DNA of 42,771 nt from IMG/VR virus record IMGVR_UViG_3300050154_000155; one strand, given 5' to 3'. How positions within the stretch are numbered: position 1 is the first letter of the stretch; every line of letters begins with the position of its first letter. Made by a program: the position numbers and the translations under genes. Under the pieces are notes generated by a model that was not told where the DNA came from, did not search any database, and saw only the letters and a list, made by a program, of their open reading frames with translations. The stretch comes from a virus. Shown here piece by piece: positions 1 through 42,771 of the stretch.

Positions 1-127
1 TCATTCATGCGCTACGCAAGACATTAAACACGTTGATGCCGGCCTTAACGACATCCCTAAAACTTTTGCCAAGCCCGAACCTATCAAATTGGGCGCTGAT
101 GGTGCGAAAGAATGTGGCCTAGAAGAC
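1..127. repeat. Terminal direct repeat (1-127 = 42645-42771). Circular-assembly overlap or terminal redundancy. Unique genome length 42,644 bp
   Basis: Both window ends read tcattcatgcgctacgcaag...gaatgtggcctagaagac. A reading frame continues uninterrupted across the join. Confidence 0.95.
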
Positions 128-736
128 GCCCCAAACGTACCCCCAGTGACAGCGGTAGCCGATCCACTCGCCATGTTCAATACAGTCCCTGTCCCATTGA
201 CTGCGGGTGTAGCACCGTCGCCGATTGCACCCACCGTACTGCCAGCGGCGAACCTCCCAGGGGTAAACGTTCCGCTACCGAATGCAGCGGCAAACGTTCA
301 ACCGGCCAATGCCCCTACGGCACCTGTACCCCCTACGAACCCTGTAAACGTCGCTGAATATGACAGCGCTGGTATGCCGTGGGATGCCCGCATACACGCT
401 AAGAATAAAGGTAAAAAACAAGATGGTACATGGCGTAATGGCGTAGGCGTCGATCCAGAAGTTAAAAAGGCGGTTGAACTTGAATTAAAAGGCCAAACGG
501 CATCACCGCAACAAAATGCCTATATGGAATTTATTAAGGCGATCGGACCAAAATTGCGTAATGAAGCCGCGCCAAATAACCCAATTACCGAGGATTCTTA
601 TAACGCTATTCTCATGAAATATGGTGCGACTAACCCACAAACGGGTGCGCCTATGACCATGGCGTTGCAAGCTAAACCTGAATTAATCCCATTCGTACTG
701 GGGGATCTGCGCACGATATATGGAGCTATCATCTGA
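2..736 (+). CDS. 3' part of a junction-spanning early gene (5' part at 42547..42771; about 277 aa once circularised). Hypothetical protein with a Pro/Ala/Val-rich linker and a C-terminal domain containing DSAGMPWDARIH
   Basis: The frame is open from base 2 and is the same frame as the ATG at 42547 after removing the 127-bp overlap. Stop TGA 734-736 overlaps the next ATG (TGATG). Confidence 0.7.
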   Translation, partial: HSCATQDIKHVDAGLNDIPKTFAKPEPIKLGADGAKECGLEDAPNVPPVTAVADPLAMFNTVPVPLTAGVAPSPIAPTVLPAANLPGVNVPLPNAAANVQPANAPTAPVPPTNPVNVAEYDSAGMPWDARIHAKNKGKKQDGTWRNGVGVDPEVKKAVELELKGQTASPQQNAYMEFIKAIGPKLRNEAAPNNPITEDSYNAILMKYGATNPQTGAPMTMALQAKPELIPFVLGDLRTIYGAII

Positions 737-1836
737 TGTCATATCTATTCTGGCCGAGCCAATTTCATAAGCTGCTGCCATGCGCCGCTAGTCACAGCAT
801 GGAACAAGCAGTTGCCGATTTGGGTAGTAACGATGTCGAGGAAGGGCGGGCGGTACACGCAATTGCCGCACAACTGTTACATGGTGACAACTCACTGCAA
901 GTTGGAATGCTAACGGCTAACAACGTGATGTTCCGCACCGATATGTTAGAAGGCATCAAAGTTTATATTGACGATATTTGTGCAGCTAATTGTGATGAAT
1001 TGCATATCGAAGAAAGTTTGTCATGTCCGGCAATTCATGCTGGCTGTGGCGGCATCCCCGATGCCTGGGGTGTTAAGCGCCGCGAACGTATTATTTATTT
1101 ATGGGATCTGAAATGGGGGCATCGTTACGTTGATGCTTTCGAAAACCCAGCATTAATGGCATACGTTTCAGGCATTGTAACAGCTTTAGATATTGATGGA
1201 TTAGCAGAGGACTATTGGCAGGTTGTATGCACAATCGTGCAGCCGCGTAGTTATACCCCTGAAGGCGCGGTAAAACGTTGGTCATGCTATGCGTCTGAAA
1301 TGCGCGCGTCGTGGAATAAGCTAGCTGCTGCATGCCAGGATGCGCTAAAAGAATGCCCACCCGCCGCATGCGGTTCACATTGCAGGGACTGTCGAGCACG
1401 GGCAACATGCGGAACGCTGGCCCGAGAATGTTCGTCAATTGCCCAGCAATACCGTATGAGTGAGCAATTTCATTTAACGCCTGAGCAATGCGGTATGGAG
1501 CTGTCACGGCTTAAAGAAGATGAAGCGATATTGAAAGCGCGGATCGATGGCGTGGAAAGTAGCGTGATCAACGCACTCGAAAGCGGCAAGCAATGCGGAG
1601 GGTGGCAATATAAATCAGGTGCAGGAAGAACGATTTTCGCACATGGTCGAGAAGCCGAGGCGATCGGTACAGCGCAAATGTTGGGTATCAATATCATTGC
1701 CCCACGCGTACCCGTTACTGTCAAACAAGCTGAGGCGCTAGGTTTTCATCCAGAACAATATGGATTAACCGAAGTGCAGGCAGGCAAAAAGCAACTTGTT
1801 AAAGTTAACTTAAATAAAATTAAATTCGGAGAATGA
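736..1836 (+). CDS. PD-(D/E)XK nuclease, Cas4/DUF2800-like, with a Cys cluster
   Basis: 366 aa. It has an N-terminal Cys (LLPCAAS), a IYLWDLKWG core (D-x-K) and a C-terminal C-x3-C-x2-C-x5-C (CGSHCRDCRARATCG), as in Cas4/AddB-type Fe-S nucleases. It lies directly upstream of the SSB-like and polymerase genes. Confidence 0.6.
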   Translation: MSYLFWPSQFHKLLPCAASHSMEQAVADLGSNDVEEGRAVHAIAAQLLHGDNSLQVGMLTANNVMFRTDMLEGIKVYIDDICAANCDELHIEESLSCPAIHAGCGGIPDAWGVKRRERIIYLWDLKWGHRYVDAFENPALMAYVSGIVTALDIDGLAEDYWQVVCTIVQPRSYTPEGAVKRWSCYASEMRASWNKLAAACQDALKECPPAACGSHCRDCRARATCGTLARECSSIAQQYRMSEQFHLTPEQCGMELSRLKEDEAILKARIDGVESSVINALESGKQCGGWQYKSGAGRTIFAHGREAEAIGTAQMLGINIIAPRVPVTVKQAEALGFHPEQYGLTEVQAGKKQLVKVNLNKIKFGE

Positions 1837-2837
1837 AGATTATGGCTACCAAAACCGTTTTAGATATGTTGCTGCCAGTGGGTCGTTTAGTGGGTAGTTC
1901 ACTGTACGAACCTAAAACAACTGATAGCATGGGGCAACCGCATGTTTATAAATCGGGGCCGAAAATCGGTCAACCACGCCCAGATTATTGGTTAGCAATC
2001 GCGATTCCAAAAACACCAGGTGTCACCCATTGGGCTAATGAAACTTCACCCGTCGAAAGTATCGGTCAGTGGGGCGCTAAAATTTGGCAATTTGCGCATC
2101 AACAATGGCCGCAAGGTCAGTCTGACCGCCCCGATTTTAGTTGGAAAATTATTGATGGTGACAGCCAGATCCCCAATAAAGCCGGTAAAAAACCATGCGA
2201 TCAAGAAGGTTATCAGGGGCATTGGATTATTAACTTAGGCGGTTCCACTCAGCCACGCATTGCAACATTAGTCGATCCACAATCACCAGGTCGTGCCGTT
2301 GATTTGAGCACCCCTAACGCAATTTTGCCAGGATATTACGTGCAGGCACTGATCAGCATAGCTAGCAACGAATCGGCGCAAACTGCGGGCTTATATGTAA
2401 ATCATCGCATTGTTTGCCTTGCCGCATATGGCGAGCCTATCAGTTTTGCGCCAGCACTTGATAGCGTGCAGTGGGGCGGCGCGGCATTACCATCTGGGGC
2501 AAGTACAGTACCAGTGGCTAACATGGGTGCGCAAGCTGCCGTACCAACCGTACCAACCGTACCAACCGTACCAACCGTACCAACCGTACCAACCGTACCA
2601 ACCGTACCAACCGTACCAACCGTACCACAAGGTATGCCAGTGCTTCCGAACCCGGCGTTTGTTAATACGGCTATTCAGCAAGCCCAGGGTGTACCAACCG
2701 TACCAACCGTACCAGTTGTACCTGCCCCACCAGTAGCACCACAAATGACGGCGGCGGCACAAGGTGTATCCTATTCTGAATATATTAAGGCTGGGTGGAC
2801 TGATGAAATGTTACGCACTCAAGGCATGATGCTGTAA
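1833..2837 (+). CDS. Putative ssDNA-binding protein (gp2.5/DUF2815-like slot) with a (VPT)n low-complexity linker
   Basis: 334 aa. ATGA overlap with the upstream nuclease gene. It sits between the Cas4-like nuclease and the polymerase. The N-terminal globular part is followed by a Pro/Thr/Val repeat and a short C-terminal tail. The function is assigned from position only. Confidence 0.4.
   Translation: MKIMATKTVLDMLLPVGRLVGSSLYEPKTTDSMGQPHVYKSGPKIGQPRPDYWLAIAIPKTPGVTHWANETSPVESIGQWGAKIWQFAHQQWPQGQSDRPDFSWKIIDGDSQIPNKAGKKPCDQEGYQGHWIINLGGSTQPRIATLVDPQSPGRAVDLSTPNAILPGYYVQALISIASNESAQTAGLYVNHRIVCLAAYGEPISFAPALDSVQWGGAALPSGASTVPVANMGAQAAVPTVPTVPTVPTVPTVPTVPTVPTVPTVPQGMPVLPNPAFVNTAIQQAQGVPTVPTVPVVPAPPVAPQMTAAAQGVSYSEYIKAGWTDEMLRTQGMML
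2541..2627 (+). repeat. Perfect 9-bp tandem repeat gtaccaacc x9 plus a partial unit, encoding (VPT)9. Two more units at 2691-2708
   Basis: Units were counted directly at 2541, 2550 ... 2613. All three forward frames and one reverse frame stay open across it. Confidence 0.95.
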
Positions 2838-2854
2838 ATCTAAACATGAGGATT

Positions 2855-2878
2855 GGGCGCGTAATTGCGCCCTTTTTT
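2855..2878 (+). terminator. Rho-independent terminator/attenuator between the SSB-like gene and the polymerase gene
   Basis: gggcgc-gtaatt-gcgccc hairpin followed by tttttt. Confidence 0.6.
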
Positions 2879-2882
2879 ATTT

Positions 2883-4769
2883 ATGCAAAAACGTCCTATG
2901 TATGTGTGCGATACCGAATGTTATAAGGATTATTGGGCAATCGGTTTTACGTCGGTTGATAACCCTTTAATTCAATTAGAATATGTTTTTTGGCCTGGTT
3001 CACCGCCATTGCCAATTGCCGAATTAATTGCCTTTTTATCTAAAGTCACAATTATTACGTTCAATGGCGAGCATTATGATTTGCCCATGATCACGCTGGC
3101 GCTGTGTGGTTACAATAATGCGCAGTTAAAAGCCGCGAATGATATGATCATTTGCAAGGGGGTGAAGTCGTGGGAATTTTACGATTTATATAAGATAACG
3201 CGGCCACCATTTATCGATCACATTGACTTGATCGAGCCATCGCCAGGTGTCAAGATATCGCTCAAAGTGTACGCGGGGCGCATGTTTAGCAATAAGATGC
3301 AGGATTTACCCATCGAGCCGAGCCATAGCATTACGCCCGACTTGCGCCCGCTGATGTCAAAATATCGCAAAAATGACGAGAGCAATACGCTTGACCTGTA
3401 TAACAAAATAAAATCCCGCATTGCGTTACGCATTAAAATGTCTGACCAATACGGTATCGATCTGCGTAGTAAATCAGACGCCCAAATTGCCGAGGCGGTG
3501 ATCAGAACGTCAATTGAACGGGCAACGGGACAACGGCTTGAAAAACCATTCTGGCCGCACGGTACGCAATTTAAATTTAAGCCGTTACCATTTTTAATCT
3601 ATCAGACGTCACAATTGCAGAATGCGTATCTGATCATATGCGATGCACCATTTACGACATCGGATAAAGATCAGGTATTGGACGAGGAAGACGAAAACGG
3701 CAATAAAATAAAAACCGGTATAATCATACCCACCGAAATCAAAAAGCTGCGCATCACATTAGGCCAAACAACCTATAAATTCGGGTATGGCGGATTGCAT
3801 AGCCAGGAGCATTCAATTTCGCATATCGCTGATGCTGAGTTTGAGATAAGCGATCACGATGTAGCGAGCTTTTACCCCCGCATCATCCTCAACCAAAAAC
3901 TATACCCTAAGCAAATAGGACCATTATTTACGGGCATATACAACACGTTGGTTGAGACGCGTTTATCCGCTAAAAAGATATGCAAAGAATTGGAACATAA
4001 TAATTTAACCGATGACCTCCAATATGAGGAACAAGTAACAATCATGGAGGGTGGAAAGGTTACAATCAATGGCTCATTTGGTAAATTTGGCAGTAAATAC
4101 AGTATTTTGTTTAGCCCTGACCTGATGATCCAAACGACGATTAGCGGGCAATTATGCTTGCTAATGCTAATCGAAATGCTCGAACTAAACGGGGTAAGTG
4201 TTGTGTCAGCGAATACCGACGGCATTGTTATCAAATGCCCCCGTGCGTTTACCGACAGGCGTGATTACATTATCAAATGGTGGGAAACCACTTGTCAGTA
4301 TGAAACCGAAAAAACAGAATATGACGCGATCTATCAGCGCGATGTTAATAATTACATTGCGTTAAAACATGGCAAAGAACCAAAGTTAAAAGGCATTTTT
4401 GCCCCACCTGGATTACAGAAAAATCCCAATAATTCAGTATGTGTGAAAGCGGTTGTGGAATTAATCACGCATAAAACCCCCATCGAGCAAACGATATTTG
4501 GCGAGACTGATATTAAGCAGTTCCTATCAGTGCATAGCGTGAAAGGGAGCGCGGTTAAGGGCGATATCGTACTGGGTAAGGCGGTGCGCTGGTATTACGG
4601 CCTGGGTGAAACGGGAACGATAAACTACAAAACTAATGGCAATAAAGTACCACGTAGTGACGGTGCGGTGCCCCTGATGAATCTTCCCAATACATTACCG
4701 GCAAATATTGATTATGGTTGGTATATCCGCGAGGCGTATAAACTACTGACTGAAATTGATTACAAATAA
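2883..4769 (+). CDS. Family B-type DNA polymerase with an N-terminal 3'-5' exonuclease domain
   Basis: Exo I is YVCDTEC, Exo II is FNGEHYD and the Exo III-like motif is YRKND. Pol motif A is DVASFYPRII (Dx2SLYPS type), motif B is KVTINGSFGKFG (Kx3NSxYG type) and motif C is SANTDGIV (DTD type). The first ATG after the terminator was taken as the start. Confidence 0.75.
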   Translation: MQKRPMYVCDTECYKDYWAIGFTSVDNPLIQLEYVFWPGSPPLPIAELIAFLSKVTIITFNGEHYDLPMITLALCGYNNAQLKAANDMIICKGVKSWEFYDLYKITRPPFIDHIDLIEPSPGVKISLKVYAGRMFSNKMQDLPIEPSHSITPDLRPLMSKYRKNDESNTLDLYNKIKSRIALRIKMSDQYGIDLRSKSDAQIAEAVIRTSIERATGQRLEKPFWPHGTQFKFKPLPFLIYQTSQLQNAYLIICDAPFTTSDKDQVLDEEDENGNKIKTGIIIPTEIKKLRITLGQTTYKFGYGGLHSQEHSISHIADAEFEISDHDVASFYPRIILNQKLYPKQIGPLFTGIYNTLVETRLSAKKICKELEHNNLTDDLQYEEQVTIMEGGKVTINGSFGKFGSKYSILFSPDLMIQTTISGQLCLLMLIEMLELNGVSVVSANTDGIVIKCPRAFTDRRDYIIKWWETTCQYETEKTEYDAIYQRDVNNYIALKHGKEPKLKGIFAPPGLQKNPNNSVCVKAVVELITHKTPIEQTIFGETDIKQFLSVHSVKGSAVKGDIVLGKAVRWYYGLGETGTINYKTNGNKVPRSDGAVPLMNLPNTLPANIDYGWYIREAYKLLTEIDYK

Positions 4770-4772
4770 AAA

Positions 4773-4800
4773 AGCGCCCCATTCATACTGGGGCGCTTTT
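4773..4800. terminator. Bidirectional rho-independent terminator between the convergent polymerase and lysis genes
   Basis: agcgcccc-attcatact-ggggcgct, flanked by an A-run upstream and a T-run downstream. Confidence 0.7.
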
Positions 4801-4830
4801 GTTTCACACTAACAACGAGGGGTTTACTTT

Positions 4831-5307
4831 TTACAGTCCTAACGTTTTTGCTACATTAACAGCAGCGACAGCGTTATCAATCAGGGTAGAAACTTGTGGT
4901 TGCAGGGTAGTCCAGTCAGTGCCCAGCTTCTGCGCCATCGCACCAACTACAGCCATCACAGCTGCTTTTTTACTCGCACCTGCGCTAGTCTGTGCGGCGT
5001 AGGTAGTCTCTGCTTGATTAGCCAGAGCGATTGCATAGTTATACAAACTGGTGGCGTTGGCATCCAGTTGTTCGATAGTTGCCAGTGCTTGGCCTGCTTC
5101 CAGAATATTCAATGACATTTGCTTAGTTCCTTGTTCATCGTTAACGTTAACAGTAGGGGTAACCGCTACCGGAATAGTTTGTGCCACATTATCGGTTTTT
5201 GCAAGTTGTTCGACTACCCCAACCGCAGCTGTGACTACCGGTGCAGCACGTTTGCTTTTCCAGACTTGCAAAACAACACTGATAAACTCGAAAATGATCC
5301 GCCACAT
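4831..5307 (-). CDS. Membrane-anchored protein at the end of the lysis cassette (N-terminal hydrophobic helix, Ala-rich helical C-terminus). Holin_LLH-like or a spanin substitute
   Basis: The internal start M48 (MWRIIFEFISVVLQVW...) lies just after the endolysin stop. The C-terminus SAGASKKAAVMAVVGAMAQKLG...LIDNAVAAV resembles LL-H-type holin tails (from memory). No lipobox. Confidence 0.4.
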   Translation of the reverse strand: MWRIIFEFISVVLQVWKSKRAAPVVTAAVGVVEQLAKTDNVAQTIPVAVTPTVNVNDEQGTKQMSLNILEAGQALATIEQLDANATSLYNYAIALANQAETTYAAQTSAGASKKAAVMAVVGAMAQKLGTDWTTLQPQVSTLIDNAVAAVNVAKTLGL

Positions 5308-5311
5308 ATCG

Positions 5312-5851
5312 CTATTTCCTAAAATTTTGACAGAGTAAATCGGCTTCTTGTTCGCGCCGCAATACCTGACCATAGCAATTGTTATCTCTAATGCGACAAT
5401 CGCGGCCACGATCATGTATATAGGTCGTAATAGTCGTGCAAGCCTCATTAAGTTTTCCGTCCTGAATTAAGGTGATCACATCGCCTTTCATGCATTTGCC
5501 GACGCCTAAATTCCAAGGACAAAATGATGCGAGACCAACCTTCTGATATTCAGTTAATGGGTAATGAATATTCTTATTTACCCATTCCAGCGCTTTAGCA
5601 CGTTCCGCCGTATCAATGGCGTCACATTGCTTTTCGGTTAACCGTGTACCGCGCGCTACTTCTTTTCCGTTCGGTAAATAATGCACACCGCCGCATATTG
5701 TCCAGTAGCCAGATCCGTCCTGGTATGCGACTAAACGCGGCATACCTTCTTTTTCATTTAAAAATTGATTTAAGACACGTGGTCCACTTGCTCCGGTAGC
5801 AATCAGTGCTAATACTGCGGCGCTCAATGTTGTTTTCCTTTTAGTCCACAT
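5312..5851 (-). CDS. SAR endolysin, T4-lysozyme-like (GH24; P21 R / P1 Lyz type)
   Basis: It has an N-terminal weakly hydrophobic Gly/Ala-rich signal-anchor (TLSAAVLALIATGASG). The catalytic pattern is EG-x8-YQD-x5-WTICGG. The C-terminus reads ...GQVLRREQEADLLC. The ATG is preceded by GAGG. Confidence 0.8.
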   Translation of the reverse strand: MWTKRKTTLSAAVLALIATGASGPRVLNQFLNEKEGMPRLVAYQDGSGYWTICGGVHYLPNGKEVARGTRLTEKQCDAIDTAERAKALEWVNKNIHYPLTEYQKVGLASFCPWNLGVGKCMKGDVITLIQDGKLNEACTTITTYIHDRGRDCRIRDNNCYGQVLRREQEADLLCQNFRK

Positions 5852-6119
5852 GTTTACTGTCCTCAATAATTAGTGCCGATCGGTTTTCAACGGCTAACTT
5901 TTCCAAAACAGCCACACGGCGTTTTTCAGTTGCTGCCCGATCGCGGTCTATTGCATTTCTACGATAACTATTATAAGCGCTAATTACGCCAAAAGTGATC
6001 ATAAAAAAAGAGGATATCAGATATCCAATATCCTGAGCTGTTAGCCACGCAAATAAACCTGCGCACATTGCTGCAATTTGTGTCGCAATCTCTTGGATGG
6101 GTATCTTCCAGCTATCCAT
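5841..6119 (-). CDS. Holin, two-TMD pinholin-like
   Basis: 92 aa from the internal ATG (MDSWKIP...). There are two hydrophobic segments (IATQIAAMCAGLFAWL, IGYLISSFFMITFGVISAY) and a charged C-terminus. It overlaps the start of the SAR endolysin gene. Confidence 0.55.
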   Translation of the reverse strand: MDSWKIPIQEIATQIAAMCAGLFAWLTAQDIGYLISSFFMITFGVISAYNSYRRNAIDRDRAATEKRRVAVLEKLAVENRSALIIEDSKHVD

Positions 6120-6154
6120 ACGTTTAACCCCAATACGCTTGATATTGATTAAAA

Positions 6155-6182
6155 TCATTATTTGTAATCGCCGCTGTGTCAA
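6155..6182 (-). promoter_or_regulatory. Candidate sigma70-type promoter upstream of the holin gene (TTGACA-N16-TAATGA)
   Basis: Read on the minus strand: ccatTTGACAcagcggcgattacaaaTAATGAtttt. Confidence 0.3.
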
Positions 6183-6229
6183 ATGGTAAGACGCTGTCAC
6201 CTGGCAGAAGCCGCTTAAAAACTTCTACG

Positions 6230-6595
6230 TTAAGCATAATAACAAACAAAATTATGATTAACAGTTGCCGCTTTTATATAAATAGAATTAATGGGTACAC
6301 CGCTGGCGCAATCAAACAAAAGGCTTGCACCAGGTTGTAATGCAATACAGTTACCCGTTGCAAATGATGAGGTAATGTCGACATATAACGGTTCGGCGGC
6401 TGCGATGCCCTGATCAGTTAGGGTGAGTGGGTTTTGGATATAGAGATAACGGCGTTTCGGCGCGGCGGCTAGTAACAATTGTGCTGTTGCCGCTGTGGTA
6501 ATTTTTGCGCTGCCGTTCACAAACGTTAGCGGTGTTGCATTGTAGATGGGTAATGCTGAAAGGGAATTACTTGGATCAGTGGGTAATGCTGCCAT
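6230..6595 (-). CDS. Hypothetical small beta-rich protein (121 aa)
   Basis: The internal start MAALPTDPS was chosen because the longer ORF runs through the recombinase 3' end. It still overlaps the recombinase stop by 20 nt. No family recognised. Confidence 0.45.
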   Translation of the reverse strand: MAALPTDPSNSLSALPIYNATPLTFVNGSAKITTAATAQLLLAAAPKRRYLYIQNPLTLTDQGIAAAEPLYVDITSSFATGNCIALQPGASLLFDCASGVPINSIYIKAATVNHNFVCYYA

Positions 6596-7148
6596 GGTGC
6601 GTACTCCGGTTGATATATTTATAAACAGTTTTAGGGGAAATTTGGATAGCGTCTGCAATTTCTTGCACAGTTTTGCCATTTTCGCGCATTGAAAACATAT
6701 TATTCATTATAGCGGGGGTTACAATTCTTTTCCTACCACCAATATGCCCCTTGCTTCTCGCCACGGCTAAACCTGCTAATGTGCGTTCACTATTCAGATC
6801 TGATTCATATTGCGCTGCTGAAAGGATATTTCTAAAATTATAACGTCCACTTGCTGTTTTCAAATCAATGCCATCAGTTATCGATTTGAAATTGATATCG
6901 TTTTCCATTAAATGTTGAAACATAATCAAAACACCTAACACGTTGCGCCCTAATCTATCGATTTTCCAGACTATCAATTCATCACCAGTGCGTAGCATTG
7001 AAATTACACGTTTTAAAACAGGTCGATTTACGTTACGCCCGCTAGCATGTTCCTCAAATATTTGATCGCAATTTGCTAAACGTAACGCCGTTAATTGCAT
7101 TTCAGTGTCTTGATGATTTGTAGAAACTCTCGCATATCCTATTACCAT
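6576..7148 (-). CDS. Small serine recombinase, Hin/Gin/Pin invertase-resolvase family
   Basis: 190 aa. It has the N-terminal catalytic motif VIGYARVSTNHQ, then ...LIVWKIDRLGRN and a C-terminal HTH (GKTVQEIADAIQISPKTVYKYI). The ATG at 7148 is preceded by GAGAG. Confidence 0.85.
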   Translation of the reverse strand: MVIGYARVSTNHQDTEMQLTALRLANCDQIFEEHASGRNVNRPVLKRVISMLRTGDELIVWKIDRLGRNVLGVLIMFQHLMENDINFKSITDGIDLKTASGRYNFRNILSAAQYESDLNSERTLAGLAVARSKGHIGGRKRIVTPAIMNNMFSMRENGKTVQEIADAIQISPKTVYKYINRSTHHGSITH

Positions 7149-7314
7149 AATCACGCTCTCAATTTGAAAATAATTCAGTGCGATTATGCACTTAATTTAA
7201 CTTTATACAAAAGGTTGATAACAGTCGGGTTAGCGGCGGTAGATTTGAGACTGATTCATTCGGACGATTTGGCGCTGTTAAATCTGATTAATAAGGACAC
7301 CCTATGTTTATAAC

Positions 7315-7488
7315 ATGCAGGATCCTGATGATGATTGTGTTGCATGGAAGCCGAGCCTTATTGAGCTGTTTGGTAGCGCTGAGCTTTTGCCAGTCGTTAT
7401 GGAGGCATATCAAGAAGCACTGCTGCACATCGCTGAACTGGAGAAATACGCCAAAGCACGCGATGAAGAGATAAGGGGGAGTGAATGA
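7315..7488 (+). CDS. Small ORF (57 aa), coiled-coil, Ea22-like fragment
   Basis: It is not in the supplied track (under 60 aa). It translates to MQDPDDDCVAWKPSLIELFGSAELLPVVMEAYQEALLHIAELEKYAKARDEEIRGSE. Its TGA overlaps the next ATG (ATGA). Confidence 0.4.
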   Translation: MQDPDDDCVAWKPSLIELFGSAELLPVVMEAYQEALLHIAELEKYAKARDEEIRGSE

Positions 7489-8144
7489 GCATGACCAACG
7501 AACAAATTCAGGCGCTTAAAGAAGCTGCTGAGAAAGCTAAGATAGATGATTGGGGGTACGACTATGACGAGTTTAATGAATTGGTCAAACCTGATTCCAT
7601 TCTTGCCCTGCTTGCAGAGCGTGACGCGGATAAAGCGCTGATAGCGGAGCAGCGCGAGCACATTGCTGAACTTGAGCGCAAGAACGAAGCTATGACGGCC
7701 GTGGCGCTTGCAATGCGCGACGACATGCGAGAGGCACGCTCGCTCACTGATAATTCAATTAAGGGCCAAATGATGAATCGTGAATACATCGAAAATATTC
7801 TCGAATTGGCGCGTAAATACGATTATAAGTCTGACGATATTCATGCCCAGAATTTGGCGGCAGCATGCCCTCCTGTGGTTATTGAAGCTATGGCCCGCGC
7901 ACTGCTGGAAACGATGGAGCAAGCGCCGGATGGCCGTTACGTCGAATATAGCAGCGCAATGGGCTTCGCCAATCAGCAGATCAGCACTCATTCCGTTACA
8001 ATCAAAAAGTTGCAGAATGCGCATAAAGCGCAGATTATTCAGTTGCTGGCGGCATTTGAGGAAGTCTTACGGATTTCAGACCGCCAGCATGATGCGTGGG
8101 ATCGCGCTAAAGCGGCCATTGCTGCGGCAAAGGGGGATATGTGA
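7485..8144 (+). CDS. ead/Ea22-like protein
   Basis: The N-terminus MTNEQIQALKEAAEKA...ILALLAERDADKALIAEQREHIAELE matches the lambdoid Ea22-like pattern as remembered. Confidence 0.6.
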   Translation: MSMTNEQIQALKEAAEKAKIDDWGYDYDEFNELVKPDSILALLAERDADKALIAEQREHIAELERKNEAMTAVALAMRDDMREARSLTDNSIKGQMMNREYIENILELARKYDYKSDDIHAQNLAAACPPVVIEAMARALLETMEQAPDGRYVEYSSAMGFANQQISTHSVTIKKLQNAHKAQIIQLLAAFEEVLRISDRQHDAWDRAKAAIAAAKGDM

Positions 8145-8431
8145 GCTTACTTAAATTCCTTCCACCTGGGACAAATCTAAAGTTGCATGGAAAGGATTGC
8201 CGATACATTCAGTGGTTTGAGGTGTCCCTCGGTGGTTATGAGGTAATCGAAGTTGCCAAGTTTATTTACGAAGGCAAGGATATATACTTTGGCGTGGAAA
8301 TTTGCGACTCCCAGTTTAGCCTTTCAGAGCTTCTTGATGAGTGTAGTTCTCAGCCGTTTGCGTCCCTGCGTGAAGATATGAAGGCTTTCATAACCAGCCA
8401 CTTTAATAATCTCAAGGGCGGCGCAGCATGA
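8141..8431 (+). CDS. Hypothetical protein (96 aa)
   Basis: The GTG start overlaps the upstream stop (ATGTGA), so it is translationally coupled. No family recognised. Confidence 0.45.
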   Translation: MSLLKFLPPGTNLKLHGKDCRYIQWFEVSLGGYEVIEVAKFIYEGKDIYFGVEICDSQFSLSELLDECSSQPFASLREDMKAFITSHFNNLKGGAA

Positions 8432-8556
8432 ATAAAATCACCACCTACATGCTGTTTGCGGCAATTCTGATGCTGGTGGCAGCACTGGTGGCAAACGCTG
8501 GCTTACATTTCCTCGTTGCGCTGGGGAGCATTTACGTCGCTTTCAAAGGCCATTGA
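8428..8556 (+). CDS. Small membrane protein (42 aa)
   Basis: It is not in the track. ATGA overlap with the upstream stop. It translates to MNKITTYMLFAAILMLVAALVANAGLHFLVALGSIYVAFKGH, which is almost entirely hydrophobic. Confidence 0.4.
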   Translation: MNKITTYMLFAAILMLVAALVANAGLHFLVALGSIYVAFKGH

Positions 8557-8679
8557 GAGGGTCAGCAACAAGGCCGCCTAATTCAGAACGCACTGTAAGC
8601 AACGGGATATCAGCCGTTACCGGGTAATTTCATAGTAGCGTGACTCAACAATGACCGCGAACAACGCGGCAGGGACTTT

Positions 8680-9456
8680 ATGATCCACCATTATCACGGC
8701 GCTCCAATTTGGGGTGACAAGGGAAGTGTGCATAAAATTGCTGTAAATGGTGCTGGCGCTTTTGTTTCGTATGCCAGACCTAATCAATTGTCGGCGTCGT
8801 TTACATATGCGGCGAGTGTAGCAATAGATAATGGGGCGTTTTCCGCATGGAAAAGCGGACTTCGCATCAATTGGCTTGATTTTTATCGCTGGCTGACTCC
8901 ACACTATTACCATTCAAAAATGACATTTTTTGTAATTCCAGATGTGATTACGGGTAACGAGTATGACAACGATAATCTAATAAAATCCATGCCGAGGCAA
9001 TTTATCGAAAAGGCAGTTCCAGTTTGGCATTTACATGAATCAATCGACAGGTTAATTGAATTGTGTAAATGCTGGCCTCGCGTTTGTTTTGGGTCATCGG
9101 GTCAATATGCGCAAATTAGAACGGCAGTGTGGCATGCTAGGATGCGCGAAGCATTTTTGACTATCCATAGCCACGGATTATCTCCCCAAATACATGGCTT
9201 GCGAATGCTCGATGGACGAGTGCTAGGCAACTATCCATTAACAACGGCAGATAGCACAAACTTAGCGTGTAACGTTCCAAAATATAAGGTGAAATACCCG
9301 GAACTAACCAAGGCTGTCATGATGGCAGATTATGCTGTTGGGCTATCAGCCAGGGATCTTAACGTGCTTATTCTGAAACAAAGATGCGCCATACTCAAAG
9401 GGGCGATTGAGAGCGTAACTCCACCAACACTAAGAGAATACATTGAAAGCCTCTAG
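8680..9456 (+). CDS. Minimal TGT-fold protein, candidate DpdA-like nucleic-acid transglycosylase
   Basis: 258 aa. The ordered motifs resemble tRNA-guanine transglycosylase strand ends:
- GAPIWG (cf. PVGT)
- VAIDNGAFS (cf. TDSGGFQ)
- FVIPDV (cf. IFDEC)
- VWHLHES
- VCFGSSG (cf. AVGGL)
- IHGLRML (cf. LMGVG)
- TTADSTNLACN (cf. MFDCVMPTRNA)
Motif spacing is compatible with a trimmed TIM barrel. There is no Zn motif. Confidence 0.45.
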   Translation: MIHHYHGAPIWGDKGSVHKIAVNGAGAFVSYARPNQLSASFTYAASVAIDNGAFSAWKSGLRINWLDFYRWLTPHYYHSKMTFFVIPDVITGNEYDNDNLIKSMPRQFIEKAVPVWHLHESIDRLIELCKCWPRVCFGSSGQYAQIRTAVWHARMREAFLTIHSHGLSPQIHGLRMLDGRVLGNYPLTTADSTNLACNVPKYKVKYPELTKAVMMADYAVGLSARDLNVLILKQRCAILKGAIESVTPPTLREYIESL

Positions 9457-9661
9457 CCAAGCCTCATACCAGCAAACCGCCATCGATGCCGCTAGAAACA
9501 ACCCACGTCGGCAAAGCGAACAAGATGGCATGGCGAAGTGGACCATTGAGTTTCATGATGGGACCACGTTCCCCTACCTTACCAACGATTGCCGTGACCG
9601 TGAGCATGCGCTGCTTGGCGCAATCGAGCGGTTTGGTAAAAAGGTTCGAGACGTATATTAA
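9443..9661 (+). CDS. Hypothetical protein (72 aa, or 43 aa from the internal MAKWTIEF start)
   Basis: ORF only. It overlaps the upstream gene end by 14 nt. Confidence 0.35.
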   Translation: MKASSQASYQQTAIDAARNNPRRQSEQDGMAKWTIEFHDGTTFPYLTNDCRDREHALLGAIERFGKKVRDVY

Positions 9662-9913
9662 ATCCTTTTAGAACAATAGCATGTGCCGTATCACCCTCAT
9701 GGAGGAGGGTAGCATAAAGGGGTATGGTCAATACCACGATTCCGCACAGCAGGGCATACCTCACCCCTACAATTGATCCTTATCAACGCACTATCCCCCA
9801 TATCCACCAAAATCAAAACTGTCATGCGCCACCGGCCCATATCCCAGCGACCGCGCTTCCCGCATTTCAACATCGAAATAGAGCGAAGGTGACATGCCCA
9901 ATAAGGATAAAAA

Positions 9914-10516
9914 ATGTCAATCTTCAGAAGAGGTGCTGTCTGGTACGCGAGTTTCTCGCTCCCAGGCGGCAAAAGAATTAAAGAGTCTTTGCAAACAGAG
10001 AACAAAAGGGAGGCTCAAGAGTTACATGACAGACGAAAATCCGAACTGTGGCGTATAGACAAACTTGGCGAGGCTCCCAAAGTCACTTTTGATGAGGCGT
10101 GCTTGAGATGGCTAGAGGAAAAAGCGCACAAAAAATCGCTAGATGATGACAAAAGCCGGATCACATTCTGGCTTAATCATTTTGAAGGGGTATTGTTGAA
10201 CGATATAACTGAATCAAAGATTTATCTAGCAGTAAGCAAAATGACTAATCGTCGACATGAAGAAAACTACCGACTTAGTGCGGAATCTTTGATAAGAAAA
10301 GGAAAAGAACCACCCAAGTTTATTCCAAAGGCTGCGTCTGTCGCAACCAAAGCGACGCACCTTGCTTTTATCAAATCCCTGCTTCGTACGGCAGAGTTTG
10401 ATTGGAAGTGGCTTGAAAAGTCACCAATTATCAAAGTTCCGCAACCAAAAAATAAGCGTATCCGCTGGCTGGAAATGGCTGAGGCTAAGCGTTTAATTAA
10501 TGAATGTCCAGATTAG
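9914..10516 (+). pseudogene. int: Tyrosine integrase remnant: the N-terminal arm-binding and core-binding part only (200 aa); the catalytic domain is missing
   Basis: [21 protein letters not shown]...[18 protein letters not shown]...[29 protein letters not shown] closely parallels Rac IntR-type integrases (about 400 aa) as remembered. It stops exactly where the R..HxxR..Y catalytic domain should begin. No continuation exists in any frame. Confidence 0.8.
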
Positions 10517-10698
10517 CTGGTAGCGGTTGGTGTCGGCATGAACGGTTTCATGTTGTCTGGCAGGCTCTCGTAATATGCTTTGTAACGAGAGTCTGACTCT
10601 GTGATTTCCGCTTGATATGGCGCCGTTGCAGCATCCGGTTTAGCAAAAAAAATACCACTGATTGTTGCTTCAGCTGAGTTTGTAAATTGAGCATACAT
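10513..10698 (-). CDS. Small protein downstream of the tail fibre gene (possible fibre assembly factor)
   Basis: 61 aa and the last gene of the late operon. Its stop overlaps the stop of the integrase remnant by 4 nt. Confidence 0.4.
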
Positions 10699-10708
10699 AA
10701 TTCACCCC

Positions 10709-12112
10709 CTAAAATTCGTATCCATTGATACCTAGTAACGCATTTGAAACACCGGTTGTAGACCAAGTGAATTGATAGTACAGGGTTTGCGGGGTAACGA
10801 TATCTATATCAAAAGTAATATCTTCACCAATCGCCCCCAAAGTTCCAGCGTATACTTGAAAAAATCCAGCGCCATTGGTGTCTGCAGCTACTATGAATGT
10901 TGCAGAACCTGTGCCGCTGCCGGAATTACAAAAAGCGTAACCTTTGCATTTAGTTGCATTAAGCGGTGCGGCACCAGCCAGCGACATAGCAGTGTATGAC
11001 CCAGGATTACTCGCGATACTTAAAACTGTGACCCCTGTCCGCATTACACGACGGCCACGAACGTACGTACCAACCGCAAATTGCCCCAAATTGTTTGTTG
11101 GCACTACCGCAACTAACGCAGATGCGGTATACCCCGCTGGCGCGTTGCTGCCTGAGTAAATTTCGGCAGCTTTCGCGTTTGTTGCATTCCAACATATTAC
11201 GCATTTAGAGCCAGTAATGGGGTTTAGCATAAGATAAATTGCTACATACCCAGACGTCGGTGCAGAACCGGTATCCATCCCCCCAGCACCAGTTGTTCCC
11301 AAATTGACAGTCAGGCTGATCGAATTCAGTCGGTATTGTGTTCCGCCTAACGCTGTTTCAACGATCACTTCGTCAGCGGTAAACGTTCCGCTTGCACTCG
11401 CTGCGGGGAAAGACATCGCCGCATTTCTGGACTGGCCGACAATGCCCGTTAGGCCGCCGCCTAAACCAAGATTAGCGAGATTACTGATCGGCGCGTTGAC
11501 GATATACCATTTATTCGCGCTTGAACTGTATTTAAAACGCGTTGGATATCCTGCGATAAACTCACTGCCGACTAATGCCGAACCGAGACCATTATTAACA
11601 GGGACAGCGGTTAAACCGTTAAACGTAAGCGTAGTTGCTCCCGTTGGTGTATACGTTGGTGTGAGATTAATTTCCATGCCGTCAGTGGGCGTGGTTATCG
11701 CCGGATTAGTCGTAACAATCAAACTATTTGCCGCTGTGCTCGCGTCAGTGGCTTTTAAATATGTGCCGCCTAACAGATCGGTTGCTTGTACAATACCCGC
11801 TAATGTTCCGGCGGTGATCTGGTTAGCGCAAATATCACCGGCTACCCAGGATTGTGCAGTTGTTCCTTCTTGACCACGCGCAAGCGTAAACGTATCGCTA
11901 CTAATTGCGGTCACATACATTATTTCGGTTTTCGTTTGTGTAGCCGCGTCGGTTAATGACAAACGAAAAAACTGATTAGTAGAAAGCGTTGGAAATAATG
12001 CGCCAGTGCCCGACGCTACTGTTAAACTTGTCGCAGTAGCATTGATCGCGGCGGCAAGTGTTGTTTGCGCCTGATTTGCTGCCACCTCATGCATTGTTGT
12101 GATTGCTGCCAT
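10709..12112 (-). CDS. Tail fibre protein
   Basis: 467 aa. The N-terminus is a conserved fibre-type sequence (TLAAAINATATSLTVASGTGALFP...TLARGQEGTTAQSW). The rest is Gly/Thr/Ala-rich. It is last in the baseplate gene order. Confidence 0.65.
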   Translation of the reverse strand: MAAITTMHEVAANQAQTTLAAAINATATSLTVASGTGALFPTLSTNQFFRLSLTDAATQTKTEIMYVTAISSDTFTLARGQEGTTAQSWVAGDICANQITAGTLAGIVQATDLLGGTYLKATDASTAANSLIVTTNPAITTPTDGMEINLTPTYTPTGATTLTFNGLTAVPVNNGLGSALVGSEFIAGYPTRFKYSSSANKWYIVNAPISNLANLGLGGGLTGIVGQSRNAAMSFPAASASGTFTADEVIVETALGGTQYRLNSISLTVNLGTTGAGGMDTGSAPTSGYVAIYLMLNPITGSKCVICWNATNAKAAEIYSGSNAPAGYTASALVAVVPTNNLGQFAVGTYVRGRRVMRTGVTVLSIASNPGSYTAMSLAGAAPLNATKCKGYAFCNSGSGTGSATFIVAADTNGAGFFQVYAGTLGAIGEDITFDIDIVTPQTLYYQFTWSTTGVSNALLGINGYEF

Positions 12113-12115
12113 GTA

Positions 12116-12820
12116 TCACCCGATTATGTTGACTGTCCAGTTGTATTCAAATGGCAAATTTAATGCCCCTGATGCAACTGCCGATTGAAAAATTTGGGCA
12201 TATTGAATGCTCGTACCGGTCATTAACGTGCTGTTCAATTTGTTGTAACCCAGAGTATTAAACGGGATACAATTATACCCCATAAATTTAGTAACCGTTC
12301 TGATCCCATTATAGAGCGTAATCGTGGCGGTAGTACCTGCAAATGTCAGTGATATTTGATAATGCGAAGATTGCGAAATATCAGTGCCGTTAGTGCCATT
12401 CAAAAAACGTTTAACACGTCGTTTTACCCACGCTGGCGTAACTCGAAAGCCATCGCCGACATACATATTCCAGGTTAACACGCGCTTGAAAATATCATCG
12501 CTTGTCGCGTAATAGGTTTGGCTATCAATAAATTTTAATTTTTTGTAGGGATACTGATTGTAATTTATTGAATTATATAGCCCACGCATGCGGCGCGTAT
12601 CAGACGATAATAACGGGCGGCTTTGTCCATACAGCCCATTGGCTATCCAGTCGAGCAATGCGCCGGTTAAGTTGGTGCCTATCCAAATAGGCAAATTTAA
12701 ATTTTGCATCCAGGCAAAATGATCTGCAATGACCTGATTGATTGCCGCAAAAAGCGCCTGAATGTCCTGATCATCTTGGTATTGCCAATATGGGGTAAGT
12801 TGAAACGTTTGAGTTAGCAT
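12116..12820 (-). CDS. Baseplate / fibre-adaptor protein (Mu gp48 / P2 gpI position)
   Basis: 234 aa, between the J-like gene and the fibre gene. Assigned from gene order. Confidence 0.45.
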   Translation of the reverse strand: MLTQTFQLTPYWQYQDDQDIQALFAAINQVIADHFAWMQNLNLPIWIGTNLTGALLDWIANGLYGQSRPLLSSDTRRMRGLYNSINYNQYPYKKLKFIDSQTYYATSDDIFKRVLTWNMYVGDGFRVTPAWVKRRVKRFLNGTNGTDISQSSHYQISLTFAGTTATITLYNGIRTVTKFMGYNCIPFNTLGYNKLNSTLMTGTSIQYAQIFQSAVASGALNLPFEYNWTVNIIG

Positions 12821-12822
12821 AA

Positions 12823-14250
12823 TTATGCGTTCACCACTGTGAACCCAGCGCCTGCCGAGTCAGTCTGCCAATAGCTCAGCGAATCGCCGGATATGATCTG
12901 CGTGCCAGAATCAAGCGTTGCCAGTACGCCATTTACATAAACTGTAAACGTCAGATTAGTAAGCAATTCTACGTTTAGCACTGAACTGATGTTATCTAAA
13001 AACACTTGTCTAACAGCATTTAAATTCAACGCCATACCCGCTGTTAATCCATTAATATACGATGCAATGGGTACAATGACTTCTTGTGCGATCGCGGCAT
13101 TTGATATCGTGTTTGCGCTGTTACTATCCCAGCCAATCGTCATTGTGACAGTTTGCAGTAATGGGATCGCATAGGTGAATTTATACACATCGGGATAATC
13201 GTTTACGCTAACACTCACATTGCGTAAATTAGGCGTAATCACCCCACCGCTAACCCATGCGCTGTAACTTGTAGTATTAACCCCGATACTAAAATTATGG
13301 GCATCAATTACTGCAATTGTCAGTGCAACGTTATTCAGCGCGGTCATACCAACAATGCCGGTGATGTTGATAACCTGGCCGCTGCTAAATCCGTGCGTAT
13401 TCGCTGTGGTTATTACACCTGGATTAGCCTGGGTGATGCCCGTAATATTTAACGTACTGGCAATGATATTGGCCGGATTAAGCACCGAATTATAAATTGC
13501 CCCAGCAATTGAGTACGGGTCACCGCTTCCCCCACACATAACGATAAAACCGCCAGTAGCAGGAATTGTCCTAACTAGCCGTGCGGTGACGTTAGCCACG
13601 CTGGTTAATTGGGTGCGTAAATAATTTGGGGTGCCTACACCAGTTTGTGCAGTCGCTTCTAATACGCGTTGCCTGAATTCACCGTTGGTTTCAGAACCTT
13701 GTGCTTGTGTGCCCGCTGTGGGATTGGTGACAGTGAGTATAATGCTATCAGGTAGCGATGTTATTATCGTTGTCACTGTACCAGCTGGCACCGCCCATGA
13801 TCCTGTTTCAGTGGCTTGTGCGGTAACACCGGTTAGAATGCCGGATGTCGGAATAATCGCCGCATCCAGTACCTGGTATTGATAACTCCCATCGGATACA
13901 AGAAACCCCGCATTAATCATGAAACCAGCGGGACCGGTGAATTGTATTGTAACGCTGGTATAGCTGCTAGTCTGTTGCGCGGGTATACCGGTTTGCTGCG
14001 CCAGATTATTTAGCACAATCATATTTGCGCCGGTTGCAGCCAGACTATTAACAATGTCTACAGCGGCCTGATTAGTTAATGCGGCGGCTGCTGCGCCTGT
14101 ACTGGCGACATCGTCAATAAGGCTTGCTGGCAACGTGGCCGTGAGTCCGGGTGCAATCGCGGTAGCCTGGGAAATAATGTCATCGTGAATAGTGCTGATA
14201 GGCGTTGGCTCGATACCAGCACTGGTAACTGTCGTGTTAATCGTTGTCAT
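12823..14250 (-). CDS. Baseplate wedge protein, J-like (Mu gp47 position), with an inserted beta module of about 60 aa
   Basis: 475 aa. Assigned from gene order and size. It contains the module GVITTANTHGFSSGQVINITGIVGMTALNNVALTIAVIDAHNFS. Confidence 0.5.
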   Translation of the reverse strand: MTTINTTVTSAGIEPTPISTIHDDIISQATAIAPGLTATLPASLIDDVASTGAAAAALTNQAAVDIVNSLAATGANMIVLNNLAQQTGIPAQQTSSYTSVTIQFTGPAGFMINAGFLVSDGSYQYQVLDAAIIPTSGILTGVTAQATETGSWAVPAGTVTTIITSLPDSIILTVTNPTAGTQAQGSETNGEFRQRVLEATAQTGVGTPNYLRTQLTSVANVTARLVRTIPATGGFIVMCGGSGDPYSIAGAIYNSVLNPANIIASTLNITGITQANPGVITTANTHGFSSGQVINITGIVGMTALNNVALTIAVIDAHNFSIGVNTTSYSAWVSGGVITPNLRNVSVSVNDYPDVYKFTYAIPLLQTVTMTIGWDSNSANTISNAAIAQEVIVPIASYINGLTAGMALNLNAVRQVFLDNISSVLNVELLTNLTFTVYVNGVLATLDSGTQIISGDSLSYWQTDSAGAGFTVVNA

Positions 14251-14579
14251 ATCGCCACCTTGGCCTGATAAGTTGTGCCATTGTTAAACATCACACTGAT
14301 ATTATAAGTCGGTGTGGTTGCGGTTGTGTCATAGGCAATGCTTAACGATGCGAAATATTGGGCAAATTGTTTTTGCAAACGATTCATGTAAAACGTTGGC
14401 AAAATTTGCTGTACTACTGAACCCGCCGCCGGCACACCGTAATTAGCATAAAATGGCGATTCACCTGGGGATAATTTCAGGCATTGGATCAGCGTGGTCA
14501 AATACACATAATCATTCGCGCCATTTGCTGCCGTTTCAACCGCTACCCACTGCCCGTTTATGCGTCCGTATGTTCTCAT
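14247..14579 (-). CDS. Small baseplate wedge protein (W/gp25-like, Mu gp46 position)
   Basis: 110 aa. ATGA-type overlap with the J-like gene. Assigned from gene order. Confidence 0.45.
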   Translation of the reverse strand: MRTYGRINGQWVAVETAANGANDYVYLTTLIQCLKLSPGESPFYANYGVPAAGSVVQQILPTFYMNRLQKQFAQYFASLSIAYDTTATTPTYNISVMFNNGTTYQAKVAI

Positions 14580-14581
14580 GC

Positions 14582-15307
14582 TTAGCTCACTATCGGCGTG
14601 TTAATTTGTGTTGTTGACGCGGTAGTATTTGCGCCACCGTTGCCGTTACCATGTACATGATTATTACAAAAATTGAGCAATGCCGTCCATGCGGTTAACA
14701 TTTTAGCGGGGCTGGTTTCGCCCGAACTATCCGATAATGCCCCAGATGTTCCGCTGATTGTCCATCCACTAGGTGTTAACGCAATTTTAGTGCCGCCACA
14801 AATTGACGTAACGCTATTAGGTGCCTGTATGCTAATCGTCGTGGGAGTTATGTTGATCACGCTGTTGCTGCCGCTATCGCGTATCTGTACGCCGTTGGGG
14901 CCATACATTACCAGTGTGTTACCATCGACGGTTGACCATCCGGTATTACCCAGCGGTATGAAAAAATACGTTGAAAGATTCCCCGGGCGATTAGTTAATG
15001 TGGCCGTCCCATTCCCTAGGCCACTCACCCCACCGAGAAACATAAAGGTTGGGATCAGAATACCCTTATCACCAGGTTGCAACGGGTAGCGGATATATTC
15101 GGGTCCCATTAGCGGACAAGTAATATTTGGTATTGGGTAATCAGACGATAACAGCACATCTACCGTAACAATTCCGCTATTGCTTGTTTTACTCACCAAT
15201 TTAGCCGGATAAAATTCACCGCGAAATTGATGATTTTCCGCGTTTTTCCGCTCGGTGTACGCTTCCAGATTTTTAGTTAATGCTATTTTTTGCGCGATAT
15301 TACTCAT
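14582..15307 (-). CDS. Baseplate central spike / assembly protein V-like (Mu gp45 position)
   Basis: 241 aa. It has an OB-like N-terminal part with PLQPGDKGILIP and a Gly/Ser/Thr-rich beta C-terminus. Confidence 0.5.
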   Translation of the reverse strand: MSNIAQKIALTKNLEAYTERKNAENHQFRGEFYPAKLVSKTSNSGIVTVDVLLSSDYPIPNITCPLMGPEYIRYPLQPGDKGILIPTFMFLGGVSGLGNGTATLTNRPGNLSTYFFIPLGNTGWSTVDGNTLVMYGPNGVQIRDSGSNSVINITPTTISIQAPNSVTSICGGTKIALTPSGWTISGTSGALSDSSGETSPAKMLTAWTALLNFCNNHVHGNGNGGANTTASTTQINTPIVS

Positions 15308-16259
15308 ATTTAGCAGTAGCCTCGATTGACGTTACCCAACTGTCCCCATCGGGCTGGCGCGAATTGCCCATGATTCGCACATCGGTAACAAAAAATTTGC
15401 CCTGAAATACGGATGCCTGGCGATATTGCGAATAGCTTGATGCATTAATTTTAGCCAGTGAACCTGCGGGTAGTGTAATAATATCACCGGTTATGATATC
15501 GGCACGTAACACCAGGCGAACATTAATTTTAAGCGGTTCAATCCATGTCGGTTGCCCAATTAAATCCTGAAATTTTATAGCAATTTCTGTGCCAGAAGTT
15601 GTACCGTCATAAATATTAAAAACTTTTTTACCAGTATCAACAATTTGTACGCCCTGATAATTTGATTTTGTAACAATTGTTTTACTGATATCGTTACAAA
15701 ATTTACCCAACAATCTCAAATTAGGATAATGACATAACTGGTCGTAATTACAGATTAACGAACTGCTAATCGACATATTTAACGAATAATCAGGATATGC
15801 AATCGTTAGACAATTTCGTAACGCTGTGGCTAATGTAGATCCAACTGTCCATTTCAATATCAAATTGGTAGGGCTATCAACCGATCCGCTAATAGCATTA
15901 ATCATTAACGTCATATACTGGTTAATACCCTGCCAGTTGCCGAATGCTTGTTGTATTGTACCCTGACATAACACGCCTGCCTGTGCGGCATTTGCAAGGG
16001 GTAAACCTTTGCTCATTCCCCCGCTTACTCGGCAAAACATACCGTTAAAATTTTCGGCCTGCATAATGTCTTTTACGGATAGCCCCCATACATTCACATA
16101 TGCCGCCCCTTTTGGTGTTGCCATAGCAAAACGCGGAATATCCAATTCAACCATGAGCGCCCCGCGTTTATGGTTGCTGGTACTATCCAATGTGGAAAAA
16201 GTAGCCACGCTTTTGCTATATGCTGCATCACTAAATATTTCTATTTTGTAATAGCGCAT
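15300..16259 (-). CDS. Baseplate hub protein (Mu gp44 / P2 gpD position)
   Basis: 319 aa. Assigned from gene order only. Confidence 0.4.
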   Translation of the reverse strand: MRYYKIEIFSDAAYSKSVATFSTLDSTSNHKRGALMVELDIPRFAMATPKGAAYVNVWGLSVKDIMQAENFNGMFCRVSGGMSKGLPLANAAQAGVLCQGTIQQAFGNWQGINQYMTLMINAISGSVDSPTNLILKWTVGSTLATALRNCLTIAYPDYSLNMSISSSLICNYDQLCHYPNLRLLGKFCNDISKTIVTKSNYQGVQIVDTGKKVFNIYDGTTSGTEIAIKFQDLIGQPTWIEPLKINVRLVLRADIITGDIITLPAGSLAKINASSYSQYRQASVFQGKFFVTDVRIMGNSRQPDGDSWVTSIEATAKYE

Positions 16260-16534
16260 TAGGCGGTTACCTCAATTTGCCCGTTATCAACGCGCCAAAC
16301 CAACGTAGTTGATGTGAATACCCCAAACAAAATATTAATATCATACCCGATCGGAGATTCCACCAGCGGGCGGCATAATATCAGGGTGCCGGAACTGTCA
16401 GTAATAACAGCGTACCAACGCTGGCTGTATAGATTCCATTTGCACACCAGGTTATATTGCGTTCCGTCAAGCGTCGGCGTAAATGTCGGTGCGGTGGTTT
16501 CGTTGCCGGTAAACGTATAATAAGTTGTGCTCAT
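16259..16534 (-). CDS. Small tail/baseplate protein (91 aa)
   Basis: ORF with overlapping start and stop codons relative to its neighbours. Confidence 0.4.
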   Translation of the reverse strand: MSTTYYTFTGNETTAPTFTPTLDGTQYNLVCKWNLYSQRWYAVITDSSGTLILCRPLVESPIGYDINILFGVFTSTTLVWRVDNGQIEVTA

Positions 16535-17247
16535 AGCGTATCACTCAATGTTCCGGCTAAACCGGTAATACCACTTACAAGCTGACTAACCTGCGCCCCT
16601 ACGGCAGTGTTACCCAGTGCACTAGTTGCATTCGACCAACTGGACGAGGTGACTTTATCACCACTATCAATCTTACTCATGAGACTACTTATCGCCCCAG
16701 CCGCGCTACTCTCACTCACAAGCGGCTGACTGAAATCCCAGCGCCAGACTGCGCCGGCTTGTGAGTGGGTATTGTCTGTAACATCGGTTAATCGTTCTAA
16801 TATGCACCCTTCATACATACAAGCCGGTGTAATGCATGTGTATGTACCGCCTAACTCCTGATGGGCCTGTAATGTGGCCTGTAGCGCTGAGAGCGTGGCA
16901 AATTTATTCATATAACCTAGTTCCTGATTAACGGGGCATTGCATTTGAAAACTAATCACGTTCGGATCTGCTATTACGGCGTTAGCGGCCACATTCTGAT
17001 TAGCAAATGGATATTGCCCAATTTTAGCATTAATCATTTGTGTGCCAGGCATCGAACGCCAACGCGCGAAAAACTGATCCATGTTCGTTATGTTGCCGCC
17101 AGTTAATAACGCGGTAATAAAACTAGATGCCTGCGTTATCGCAACAATCGGCAGCATGCCCCCGCTAATCTCAGAAGCGATGCCGTCACATAAGATAATC
17201 GGACTCATTTCAAATGAGAGCCGGTAAATATCGCGTGTAAATGACAT
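16531..17247 (-). CDS. Tail protein following the tape measure (Mu gp43 position)
   Basis: 238 aa. Assigned from gene order only. Confidence 0.4.
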   Translation of the reverse strand: MSFTRDIYRLSFEMSPIILCDGIASEISGGMLPIVAITQASSFITALLTGGNITNMDQFFARWRSMPGTQMINAKIGQYPFANQNVAANAVIADPNVISFQMQCPVNQELGYMNKFATLSALQATLQAHQELGGTYTCITPACMYEGCILERLTDVTDNTHSQAGAVWRWDFSQPLVSESSAAGAISSLMSKIDSGDKVTSSSWSNATSALGNTAVGAQVSQLVSGITGLAGTLSDTL

Positions 17248-17248
17248 A

Positions 17249-19264
17249 TCAATTCGCCAGTTGTGCGGCGGCTATGTGGGCCGAGCCACCGGTATTGTTG
17301 AGCACTTGGATCACGGCCTCAGTGTTGCCGCCCCATTTGGATTTACCCTCATTTTGTGCCATAGCCGCGACTAATGCCGCCACGGTGCGCATATCGTTCA
17401 TATTTAGCGTACTGGTGGACGTAATGTCTTTATTAACATTGGTCTGCATAAACGCTACGACATTTTTGATATATGCGTCGGTGTCGTTATGATCAGCTTT
17501 TGGTGCATACGTGCTGATCATGTCTTTAATATCCGTAAGGCGCGGCGCAGCATTTTCAACGAGTTGATGCGTTTTAGGACTGTAACGCTCACCAGTGAAA
17601 TACCGGTGCAATTGTTGAGCTGTGGCTAATATTGCCATTTCATCACGATCAAACACCGCAAAGCCCCCAGCGCTATGAACGCCTGGTGCCGAACGTAACC
17701 CTGTTGGGTTATGATGCAAATCAGGTGCCCCTACGGTTGTACCGAGCTTGTTAATTGCAGCGTCCCATGTCGATGCAATACGATTCCACATTGACGGGTC
17801 GCCACCGGTTGTATCACCTACAGTATCTTCACGCGGTGAGCCATTCCATGATTTTTCGTCACCGGACTGTATGCCGAATAGCTCCTTGATCACACCCCAT
17901 GATTCCTTAATAACCGTCGCAAAGTTTCGTACTTCGGTTTCAGCGCTCATTAAATCCTTTTTAAAACTATCACTTTGGATATAAACGGCTAAACGCCCGA
18001 TGCCATCTGCAATGTCTTGCAAGCCTTGCTTAACGAGTGGGCTTGTCATAAACACATCAATCAGATGCACTGTAGCATTAGATAATTGCGTTAATTGGGG
18101 TTCTAGGGGTAGCAAATCCTTTTCAAATACATTACGTATTAATTTGCCGTTGTCCTCCATATTAATCGCAAAATCCTGCCACTTCCGATTAACTGTGTCG
18201 TTAACCTCCATTTTCTTAGCTTCGGATTGCGCCGATTTACCCATAGCGTCAATCTCAGCATCCGACATATTTTTAAAGCGTGTCAGATCCTCAATTGTGA
18301 AAAATTGCGTAAGCCCGAACGCCTCAGCCCCCTGTGTCGTACCACCGGTTTTCGTGAAAATATTTTTCGCTGATTTAATTAAATCGGTGAGCGTCGCCAA
18401 TGGGTTTTGTACATTCGGGTTAACGTTCATTGCCTGAAACGCCCAACGCTTGCTTAAATCAGCTTGTGCGTCTCGAATGCTGCCTAATGTACTTGCTGGA
18501 TCACTTAGCGCCCGGCTAAATTCGATATTCGCAGCGTTATATTGTCCAGTCGAAACATTAAGCCCCATAGCTCGCCGACGATCGTTGCCGATATCCTGCG
18601 CCATGCGATTAATGCCGAATAGCGAACCCGCGCCAGCTACCCCCGTAAATAGCCCCACAATGCCAGACCATCGGATCAGATTAAGCGTGGTGTCTTTTAT
18701 GCGCCCGGCCATATCCTTAGCGTCCTGCGCCATCCGATGCATTGTTGAGGCTGAATTGCTATTGCTCTTATTGAATTTATCCCCATTCTTTGACATATCC
18801 GCAATGTTATTCGCCATCGTCTGCGTGTGGTCTTTCATGGTTTCCACATGCTGCAGCGTCATTGCAAATTTATCATTGGTGTTAGTCGTCGAGGCATCAA
18901 TCGCTTTGCAATTATCTTTTGCATGCTGATATGCCTGATCGAGTTTTTCGGTGGCAGGCTCTTTTGCAGGCGTGAACTGGCTAAACTTCACATTCTGGGA
19001 TGTGATCATTTGTCGATTGGGCTGTTCAAATGAAATCGTCGGTGGCGTAAATTTATTTGCAGAATTACGTGCAATTTCGGACATTTTTGCATAAGCGGAG
19101 GATGCAGCGGCTATCTGTGCACCCATATCGAATGTGCCGGACGTTGCAGCTTTTAACTCGTCCGGCATTTTTTGCATACCTTCGCGCACCTTCCCGATTT
19201 TTGCAATTGCTTCATCGAGAGGTGCGCTATCAATATCAAACCCTAAAATACTTTTATCTGCCAT
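17249..19264 (-). CDS. Tail tape measure protein
   Basis: 671 aa and largely helical. It lies immediately downstream of the frameshifted chaperone pair. Confidence 0.7.
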   Translation of the reverse strand: MADKSILGFDIDSAPLDEAIAKIGKVREGMQKMPDELKAATSGTFDMGAQIAAASSAYAKMSEIARNSANKFTPPTISFEQPNRQMITSQNVKFSQFTPAKEPATEKLDQAYQHAKDNCKAIDASTTNTNDKFAMTLQHVETMKDHTQTMANNIADMSKNGDKFNKSNSNSASTMHRMAQDAKDMAGRIKDTTLNLIRWSGIVGLFTGVAGAGSLFGINRMAQDIGNDRRRAMGLNVSTGQYNAANIEFSRALSDPASTLGSIRDAQADLSKRWAFQAMNVNPNVQNPLATLTDLIKSAKNIFTKTGGTTQGAEAFGLTQFFTIEDLTRFKNMSDAEIDAMGKSAQSEAKKMEVNDTVNRKWQDFAINMEDNGKLIRNVFEKDLLPLEPQLTQLSNATVHLIDVFMTSPLVKQGLQDIADGIGRLAVYIQSDSFKKDLMSAETEVRNFATVIKESWGVIKELFGIQSGDEKSWNGSPREDTVGDTTGGDPSMWNRIASTWDAAINKLGTTVGAPDLHHNPTGLRSAPGVHSAGGFAVFDRDEMAILATAQQLHRYFTGERYSPKTHQLVENAAPRLTDIKDMISTYAPKADHNDTDAYIKNVVAFMQTNVNKDITSTSTLNMNDMRTVAALVAAMAQNEGKSKWGGNTEAVIQVLNNTGGSAHIAAAQLAN

Positions 19265-19266
19265 AA

Positions 19267-20009
19267 TTACGCTTTTCCGCCAAAAATGTTACGTATTGCG
19301 TTAATTATATGCCGTTGCCTAAACTCCTGCACATCCATTAAGTTAAGCCCCCGCGAATTTAGCAATTTCACGGGGTCGAAATCCGCTAAGACGGAATTGA
19401 TAATTGATCGGTGGCCGGTAGCGTTTGGCTCGTCCCAGTATCTGCGGGCTTGATCGATGTCCGCAAAGTAGCGGCGTATTCCATAGGTTTCAATGAGGTA
19501 AGCGCCTGCTCGTTGGCTGTCAAATTGAAATTCATCATAATGCGAAACATCTTTGCCGGTGCTGCCGCTGAGACTACAGAAAAAAAACAAATTTCACCGA
19601 CAATTTCCGATAGCTCGTGGTCAGTGATCACACCTTTTTTCCGGGCAACGGGAACCGGATCAGATGTCCATACGTTCTTTTCTGTGTCGAAATAAACAAC
19701 GTTAGTCAAACGATTAATTTCATCAAGCAAGCCGGTTTTGATATCGAGCGTTAATGCCGCTTGTTTCGGGTCGTTTTCGTCTGGATAAATTTCTTTCGCA
19801 TAATCTTCTAACAAATAATGCGCATACCGTCCACCAGCCAGGCTACCTTGTGAATTAAGTAGCTGGCCGTATACCGCGCCGAGTATTTTGTAATATTTGC
19901 GGAATACGGCTTCGCTGATCGGGGTGCAATGGCAATAAACTTGCGTACCGTCTGCGCGGTCGATTGTAACGATTAAATTTAATCCTTTATCAATTGATAA
20001 ATTAGCCAT
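19267..20009 (-). CDS. Tail assembly chaperone, -1 frameshift fusion product (about 247 aa)
   Basis: The -1 frame ORF (19267..19590) has no ATG. It opens exactly at the T8 run (19587-19580) and ends 3 nt before the tape measure start. Confidence 0.5.
19386..20009 (-). CDS. Tail assembly chaperone, frame-0 product (207 aa)
   Basis: It lies between the tube and tape measure genes and contains the slippery T TTT TTT at codons 141-143. Confidence 0.55.
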   Translation of the reverse strand: MANLSIDKGLNLIVTIDRADGTQVYCHCTPISEAVFRKYYKILGAVYGQLLNSQGSLAGGRYAHYLLEDYAKEIYPDENDPKQAALTLDIKTGLLDEINRLTNVVYFDTEKNVWTSDPVPVARKKGVITDHELSEIVGEICFFSVVSAAAPAKMFRIMMNFNLTANEQALTSLKPMEYAATLRTSIKPADTGTSQTLPATDQLSIPS

Positions 20010-20024
20010 TCTTAACGCCTTTTA

Positions 20025-20465
20025 TTAACTGAATAACGCATTGTTAACGTAATAATGCCCTGAGCATAGGAAAACAATATCGTTTTCTTTGCCGTTGTTA
20101 TTAACAGGGTTCCACGTTTTGATTGCGACATTCTGGATGTCGTAATCGCCTAACGTAGTGCTGTCACTAGTCATTGTGCATTCCCCTAGTAAACACGTAT
20201 CAACGAGCTGGTCTTGCCATGCTTTAGCCACGCTGTGCGTTTTCACAATGTGGATCTCTATCTCAACTTCTTGATACGGTTCAAGTGATTGCACCACGCC
20301 GCCACCGGCTCTTAACGGGTTAGAGGCTGGTGATACTGCACGAATTGTCATTGCTGCATCGCCTAGGTTCGACGATAGCAAATTTAGCGCCGGGTAATTG
20401 ACGCATTTAAATGTACCATTTACCCGGCTAATATTGCCCATTGCTAATTGTGGATTACCTGACAT
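20025..20465 (-). CDS. Tail tube protein
   Basis: 146 aa, directly after the sheath gene. Confidence 0.55.
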   Translation of the reverse strand: MSGNPQLAMGNISRVNGTFKCVNYPALNLLSSNLGDAAMTIRAVSPASNPLRAGGGVVQSLEPYQEVEIEIHIVKTHSVAKAWQDQLVDTCLLGECTMTSDSTTLGDYDIQNVAIKTWNPVNNNGKENDIVFLCSGHYYVNNALFS

Positions 20466-20479
20466 TTATGTGACTCCTA

Positions 20480-21871
20480 TTAGCCTGCATATAGTGAAGC
20501 AACTAAATTGATAGTGATCGATTCAAAGCCGAGTTGTGGGGTAAATACGACGGTTAGCCCTTTATACTGCATTAACATATAATCGGATTGATTGAGCGAT
20601 GTATATGATGCGAATGGGACGGCATTCACCGCGCAACTGCCCGCATAATCACCGTCATTAACATTAGCTGCAAATACAGCTTGTGTTAATTTGGTTTTCT
20701 GTACGCTACCCAATATCAGGCCATAACTGATCCCCGCATTGGCTAATTTAACCAGGCTATTTTGCAGTCGATCAATACCGTCCTGACTGTAGTAAAGCGG
20801 GTTAGTATTGTCATTGCTGCCTTGGATCGTGAGATTGCTGATATTCAATGCGCTATTAACAATCATCCATGCGATCGCATACCAGTAATTATAGGATTTG
20901 CCATCCATGGTTTTACCCCACACAAGCATGTTGTAGGTGAGGCCACCGCCAGGAGGGGCAATATAATTAACGCCTGCTGCTTTAAGCGACGTAAGTAACG
21001 CACCATTACCCAAAATAGGGTACGCAGTAGAACTAAGCGCATAAGTGAAGCATAGGGGCGGGACTTTTTGACTGCTACTAGGATTCCAAGTAAGCACCGT
21101 GTAAAACCCGATCGCAGCATCGAATTCAGTCGCCGGTATTTCGGAATATTCCACATATCCGAATACCGATTTTTGCGCCAAAGTCTGCCATGCGGTGTAG
21201 GTTGCCGTGGTGGTCGTTACATGGAACCAAGTCATTGCATTATTGCTAACGTATTGAGAGGCAAGCGTTTTAAAGGTTGCCTCCCCGTCCCAGGTGCGGG
21301 GGACGAGATAATGTGCAAAAATTTGGCTAGGGTTACCGGCAATAAAATTAATTAACGCCGTTACGCCGTCACTCGTTGAGCCTTCACCCAATTCCAGCAC
21401 GTAGCATAGTGTGTTGGTGCCCTGGTTCCAGAATGTGGTATTTTGCGCGGTAATTTCCGCAACATCTTCCAGCGTCATAGTACCAAGCGTTGTTGCTGCA
21501 CCAGGATTAGCTGCAAGCGGGAACGTGAAGTGGGTTGAGTCTACAACCGTGGCATTATAAGTGCCGTTGTATGCAGTAGGCGCTGCCCCAGCAATCGTTA
21601 CTCGAACAATATCGTCGGTTGACCAGCTTCCCGTTTGTGCTGTGGCTAATGTTACTGTGACAACGCTAGCTAACCATGTCATCGCAGTAATAGCCACGCT
21701 GCCGGTGAGGATTGCTGCTAAGTCGCTTGAACTGGTTAACGCTTGATACGAACCAGGTGTTAATGTTGTCGCGCCCTGTGAAATAATCGCGCCCATACGC
21801 AATAACAGCGACGGAATAGGCGGCGACTGGGTTGTAACATTGACAATTACAATGTCATTAGGATTACTCAT
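20480..21871 (-). CDS. Tail sheath protein (DUF3383-like, from memory)
   Basis: 463 aa, followed by tube, chaperone and tape measure genes. It carries the shared beta module DDIVRVTIAGAAPTAYNGTYNATVVDSTHFTF. Confidence 0.6.
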   Translation of the reverse strand: MSNPNDIVIVNVTTQSPPIPSLLLRMGAIISQGATTLTPGSYQALTSSSDLAAILTGSVAITAMTWLASVVTVTLATAQTGSWSTDDIVRVTIAGAAPTAYNGTYNATVVDSTHFTFPLAANPGAATTLGTMTLEDVAEITAQNTTFWNQGTNTLCYVLELGEGSTSDGVTALINFIAGNPSQIFAHYLVPRTWDGEATFKTLASQYVSNNAMTWFHVTTTTATYTAWQTLAQKSVFGYVEYSEIPATEFDAAIGFYTVLTWNPSSSQKVPPLCFTYALSSTAYPILGNGALLTSLKAAGVNYIAPPGGGLTYNMLVWGKTMDGKSYNYWYAIAWMIVNSALNISNLTIQGSNDNTNPLYYSQDGIDRLQNSLVKLANAGISYGLILGSVQKTKLTQAVFAANVNDGDYAGSCAVNAVPFASYTSLNQSDYMLMQYKGLTVVFTPQLGFESITINLVASLYAG

Positions 21872-21882
21872 AATTGCCGCCT

Positions 21883-22242
21883 TTAATCAAAGTTTACAGA
21901 GACAACCTGACCGGTGCCGATAACAAGCGCTAAACCCGACGTAAAAGGCATATCAATTTCATAAATGCCGACTGTGTTCGGGATCACAGCCAATTGCGCA
22001 GTAGCCGCATTACCAGTAATTGACGTTGAGTCGTATAATCCCCCAACGGTTGTGCCTGCGGTGATAACTGCAACACGCGCGGCACGGCCAGCACCAGTTT
22101 TTAATGTTGCACTGGCAGATTGGCCTAGCGCATTGGTTGTGCCCGCACGGGTAGTTTTGAGGTTATTTACACTATCCAGTAAAACCGGCTTGGATACCCC
22201 GCTTTTTACTGCGATATTTACGGCTGTTGGATTTTGAGGCAT
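21883..22242 (-). CDS. Hypothetical virion protein (119 aa)
   Basis: ORF in the late operon between the neck and sheath genes. Confidence 0.4.
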   Translation of the reverse strand: MPQNPTAVNIAVKSGVSKPVLLDSVNNLKTTRAGTTNALGQSASATLKTGAGRAARVAVITAGTTVGGLYDSTSITGNAATAQLAVIPNTVGIYEIDMPFTSGLALVIGTGQVVSVNFD

Positions 22243-22244
22243 TG

Positions 22245-23246
22245 TTAAAACTCCTGTGGTATATACGTCGGAATTGCGCTCTTAATTAATTTCCACGCCT
22301 GATCCCGAATACGTGACTGATAATAGTTTACGTCAAACGTTACACGCTTGCATATTGCGATCGCGTTTATTTCACGTTGCGGGATTTGTTTATCAATCGG
22401 GATCGGTGAGTTAGTCACGCCCATCGGTATCATGCCGTTGCGTACGTTCCACATTACATGGCTCACCCAATCGAGGATTTGATTATTTTTAACGCCGTAT
22501 GTTGTGATCGATACGGTTTCACGCACCAATTGCCATTGGGAACCTGTTGAGCCGTCAAAAGTCGGTGAGCCTGCAACGGCTACCGGATCGCTGCATTTAA
22601 TCGTACCAAATGGCGGTAATGAATTATTTTCACTCAGCATAGCCGGATATAACGGGAATGTTGTTTGCAATCCTAGCCAGATCGGGATACTGCTCGAAAC
22701 AACTAAATCAGCGGTATCAAGCTGCGTCGTGTCGTCAATAATTTGCGACATCATTTGTGGGTAAATTGCATCGCCCTGGTAATGATAAATGTTGGCCGAA
22801 ATGTTTAAATTGAGTCGGCTGTTAAACCCAAATTTCAAATTACCAAATTCGCCTAAATACATCACGTTACTGCCCAGTTCGTTGAATGGATCAACGTCAG
22901 ATTGACAGCTTAAAATGACCTTGTTCAAGTCGTATGTTTCAGTATCAGTCTGAATAGTGTCAGTGCTATAATGCAAATAAGCGCGTACCGTTATTTGCGC
23001 CGCTGGTGTGATCAATTTACCAGGCGCATTAAATGGTACGCTGTTATATGTCATGGCGTTTAACAGTGCTGATTGTGATATCTGATCTGCGCGTACCCAA
23101 AAAATATATCCGTCGAGTGGCATTACAAGGCGAATGTATTTAGTGAAGGTAATCTCCTGCCATTGGCTTACATTATCAAGCCCAGCTCGCAAGGCATCGC
23201 TCATTGCACTTGAGGGATTGCCGAGTAGTTCATTAATTGTTGGCAT
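22245..23246 (-). CDS. Hypothetical neck/tail-completion protein (333 aa)
   Basis: Assigned from its position in the late operon only. Confidence 0.4.
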   Translation of the reverse strand: MPTINELLGNPSSAMSDALRAGLDNVSQWQEITFTKYIRLVMPLDGYIFWVRADQISQSALLNAMTYNSVPFNAPGKLITPAAQITVRAYLHYSTDTIQTDTETYDLNKVILSCQSDVDPFNELGSNVMYLGEFGNLKFGFNSRLNLNISANIYHYQGDAIYPQMMSQIIDDTTQLDTADLVVSSSIPIWLGLQTTFPLYPAMLSENNSLPPFGTIKCSDPVAVAGSPTFDGSTGSQWQLVRETVSITTYGVKNNQILDWVSHVMWNVRNGMIPMGVTNSPIPIDKQIPQREINAIAICKRVTFDVNYYQSRIRDQAWKLIKSAIPTYIPQEF

Positions 23247-23661
23247 CTATCCACGCCTTAAATGCAGCCTGAAATTGGGTAGTGTCTACAAAACTAGGGC
23301 GGCGCTGGCCGGTACGTTTTTTAAGACGTCGGTTATATCCATCTAATGCCGCCTGTGTTGGGACGCCTGGCATGTCATTCATTTGCTCGCCATCAAGAAA
23401 ATTAATTTGAAATAATTTTCCTATTTCTTCGCAAGTGTCGGGGAATTTAAAAGCACCATCGGGGAGAGGTGCGCCGTCTAAAAAATCTTTAAGTGCGTCA
23501 AGGGCTTCGTTATGCAACATTTTTAAGATTTGGGGTTTATACATATCAAAAAACGTTTGCATAATGTGATATTTATCTTCCAATATTTCAGCAACATCCC
23601 CGGTAGTTATACCTGTGTTTTCTTTATACGGAACATCGATCACGCCTAAATGTAATTTCAT
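23233..23661 (-). CDS. Head-tail joining protein (142 aa)
   Basis: The internal ATG forms an ATGA overlap with the upstream stop. Assigned from position. Confidence 0.4.
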   Translation of the reverse strand: MKLHLGVIDVPYKENTGITTGDVAEILEDKYHIMQTFFDMYKPQILKMLHNEALDALKDFLDGAPLPDGAFKFPDTCEEIGKLFQINFLDGEQMNDMPGVPTQAALDGYNRRLKKRTGQRRPSFVDTTQFQAAFKAWIDANN

Positions 23662-24083
23662 GATCTGCCCCATATAGAGCCGATTTGCTGCGCATAATCC
23701 AGGTATGTTCTGCCCCATATCGTTTTGAGGCATTGCAGGTCCATGGTTGATAGGTTTTTCAGCCCTTCGGATATTTCAAAGTCATTTTCAGTCGTGTTAT
23801 CGCTACTAGACTTTAAAACACCTGCTGTGAATTGATTCAATTTTAACGAATCGCGCAAATTGCTAAAATACGTACCGGGACTGGTCATTACCAGAAAATG
23901 CGCCGCCAGGTTGATTACCGCATCGCAATAGCCGAACGGATCGGCATGCTCCAACATATGCGACACGGTATTCAGTGAACGATTAAATGCATACTGAATA
24001 GCGATACTATCGTCGGGCAAATCTGCCACCTCGATACCCATATTACCGCGTATGAATTGCAGAAAATCGCTCACTGATACCAT
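23658..24083 (-). CDS. Head-tail connector/adaptor protein (DUF4054-like slot)
   Basis: 141 aa, shortly downstream of the capsid gene. Confidence 0.4.
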   Translation of the reverse strand: MVSVSDFLQFIRGNMGIEVADLPDDSIAIQYAFNRSLNTVSHMLEHADPFGYCDAVINLAAHFLVMTSPGTYFSNLRDSLKLNQFTAGVLKSSSDNTTENDFEISEGLKNLSTMDLQCLKTIWGRTYLDYAQQIGSIWGRS

Positions 24084-24094
24084 GATGTTACCCT

Positions 24095-24592
24095 CTATCG
24101 TTTACCGCTAGGACGGCCACGCCCACGACGGTTAGGTGTGTCCACTTGCATTGTTTCGCGCACAGCACTTTCATCGACTTTATGCCCGTCGGTAACTTGC
24201 TGAGTCTCTACTTGTACGCCGCCCCGATATTCGGGCTGTTCGGACAACTTGCCATCAATAGCAGCGGCCATGATTTTACGGCGCTCATCATTAGCCGCAT
24301 CAATCGCTTCCATATTGTGTTCGATACCGTGCATAATTAGGTCTAATTGGATAGGACGTTCTGCATAACACCAGCCCGTAAATGCCACTGAGCGTTTGAT
24401 ATCCTTTGCAGCTACCAGCCCATACGGTGAGTATTGCTTAACAATATGTTCGAATTCATCAAGCGACAAATTTTTACCCACACATGCCTGTTGGCCTGCT
24501 CGGATTTTCAGGGTAACGATTTTATCGGTTTCCAAACGTTTATATGCAAAATCGTGATGTTGTTTTGTTGCGTTGGCGATATAGAGATCCAT
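24095..24592 (-). CDS. Head-associated protein with a basic AT-hook-like C-terminus (NRRGRGRPSGKR)
   Basis: The start was taken at MDLYIANAT, preceded by GAGG. The longer ORF would run through the terminator and the capsid gene end. Confidence 0.45.
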   Translation of the reverse strand: MDLYIANATKQHHDFAYKRLETDKIVTLKIRAGQQACVGKNLSLDEFEHIVKQYSPYGLVAAKDIKRSVAFTGWCYAERPIQLDLIMHGIEHNMEAIDAANDERRKIMAAAIDGKLSEQPEYRGGVQVETQQVTDGHKVDESAVRETMQVDTPNRRGRGRPSGKR

Positions 24593-24610
24593 GTTATTAA
24601 CCTCACAAAT

Positions 24611-24640
24611 GAAAAAAGGCGTGACAATTGCCACGCCTTT
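24611..24640 (-). terminator. Rho-independent terminator just after the major capsid gene
   Basis: The minus strand reads AGGCGTG-gcaattgt-CACGCCT followed by TTTTTTC. Confidence 0.65.
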
Positions 24641-24656
24641 AATTTTAGCACCTAAA

Positions 24657-25685
24657 TTACGAATATTGCACACTAAGAATGGTAACAGCCTCTGGACGGA
24701 TTGCCCAGCCAGGGGTAGTACGCATTTCAGATACGATATCAATTGCCCCACCAGGAAGCGGAGTAGGGATTTCACGCGGTGCGGCCATGTCCGACAACAT
24801 TAACGCGGTAGCTTCTAAACCAGGTTTCAGTGTGGCAAATTCGTTGGTGTTAATTGGCGAACCTTTCGGTACTTTAATTTCAGGGATCACGATAACAATT
24901 GCATCGGTGCCCCCTGAGCCTTGCCCAATCAGAGTATCGTCATACGCGAAAATTACCTCACCTTCACCAGACTGTTTGACCTGTTCTTTAATAACCTGCC
25001 CTACAGTTGAAGTGCCCGCGCCTGCCCGCTGATATTGGGTCAATTGTACAATGGCCTGCAATTCCAGTTGCAGCAATGCGCGTTGTGGTCCCAAAATCAC
25101 AACCAAATTTTCCTGACCGGATTGCATCATACGCACTTTTGACGCTACGATTTGACTTAAAAACCACTGTTCGAGCTGGCCGTTATCATAAGTCACAAGC
25201 GTAGTGTTGCCGTTGCTGTCGGCGGGTAGCGTTGCCGTAGTCGCGCCATTTGTATTCAGCAAACCTTCGCCATTACTGCCGGTGATACCATACAGCAACG
25301 CATTGCGCATCTGCTGAAAAATAGCCTGGCGTGAACCCAATCGATACGCTTCAGGCAATGCAACGTTATAATTAGCCGCCGCTGCGGTATCGTGCTGGTC
25401 ATACTCAGAACGGCAACGATGCAAATACGTCGGGGTAGAACGATAGCCCGCATCCAGTGTTACCGACGGCAATTGATTGCCGTTAGCCGCCTGACTATTG
25501 GAAACATTGGTACGGATATCTAACGTTTTAATGTACACATATAAATCACCAGCACCCAAACGTGGCATTGCGTCACCCGTGGCTAACACTTCAAACGCGC
25601 CGGATGCCTGCTGGTAATTCATGATTAGTTCGGGCATCATAAACGATGGCTGAACTACCGGAAAACTGGGGAAAATTGCTGCCAT
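24657..25685 (-). CDS. Major capsid protein
   Basis: 342 aa. It follows the scaffold and decoration-like genes and is followed by a terminator. It resembles the DUF2184-type capsid proteins that accompany DUF2213-type scaffolds (from memory). Confidence 0.65.
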   Translation of the reverse strand: MAAIFPSFPVVQPSFMMPELIMNYQQASGAFEVLATGDAMPRLGAGDLYVYIKTLDIRTNVSNSQAANGNQLPSVTLDAGYRSTPTYLHRCRSEYDQHDTAAAANYNVALPEAYRLGSRQAIFQQMRNALLYGITGSNGEGLLNTNGATTATLPADSNGNTTLVTYDNGQLEQWFLSQIVASKVRMMQSGQENLVVILGPQRALLQLELQAIVQLTQYQRAGAGTSTVGQVIKEQVKQSGEGEVIFAYDDTLIGQGSGGTDAIVIVIPEIKVPKGSPINTNEFATLKPGLEATALMLSDMAAPREIPTPLPGGAIDIVSEMRTTPGWAIRPEAVTILSVQYS

Positions 25686-25697
25686 TGTCGATGCTCC

Positions 25698-26564
25698 TTA
25701 AATGACCAAAGTACACGCGTTACCGTTAACTACCCAGTTTGCGTAACCTGTTGATGCGTTATAATTCACAATTTTACTGTTACCCTGCTGCGCCCCGATG
25801 ATACTGACCGGCAATGCCAGCGCTGCTGCAACGGTGGCTGAAGGTGCGGCAATCGTACCCGCTGCGCCTAAGCCTGGTGAGACAGGGGTTGTGATTGGGT
25901 TATAGGTGAACGCGGTAGTTGATGTTACTGACAGCACTTGCACTGTGCCGTTGTAGTTAGTGTCGATCGTAATACCCGCAATTGTTACATAATCGCCCAC
26001 TGACAGTCCATGCGCTGAAGCGGTGGTGATGGTTGCAATATTAGTCGAGGAGACATAACTCGCTGAGGAAATCGACACTGACTGCGCACCGCTATGGTAC
26101 GTGTCAATGCATTGGCCGGTCTGTTGCCACACCAAATTACCAGGGGCGACACCGTTCGCTAATTGCGCGATAACAGCGTTGGTACATGCAAAATTGATAC
26201 GCGCCTTACTACCGATACGATAGTAGCCAATACTCATGCCTGCCATGTATGCGGGAACATTCGATTGCGGCGTTACCATGCCGTTAGAACCCTGATCAAA
26301 TACGCTAAAACCAGTGATCTGATTGTATTGCAACGCACGTTTAATATCGTTGCCAATACCGATAAGGTCTAATTTCGGAATTTCCTGAATTGCGATACCG
26401 CCAAACATTGGCAGCGTTTCAGTAAGTGCTACACGGCCTGCCACCAGCGAATTACGGATCGCTGGATCGTCCATGGTAACACCCTGATACAGACCATCGG
26501 ATTTGACGCCGAAAAAGCCAGCGGCATTGCTAACAGTCATGGGATTAATGTTAATACCGGCCAT
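25698..26564 (-). CDS. Capsid decoration/auxiliary head protein with an inserted beta module
   Basis: 288 aa, between the scaffold and capsid genes. It contains IATITTASAHGLSVGDYVTIAGITIDTNYNGTVQVLSVTSTTAFTY. Confidence 0.45.
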   Translation of the reverse strand: MAGININPMTVSNAAGFFGVKSDGLYQGVTMDDPAIRNSLVAGRVALTETLPMFGGIAIQEIPKLDLIGIGNDIKRALQYNQITGFSVFDQGSNGMVTPQSNVPAYMAGMSIGYYRIGSKARINFACTNAVIAQLANGVAPGNLVWQQTGQCIDTYHSGAQSVSISSASYVSSTNIATITTASAHGLSVGDYVTIAGITIDTNYNGTVQVLSVTSTTAFTYNPITTPVSPGLGAAGTIAAPSATVAAALALPVSIIGAQQGNSKIVNYNASTGYANWVVNGNACTLVI

Positions 26565-26566
26565 AA

Positions 26567-28186
26567 TTATTTATTCCCCGCAAAAGTGGCACGACGTGCC
26601 GGTAATTTCCATGGGGCAAACGCAACACTTGGGTCACCGTGGAATTCACTGATTAAACGCCCAGTTTGATCGGCGCGACGCACTTCGCGTAAATTGCCTG
26701 CCCCAACCGCATCAATGCTAGTGGCATTAACTTGCGCGTCGGTGTAAATGCGCTCTTCGGCCATTGCCAACACACCACTGTTAGTGATTGAAGCAATGTC
26801 AATATCTTTAGCGCGTGGCGAATATTTCTGATATTTCAAAGCAAGACGTTTACGATAGGCCAATGCCGATTCACCGCGTTGTGCCATAGGTGCGCGTTCG
26901 CCGAATAAATTAGCCACGCTGTCGGCGCGGATTTGCGCATCGGCAATGGCGTTTGCTTCTTCGGGTGCGACTTCTGCGGTCTGTGCGTCGACACGGGCTT
27001 TTAATTCGCTCATTTCGTTACGCAATTTTTCTTCAGCGTCGGCATTCAGAGTTGGCTCAGGCATCGCACCGGCTGGGGCAACTGGCGGCACACCTTCGGG
27101 CTGAGCATCTTTTTGCAACTCGGATTCTTTATTTTCAGCGCCTTCCAATTTGGTGATACGCCCGCCCAATTCGTCGAGTTTACTCAAAATCTGCGATAAC
27201 GGATCGGCGGCGGGTGGTGTCGCGCCAGGTTGAGCGTCATTTTTCAACGCATCTTCTTTCTTATCTTCTGGTTCCATAATAACCTCATTTTGCAAAATGC
27301 CATCGGGTGCGCCTAATTTATCCCACACACCATTCGGAACTATGGCAATGTGATCAATCAATGTAGGCTTACCCTCAATTATAACCGGTGTACCATCAAT
27401 ATTAACCGCATTTTCGGCAATTGTTGAGGTTATTATTGACGGACTGGTACTCATTTGCGCATTTGCCAATATCTTAATTGTGTCGGCGTCATATACTCGC
27501 GCAATTGCCCATACGTCACTATCAACAATATACGCGTAAATAGTCGTCCCAACAATTTGATCTGAAAAACTTGCGTCGCTTAACATTCCTTTTTCGGGGT
27601 GTATGAAAATTACGGGCAATCCTTTGCACCGTTCCAGGAAATCAGCCGTGAGATAATTCTCAGGCACCCTGTAAGCATACTCGTTTTTACTGCCCCGCCA
27701 TGTTACGCCTGTACCGGTTATACGCAACGCATAAAGCATCATGTTGCTGTACCATTGGGGCGATGTTAACGCACCGCTGGCGATGTATTCTGCGCATTGC
27801 GTGTCGCTCATTGGGTCGCTGCCAAGTGTGGCAATTAACCCAGGGTGACAATTGTCGGGCAATGCGTCGCGCTCGAACCAACCCCATTCGCTAGACTCGT
27901 CTGAAATTATGGCGTCGGGTGCGTTATTAATTTTAACGCTATACGTGACAAAACCGTCAATGATAGAACGCGGCGTGAGAATATCAGGGGAAATCCCATC
28001 AATGCCGGTTTCCTCGAATAATTCCCGAACAGCGGCGACTTGTGGAGACTCGCCCGCCTCGATGTGCCCGCCTGGGATTGACCATTCGTTAGGGTGATCC
28101 TGCTGTTCACCGCGTTTTAATAGTAATATTCCTTTTGGGCTGGTAATCAAAATACCTGCTGCAAATGTATTAATTGGCTCGTTCAT
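26567..28186 (-). CDS. Nudix hydrolase domain fused to a prohead scaffold/protease-like (DUF2213-like) protein
   Basis: 539 aa.
- Residues 40-62 (GHIEAGESPQVAAVRELFEETGI) are a perfect Nudix box, GX5EX7REUXEEXGU.
- Residues from about 150 to 300 (ALRITGTGVTWRGSKNEYAYRVPENYL...LPVIFIHPEKG...IDHIAIVPNGVWD) look like DUF2213.
- Residues from about 300 to 440 are a Pro/Ala/Glu-rich coiled coil. Confidence 0.7.
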   Translation of the reverse strand: MNEPINTFAAGILITSPKGILLLKRGEQQDHPNEWSIPGGHIEAGESPQVAAVRELFEETGIDGISPDILTPRSIIDGFVTYSVKINNAPDAIISDESSEWGWFERDALPDNCHPGLIATLGSDPMSDTQCAEYIASGALTSPQWYSNMMLYALRITGTGVTWRGSKNEYAYRVPENYLTADFLERCKGLPVIFIHPEKGMLSDASFSDQIVGTTIYAYIVDSDVWAIARVYDADTIKILANAQMSTSPSIITSTIAENAVNIDGTPVIIEGKPTLIDHIAIVPNGVWDKLGAPDGILQNEVIMEPEDKKEDALKNDAQPGATPPAADPLSQILSKLDELGGRITKLEGAENKESELQKDAQPEGVPPVAPAGAMPEPTLNADAEEKLRNEMSELKARVDAQTAEVAPEEANAIADAQIRADSVANLFGERAPMAQRGESALAYRKRLALKYQKYSPRAKDIDIASITNSGVLAMAEERIYTDAQVNATSIDAVGAGNLREVRRADQTGRLISEFHGDPSVAFAPWKLPARRATFAGNK

Positions 28187-28973
28187 TTATTTTCGCCGCC
28201 CCTTTTTTAGTGAGCATATCGCTAGGCAATTTGCGCAAGGAATAAACATATTGCAGGAAACAACGGCAAAACACCTCTTCGCCTGGCTGAGTAATTTGAT
28301 CTAAATAGCCCGCAGCGCCTGGCTTAACCAATCCTTTATTTTGCGCCCAACTGCCGCGTATCAGATACATTAAATCGTCACGTTCTTTGTGATCTGGCCG
28401 ATAGTTGTAACCTGGCTGGCGATAATGACTATGCCAGATTGCTGCAATTGCGCCGCCATCTACAGCAATGACTTGATTGAGCGCGGCAATGAATTTATGT
28501 CCTTGGTCAATCTCTAAACGATTCTTTTCATAGCGAATTGTGGCAATGTCTTTATAAACGCTTGCGGCATCCTCGGTCACGTTAAGCACACTGCTGCCGC
28601 CGTCCGGTACTGATGATGCCCAGCCGGAAAAACGTTGCAACGTGCGAGCTGTGGCCTGTGCTTTATTGAGCTTGATTAGTTCGGTCGCCGCGTAAATTCG
28701 CTTGTCTAGTTCATTCTGCAAGCGTGGGCGCATTTGTGTAAGCTGAAATCGCGTCACTTCAGGGTGATATTGCAGAATTTTGCCGTCATTAATTTTGACA
28801 TTGAACAGCGAACGCAAATATTTAACGAGCGATTCGGGGTCGACGTCCAAGTGATAATCTAACAATTCGCGTAATTTTGGCATCCAGTATTCCAGGCGTA
28901 TTTGGCTATACCCGTTGCGTTTAAAGTCGCTCATGGCCTCGCGCAGCATATTGTAAAATCTAACGGTTATCAT
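28170..28973 (-). CDS. Minor head morphogenesis protein (Mu F / SPP1 gp7 family)
   Basis: 267 aa, directly after the portal gene. It carries the family-typical C-terminal PGEEVFCRC motif. Confidence 0.6.
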   Translation of the reverse strand: MITVRFYNMLREAMSDFKRNGYSQIRLEYWMPKLRELLDYHLDVDPESLVKYLRSLFNVKINDGKILQYHPEVTRFQLTQMRPRLQNELDKRIYAATELIKLNKAQATARTLQRFSGWASSVPDGGSSVLNVTEDAASVYKDIATIRYEKNRLEIDQGHKFIAALNQVIAVDGGAIAAIWHSHYRQPGYNYRPDHKERDDLMYLIRGSWAQNKGLVKPGAAGYLDQITQPGEEVFCRCFLQYVYSLRKLPSDMLTKKGAAKINERAN

Positions 28974-30379
28974 AGTGTTTCAACTCGCGGATCGGGCGTT
29001 TCGGCTGGCGCTGGTGGCTGGTACGCTGCGAGCGCTTGGATATCCAGTACCAGTTTATTTTTAAACAGCTTGTTCGCTTCGTTTAAATTATTCATCGCCC
29101 ATTCGAGCAGTGCCGCTTTATTTTCAGGGTCGAGATTCGGCAGCATGACTTCCAGCATACTGGTAACCGCTTCAAATTTAATTTTATCGACTTCAACTTG
29201 TTTACTCTCCGGTTCGATTAAATAGCTCGGCCAAGTAAATTCAAACGCATTACACCACTGAGCATACGCAGTTGCATAGGGAACATTCGCTAAATCGGGG
29301 TTACTGGCTTGAATCGTTGCGTAAAACTCTTCTGTCCAGGCGCGCAATTGAACGATACGGATAAAAAAGTTATACAGCGGTTTCCAGTCGGCGCGGAGTC
29401 CATCAATATACGATGCGACACTTTTTGCATCTTCTGTGCCCTCGCCGAACCCGCGCGTAAACGTTTCGGAATTTAGCATGATTGCAGGCATATCGGCAGC
29501 TGCGGCAATGTCGGCCAGTACGTGCTGGCGGGCGCTGTCCATTGGCTGCTGAAGGTTAGTTAAATCAATGCTTTCGATGCTGTCCTGTGCGCCAATTTGC
29601 ACCACGTCGCCAGTTTTACCCTGTCGCAAAATAATACGCTTGATTTTACTGATACCTTCGGCCACCGCATTAGCCATAGACGTTTGTGAAAAGATTTTAG
29701 CGATGAGCATGCCACATTTAACCAGCACATGATTATCGGTGCGCATGCCCTGTACAAAGGATTTAAGCGGATATAATGCCCGCTGATATACGCTACGCCC
29801 CGTGTAGCCATAACCGGATTCGGTGTAGGCCAGATATATCCCCGACTCGTTTTGCAACGTGCAGGTTCGCCCTGCTGCGTATTCTGTGCCAGCCGTGCGA
29901 ATTGTGTCATGTTTAAGAAAGTCCGGCGCATTAGGATTAATATTGCATATCATCGAGCCGGCAACGTTGAGCGGGTCCCATACGTTAAAGGCCAGCGCCG
30001 GATCGCGCCATTGTTCAGTAGTGAGCGACTGATTATTTGCAGTGCCTGGTACAATCGCCCCTGTCGTACCGTGCCCGTAAATTCTACTTAACCGAACGGT
30101 TTCGGCAATGACATTATCAGCCCCCAGCGAGTCCCATTCATCCCAAAACGCTTTTACAACTAAATCGGACGGGGCGTTTTTCACCGTGATCAGCGGTCGC
30201 TGTGATTGTCCCATGCGGATCGGGCGATCGACCATTTTTCCGCCAAGCGGGTGATACAAGTAAATGATTTTGCAGGTTTCGTAACTCGTGGGCGTACCTG
30301 GTTCGATGTCTACCGATTCCAGAACATCCATTAATTTACTTTTCGCTTCGCTCTGCGTTTGTAGATCCAATAGTGCCAT
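28970..30379 (-). CDS. Portal protein
   Basis: 469 aa, immediately downstream of the large terminase gene. ATGA overlap with the Mu-F-like gene. Confidence 0.65.
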   Translation of the reverse strand: MALLDLQTQSEAKSKLMDVLESVDIEPGTPTSYETCKIIYLYHPLGGKMVDRPIRMGQSQRPLITVKNAPSDLVVKAFWDEWDSLGADNVIAETVRLSRIYGHGTTGAIVPGTANNQSLTTEQWRDPALAFNVWDPLNVAGSMICNINPNAPDFLKHDTIRTAGTEYAAGRTCTLQNESGIYLAYTESGYGYTGRSVYQRALYPLKSFVQGMRTDNHVLVKCGMLIAKIFSQTSMANAVAEGISKIKRIILRQGKTGDVVQIGAQDSIESIDLTNLQQPMDSARQHVLADIAAAADMPAIMLNSETFTRGFGEGTEDAKSVASYIDGLRADWKPLYNFFIRIVQLRAWTEEFYATIQASNPDLANVPYATAYAQWCNAFEFTWPSYLIEPESKQVEVDKIKFEAVTSMLEVMLPNLDPENKAALLEWAMNNLNEANKLFKNKLVLDIQALAAYQPPAPAETPDPRVETL

Positions 30380-30381
30380 TT

Positions 30382-31674
30382 TTAGAATCCTGCGCTGTTG
30401 CCTAATGCAATAGCCACGCCATAGTTAAATGTATCGAACAAATCGTCAGCCTGGTCTTTTTCCCCGATGACGAATTGCAGCACCTGGTAGAGAAAATGAT
30501 TTTTAGACTGCGATTTATACGTTGTGATTTTATTATACGCGAACTCGGATATTTTCACCTGTCCGCCAGCGACATAGCCAGAAATGTTGATAGCCCGCGA
30601 TTCTTTGCCAATGCTGGTCATATCGCTATCGATCGCGTAAACCGGCCAGCCTGAATTTTTACCCTGCTGTATCAGGGTAATACCGGTGGATTTATCTTCT
30701 ATCCAGGCACCGATAAAACCGTCACGGGCGCGACACATTCCGGCCAGGTCGCGCCCGTGATTTATCCATTGGGGCAACACGTCTTTTAGGAAATAACCAT
30801 CAATTTGGACAATTTCCCAGTCCAGGACAATTAATTTCGGGGTGGGAAAATTGGTCATGGCGAACCAGGTAACCGCGGTGCCGTCATTTGTCTCGCCTGA
30901 TTTAGCTGCGCAGTCGACAACCGCAAAAACATAATCGCAAATGATCGGATATTGTAGCGGTCGAAATTGCTCGTCGAGTAGCCATTCAGTTTTAAAGAAG
31001 TTTTGTCCGTTCCAGTTAACGAATTCGGCGCGATATTCCTGCTGTATGACAAGCGGCGATTTATTTTTAGTGAGGTCGTTATACGCGTCAATTGAAATTG
31101 CGGGATTAGCGATTGTGGGTGCCCAGTGGCGACGCCAGCCTAATTTCGGTTGATCCCAGGCGAGCCAGAAATAATTCTCATCGTTTATCCCCTTTGGCGT
31201 TCCGGCCATAATTGCGTCGCCGTTATAGTCAAGCAATGTTGGCTCGATAGCCTGTTCCCATGTGTCCTTTAAGCCTTTTTTGACAAGTCCCGCCTCGTCA
31301 ATTAGCGCCAGGTGATATTTACGCGAGCGCCCCGCATTTTCATCGTCGAGTGTCCAGAATTCAACTTTGCCGCCGGTTACAGTTTCTATAATCATTTCAT
31401 TTTTAGACGCGTAAGCAACGGCATTGCCTAGGAGTTTTTTTACCGCTTTATATGATGGCGTCATCAACTTGTAGGACGGGCAAAACCAGCCGACGAATTT
31501 ACCCGTACCCGAATTTAAAGCGGCTTTTTGTTCAAAATATGTGGTTTTGCCAAAGCGCCGCCCCGCTGCGATAATATCTCGCTTACTTAACGTCGACTCG
31601 ATCCGCAATTGCTCCTTGTGTAGGGGTTGCAATTGGATCGCGATATTCGATGTCCTGGAGGATTGGCGCACCAT
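30382..31674 (-). CDS. terL: Terminase large subunit
   Basis: 430 aa. Walker A is AAGRRFGKT, Walker B-like is LALIDEAG, and the C-terminal part is nuclease-like. An alternative TTG start after AAGGAG would shorten the overlap with terS. Confidence 0.8.
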   Translation of the reverse strand: MVRQSSRTSNIAIQLQPLHKEQLRIESTLSKRDIIAAGRRFGKTTYFEQKAALNSGTGKFVGWFCPSYKLMTPSYKAVKKLLGNAVAYASKNEMIIETVTGGKVEFWTLDDENAGRSRKYHLALIDEAGLVKKGLKDTWEQAIEPTLLDYNGDAIMAGTPKGINDENYFWLAWDQPKLGWRRHWAPTIANPAISIDAYNDLTKNKSPLVIQQEYRAEFVNWNGQNFFKTEWLLDEQFRPLQYPIICDYVFAVVDCAAKSGETNDGTAVTWFAMTNFPTPKLIVLDWEIVQIDGYFLKDVLPQWINHGRDLAGMCRARDGFIGAWIEDKSTGITLIQQGKNSGWPVYAIDSDMTSIGKESRAINISGYVAGGQVKISEFAYNKITTYKSQSKNHFLYQVLQFVIGEKDQADDLFDTFNYGVAIALGNSAGF

Positions 31675-32416
31675 TTATTACAACCTGATATTTTTGTTCT
31701 GTTTCATCGCTTGTAACTCCATTTATATTTTTGATCACGCCGCTCGATCCGAGCAATCGCAATAATGTTTCACGCGCTTTTTGTTGATCATGCATCATAA
31801 CTTCGATATTACCATTCTTGTCGTATTTTGCGCCGGCGTAAAGCTTTCTCGCGCCATATGACAAATAGCGGGTGTCCGCGACGTGAACCGACACAACGCC
31901 CTCGCCTCGGCAGTGCGGGCAATCGTGAGCTGGGTCAAGCGTGGGGTTAAAACCATAACCGCCCGCGTCGTTTGGCAGGGGCATTAGGTTGCCCTCCATT
32001 TCGGGATGTTTAACAAGCAACGCCTCGCGCTCGCTGTCCGCTTCCTGGAGGGCTTTCATAAACTGCACAACACTATCCCACTGGTATTCGTGTTCGACGC
32101 CCCAGCAATACCGGCAGCACGTCCTGCGCACACTTACCAACTCATTCGGGTCTGCCGTTGCGATAGCCACGCAGTCAGCTATCAGGTCGTGAAAATCGAA
32201 CGCGATTGAACCGGAGAGTTTACAACGCAGTTCTGCGATAAAATGTTGCACGTTCGCTTTAGCCAGGAGTTTGATCCCGAAACGGTCAAATTGGGCTGGC
32301 TCAAGCTTGCGCTGGCGGATCATTTTCTCGAACGCTTTTCTGTACGCCCGCGCGGGATTTCCGGTGATAACGTACTGGTATGCGAATTCCCGCTCGCAGT
32401 CGGTAATTTTAGCCAC
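31583..32416 (-). CDS. terS: Terminase small subunit (Terminase_2-like N-terminus) with a Cys-rich middle region
   Basis: 277 aa. GTG start preceded by AGGA. EREFAYQYVITGNPARAYRKAF...LLAKANVQHFI fits the small-terminase HTH pattern. There are CCRYC...CPHC cysteine pairs. It is the first gene of the late operon. Confidence 0.6.
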   Translation of the reverse strand: MAKITDCEREFAYQYVITGNPARAYRKAFEKMIRQRKLEPAQFDRFGIKLLAKANVQHFIAELRCKLSGSIAFDFHDLIADCVAIATADPNELVSVRRTCCRYCWGVEHEYQWDSVVQFMKALQEADSEREALLVKHPEMEGNLMPLPNDAGGYGFNPTLDPAHDCPHCRGEGVVSVHVADTRYLSYGARKLYAGAKYDKNGNIEVMMHDQQKARETLLRLLGSSGVIKNINGVTSDETEQKYQVVINGAPILQDIEYRDPIATPTQGAIADRVDVK

Positions 32417-32598
32417 GGTTAATTTCCTGTCTTAATTGTCTCAATTCGGTGATTTTAGCAGCTAAAAAGGCAAAATAAAAAGTCCTTATAAATCAATGAC
32501 AACGAGTTTTGGTCGGCAACGGCCTACTTCTCCGCTTCCCTACAAATGTTTCTGTTACATTTACATTTACACTTTTTCCGCCACTGGTTTTTTCTTTG

Positions 32599-32685
32599 TT
32601 ATTTGGTTATTTGGTTATTTATCTTATAACTCTTTAATAAATAAAGAAAAATAATAATAAAGAGAACAACCAAATAACCAAATGA
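32599..32685. repeat. AT-rich palindromic iteron cluster: a 16-bp perfect inverted repeat, ATTTGGTTATTTGGTT (32601-32616) / AACCAAATAACCAAAT (32668-32683), made of tandem 8-mers
   Basis: Read directly. A further ATTTGGTTATTT copy is at 32777-32788. TTTAAAATTTC occurs at 32704 and 32760. Confidence 0.85.
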
Positions 32686-32797
32686 AAACCCAATCTTAAA
32701 TATTTTAAAATTTCTAAAATTCAGATATTTCAAATTGTAACAAACGGGTTTTTAAAAACTTTAAAATTTCGGAATAATTTGGTTATTTTGTCTAAAT

Positions 32798-32848
32798 GTA
32801 CCTCATTTGAGGAAATCGCTTGCAATCGTACCTCGTTTAAGGTACATT
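32798..32848 (+). promoter_or_regulatory. Early promoter P1 (TTGCAA-N17-TACATT) with the operator GTACCTcgtttaAGGTAC in the spacer and -10, plus an upstream partial operator GTACCTCATTTGAGG
   Basis: -35 at 32820-32825, -10 at 32843-32848, palindrome at 32828-32845, partial site at 32798-32812. Confidence 0.55.
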
Positions 32849-32902
32849 ATAAACATCGGGGCAAGATAAACGCCCACTGTGATCAACAATCGGAGAAACA
32901 CC

Positions 32903-33130
32903 ATGAAATATCAATTATCAGATTTAATTAATGGCGCATATGGAAAAATCTATGACACGCTCGATGAAGCGGAAGCTGCGTACGATGAAGCAGTTGAAGA
33001 AGGCAAGCGGCTTAACCTTGAAAATAGCGATGGCGACAGTGATCGCGGTAGTGACGACACCCGCGTAGAAGATTTTATTTTCCTGATTGAAATGCCCGAC
33101 GAAGTGATATCAAGTGAATCGGCTGAATAA
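32903..33130 (+). CDS. Highly acidic first early protein (75 aa)
   Basis: The ATG is preceded by GGAG 8 nt upstream. It has 22 Asp/Glu against 6 Lys/Arg. It is the first ORF downstream of P1. Confidence 0.55.
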   Translation: MKYQLSDLINGAYGKIYDTLDEAEAAYDEAVEEGKRLNLENSDGDSDRGSDDTRVEDFIFLIEMPDEVISSESAE

Positions 33131-33142
33131 ATTAAAATAAAT

Positions 33143-33171
33143 TTGACAGTGTACCTTAAACTAGGTACACT
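33143..33171 (+). promoter_or_regulatory. Early promoter P2 (TTGACA-N17-TACACT) with the operator GTGTACCTtaaactAGGTACAC in the same position as in P1
   Basis: -35 at 33143-33148, -10 at 33166-33171, palindrome at 33149-33170. Confidence 0.6.
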
Positions 33172-33285
33172 ATTACTTGGCTATCGCTGTGCTGAAATGC
33201 AGGACGAACAGGGCACAATGTATCTAGTGTCGATGTTTGGTCATGAAAATGAATTAAAATTAGTTACCAACGAGGATAATGTTAA

Positions 33286-33861
33286 ATGAAAATTACCAAA
33301 CGTGAATTAATTAAAATGGGTGCTTGTAAACCAGGCTTAAGGCGTTTTATTGAACAAACTAATGATACTGATGAGCTAGTTGATGTAGCTAGTTTAGTTG
33401 GCGGTAAAAATACACTATCAGACTTGACGTGGCTGGCCAGTAAGAAAGTGCCAAAAGAACATTTATTGAGATTTTCATGCGACTGCGCATTAATAAATAT
33501 TAAACTTATAAAGCCGTATACTAATAAATATGAGTTAATTGTTAAGTGGCTTGAAAATCCAACCACTGATGCTGCTGCTGCTTATGCTGCTGCTGCTTAT
33601 GCTGCTGCTGCTAATGCTGCTACTGATGCTGCTTATGCTGCTGCTTATGCTGCTAATGCTGCTGCTAATGCTGCTTATGCTGCTGATGCTTATGCTGCTG
33701 CTAATGCTGCTGCTTATGCTGCTGCTTATGCTGCTGCTAATGCTGCTTATGCTGCTGATGCTTATGCTGCTGCTGCTAATGCTGCTGCTGATGATGATGA
33801 TGAGTGTGGCGAACGTATTAATGAATTGCTAATCGAAATGTTTAACAAGGTTGGTGAATGA
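33286..33861 (+). CDS. Ala/Tyr/Asn/Asp repeat protein with a globular N-terminal domain (GACKPGLRRF...) and a short acidic C-terminal helix
   Basis: 191 aa. The ATG is preceded by GAGG. Residues 95-172 consist only of A, Y, N, D and one T. Confidence 0.6.
   Translation: MKITKRELIKMGACKPGLRRFIEQTNDTDELVDVASLVGGKNTLSDLTWLASKKVPKEHLLRFSCDCALINIKLIKPYTNKYELIVKWLENPTTDAAAAYAAAAYAAAANAATDAAYAAAYAANAAANAAYAADAYAAANAAAYAAAYAAANAAYAADAYAAAANAAADDDDECGERINELLIEMFNKVGE
33568..33801 (+). repeat. Cryptic trinucleotide repeat built only from GCT, TAT, AAT, GAT (and one ACT) codons, including an exact 39-nt duplication 72 nt apart (33667 and 33739)
   Basis: Read directly. Every Ala codon in the tract is GCT. 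Confidence 0.9.
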
Positions 33862-34008
33862 TGGCTGATACAACCGCAGAATAGAGTTTGAGCATTGAGA
33901 CTCAATGCCCACAGTGTAATCACGAATTTACCTGCGAATTTGTTCGTTGAGGGGTTGATCATGAACACACGATTACCGAGCAAAAAGCATGCTTATTAAG
34001 GATTAATT

Positions 34009-34518
34009 ATGCATAACTATGAAACGTTGTTAGTGCGGCTTGTCGAACGCAATTTACCGTTGCAGTTTGATAACGCTGATCAGCTTGATTTACAGTTGCT
34101 TTGTGACTTGGGTTATATTCACCGTGGGCTGGGCTGCAAAGTGACATCCAGTGGTATGGCGCGGTATAATGCCATCAAGAAATCTGCATTCCCTGAAACC
34201 GCGATACGTGGTATCGCCGAATGGTTCGCCAAGTGGTTCAAAGCCAAGCCGCCAGTTGAACAATACGGGCGTAATATTATCGAACAGGCTATTCACCAGG
34301 GATATAACGTATCAGTATTTGAATCGCTTAACGAGTCGCCGATTGTCCGACGCTCTCGCGCCATCAAGGAAATTTGTCACGTTAAAGGTGATCGCGTTTT
34401 CGGTATCTGGTCAAAGCACCGGTCATTTATTGGTTATATTTTCATGGATGCTAATTGGACGATCACGAATTATACAGTCACCCCTGAAATTGTCGAATTA
34501 TTGGAGTTGGCAAAATGA
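34009..34518 (+). CDS. Hypothetical early protein (169 aa)
   Basis: ORF in an AT-rich early block. No family recognised. Confidence 0.5.
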   Translation: MHNYETLLVRLVERNLPLQFDNADQLDLQLLCDLGYIHRGLGCKVTSSGMARYNAIKKSAFPETAIRGIAEWFAKWFKAKPPVEQYGRNIIEQAIHQGYNVSVFESLNESPIVRRSRAIKEICHVKGDRVFGIWSKHRSFIGYIFMDANWTITNYTVTPEIVELLELAK

Positions 34519-35144
34519 AAAAATTTTATCGAATAGACGAAAAAATTAGCGTGATTAACTCATTTACAATAAGCGAATCCATGCTTAAGTTTTTTGAGCA
34601 ACCCGCAATGTTATACGAATGCGTGGGTGTATTGGGTAAACAGAGATTAATATTGTGTAATTACGAACTTAGTCGCTATCACATATATTCCCACTGTAAT
34701 TCGGTAGTTATGGAGCCTTGCAATTATGTATTAAAATCTAACGCAATTACGCCTCTCATATCGCCGGATGCATATGACCATGTTTTTATCACGAAAAAGC
34801 ATGCTTATTTTACACCGAGCGATGCGGATTTATCGCAGCCTATTCCCGTTTCTAAATTCGACTCGCGCTTTTTTATTCCGGTAGGCCATACAAATTGCAT
34901 GCCTATGCGCAAGGTTAATGATTCGGGAATATATTATAATCCTCAAAATAATGAGTTTTATCGTTTCGCAAGTGCCGGTTATATTCATGATAGTGACCCA
35001 ACAAAATTAAAGTTTGCGCCCGACTCATTCGAGGATGTTGTTAAGCCGGTTATGGCGTGGCTCAAAGCAAACAGTAATCCACATAACCGGATTGTCATTG
35101 ACCAACATAACGCTGTGCTTTATTCGGGTATTAAAACATTATGA
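34515..35144 (+). CDS. Hypothetical early protein (209 aa)
   Basis: ATGA overlap with the upstream gene. No family recognised. Confidence 0.5.
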   Translation: MKKFYRIDEKISVINSFTISESMLKFFEQPAMLYECVGVLGKQRLILCNYELSRYHIYSHCNSVVMEPCNYVLKSNAITPLISPDAYDHVFITKKHAYFTPSDADLSQPIPVSKFDSRFFIPVGHTNCMPMRKVNDSGIYYNPQNNEFYRFASAGYIHDSDPTKLKFAPDSFEDVVKPVMAWLKANSNPHNRIVIDQHNAVLYSGIKTL

Positions 35145-35359
35145 CGATTGATGAGGTCGGCCATGCGTTGTATGGCGATCGCTGGCAATCAGCGTTAGCG
35201 CATGCTCTGGGTAAATCACCACGAGCTGTACGCCAGTGGCATTATCGGGAACGTTCTGTTCCGCCTGTGATCTGGGAACAATTACACGCTATGCTAATAG
35301 CAAAACGTAATCGAATTGAGGATCTGTTAAATGCTAGTCGAACTGAGCAGGACGCGTGA
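35141..35359 (+). CDS. Small HTH DNA-binding protein (Cro/YdaS-like), paralog 1
   Basis: 72 aa. ...LYGDRWQSALAHALGKSPRAVRQWHYRERSVP...; it aligns with 35657..35866. Confidence 0.5.
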   Translation: MTIDEVGHALYGDRWQSALAHALGKSPRAVRQWHYRERSVPPVIWEQLHAMLIAKRNRIEDLLNASRTEQDA

Positions 35360-35579
35360 TTTTAGTGATGATGTATTGCTTGAATCATTGGAGGGTGTAT
35401 GCAAAATGGCAGGTATCCCTGATAAGACAGGTGAGTTTGTCACTCAGATAAGCGCGGGTAAAACGGTGTGGCTAAAATCGAACGTGCCTGATGCCGACGT
35501 GTATTTGCGGTTACCGTCACCAGGCAGGATATTGCGAGACGCGTTGCGGCGAAATGGTAAATACAGTTGGTTAGCCTAA
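35331..35579 (+). CDS. Hypothetical protein (82 aa)
   Basis: ORF overlapping the end of the HTH gene and followed by a terminator. Confidence 0.4.
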   Translation: MLVELSRTRDFSDDVLLESLEGVCKMAGIPDKTGEFVTQISAGKTVWLKSNVPDADVYLRLPSPGRILRDALRRNGKYSWLA

Positions 35580-35589
35580 GCTAAAAAAG

Positions 35590-35620
35590 AAGCCACTTTG
35601 ATAAGTGGCTTTAATGTTTT
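35590..35620 (+). terminator. Rho-independent terminator
   Basis: aagccactt-tgat-aagtggctt followed by a T-rich tail. Confidence 0.5.
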
Positions 35621-35656
35621 CACTGTCAATTCGGAGAAATCCAAGGAGAACGTATC

Positions 35657-35866
35657 ATGAACTATGCAACATTGCAAGACGTGGGCACATTGTTATATGG
35701 CCCGCACTGGGTGGCCTGCATTGCTGATGCAATAGGTGTAACACCTCAGACTATTTACGCGTGGCGAAATCTCGGCACAGTGCCCGATAAGCACCAATTG
35801 ACAATATTAATGCTGGTGGATATTCGAATAGCACAATTAAGGGAAGTAAAAAACAACGGGGCGTAA
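35657..35866 (+). CDS. Small HTH DNA-binding protein (Cro/YdaS-like), paralog 2
   Basis: 69 aa. ...LYGPHWVACIADAIGVTPQTIYAWRNLGTVP...; preceded by AAGGAG. Confidence 0.5.
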   Translation: MNYATLQDVGTLLYGPHWVACIADAIGVTPQTIYAWRNLGTVPDKHQLTILMLVDIRIAQLREVKNNGA

Positions 35867-35874
35867 TGCCCCGT
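35856..35874. terminator. Bidirectional terminator hairpin between the convergent HTH and primase genes
   Basis: acggggc-gtaat-gccccgt, with A-rich sequence upstream (a T-run on the minus strand) and tttc downstream. Confidence 0.6.
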
Positions 35875-35879
35875 TTCTA

Positions 35880-38252
35880 TTAGCAGAATTTGTTTGCGTC
35901 AGTATACATTGCAGCAATATCACAAGGGCGGAAATGTGGAGCCATTAGCTCTATTGCATCGGATTTAACGTAAAGAATTACGCGGCGGTTATCCTCCATG
36001 ATCAATGGGGAAATTGTCCGGCCAGCTGGCAAGCCAGGGTGAGCGATGTAACCTGCACGTTCTAGCGCACGTTTGATATCATTAAGCGCAATGCGATATC
36101 CATCGGCACGTAGCTTATCAAGCATGCGATGCACGCACACGAACCCGCCACGGGTGCCCATGATACCACTCTCGATATAATCCTTAAGCACATCATCAAG
36201 CCGAGGCTTAACCGCTTCCATGAGCATCGGTTGCGTACTGCTTAACGGTGCCCGTTCAATAATTACGGGGTCGAATTCCGGATCGATAGGATAGTTAGCC
36301 AGCCAATATGCGCACTTAGCATAGCCACCAGCATTGAGCCAGTCATTGAGTTTGCCGAAATATCCAGGGGGAAAATCGCGCAGCACGTCGGCTTTGCATT
36401 GTTGCCGCATTAAAAACGTGCTGAAACGCCGTTCCTCGCCTTCCATGGGTATCCCGCCAGGGTCATTCATGGATAGCAAGTAATTGATGCAGACTGAGCG
36501 TGTCGCAATCGCAACACCTTTCCCTTCGATATCAGCACGTGTTTCCGTGATCATCCTGCGCAACATTTCCATATCGCCAGTGCCCGGATGGATTTTCACA
36601 TCGTCAATGACTGCCAGCACCTTATTAATTTGCCACTCATTAAACTTGCTGAATAGCGATCGACTACTAGGACATGCGCAATATTGATAGCCCACGGCAT
36701 ATTGTAAGATGTTGCCCCACGTTGATTTACCGTTACCGTAAAAACCCTGCAACACACAGCACATACGAAATTTGATACCAGGGTGTTGCACAACGGCGGC
36801 GAGGTAATTAATCAGGATACGTTGATCACGCTCGTCGGGTATCTGGCGTGCCAGTAAATCCAGCACTGGGCTAACGTCTCCCTGTTCCATCGGCACTTTT
36901 GGCGGCATCCAAACGTTAACGCCGCTTTGGCCGTTTTCCTCAATGACCGCAAGGGGTTTAATATCTGGCCGGAAAAATGTTGTTGCAACGCGAGGGCGGC
37001 GCATAAATTGATTATTCAAAAAACAATTCCAGGCGCTTTTTTCCATTTTCGTGTTGTTCGGGTCCATCACATATTGATAGCCTCCTTTCAACGCGTCAAA
37101 ACGTTCGGCATTAAGCGCCATGATCGAATTGCCATTTAACGGGGTAATGATTTTGTTAATGTCGACAACATACACGCAGTCTTTAAAAATGATGTCCTGA
37201 TCTTCTTTTCCTAAAAACAGCTTATCAATTTCACGCGGGGCAACATCCACCGGTAATGTCGTGGCATCGTCAACGCGTTTGTCCTGCAGGACGTTTTTCT
37301 GCATCTTGCACTGATTAACGATCGAGTATTGCAGCCAATTTAAATCACCGCGTCGCTCGTCCCACTTGCTACGAACTAATGCTGATTGACGCATTAAACG
37401 CTCAATGCGCACGGGGTTGCAGCCCGTCCAGAATGCAAGGTGAGCAATGAGCGCCATATCGCGTTCAGATTCACCTGGGTAGCGTTGCTGTGCGTCGTCG
37501 GTGTTATTCCATAACGCATGAAAACTCGCGGTGCCCGCCATTTTATCGCTGAGATTAGTCGATGCCATGGCGCGGCGCAATAAATCCTCGTCGCTATCGG
37601 GTCCAACATAATCAATGCGTGGCTGATCGATAAAACCCGCGTCGTGAGTATCCTGCAACGTGTAGGGGAAATAAGCCGGTATCAGAGCTGTGGCTATAAA
37701 TTCACTCGCGTTGGTGGTATCGGCATTGCCCCACATTTGGCCGGTCAGACCTAGGGCAATACCGCGCTGTGATGTGTATAGTTCTAAATCACAAATGCCA
37801 GGGTATGACTCTCGGATGTTTTTACGCAACTTACAGCTATGCTGAGGGAGTTGGCCGGAACCGAAAACATGTAAGCCGGTGCCCGACGATGAATATTCGA
37901 AAGCGCATCCGGTCTGTTGTAACGTGGAAAATATTTGTGCAGCGTATTGATTATTGAATTGACCTGTTTTCGAGTCGATAACGTGATCTAAATCAAGACA
38001 CCAATACGGATCGTTATCGGTGAGCGAAAAACCGATGGTAAATTGTGTGCCGCTTTTGTCCCATTCTCGTAGCCGTTGAACACACGCCATGGCGTCGTTG
38101 TATCCGAGCCAGTTATAGGGTTGCTGGTGGTCGATGTTATTTGCGCCGCCTGCATCCACTGGCCGTTTCTGGTAATTGCCTTTTGCGGCGTCCCAGTCCA
38201 GACGCCAAACGAACCATTGTTTCAGGCTGGTCATATTCCCTAATGCTTGCAT
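35880..38252 (-). CDS. Primase-polymerase (AEP) fused to a D5/P4-type SF3 helicase
   Basis: 790 aa. AEP motifs are CLDLDH (DxD) and SSSGTGLHVF (sGxGxH). The C-terminal Walker A is QGFYGNGKST and the Walker B-like motif is VLAVIDDV. Confidence 0.75.
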   Translation of the reverse strand: MQALGNMTSLKQWFVWRLDWDAAKGNYQKRPVDAGGANNIDHQQPYNWLGYNDAMACVQRLREWDKSGTQFTIGFSLTDNDPYWCLDLDHVIDSKTGQFNNQYAAQIFSTLQQTGCAFEYSSSGTGLHVFGSGQLPQHSCKLRKNIRESYPGICDLELYTSQRGIALGLTGQMWGNADTTNASEFIATALIPAYFPYTLQDTHDAGFIDQPRIDYVGPDSDEDLLRRAMASTNLSDKMAGTASFHALWNNTDDAQQRYPGESERDMALIAHLAFWTGCNPVRIERLMRQSALVRSKWDERRGDLNWLQYSIVNQCKMQKNVLQDKRVDDATTLPVDVAPREIDKLFLGKEDQDIIFKDCVYVVDINKIITPLNGNSIMALNAERFDALKGGYQYVMDPNNTKMEKSAWNCFLNNQFMRRPRVATTFFRPDIKPLAVIEENGQSGVNVWMPPKVPMEQGDVSPVLDLLARQIPDERDQRILINYLAAVVQHPGIKFRMCCVLQGFYGNGKSTWGNILQYAVGYQYCACPSSRSLFSKFNEWQINKVLAVIDDVKIHPGTGDMEMLRRMITETRADIEGKGVAIATRSVCINYLLSMNDPGGIPMEGEERRFSTFLMRQQCKADVLRDFPPGYFGKLNDWLNAGGYAKCAYWLANYPIDPEFDPVIIERAPLSSTQPMLMEAVKPRLDDVLKDYIESGIMGTRGGFVCVHRMLDKLRADGYRIALNDIKRALERAGYIAHPGLPAGRTISPLIMEDNRRVILYVKSDAIELMAPHFRPCDIAAMYTDANKFC

Positions 38253-38253
38253 T

Positions 38254-38604
38254 TTACATCCCCAGCCAAATTTTAGGTGTGAGCCGATTTAATACCGCGC
38301 ATGATTCAGGTGTGTAAACATCGTCTAATTTCATACCGTCATAGTTTAGCGGGGTTATTTCTTTTTGCGGGGTGAATAAACCCAGCAATCCGCCACATGT
38401 GACGAATTCAAAGGGGATAGCAATATCGCAGATTACTAATGCGCCTGGTTGATGCCAGCAATGTAGATACCAGGCGTTGTTAATAGGATGTTTAAAAATA
38501 AACAATTCGTTGAAATTAGGATTTAAAAAATATCTGTTTGATTCTAAAAGAAAAGATTCACCGTCATAAGCGGTGTTAGTCTGGTCAAATAATGTATGTA
38601 GCAT
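38254..38604 (-). CDS. Hypothetical protein (116 aa), first gene of the primase operon
   Basis: The start was taken at the ATG preceded by AGGAGG. Its stop abuts the primase start. Confidence 0.45.
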   Translation of the reverse strand: MLHTLFDQTNTAYDGESFLLESNRYFLNPNFNELFIFKHPINNAWYLHCWHQPGALVICDIAIPFEFVTCGGLLGLFTPQKEITPLNYDGMKLDDVYTPESCAVLNRLTPKIWLGM

Positions 38605-38644
38605 GCGATTCCCTCCTGACAGTGCCATAACTATAAATCGTCAC

Positions 38645-38673
38645 TTGACCAACCGCAAGGCATGTTTAATAAT
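38645..38673 (+). promoter_or_regulatory. Candidate sigma70 promoter for the helicase operon (TTGACC-N16-TAATAA)
   Basis: It lies in the 86-bp divergent intergenic region. Confidence 0.35.
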
Positions 38674-38714
38674 GTTATAAAACAAATAACGTATTGTTTC
38701 GGGATGCATAGACA

Positions 38715-40403
38715 ATGCCAGTTTTAGCAGGTTATCAAAATAAATATATTAATCGGATTTTTCAATCGTGGGCATCTGGACATATTGCCCCCTTAGTCGT
38801 TGCGCCCACGGGGTCGGGTAAAACGGTTATGGCCGCATCGGTAGCCAGCCGATTTGCAGCGGGCATATGTATCGCACATCGTAACGAGTTGGTGAAACAG
38901 CTTAGTATTGCGCTGGCGGTTGAACACATCCCACATAATTTATTGTGTAGCCCTGACCAACGGCGGGAAATTTTAGCGGAGCATATCAACCGAACAGGCC
39001 GTAGGTGGTTCGACTGTAACGCGGGCTGGGTTGTGGCGGGTGTTGATACATTATTACATCTGAGCAAAAAAGAGCGCCAGCCATGGATGGATCGCGTTGA
39101 ATTGGTTATTCAGGATGAAGCGCATCACATTACCCGCGAAAATAAATGGGGCAAATGCTGGGCAATGTTCCCCCGTGCAAGAGGGCTAGGATTTACTGCA
39201 ACGGCTGGGCGCACCGATGGCAAAGGGCTAGGCCGCACGGCGGATGGGGTGTTTGATGATTTAGCCGAAGAAATTACATTGCGTGATGCCATCGATCAAG
39301 GCTATCTGGTTCCGTATAAATACATCGGCCCCGATGCAAAGTTGCCGGAATTAAAAGCCCGCGTTACGGCCAGCGGTGAATTAAATCAGGAGGACATTGC
39401 AAAGTGGTGGGCGGATAACCCCCAGCAAATAGGCGATATCGTTGCTGAATACATGAAACATGCGCGGGGGCTGTTAGGGCTAACGTTTGTGGGGGATGTA
39501 ACCACGGCGGGGCATGTTGCTGATGAATACCGGCGCAATGGTATTCCGGCTGAGGTGATCCACGCTAAGACGCCGACAGCGCTACGCAACGCAGTATTAA
39601 AGAAATTTGCAGCGCGTGAAATTTTACAGATAGTCAGTGTCGATATACTCGGCGAGGGATTCGACCTGCCCGCTTGCCAAGTAGCAAGTTTTGGCCGGCA
39701 AACTGAATCGGTAATTTTATATACCCAGCAATGGGGACGCGTGTTGCGTTTGCAGTTGCCCGACGGTATGCGTGATCAATGGGAAACGTTCACGGTTGAG
39801 CAGCGCAAAGCGATTATCGCGGCCAGTGAAAAGCCTGCGGCAATTATTATCGATCATGTCGGCAATTTACATCGTCACATGGGACCGCCTGATAAACCGC
39901 GGATCTGGTCTTTAGACAGGCGCGACAAACGGGCATCCAATGGCAGCGGGATCAGTCTACGCGTTTGCCTTAATGCTGAATGTCTGCGTGAATATGAGGG
40001 CTATCGTAATAAATGCCCATATTGTGGCACCCCTCGACCATTGCCGACAGAACGCGGCACTATCGAACAAGTCGCAGGGGATTTGTTTTTATATGACGAA
40101 AGCACACTTGCCAAATTACGCGGTGATTTAATTGACATGCAGGCACCGGCAAACGTGCATGCTGGTATGAGTCGGGAAATTGCGGTTGCAACATTGCGTC
40201 GCCATAATGATTTAATTAAGTGCCAGCAAGATTTACGGCAATTAATGGCAGTCTGGTCTGGTGTGCATATGCAATTAACGCTAGACGAGCAATACCGGCT
40301 GTTTTACCAATTGTTCCGAGTCGATGTGATCACCGCATTGGGTTTGCGTCCATCGGAATGTAACAAGCTAATCGCGTTGATCACGGGGGATTTAAACAAA
40401 TGA
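38715..40403 (+). CDS. SF2 DEAD/DEAH-box helicase with a C-terminal zinc ribbon
   Basis: 562 aa. Motif I is APTGSGKT, motif II is QDEAHH, later motifs are FTAT and QQWGRVLR. There is a CLNAEC...CPYCG cysteine pair. Confidence 0.75.
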   Translation: MPVLAGYQNKYINRIFQSWASGHIAPLVVAPTGSGKTVMAASVASRFAAGICIAHRNELVKQLSIALAVEHIPHNLLCSPDQRREILAEHINRTGRRWFDCNAGWVVAGVDTLLHLSKKERQPWMDRVELVIQDEAHHITRENKWGKCWAMFPRARGLGFTATAGRTDGKGLGRTADGVFDDLAEEITLRDAIDQGYLVPYKYIGPDAKLPELKARVTASGELNQEDIAKWWADNPQQIGDIVAEYMKHARGLLGLTFVGDVTTAGHVADEYRRNGIPAEVIHAKTPTALRNAVLKKFAAREILQIVSVDILGEGFDLPACQVASFGRQTESVILYTQQWGRVLRLQLPDGMRDQWETFTVEQRKAIIAASEKPAAIIIDHVGNLHRHMGPPDKPRIWSLDRRDKRASNGSGISLRVCLNAECLREYEGYRNKCPYCGTPRPLPTERGTIEQVAGDLFLYDESTLAKLRGDLIDMQAPANVHAGMSREIAVATLRRHNDLIKCQQDLRQLMAVWSGVHMQLTLDEQYRLFYQLFRVDVITALGLRPSECNKLIALITGDLNK

Positions 40404-40580
40404 ACATTAAGCTATTTAATGTATATAAATGTTGCAATACTTATTTCGTACCGATGTATTATCGAGCGGGGCGTTATTAATGTGTGAGATTTGTAAAAGG
40501 ACGTAAACTTAGCGTTGATCATCTTGTGTCTGATGCCGAATTATCTAATTCGAAAATTTTCGAACTGATAGGTAAAAACT

Positions 40581-40775
40581 ATGCTGTTAAATAGGGTATA
40601 CCGAATCGATAATTGTATTATTGTTATATTTTCGCAAACTTTGGACGGGGATTGTTTATGCAAATGTCGTTATGATGGCTCCAAAGTATTTAAATACGAA
40701 TGGCATTCCTGGTCATATTTCATATTTAAAGATCCTATTGGGGTGAAATATCGTGAGAAATGTATCAGTATCTAG
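40581..40775 (+). CDS. Hypothetical small protein (64 aa)
   Basis: ORF in an AT-rich stretch with a weak RBS. Confidence 0.3.
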   Translation: MLLNRVYRIDNCIIVIFSQTLDGDCLCKCRYDGSKVFKYEWHSWSYFIFKDPIGVKYREKCISI

Positions 40776-40785
40776 GGAAACTACC

Positions 40786-40926
40786 ATGAGAAATAATTTC
40801 ATCATCGGTGCTATCACATTTGCAGGTTGTTCGACTGTTGCAACAATTGGCGATTTCACCTATACCGCGTTGGTATTCGAATTGCTATGGCTAGGTTGCA
40901 TATTAAAGGTGGCACGTTATGGGTAA
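40786..40926 (+). CDS. Small putative lipoprotein/membrane protein (46 aa)
   Basis: It is not in the track. It translates to MRNNFIIGAITFAGCSTV..., with a lipobox-like FAGC after a short hydrophobic leader. Confidence 0.35.
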   Translation: MRNNFIIGAITFAGCSTVATIGDFTYTALVFELLWLGCILKVARYG

Positions 40927-41041
40927 AATACTAATTGGGGTATTTATTGTTATTTGGTTTATTGTCGAAACTGAAAACGCAATTATTAACATGCAATTGT
41001 TTGATGCTATTAATAGTTTGAATGAGGCGCTACGAAAATAA
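40919..41041 (+). CDS. Small membrane protein (40 aa)
   Basis: It is not in the track. It translates to MGKILIGVFIVIWFIVETENAIINMQLFDAINSLNEALRK. It overlaps both neighbours (ATGGGTAA and TAATG). Confidence 0.35.
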   Translation: MGKILIGVFIVIWFIVETENAIINMQLFDAINSLNEALRK

Positions 41042-41616
41042 TGGCTAAAAAGTATCGGTTAATTTATGCAGATCCCCCGTGGCAATTCAGAGATGAATGC
41101 CATTCGGGTAGCCGTGGAGCGGGTTATCATTATCCGTTACTTAGCGTTCGGGATATCGCACGGCTACCGGTTGAACAACTTGCTGATGATAATTGCATCC
41201 TGGCAATGTGGTGGGTGTATTCCCAGCCTGCCGAGGCGTTGCAATTGCTCGATGCATGGGGGTTTAGGCTCATTACAATGGGCGGATTTACCTGGGGAAA
41301 AATTGCCGAATCAACCGGTAATCCAGTATTTGGCATGGGGTCAACCAGTCGCGCTAATTCAGAATGTTGTTTATTTGCAGTGAAGGGCAAAATTAACAGA
41401 GAGTCGGCCAGCGTGTCACAACTGGTTCTCAGTCCGCGTGGTCAGCATTCAGAAAAACCGGCAATAGTGCGCGATAAATTAGTTGAGTTATTTGGCGACG
41501 TTCCGCGCATTGAATTGTTTTCGCGTCAAAAAGTCGAGGGTTGGGATCAATGGGGCAATGACGCCGAATCGCCAGCTCTTTTTTATCAGCCTGGTTACTG
41601 GATGGGTTTATCGTGA
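41041..41616 (+). CDS. MT-A70 family N6-adenine DNA methyltransferase
   Basis: 191 aa. Motifs: IYADPPWQF (DPPW), ...HYPLL..., ...GQHSEKP.... Confidence 0.85.
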   Translation: MAKKYRLIYADPPWQFRDECHSGSRGAGYHYPLLSVRDIARLPVEQLADDNCILAMWWVYSQPAEALQLLDAWGFRLITMGGFTWGKIAESTGNPVFGMGSTSRANSECCLFAVKGKINRESASVSQLVLSPRGQHSEKPAIVRDKLVELFGDVPRIELFSRQKVEGWDQWGNDAESPALFYQPGYWMGLS

Positions 41617-41720
41617 AACATGATTTCTTTTATGTGTTATTTATTCTAATCATGCTTTTTGGTGCAACATCATTTATGGCACTAACGGGGGTCATGTTAA
41701 TAAAATGGTTAATCCACTGA
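41613..41720 (+). CDS. Possible small membrane protein (35 aa, GTG start)
   Basis: GTGA overlap with the methyltransferase stop. It translates to VKHDFFYVLFILIMLFGATSFMALTGVMLIKWLIH and overlaps the next start. Confidence 0.25.
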   Translation: MKHDFFYVLFILIMLFGATSFMALTGVMLIKWLIH

Positions 41721-42193
41721 TCGACTGGGCGACGCGATGGGGTATTAGTGCCGAAGCGATTGCCGATTTGCAACAAAATGTTATCCCGCATATAAGCGAC
41801 GATATTGATAGCGGTAGCAGCGAAGGTACTGTACAAGCCAATATTCGGCTTGAGGCCAGTAAATTAAGCTGGTGGGTGATGCGTAACAACGTGGGCGTAT
41901 TGACTAACAAGAAAGGTCGTCCAGTGCGGTATGGCCTAATGAATAGTTCTAGTCTAGTAAATAGTCAATATAAATCATCGGATTTAATCGGTTTGCGGCA
42001 AGTGTTGATCACACCGGCAATGGTGGGTCATACCCTAGCGCAATTTGTCGCTATCGAGTGCAAACGGGCAGATTGGAAACCTGGCGAAGATGTTGCACGC
42101 GAAACCGCCCAACAAAATTTTATCAATGCCGTAAATTCTCGCGGAGGACTTGCATTTTTTTGTTGCAATCCATCTGATTTAAGATACTATTAA
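41705..42193 (+). CDS. VRR-NUC domain nuclease
   Basis: 162 aa. SEGTVQANI...WVMRNNVG...SSDLIG...FVAIECK...QQNFINAVNSRGGLAFF matches the VRR-NUC PD-(D/E)XK pattern. Confidence 0.8.
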   Translation: MVNPLIDWATRWGISAEAIADLQQNVIPHISDDIDSGSSEGTVQANIRLEASKLSWWVMRNNVGVLTNKKGRPVRYGLMNSSSLVNSQYKSSDLIGLRQVLITPAMVGHTLAQFVAIECKRADWKPGEDVARETAQQNFINAVNSRGGLAFFCCNPSDLRYY

Positions 42194-42223
42194 ACCATCC
42201 CGTTTAATTGAGGTATAAAACAC

Positions 42224-42544
42224 ATGGAGCGGATTACTAGGTCATGGCCTCCATTGGCAGAACGCAGCAAACAATACAGTCATTTACGCGATCGGGCATT
42301 GGCTGTATGGCTACATGCCGCCGAAAAAGGCGGTTATCAATCAATTAGTATGTCAGCGGTTGCCCGTATTTGCGGGGTAACACAACCTGCGGTTTTGTAT
42401 CATTTCGGTACAGTATCGAATTGGAATGATGCATGTTTTGAATATGCAAAGGTCAAACAATCGGCAATTGTATTACGGCAATATCTGGCTAATGGAGAAA
42501 AATGCGTGGCCGATATTCCTGATAATTTAAGAGGGACTATTTAA
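42224..42544 (+). CDS. Short TetR-like HTH DNA-binding protein
   Basis: 106 aa. ISMSAVARICGVTQPAVLYHFGT is a typical TetR_N helix-turn-helix. There is no full ligand-binding domain. Confidence 0.55.
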   Translation: MERITRSWPPLAERSKQYSHLRDRALAVWLHAAEKGGYQSISMSAVARICGVTQPAVLYHFGTVSNWNDACFEYAKVKQSAIVLRQYLANGEKCVADIPDNLRGTI

Positions 42545-42546
42545 TT

Positions 42547-42771
42547 ATGAGTATTAAAATCGAGTTTGATGCAGATTTGTTAAATCGCAGGGAAATTAAA
42601 GCCCTGTCAAAATTCCTAGCCGTCCTGAATGGCGAACAGTGTGATCATTCATGCGCTACGCAAGACATTAAACACGTTGATGCCGGCCTTAACGACATCC
42701 CTAAAACTTTTGCCAAGCCCGAACCTATCAAATTGGGCGCTGATGGTGCGAAAGAATGTGGCCTAGAAGAC
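42547..42771 (+). CDS. 5' part of the junction-spanning gene (continues at base 128 of the window after removing the overlap)
   Basis: ATG at 42547. There is no stop before the window end, and it is in frame with 2..736. Confidence 0.7.
   Translation, partial: MSIKIEFDADLLNRREIKALSKFLAVLNGEQCDHSCATQDIKHVDAGLNDIPKTFAKPEPIKLGADGAKECGLED
42645..42771. repeat. Second copy of the 127-bp terminal direct repeat
   Basis: Identical to 1-127. Confidence 0.95.

Follow-up and report, generated by a model that had tools for sequence, protein, structure and literature searches.

A compact DpdA-like gene stands alone in the accessory region of a Certevirus-like phage genome

The DNA analysed here (IMG/VR virus record IMGVR_UViG_3300050154_000155; 42,771 nucleotides, called the window below) has contig ends that share a 127-nt terminal overlap, and it thus represents a closed circular genome. 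Its backbone is that of a Certevirus-like myovirus, its replication module is Queuovirinae-like, and its DNA polymerase is 40% identical to that of phage CAjan. Positions 10709-31674 are syntenic with the related phage PdC23. Megablast comparisons of the window with a phage collection, and of its accessory block with E. coli genomes, returned no match.

This accessory block carries a gene whose product is the subject of this study (Table 1). A preliminary description of the window had placed the gene in such a block, and comparison with PdC23 bears this out. From 4831 to 10766, none of the encoded proteins has a counterpart in that phage, whereas the flanking structural module does. Several further features of the block were considered and rejected. 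The gene, referred to here as dpdA, does not reside in a Gin-type invertible segment, as the inverted repeats detected are all short and imperfect, and the best of them (18 nt, 89%) lies inside coding sequence. A 42-aa membrane ORF at 8428-8556 is not a remnant of the transporter gene yhhQ, as it has no similarity to three YhhQ/Vut_1 proteins. A conserved partner gene was likewise ruled out, since the neighbours of the homologs in MED16, SEN1, HK106, 7-11, Tbat1_6 and a Shewanella-associated contig have no homolog in the window.

Table 1. Positions of the dpdA-like gene, its sequence motifs and other features of the window
Feature	Position	Strand	Basis or remark
Accessory block carrying dpdA	6576..10698	.	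no homologs in PdC23
Serine DNA invertase	6576-7154	-	phrog_125, PF00239
Small ORFs in accessory block	7315-8556	+	
AGGGA Shine-Dalgarno-like box	8671..8675	+	read from sequence; 4 nt 5' of ATG
dpdA-like gene, stand-alone ('singleton') DNA guanine transglycosylase homolog	8680..9456	+	phrog_887, hhalign to CAjan DpdA, AF2 model
DNGAF, residues 50-54	8827..8841	+	end of predicted β3; aligned to LDSGAFS of CAjan DpdA
IPDV, residues 86-89	8935..8946	+	D88 just past predicted strand β4
W116-H117	9025..9030	+	nearly invariant His after β5; aligned to 'FH' of CAjan DpdA
GSSG, residues 138-141	9091..9102	+	end of strand β6; aligned to IGGM of CAjan
IHGLRML, residues 171-177	9190..9210	+	strand β7; aligned to LHAFGI of CAjan
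ADSTN, residues 190-194	9247..9261	+	predicted strand β8; aligned to SCDSSS of CAjan DpdA
72-aa ORF	9443-9661		
Truncated tyrosine-integrase fragment	9914-10516	+	phrog_10426; 71% identity to N-terminal 200 aa of SfV, ES18 integrases
61-aa ORF	10513-10698	-	
MT-A70 family adenine methyltransferase	41041..41616	+	PF05063, phrog_359

The 258-aa reading frame is real and intact, with an ATG at 8680 and a stop codon at 9454-9456. Its start is consistent with the N-termini of the homologs from phages MED16 and Tbat1_6. Five short motifs reminiscent of the strand-end motifs of tRNA-guanine transglycosylases (TGTs) had been reported in the product, and all five are present in the order given. Compatible spacing had also been claimed for them. 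The last two intervals nearly match those of E. coli Tgt (33 and 19 residues here, 31 and 20 in Tgt, whose motifs begin at residues 89, 142, 212, 243 and 263), and the first two are shorter here. Motif resemblance of this kind would not by itself exceed chance.

Conservation within the family makes these motifs more informative. Among 113 family representatives, chosen so that pairwise identity does not exceed about 50%, the motif residues are the best-conserved columns. D88 is kept in all 113, while D50, F/Y54, H117 and G138 are each kept in 111. The corresponding counts are 102 each for D191 and H172, 101 for R175, 99 for L174, 95 for S139 and 84 for S140. Likely roles for these residues can be drawn from work on bacterial DpdA (PMC10164549). 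D50 would be the general acid/base equivalent to Asp95, and F54 the base-stacking residue equivalent to Phe99. D88, by its position and conservation, is the putative base-recognition aspartate and a candidate counterpart of Asp130 and of the FDEC motif of E. coli Tgt; the Asp of CAjan DpdA lies three residues away in the profile alignment. H117 is a candidate counterpart of His181 and may share its function. GSSG is the counterpart of VGGL of TGT and IGGMVG of CAjan, and it probably lines the pocket that receives the 7-substituent. IHGLRML is the counterpart of the TGT motif LMGVG and of bacterial Leu236, and D191 presumably is the catalytic nucleophile, as are Asp256 and the aspartate of FDCV in TGT.

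The protein is compact, as had been stated, with 258 aa where E. coli Tgt has 375 aa and the bacterial DpdA of structure 7UI4 has 413 aa. The reported lack of a zinc site also holds, as the CxCxxC motif is absent and the Cys and His residues do not make up a CxCx2C...H motif. Only 67 residues follow D191, and E. coli Tgt has its CDCYTC at residue 302. A local C129-x-C131-x4-C136 cluster was ruled out as a zinc site because C131 is not conserved.

An AlphaFold2 model of the protein (pLDDT 93.1, pTM 0.90) predicts an eight-stranded β/α barrel in which strands alternate with helices. Every motif ends a predicted β-strand at its C-terminal side, with D50, D88, H117, GSSG, L174 and D191 located at the ends of β3 to β8. 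These strand positions match those given for Asp95, Asp130, His181, Leu236 and Asp256 of bacterial DpdA (PMC10164549). The model consists of a bare barrel plus a short helical tail. Like CAjan DpdA, it does without the zinc subdomain found in TGT and bacterial DpdA.

Structure searches with this model must be read with care. A Foldseek search against DpdA and TGT structures had been put forward as a check of the assignment, and taken at face value it would have looked negative, with generic TIM barrels first. All matches in the PDB are TIM barrels, among which 7UI4 ranks 21st (E = 1.1e-2, TM 0.41) and the archaeal TGT 1J2B 47th (E = 2.2e-2). The search does not distinguish DpdA and TGT from TIM barrels such as pyruvate kinase and HpcH aldolase, and it is therefore not counted either way. 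Against BFVD, Foldseek gives 30 matches below E = 1e-3, many of which are labelled phage queuine tRNA-ribosyltransferase.

Standard domain libraries are equally silent. The protein matches no Pfam family at E <= 10, PF01702 included; it is not recognised by NCBIfam; and PADLOC returns none of its families at E <= 10, so that no Dpd-system DpdA model is matched. The sole output of these three libraries is a chance fragment of L-aspartate oxidase (E = 0.12). When two family profiles are compared by hmmsearch with the complete set of PDB sequences, only noise appears (for example GCN4 coiled coils and a ribosomal protein). The comparison with PF01702 had also been suggested as a check and would likewise have looked negative. 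However, the DpdA proteins of CAjan and HK106 have no Pfam match either. Because even the validated CAjan DpdA escapes the Pfam TGT model, PF01702 cannot detect proteins of this kind, and neither this negative nor those from Foldseek against the PDB and from the bacterial TGT profile comparison given below refute the assignment.

More sensitive comparisons do place the protein. With E = 7.4e-78 it falls in PHROG 887, annotated as 'queuine tRNA-ribosyltransferase', which also contains CAjan DpdA (E = 8e-96) and the proteins of phages 7-11, HK106, MED16 and SEN1 that are known as DpdA-only. When a profile of the 113 representatives is aligned with CAjan DpdA by hhalign, the match has 98.4% probability and E = 5.7e-15 over 168 aligned columns, and it pairs DNGAFS with DSGAFS and ADST with CDSS. 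Together with the identity to the MED16 and 7-11 proteins described below, these results support the DpdA-type, TGT-superfamily reading that had been offered for the gene. The product is probably a phage DpdA of minimal size, namely a DNA guanine transglycosylase with a TIM-barrel fold that belongs to the DpdA-only subgroup and uses a base supplied by the host.

A diverged TIM barrel that has lost base exchange seems improbable, whether as a DNA glycosylase, as an AP-type nuclease or as an inactive remnant that travels with a scrambled accessory block. The inability of Foldseek to separate the model from other PDB barrels would be in keeping with such a protein, as would a location beside a truncated integrase and other recombination debris. 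A DpdA-only gene in Mycobacterium phage Orion is also associated with no DNA modification at all, an outcome attributed to a host that lacks preQ0 synthesis (PMC6884629). However, the three catalytic aspartates and the base-binding residues are nearly invariant in the 113 representatives of a family that comprises 1044 clusters at 50% identity (about 3900 at 90%), a pattern that speaks for a TGT-like active site under purifying selection. The reading frame is also intact, has a ribosome-binding site, and encodes a protein that is present in identical form on 13 contigs.

The probable transglycosylase has close relatives in described phages. The preliminary description had allowed for a divergent DpdA clade, but this clade is not new. 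It has been published as the third group of 76 DpdA-only phages (PMC6884629) and as the cluster DpdA/TGT_1 (PMC8306585). With the clade described in 2019 and 2021, the gene is a real but ordinary further member. The closest described system comprises gp38 of Pantoea phage vB_PagS_MED16 (56.7% identity, full length) and the branch of Salmonella phages SEN1 and SW9 (68-69%, full length). MED16 gp38 is 261 aa long and has the same motifs, and HHpred matches it to the TGT structure 2ASH with 99.18% probability (PMC8306585). In MED16, as in the window, dpdA is the sole 7-deazaguanine gene and an adenine methyltransferase is also encoded, which in the window is of the MT-A70 rather than the Dam type. 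The backbones are unrelated, as MED16 is a siphovirus and SEN1 a 186-like temperate phage, and the dpdA neighbours in these phages have none in common with those in the window. While MED16 DNA has been chemically analysed, the window phage is known from a metagenome.

Salmonella phage 7-11 encodes a more distant DpdA (gp032; 36% identity, E = 2e-47), which is annotated 24 residues shorter at its N-terminus. This 90-kb virulent phage, like the others in its group and like the window, has a DpdA in the absence of FolE, QueD, QueE, QueC or an amidotransferase. The authors who defined the group proposed that such phages use host preQ0 or uptake (PMC6884629).

The nearest validated relative is CAjan DpdA (DpdA1, Queuovirinae). 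The two proteins are homologous over window residues 26-197 and both lack the CxCxxC motif, but they are only about 19% identical and the CAjan protein is 306 aa long. The dpdA gene of CAjan sits in a folE-queD-yhhQ-queC-queE cluster, whereas that of the window stands alone. In CAjan, about 32% of G is replaced by dPreQ0, and deletion of dpdA abolishes this modification (PMC6884629). Bacterial DpdA from the Dpd system of S. Montevideo (7UI4; PMC10164549) is also a TIM-barrel DNA transglycosylase and appears to have the same catalytic residue set on the same strands. In contrast to the window protein, its 413 residues include the insertions Ins1, Ins2, Ins3 and Ins8 and a CxCx2Cx22H zinc site, and it requires the DpdB ATPase for insertion and acts together with DpdC.

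The protein resembles Tgt itself (PF01702) in the order of its five strand-end motifs and presumably in its reaction chemistry, but significant sequence or profile similarity is lacking in Pfam and hhalign comparisons. An hhalign comparison with an 81-sequence γ-proteobacterial Tgt profile gives a non-significant E = 0.1, within which the best local piece pairs VCFGSSG with YAVGGLAVGE. The match to the single E. coli Tgt sequence is not significant either, and a forced global alignment is meaningless. The window protein is 117 residues shorter than E. coli Tgt, dispenses with its zinc site and tRNA-binding insertions, and is expected to act on DNA.

Could the protein instead be directed at tRNA, rewiring queuosine modification in the host and leaving DNA unmodified? 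This seems very improbable. Public annotation of the family as 'queuine tRNA-ribosyltransferase' would suit such an enzyme, but these names are automatic transfers from similarity at the level of HHpred. The very low DNA modification seen in relatives could be a side activity. However, the zinc subdomain (Ins8) and Ins3, which bind the anticodon stem-loop in TGT, are absent (PMC10164549), CAjan DpdA works on DNA (PMC6884629), and homologs occur in replication and DNA-modification operons beside Dam and gene A. In E. coli 186-like prophages, for example, the homolog directly follows a Dam methyltransferase and precedes replication gene A. Lambdoid prophages carry homologs in their nin or early-left regions.

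Other family members are found near functions related to 7-deazaguanines. A homolog adjoins a Vut_1/YhhQ transporter gene in the Shewanella-associated phage contig and again in Flyfo siphovirus Tbat1_6, and a QueD/PTPS domain forms part of another member, the fusion protein P0202, which matches the family profile at E = 2e-39. The YhhQ-adjacent and QueD-fused members are distant relatives of the window protein. The adjacency and the fusion provide two new comparative links that support a 7-deazaguanine role for the clade.

The window itself provides no such partner. The reported absence of FolE, QueD, QueE and QueC genes is upheld by three types of search. Precursor synthesis genes were found neither in a PHROG scan of all ORFs of at least 50 aa nor in a Pfam scan of the non-structural ORFs, in which 'Serglycin' matches are an artefact of the Gly-Ser linkers used. 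Searches by tblastn with CAjan FolE, QueD, QueC, QueE and YhhQ against the window gave only E > 0.3. When the non-structural proteins were compared with PADLOC, DpdB, DpdC and the dpdD-K restriction module were all absent. The only Dpd matches link the replicative helicase to DpdF, weakly and through the generic helicase domain. The MT-A70 methyltransferase noted previously is confirmed (PF05063, E = 3.1e-21; phrog_359, 'DNA methyltransferase', E = 6.9e-90), and is a second, independent DNA-modification gene outside the DpdA reaction.

Without a precursor synthesis gene, YhhQ, DpdB or DpdC in the phage, DpdA activity would depend wholly on the precursor pool of the host. The preliminary description had reached the same view of precursor supply, and the host is indeed the sole source available to a genome with no preQ0-synthesis gene. 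The preQ0 would be made by the FolE-QueD-QueE-QueC pathway, which the host probably possesses, judging by the Enterobacterales-like relatives of the phage.

DNA transglycosylation is assigned to the protein by homology, and the reaction may proceed as follows. After replication, the enzyme would flip a guanine out of double-stranded phage DNA. D191 would attack C1' and displace the guanine to give an intermediate in which enzyme and DNA are covalently linked, with D50 serving as general acid/base. D88, H117, F54 and L174 would hold the base, and a free 7-deazaguanine base, preQ0 or a close derivative, would be inserted in place of guanine. The gene itself was probably gained as a single-gene cassette in the recombination-scarred accessory block.

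The outcome is expected to be sparse, judging by the two relatives that have been analysed. Virion DNA of MED16 contains 354 dADG and 3 dPreQ0 per 10^6 nt (PMC8306585), and that of 7-11 contains 50 dADG and <6 dPreQ0 per 10^6 nt (PMC6884629). The window phage would thus carry between a few and a few tens of modified G in each genome, recovered as dADG, and its guanine would not be replaced in bulk. At the densities of 7-11 or MED16, some 4-30 modified sites would be expected in a 42.6-kb genome. In MED16 and 7-11, dpdA and dADG are linked by correlation (PMC8306585, PMC6884629). Since these relatives carry dADG rather than dPreQ0 and no DpdC is encoded here, the identity of the inserted base is uncertain. 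The role in restriction evasion that had been attached to the gene, by analogy with other DpdA proteins, is also less certain in this clade. In MED16, about 0.13% of G is modified as dADG, and this gives no protection against the tested enzymes (PMC8306585).

These observations raise the possibility that the fold and chemistry are retained but the substrate is not. In place of preQ0, members of the clade might directly insert ADG or CDG, which arise at host QueC/QueE as by-products or intermediates, or some other 7-deazapurine. The marks would fall on just a few particular sites and serve as a signal for regulation, packaging or anti-defence instead of providing bulk camouflage against restriction. 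Such a change of substrate appears unlikely, but several findings are consistent with it. Besides the predominance of dADG, a DpdC-like hydratase is encoded neither by MED16 and 7-11 nor by this genome. MED16 DNA is cut by all tested G-containing restriction enzymes except methylation-sensitive ones (PMC8306585). Substrate drift does occur in the family, as CDG, preQ0 and preQ1 are all accepted for insertion by DpdA2 of phage VH7D (PMC10516641). The clade also has GSSG in its β6 pocket where the preQ0-inserting CAjan DpdA has IGGM, a difference that rests on one comparison sequence. However, all DpdAs tested in vitro or in E. coli insert mainly preQ0 or preQ1 (PMC6884629, PMC10516641). The dADG in relatives could also arise from dPreQ0 by slow hydrolysis or host activity. 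Free ADG is also not known to build up in Enterobacteria.

A stronger form of this proposal is that the DpdA-only clade is no weak version of the Queuovirinae system but a functionally distinct enzyme. Its GSSG pocket would accept another 7-deazapurine from the host, ADG or CDG, for placement at ~5-30 defined sites in each genome, as a signal in epigenetics, packaging or anti-defence rather than as bulk camouflage. This is doubtful, but it would explain the dADG of the relatives, the absence of DpdC and the lack of restriction protection in MED16. The MED16 work raised the question of what role sparse dADG has and how it is made without DpdC (PMC8306585).

A minimal DpdA that draws on the host precursor pool is still the probable identity of the window protein. 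Family members are recorded as 'hypothetical protein' in NCBI and UniRef, where they are named at all. A family that is invisible to Pfam, NCBIfam and PADLOC can yet be called as DpdA with good confidence. The genome described here adds an independent acquisition of a stand-alone dpdA on a new phage backbone, paired with an adenine methyltransferase. Phages of this kind are potential targets of modification-dependent defences, among them GrwAB and Dag1/Dag2, which recognise DNA that carries 7-deazaguanines (PMC12137116; bioRxiv 10.1101/2025.10.29.685425).

The product of the dpdA open reading frame is a member of the branch of DpdA proteins formed by phages MED16, SEN1 and SW9. Stand-alone DpdA proteins, from phages without other 7-deazaguanine genes, cluster by host clade, and one cluster comprises those of γ-proteobacterial phages (Hutinet et al., PMC6884629). 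MED16 has been characterised, and SEN1 and SW9 were placed on its branch (Šimoliūnienė et al. 2021, PMC8306585). The clade is therefore already published, and the DpdA-like reading given in the preliminary description is supported by homology, barrel fold and conserved catalytic residues. The reading frame is itself genuine, with an ATG start preceded by AGGGA.

Homologs occur in 105 records of 50,697 phage genomes searched by tblastn, among them SEN1 and SW9 (68-69% identity), Flyfo siphovirus Tbat1_6 (62%), MED16 gp38 (56.7%), HK106 (38%) and phage 7-11 (36%). The protein matches phrog_887, 'queuine tRNA-ribosyltransferase' (E = 7.4e-78). This family is also matched by DpdA of the Queuovirinae phage CAjan (E = 8e-96) and by the stand-alone DpdA proteins of Salmonella phage 7-11, coliphage HK106, Pantoea phage MED16 and Salmonella phage SEN1. 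Deletion of CAjan dpdA causes loss of dPreQ0 from phage DNA (PMC6884629). In hhalign comparisons, CAjan DpdA aligns to a close-homolog profile with 91% probability (E = 1e-6) and to a diverse family profile with 98.4% probability (E = 5.7e-15, 168 columns), pairing IDNGAFSAW with LDSGAFSAH and TADST with SCDSS. Searches of Pfam, NCBIfam and PADLOC with the window protein gave no match. Because the validated CAjan enzyme likewise has no Pfam match, the negative Pfam result is without weight. The family is large and for the most part unannotated, with 3941 clusters at 90% identity (E < 1e-5) and 1044 at 50% identity (E < 1e-3). The best 120 of the 3941 are mostly from Enterobacterales and are named, if at all, 'hypothetical protein'. 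An identical protein is present on 13 contigs.

All five proposed motifs resembling those of tRNA-guanine transglycosylases (TGTs) are found, in the order seen in E. coli Tgt. Of the spacings between them, described earlier as compatible, the last two are near-identical to those of Tgt and the first two are shorter in the window protein. Short resemblances of this kind carry no proof on their own. They become meaningful because the motif residues are the most conserved of the family. The alignment on which this is based joins the window protein with five homologs from phages and 107 cluster representatives (50% identity), 113 sequences in total; D88 is invariant in it (113/113), D50, H117 and G138 are each kept in 111, H172 and D191 in 102, and L174 in 99.

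An AlphaFold2 model (pLDDT 93.1, pTM 0.90) is a β/α barrel of eight β-strands with all motifs at the C-terminal strand ends. In bacterial DpdA, Asp95 is the general acid/base, in a DxxxF context with Phe99; Asp130 and His181 touch the base edge, Leu236 stacks on the base, Asp256 is the nucleophile, and a large insertion, Ins8, is held by a CxCx2Cx22H zinc site (PMC10164549). The equivalence of D88 to Asp130 is positional, the CAjan aspartate lying three residues off in hhalign. As stated before, the window protein lacks the zinc site: the motif is not found in it, and just 67 residues follow D191. As modelled, the protein is a bare barrel. The zinc motif is missing from CAjan DpdA (306 aa) too, and the minimal form is thus a trait of phage DpdA1-type proteins, not a peculiarity of this gene.

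Direct comparisons with TGT proper and with bacterial DpdA gave weak results. Neither family profile matched PDB sequences in hmmsearch, and hhalign yielded no significant match to E. coli Tgt, whether one sequence or an 81-sequence profile was used; its best local segment, VCFGSSG/YAVGGLAVGE, reproduces the pairing proposed earlier. The preliminary description had looked to Pfam and structure comparison for confirmation. Foldseek against the PDB places generic TIM barrels on top, with bacterial DpdA (7UI4) only at rank 21 (E = 1.1e-2, TM 0.41) and archaeal TGT (1J2B) at rank 47, but against predicted viral structures, the more informative search, it returns 30 matches below E = 1e-3, many named phage queuine tRNA-ribosyltransferase. 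HHpred relates the MED16 protein, 57% identical to the window protein, to TGT 2ASH with 99.18% probability (PMC8306585). The tie to TGT rests on this published result and on the chain through DpdA1.

Features of the window and of the DpdA-like protein (barrel positions from model and alignment; Tgt residue numbers mark motif starts)
Feature	Position	Strand	Details
Terminal direct repeat	1-127, 42645-42771		exact, 127 nt
Replication genes	736-4769, 35880-40403		
Gp2.5-like protein	1833-2837	+	phrog_7011
Lysis cassette	4831-6679	-	
Lysozyme	5312-5851	-	PF00959
Holin-like ORF	5841-6200	-	phrog_1350
dpdA block	6576-10698		~4 kb
Serine DNA invertase, Hin/Gin-type	6576-7154	-	PF00239 + HTH_7
dpdA ORF	8680-9456	+	258 aa; ATG, AGGGA upstream
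DNGAF motif	residues 50-54		β3 (D50, F54); DSGGF, E. coli Tgt residue 89
IPDV motif	residues 86-89		after β4 (D88); FDEC, Tgt residue 142
H117	residue 117		after β5
GSSG motif	residues 138-141		β6; VGGL, Tgt residue 212
IHGLRML motif	residues 171-177		β7 (H172-G-L174); LMGVG, Tgt residue 243
ADSTN motif	residues 190-194		β8 (D191); FDCV, Tgt residue 263
Tyrosine integrase, truncated	9914-10516	+	phrog_10426
Structural module	10709-31674		
Tail-fibre gene	10709-12112		
NUDIX head-module protein	26567-28186	-	539 aa; PF00293, E = 2e-19
Low-complexity protein	33286-33861	+	191 aa; phrog_21347
MT-A70 methyltransferase	41041-41616		

The exact terminal overlap indicates that the window, from a JGI metagenome, is a complete circular phage genome of about 42.6 kb. 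PHROGs scans of all ORFs of at least 50 aa, Pfam and PADLOC scans of non-structural ORFs, and searches of the six-frame translation with CAjan FolE, QueD, QueC, QueE and YhhQ found no FolE, QueD, QueE, QueC, QueF, amidotransferase, YhhQ, DpdB or DpdC. The reported absence of FolE, QueD, QueE and QueC is thereby upheld, as is the MT-A70 methyltransferase (PHROGs and Pfam).

The phage is a mosaic. Its structural module is syntenic with Certevirus phages (for example, Pantoea phage PdC23, Chronis and Yersinia YenM phages; 32-64% amino-acid identity). Its exonuclease, SSB-like protein, DNA polymerase, primase and helicase resemble those of Queuovirinae and allied phages; the polymerase shares 40% identity with the CAjan enzyme (E = 8e-130) and 44% with the Quinobequin-P09 enzyme. 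Unlike the window, Queuovirinae-type phages with similar replication genes carry full 7-deazaguanine clusters. Their helicase-polymerase interval holds the que/dpdA cluster, whereas here it holds the MT-A70 methyltransferase, a nuclease and an HTH gene. The dpdA gene lies outside both modules, in a block flanked by tail-fibre and lysis genes that has no counterpart in PdC23, in keeping with the accessory location first proposed. The invertase and the integrase fragment belong to this block as well. The invertase is ~3.5 kb from the tail-fibre gene, and a search of the block's surroundings for Gin-type inverted repeats was negative. The integrase fragment comprises the N-terminal 200 aa, is missing the catalytic domain and is 71% identical to integrases of SfV, ES18 and Hafnia phage yong1. 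Since phrog_10426 is a 193-position family composed of such fragments, other phages may carry the same truncation.

Several other genes are worth recording. The lysozyme ORF overlaps a longer ORF (4831-5448) and is therefore missed by longest-ORF picking. The NUDIX hydrolase domain is N-terminal in its protein and fused to a DUF2213/prohead-protease-like region, a fusion kept in PdC23 gp04; such a domain within a capsid-assembly gene is unusual. The Gp2.5-like ssDNA-binding/annealing protein carries nine tandem PTV repeats before its C-terminal tail, and the phrog_21347 protein has a long Ala/Tyr/Asn-rich core of repeated AAYAAA-like units.

Genes of the dpdA type travel as single cassettes into DNA-metabolism slots of unrelated phages. 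In 186-like prophages of E. coli, the homolog has Dam methyltransferase on one side and replication gene A on the other. It lies directly ahead of gene A in SEN1, beside xis and int in the early-left region of HK106, in the nin region of lambdoid prophages from Serratia and Pectobacterium, and, in MED16 and 7-11, amid early genes. The neighbours in these phages have no homolog in the window. In one E. coli 186-like prophage locus, the P2/186 variable hotspot downstream of dinI (10022-12822 of that locus) carries cargo that differs between strains and includes an AIPR (abortive-infection phage resistance) protein, which suggests that the same dpdA-bearing prophages carry anti-phage defence genes. 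Two arrangements link the family to 7-deazaguanine metabolism. Tbat1_6 and a phage contig associated with Shewanella both have a Vut_1/YhhQ precursor-transporter gene immediately beside the homolog, and a 335-aa relative (P0202; E = 2e-39 to the family profile) has a QueD/PTPS domain at its N-terminus, bearing the CxxH...HGH signature. Another relative (P0121, 421 aa) combines Dam (MethyltransfD12) with DpdA, as a fusion or a chimera, and echoes the Dam adjacency of 186-like prophages. In a third (P0126), the N-terminal part of DpdA runs into a gpD baseplate-hub domain of phage type; this chimera probably reflects misassembly or a frameshift.

For the window, DpdA homology, a predicted barrel fold, conservation of catalytic residues and absence of precursor genes are established. 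By analogy with the family (PMC10164549, PMC6884629), the enzyme would exchange bases in double-stranded DNA after replication, through a covalent Asp191-deoxyribose intermediate, and the inserted base would be a host-made 7-deazaguanine. The DpdA-only clade may insert preQ0 that is then hydrated, or may insert ADG or CDG directly, an option kept open by its clade-specific GSSG pocket motif, which is IGGM in CAjan. Per 10^6 nt, MED16 DNA contains 354 dADG and phage 7-11 DNA 50, and dPreQ0 is nearly absent from both (PMC8306585, PMC6884629). For a genome of this size, ~30 modified guanines would be expected at the MED16 level or ~4 at the 7-11 level. With the restriction enzymes tested, no protection of MED16 DNA was detectable (PMC8306585). 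The added value of this phage is modest: a new genomic backbone for the clade, a pairing with an MT-A70 methyltransferase, and the links through YhhQ adjacency and QueD fusion.

Follow-up and report, generated by a model that had tools for sequence, protein, structure and literature searches.

The phage genome analysed here encodes a Nudix hydrolase, a head-maturation protease and a scaffold as one protein. The genome is complete, and the whole stretch of 42,771 nucleotides that was analysed is referred to below as the window. We favour, at slightly better than an even chance, a reading in which the gene is a head-assembly polyprotein and its Nudix domain is cargo that is loaded into the head and delivered. 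Carriage of the Nudix enzyme into the capsid is probable. The gene and its neighbours are:

30382-31674, large terminase
28970..30379, minus strand, portal (phrog_146, E = 1.1e-46; the match to Pfam Phage_portal_3 is below the cut-off)
28170..28973, minus strand, MuF-like head morphogenesis protein (phrog_324, E = 1.8e-21)
26567..28186, minus strand, Nudix–prohead protease (DUF2213)–scaffold polyprotein, 539 aa (ORF call, phrog_6216)
25698..26564, minus strand, 288-aa protein between the scaffold and capsid genes (phrog_6268, unknown function, E = 1.1e-51)
24657..25685, minus strand, major capsid protein (Pfam PF09950, E = 4e-7; phrog_6671, phrog_264)

The first 17 nt of the fusion gene are shared with the 3′ end of the MuF-like gene. 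The genome contains tail sheath and baseplate genes and the phage is thus a myovirus; DNA polymerase, primase and helicase are also encoded. A nucleotide search with 20 kb of the window found no match among deposited phages, so the phage is new at the DNA level. The initial annotation placed the fusion gene between the MuF-like gene and the decoration and major capsid genes. The slot between the MuF-like and capsid genes is as described, but the decoration label is only tentative; BLASTP of the 288-aa protein against PB1 gp23, the protein in the decoration slot of that phage, gave no similarity, and the protein is possibly a decoration protein.

The fusion is a single 539-aa frame opening at an ATG, with no internal stop and no frameshift, as was first read, and phrog_6216 matches the protein end to end (residues 6–534, E = 3.3e-146). 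We give practically no credence to the fusion being an artefact of sequencing or assembly, or to separate translation of the Nudix part, even though orthologues without the Nudix part start near residue 126 (Rac-SA53, L053, L054) and in Bm1 the slot holds a Nudix gene of its own. At least 12 contigs, assembled independently from several samples, code for exactly the same 539-aa product (documented for JGI samples 3300051223 and 3300053686 and for runs SRR35796980 and SRR35797014), and the same continuous ORF occurs in cultured phages and is kept in more than 190 homologues. An assembly or frameshift artefact was rejected on these grounds. The junction itself has no stop, start or Shine-Dalgarno sequence, either here or in relatives. 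M126 was considered as an internal start for a separate protease and was also rejected: no Shine-Dalgarno sequence precedes it in the window gene, and in relatives the equivalent site is mostly Leu, with the core motif at 0 of 14 start-type codons. The earlier statement that no ribosome binding site plus ATG separates the two parts is therefore upheld.

The N-terminal part of the protein comprises:

27821..28174, minus strand, Nudix hydrolase domain, residues 5–122 (Pfam PF00293, AlphaFold2, Foldseek)
28001..28069, minus strand, Nudix box GX5EX7REUXEEXGU, G40–I62 (read directly from the sequence)
27806..27820, minus strand, short ordered linker, residues 123–127 (AlphaFold2 pLDDT ∼96 across the junction)

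The Pfam NUDIX model (PF00293) matches residues 9–109 with E = 8e-20 (71.6 bits against a cut-off of 21.1), and the AlphaFold2 model has pLDDT >90 over about residues 5–122. The complete Nudix fold reported initially was thus confirmed, together with the exact coordinates of the box. The fold is of the alpha/beta/alpha Nudix type: the best 50 Foldseek matches in the PDB are all Nudix enzymes (TM score relative to the target 0.55–0.68 where the target is a single domain). The box, G40-x5-E46-x7-R54-E55-L-x-E58-E59-x-G61-I62, matches the consensus at every position. G40, E46, R54, E55, E58, E59 and E97 are invariant among 97 homologues, and RExxEE is present in 197/197 Nudix-bearing relatives. 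Judged by these residues, the domain is apparently active as a pyrophosphohydrolase.

None of the NCBIfam subfamily models (MutT 8-oxo-dGTPase, ADP-ribose pyrophosphatase/NudE, NAD diphosphatase NudC and RppH) reaches its cut-off. The best scores are 17–44 bits against cut-offs of 98–475 and consequently no Nudix subfamily can be assigned. The nearest solved relatives by sequence are small generic Nudix enzymes of the MutT-, NudG-, Ap4A- and Ap6A-hydrolase-like kinds. T4 NudE.1, which acts on FAD, Ap3A and ADP-ribose, is a small phage Nudix enzyme like the one in the window, but is encoded by a free-standing gene outside the head module. In a tblastn search the window protein matched the RB43 nudE gene region, with 38.7% identity over 88 residues (E = 1e-6); closer relatives of the window Nudix are found in the head modules of Burkholderia and Ralstonia phages.

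The Nudix domain is followed by:

27287..27805, minus strand, prohead serine protease-like domain, DUF2213/Pa193_gp24 family, residues 128–300 (Pfam PF09979)
27599-27601, 27443-27445 and 27350-27352, minus strand, candidate catalytic residues H196, S248 and H279, respectively (conservation)

A DUF2213-type domain at about residues 150–300 had been proposed and was recovered by Pfam (PF09979, residues 169–286, E = 3.4e-6, 27.6 bits against a cut-off of 22) and by PHROG 530, ‘head maturation protease’ (residues 172–422). The precomputed DUF2213 match to the window protein carries the flag ‘weak’. H196 and S248 are each conserved in 241/241 relatives and H279 in 240/241, and their order, His...Ser...His, is that of assemblin-like prohead serine proteases, the group of herpesvirus assemblin, T4 gp21 and HK97 gp4. 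The ‘HP’ that follows H196 resembles the ‘NH85P’ of T4 gp21, whose catalytic residues we take to be H85 and S140. Residues 126–303 were modelled separately (pLDDT 89.4), the fold search with the full-length model having been swamped by Nudix matches. With the protease part alone, as the initial annotation had advised, the best 40 PDB matches were all herpesvirus assemblins or T4 gp21, with a probability of 0.9–1.0 for many, marginal E-values (5e-3 to 0.2) and TM scores of 0.37–0.49; matches in BFVD were to prohead proteases and DUF2213 proteins. The structural model thus suggests an assemblin/T4 gp21-like protease fold for residues 128–300, which are a predicted protease. Sequence profiles miss T4 gp21, for which the protease profile gave no hhalign match, and a PDB sequence search with the Nudix-less profile returned only chance matches to low-complexity helices, the Pa193 gp24 fragment not being among them. 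We know of no cleavage site in the DUF2213 protease family.

Downstream of the protease domain there is a second potential start, in frame with the first:

27275..27286, minus strand, internal ribosome binding site GAGG (27283-27286), 5-nt spacer and ATG of Met304 (27275-27277) (comparative)
26567..27277, minus strand, predicted nested scaffold, Met304–Lys539, 236 aa, in frame with the long product (internal start)

In the alignment of 97 homologues the Met304 column holds Met in 93; three of the others have Val or Leu, and one has Arg. A GGAG, GAGG or AGGA motif precedes the Met304-equivalent ATG in 96% of 75 distinct ORFs, against 5.3% for other in-frame ATGs and 13% for any codon in the same region (Fisher p = 3e-73). 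The spacing between motif and ATG is 7–9 nt in 67 of 72 cases and 5 nt in the window. Upstream of the start, 39 different pentapeptides are encoded. The same combination of Shine-Dalgarno sequence and ATG is found in the DUF2213 genes PB1 gp22 and Bcep1 gp15. From this sequence evidence, the GAGG and the ATG of Met304 probably yield a nested scaffold protein. The initial annotation missed this start, which lies after the protease domain and not at the Nudix–protease junction.

The part shared by the long and the predicted short product consists of:

26867..27286, minus strand, Ala/Glu/Pro-rich, partly disordered helical scaffold region, residues 301–440 (AlphaFold2, composition)
26570..26866, minus strand, conserved C-terminal globular domain, residues 441–539 (pLDDT 89–97)

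Residues 300–440 are 17% Ala, 14% Glu and 9% Pro, in keeping with the Pro/Ala/Glu-rich character first ascribed to them. AlphaFold2 predicts disorder at residues 302–327 and 360–380 and helices at 329–357, 382–403 and 408–427, with a helix-turn-helix at residues 382–427. The internal duplication noted earlier, LKNDAQPGATPPAA / LQKDAQPEGVPPVA, is present (8 of 14 residues identical by manual count), but is short and forms part of a wider recurrence of a DA[Q/E] motif, which occurs 3.3 times per sequence compared with 0.56 expected. E439, Y444 and G517 are invariant among the 97 homologues, and the C-terminal domain probably serves assembly or capsid binding.

A counterpart in layout is gp24 of Pseudomonas phage Pa193, which LC-MS detects in mature virions and which cryo-EM shows bound within the capsid (PMC11456595). 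Its helix-turn-helix, located in the acidic middle region, binds the capsid interior, and its authors term it a scaffolding protein rather than a protease (PMC11456595). That helix-turn-helix falls in the region equivalent to the window scaffold region 301–440. Like the window protein, Pa193 gp24 and PB1 gp22 have an N-terminal DUF2213 domain (Pfam Pa193_gp24), an acidic middle and a C-terminal domain, and are encoded in the slot between the MuF-like and capsid genes; Pa193 gp24 has no Nudix domain and is only a distant relative. PB1 gp22, Bcep1 gp15 and the Bm1 protease are strong DUF2213 members (PB1 gp22 matches the family with E = 5.5e-29), whereas the hhalign comparison of the Nudix-less profile with PB1 gp22 is weak (E = 0.007), although the two His motifs align. 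The presence of Pa193 gp24 in virions, bound inside the capsid, makes the original supposition that the Nudix is tethered to a procapsid-targeted protein a sound one.

A precedent for the arrangement of starts is provided by phages lambda (C/Nu3) and Mu (I/Z), in which an in-frame start inside the protease gene gives a scaffold that shares the protease C-terminus, and this common C-terminus brings the protease into the procapsid by co-assembly. The window gene is alike in having an in-frame start with a ribosome binding site downstream of the protease domain, its product being predicted. It differs in that lambda C is a ClpP/S49-type protease and the window domain assemblin-like, and in that neither lambda C nor Mu I carries an extra N-terminal enzyme.

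The N-terminal position is variable among relatives. Nudix is carried by 77 of 137 relatives of the protease–scaffold part, and 55 of the best 150 relatives lack any N-terminal domain. For 39 of 54 Nudix-less proteins the nearest neighbour bears a Nudix domain; such interleaving of presence and absence among close relatives is the behaviour expected of accessory cargo. Other proteins have at this position an Alt/VIP2-type ADP-ribosyltransferase together with Nudix (P0119, P0188), a PBECR1 nuclease (P0163) or DUF5710 together with Nudix (P0169). PBECR1 occurs both in the MuF-effector/polyvalent setting and on relatives of the DUF2213 protein. The Nudix clade itself, recognizable by shared LPxPLHP and DExxxxxW motifs and 32–43% identity, is also found fused to the portal (Bcep1 gp18), free between the MuF and DUF2213 protease genes (Bm1) and free-standing among structural genes (PQ43W). 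The comparison of fused and separate genes called for at the outset thus gave fusion in more than 190 homologues and a separate Nudix gene in Bm1.

Carriers of the fusion span phages and prophages of Klebsiella, Serratia, Yersinia, Pantoea, Burkholderia and the environment. Cultured carriers are the Klebsiella phages vB_Kpn_Chronis (gp4) and RothC/RothD, the Pantoea phage PdC23 (pdc_04) and Yersinia phages of the vB_YenM_29.18 type, and a further phrog_6216 member occurs in Shewanella phage vB_Sb_QDWS. The phrog_6216 phages share with the window the full-length architecture and the gene order (terminase, portal, MuF-like, fusion, ∼290-aa protein, capsid), and their internal Shine-Dalgarno sequence and ATG are conserved; identity is ∼40% over residues 1–314. 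The window protein is a divergent member of this family, its closest homologue overall being ∼42–47% identical. Deposited labels for the fusion genes are ‘NUDIX hydrolase’, ‘hypothetical protein’ or, wrongly, ‘glycosyl transferase’.

We propose the following course of events. Initiation at the first ATG would give the 539-aa Nudix–protease–scaffold chain and initiation at the Met304 site the 236-aa scaffold, whose sequence equals the C-terminal part of the long chain. Small numbers of long chains would co-assemble with many short ones in the procapsid, as for lambda C/Nu3 and Mu I/Z; because the scaffold part is common to both, protease and Nudix would come to lie inside the head. During maturation, the assemblin-like His/Ser/His protease may cleave the disordered scaffold region, and the folded Nudix would remain in the head, probably still joined to the protease domain through the short ordered linker. 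In delivery, the least certain step, the enzyme would enter the cell with the DNA via the contractile tail. Once in the cell it could hydrolyse nucleoside-diphosphate-X compounds ahead of phage gene expression, candidate substrates being ADP-ribose or NAD-derived signals, dinucleoside polyphosphates and NAD or Np4A RNA caps.

Enzymes or anti-defence proteins that are loaded into the head and act at once are familiar from T4 (the ADP-ribosyltransferase Alt and the internal proteins IPI-III) and P1 (Dar); the prohead protease processes them, and they leave the head together with the DNA. The T4 cargo carries a short N-terminal capsid-targeting sequence that is cut off by gp21, whereas the window cargo is a covalent part of the protease/scaffold chain. 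Similar in kind are the MuF-effector fusions and polyvalent proteins (Iyer et al. 2017, PMC5512222). In the MuF-effector fusions and the portal–Nudix proteins of Bcep1 and Bcep781, as in the window, an effector is joined to a head-interior protein; Bcep1 and Bcep781 have the same Nudix clade on the portal C-terminus, in contrast to the N-terminal cargo on a maturation protease/scaffold seen here. A broader proposal, which we advance only tentatively and think possible rather than likely, is that the N-terminus of the DUF2213 protease/scaffold is a general cargo-loading adaptor of tailed phages and the Nudix a pre-loaded first-strike enzyme. Any domain fused there, such as Nudix, ADP-ribosyltransferase plus Nudix or the PBECR1 nuclease, would then enter the capsid by way of the common scaffold part and reach the host along with the DNA, and the Nudix would destroy a host immune nucleotide signal, an alarmone or an RNA cap within seconds of ejection and ahead of phage gene expression.

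The fate of the enzyme at maturation separates delivery from its main competitor. Prohead proteases and scaffolds usually leave heads or are degraded at maturation, and so the Nudix could be lost with them. On that account, which we consider unlikely, the enzyme acts late in the cytoplasm or only in the procapsid and is never delivered; it might sanitize nucleotides for the phage DNA polymerase, or eliminate alarm molecules of the ADP-ribose, NAD-derived or ApnA kinds during assembly, and the fusion would merely tie Nudix expression and amount to those of the head genes. The general loss of scaffolds and prohead proteases from heads agrees with this, as do the place of the gene in the late structural operon, overlapping the MuF gene, the nearest solved relatives (MutT-, NudG-, Ap4A- and Ap6A-hydrolase-like), the DNA polymerase, primase and helicase of the phage and the free-standing Nudix of the same clade in Bm1 and PQ43W. 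However, a covalent tether to capsid-interior proteins would be useless to a cytoplasmic housekeeping enzyme, and fusions of this Nudix clade have arisen independently on the protease and on the portal. Moreover, effector-type ADP-ribosyltransferase and PBECR1 nuclease domains take the same N-terminal position, and Pa193 gp24 persists in mature virions.

The Nudix might instead be no effector but a pro-domain that senses nucleotides or inhibits the protease and so sets the moment of protease activation, according to, for example, ATP/ADP or packaging status. The short ordered linker and the high confidence at the junction suggest, in the model, that the two domains pack together, and NrtR-type regulators use Nudix domains to sense ligands (cited in PMC9503650), yet we find this explanation improbable. 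Across ∼200 divergent relatives none of the metal-binding and catalytic positions varies, a pattern that favours catalysis over binding alone; the 55 relatives without an N-terminal domain presumably still mature their heads, and in some relatives a nuclease or extra domains replace or accompany the Nudix.

The packaging hypothesis was reached independently by Iyer et al. (2022), who reported Nudix domains joined to MuF, to the portal and to the peptidase that processes the capsid, and suggested that the enzyme is packaged in the head, injected and active on NAD- or ADP-ribose-type substrates. The architecture class is the same as in the window, the peptidase presumably being of the same family; the relevant part of that paper is one sentence and a figure, and this part gives no gene anatomy, nested scaffold start, catalytic-residue conservation or frequency of the fusion in the DUF2213 family. 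The initial annotation knew of no described scaffold–Nudix fusion; its suggestion of novelty is not supported in view of Iyer et al. (2022), phrog_6216 and the ‘NUDIX hydrolase’ annotation in deposited phages. Our literature search found no study of DUF2213–Nudix proteins and, for any fusion member, no experimental detection of Nudix peptides in virions; the KlebPhaCol preprint, which covers the Chronis and Roth phages, does not mention Nudix.

An apt annotation for these genes would be prohead protease/scaffold with an N-terminal Nudix domain, ‘NUDIX hydrolase’, ‘TolA’ and ‘glycosyl transferase’ being incomplete or wrong. The fusion class is widespread, with more than half of the close relatives of the protease/scaffold bearing a Nudix domain, and the nested-scaffold layout suggests a simple route by which foreign proteins may be loaded into phage heads. 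If the enzyme is delivered with the DNA, the phage would have, as T4 does in Alt or IPI*, a means of counter-defence or takeover that works without gene expression.

The fusion gene (window 26567-28186, minus strand) is one uninterrupted 539-aa frame with an ATG start, and its first 17 nt also belong to the 3' end of the preceding gene. Pfam models placed NUDIX at residues 9-109 (E=8e-20, 71.6 bits against a cut-off of 21.1) and DUF2213 at residues 169-286 (27.6 bits against a cut-off of 22). The initial annotation's reading of a Nudix domain in frame with a scaffold/protease-like protein is therefore borne out, and its Nudix box is canonical, G40-x5-E46-x7-R54-E55-L-x-E58-E59-x-G61-I62, lying exactly at nt 28001-28069. 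Nudix, protease and scaffold are parts of a single chain. At least 12 contigs, assembled from different samples, encode the same 539-aa product without differences, which refutes an artefact of assembly.

Large terminase is followed, in this order, by portal (phrog_146), MuF-like head morphogenesis protein (phrog_324), the fusion gene, a 288-aa protein (phrog_6268) and major capsid protein. The first and last 127 bp of the window (1-127 and 42645-42771) match exactly, and thus the window is a complete, circularly assembled phage genome of ~42.6 kb. Its genes include tail sheath, baseplate, tape measure, DNA polymerase, primase and helicase; the phage is a myovirus. The 288-aa protein (25698-26564, minus strand) matches a phrog_6268 profile of only 211 positions and has an extra segment of ~55 residues (173-227) resembling repeats of tail-fibre and virion structural proteins; its orthologue in Pantoea phage PdC23 is labelled 'endosialidase', and no similarity to gp23 of phage PB1 was found. 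Three further genes lie elsewhere in the window:
8680-9456, plus strand: queuine tRNA-ribosyltransferase homologue (phrog_887, E=7e-78), possibly DpdA-like, which would point to phage DNA modified with 7-deazaguanine
9914-10516, plus strand: small integrase-family protein of 200 aa (phrog_10426, E=8e-98), sharing the genome with the phage's own DNA polymerase, primase, helicase, exonuclease and Gp2.5-like single-strand DNA-binding protein
41041-41616, plus strand: DNA methyltransferase homologue (phrog_359, E=9e-91) whose match is confined to profile positions 118-307 of 329, the C-terminal part; possibly a split or truncated gene

An AlphaFold2 model of the whole fusion protein, built from 97 homologues (mean pLDDT 84.8), was divided as follows:
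residues 9-122: Nudix domain
residues 123-127: ordered five-residue linker
residues 128-300: second globular domain
residues 302-327 and 360-380: disordered stretches
residues 329-357, 382-403 and 408-427: helices
residues 441-522: well-predicted C-terminal domain

A fold search of the PDB with the full-length model returned Nudix enzymes only. When residues 126-303 were modelled separately (pLDDT 89.4), the top 40 PDB matches were solely herpesvirus assemblins (KSHV, EBV, PRV, HCMV and HSV-2) and gp21, the capsid assembly protease of T4; the match probabilities reached 1.0, yet the E-values were marginal (at least 5e-3) and TM scores were 0.37-0.49. Among predicted viral structures, the same model matched prohead proteases, DUF2213 proteins and one more Nudix fusion of equal length. 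His196 and Ser248 are each conserved in 241/241 relatives and His279 in 240/241, in a His-Ser-His order that assemblins share. On the Nudix side, all 197 relatives with a Nudix retain the RExxEE core, and G40, E46, R54, E55, E58, E59 and E97 are invariant in the 97-sequence alignment. Thus, both enzymatic parts appear to have been selected for catalysis.

The initial annotation overlooked a probable nested gene. Met304 lies just downstream of the protease domain within an otherwise variable disordered stretch, and this column is Met in 93 of the 97 homologues, with three Val or Leu (residues that alternative start codons can encode) and one Arg in the remaining four. A GGAG, GAGG or AGGA motif was sought 4-16 nt upstream of the Met304-equivalent ATG in 75 distinct ORFs (IMG/VR and GenBank loci) and was present in 96%, compared with 5.3% for other in-frame ATGs of the same genes (n=977; Fisher p=3e-73) and 13% for any codon of the same region, which is rich in Glu, Lys and Ala. 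Motif and ATG are 7-9 nt apart in 67/72 cases, and 39 distinct pentapeptides are encoded upstream of the ATG. In the window the sequence reads aaaatGAGGttattATG:
27283-27286, minus strand: GAGG
27275-27277, minus strand: internal ATG

We infer that translation from Met304 also yields, in the frame of the long product, a 236-aa scaffold protein (Met304-Lys539), in parallel with the nested arrangement of lambda C/Nu3 and Mu I/Z. Two strong DUF2213 members without Nudix, PB1 gp22 (locus L091, 5172-6569) and Bcep1 gp15 (locus L085, 5670-7061), also have GAGG or GGAG 8 nt 5' of an in-frame ATG right after DUF2213 (Met182 and Met199, respectively). Nested scaffold products may be a family-wide feature that extends to the well-studied Pbunaviruses. 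Between Nudix and protease, by contrast, a start finds no support: M126 has no upstream Shine-Dalgarno sequence in the window, relatives mostly have Leu at the equivalent position, and the motif was found at 0/14 start-type codons there. Nudix is thus always made within the long chain.

The fusion protein matches phrog_6216 ('unknown function') over its full length (E=3e-146). Searching 5.8 billion proteins yielded 725 homologues, of which over 100, from metagenomes and from Serratia, Rahnella, Klebsiella, Citrobacter, Salmonella and Burkholderia prophages, are full-length fusions, and at least 594 related loci are present in IMG/VR. The fusion also occurs in the Klebsiella phages vB_Kpn_Chronis (gp4) and RothC/D, in Pantoea PdC23, in five Yersinia vB_YenM phages and in one Shewanella phage, under the labels 'NUDIX hydrolase', 'hypothetical protein' and 'glycosyl transferase'; the last, used for the Yersinia proteins, is misleading, as is 'TolA protein' with the note 'nudix' for the Nudix-less orthologue of Rac-SA53 (locus L003, 4995-6287).

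A Nudix-less query (residues 126-539) against 1.84 billion cluster representatives matched 1,780 clusters at E<=1e-3, of which 525 reached E<=1e-30. The best 150 matches had N-terminal extensions of 100-199 residues in 84 cases, none in 55 and at least 200 residues in 9, and Nudix was present in 77/137 new representatives. Proteins with and without Nudix are intermixed: for 39 of the 54 that lack it, the nearest neighbour by protease domain has one. Nudix gain or loss has occurred repeatedly, and assembly does not require the domain. Other modules precede the same protease/scaffold in individual relatives:
P0119 and P0188: Alt/VIP2-type ADP-ribosyltransferase plus Nudix
P0163: PBECR1 barnase/EndoU-type nuclease, replacing Nudix
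P0169: DUF5710 plus Nudix
other longer relatives: further unassigned N-terminal extensions

The N-terminus of the protease/scaffold is a modular cargo position. A DHPRxxxGxFGSGG linker motif lies between cargo modules of longer fusions (P0119, ~28-45; P0088, ~138-155).

The Nudix clade of the window, marked by LPxPLHP and DExxxxxW motifs, also occurs on the portal C-terminus of Burkholderia phage Bcep1 (gp18), free-standing between the MuF and DUF2213 protease genes of phage Bm1, and free-standing among structural genes of Ralstonia phage PQ43W. These three different head-interior contexts argue that its place of action is tied to the capsid. The sequence MPLKEGSS..ISxNIKTEIEAGKxxxQAxAI, found at the N-terminus of some fusions (P0118, P0073 and P0103) and at the C-terminal end of the free-standing PQ43W Nudix (gp40; locus L086, 3992-4519), could be a targeting or interaction peptide. 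No Nudix subfamily model reached its cut-off for the window Nudix; its closest solved relatives are MutT-, NudG-, Ap4A- and Ap6A-hydrolase-like, and the occasional ADP-ribosyltransferase fusion hints at NAD or ADP-ribose chemistry.

PF09979 is now named 'Pa193_gp24' in Pfam. A cryo-EM study of Pseudomonas phage Pa193 (PMC11456595) found gp24 in mature virions by LC-MS, with residues 286-326 forming a helix-turn-helix bound to the inside of the capsid at the five-fold vertices; its authors could not distinguish whether the remainder is cleaved off or flexible. Its homologue in the related Pbunavirus PB1, gp22, is a strong DUF2213 member (E=5.5e-29) with the same gene slot and domain layout. For a carrier inside the head, the Pa193 result is the only experimental anchor, and it comes from a relative that lacks Nudix and is distant in sequence (hhalign E=0.007).

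As judged from the alignments, the Nudix and protease catalytic sites are intact and the internal start is conserved. The long and short products would co-assemble via their common scaffold part, and the protease would next digest the disordered scaffold region. There, DA[Q/E] and KADA motifs are six-fold enriched; DA[Q/E] occurs 3.3 times per protein in the scaffold region (window 26867-27286, minus strand, and homologues P0002-P0120) against 0.56 expected from composition, as KADA and AKADAE in most relatives, and the window has six (residues 317, 360, 383, 400, 416 and 483). They may serve as protease cleavage sites or form a coiled-coil repeat. Probably still attached to the protease domain, the folded Nudix would remain in the head and leave with the DNA at ejection. 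A rival reading has Nudix acting late in the cytoplasm and then being lost at maturation. That Nudix is instead a regulatory pro-domain of the protease is unlikely, because its catalytic residues are invariant and the domain is frequently missing. Packaging of Nudix into the head remains the probable outcome.

The architecture and probable packaging proposed initially therefore stand, and the claim of novelty does not. The survey of Iyer et al. (2022) already contains the central idea as a computational prediction of such fusions and their packaging, and the family is catalogued (phrog_6216) and present in cultured phages; the window gene is a divergent new member of this known kind, with identity of at most ~47%. 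No experimental work on any Nudix-protease fusion was found in the literature. What is added here, from comparative analysis, is the predicted nested scaffold start, catalytic-residue evidence for the protease, Nudix in more than half of close relatives and other effector domains at the same position. A specialist aware of the 2022 survey would not find the fusion surprising, yet the hypothesis is clean, widespread and easily testable in cultured phages.
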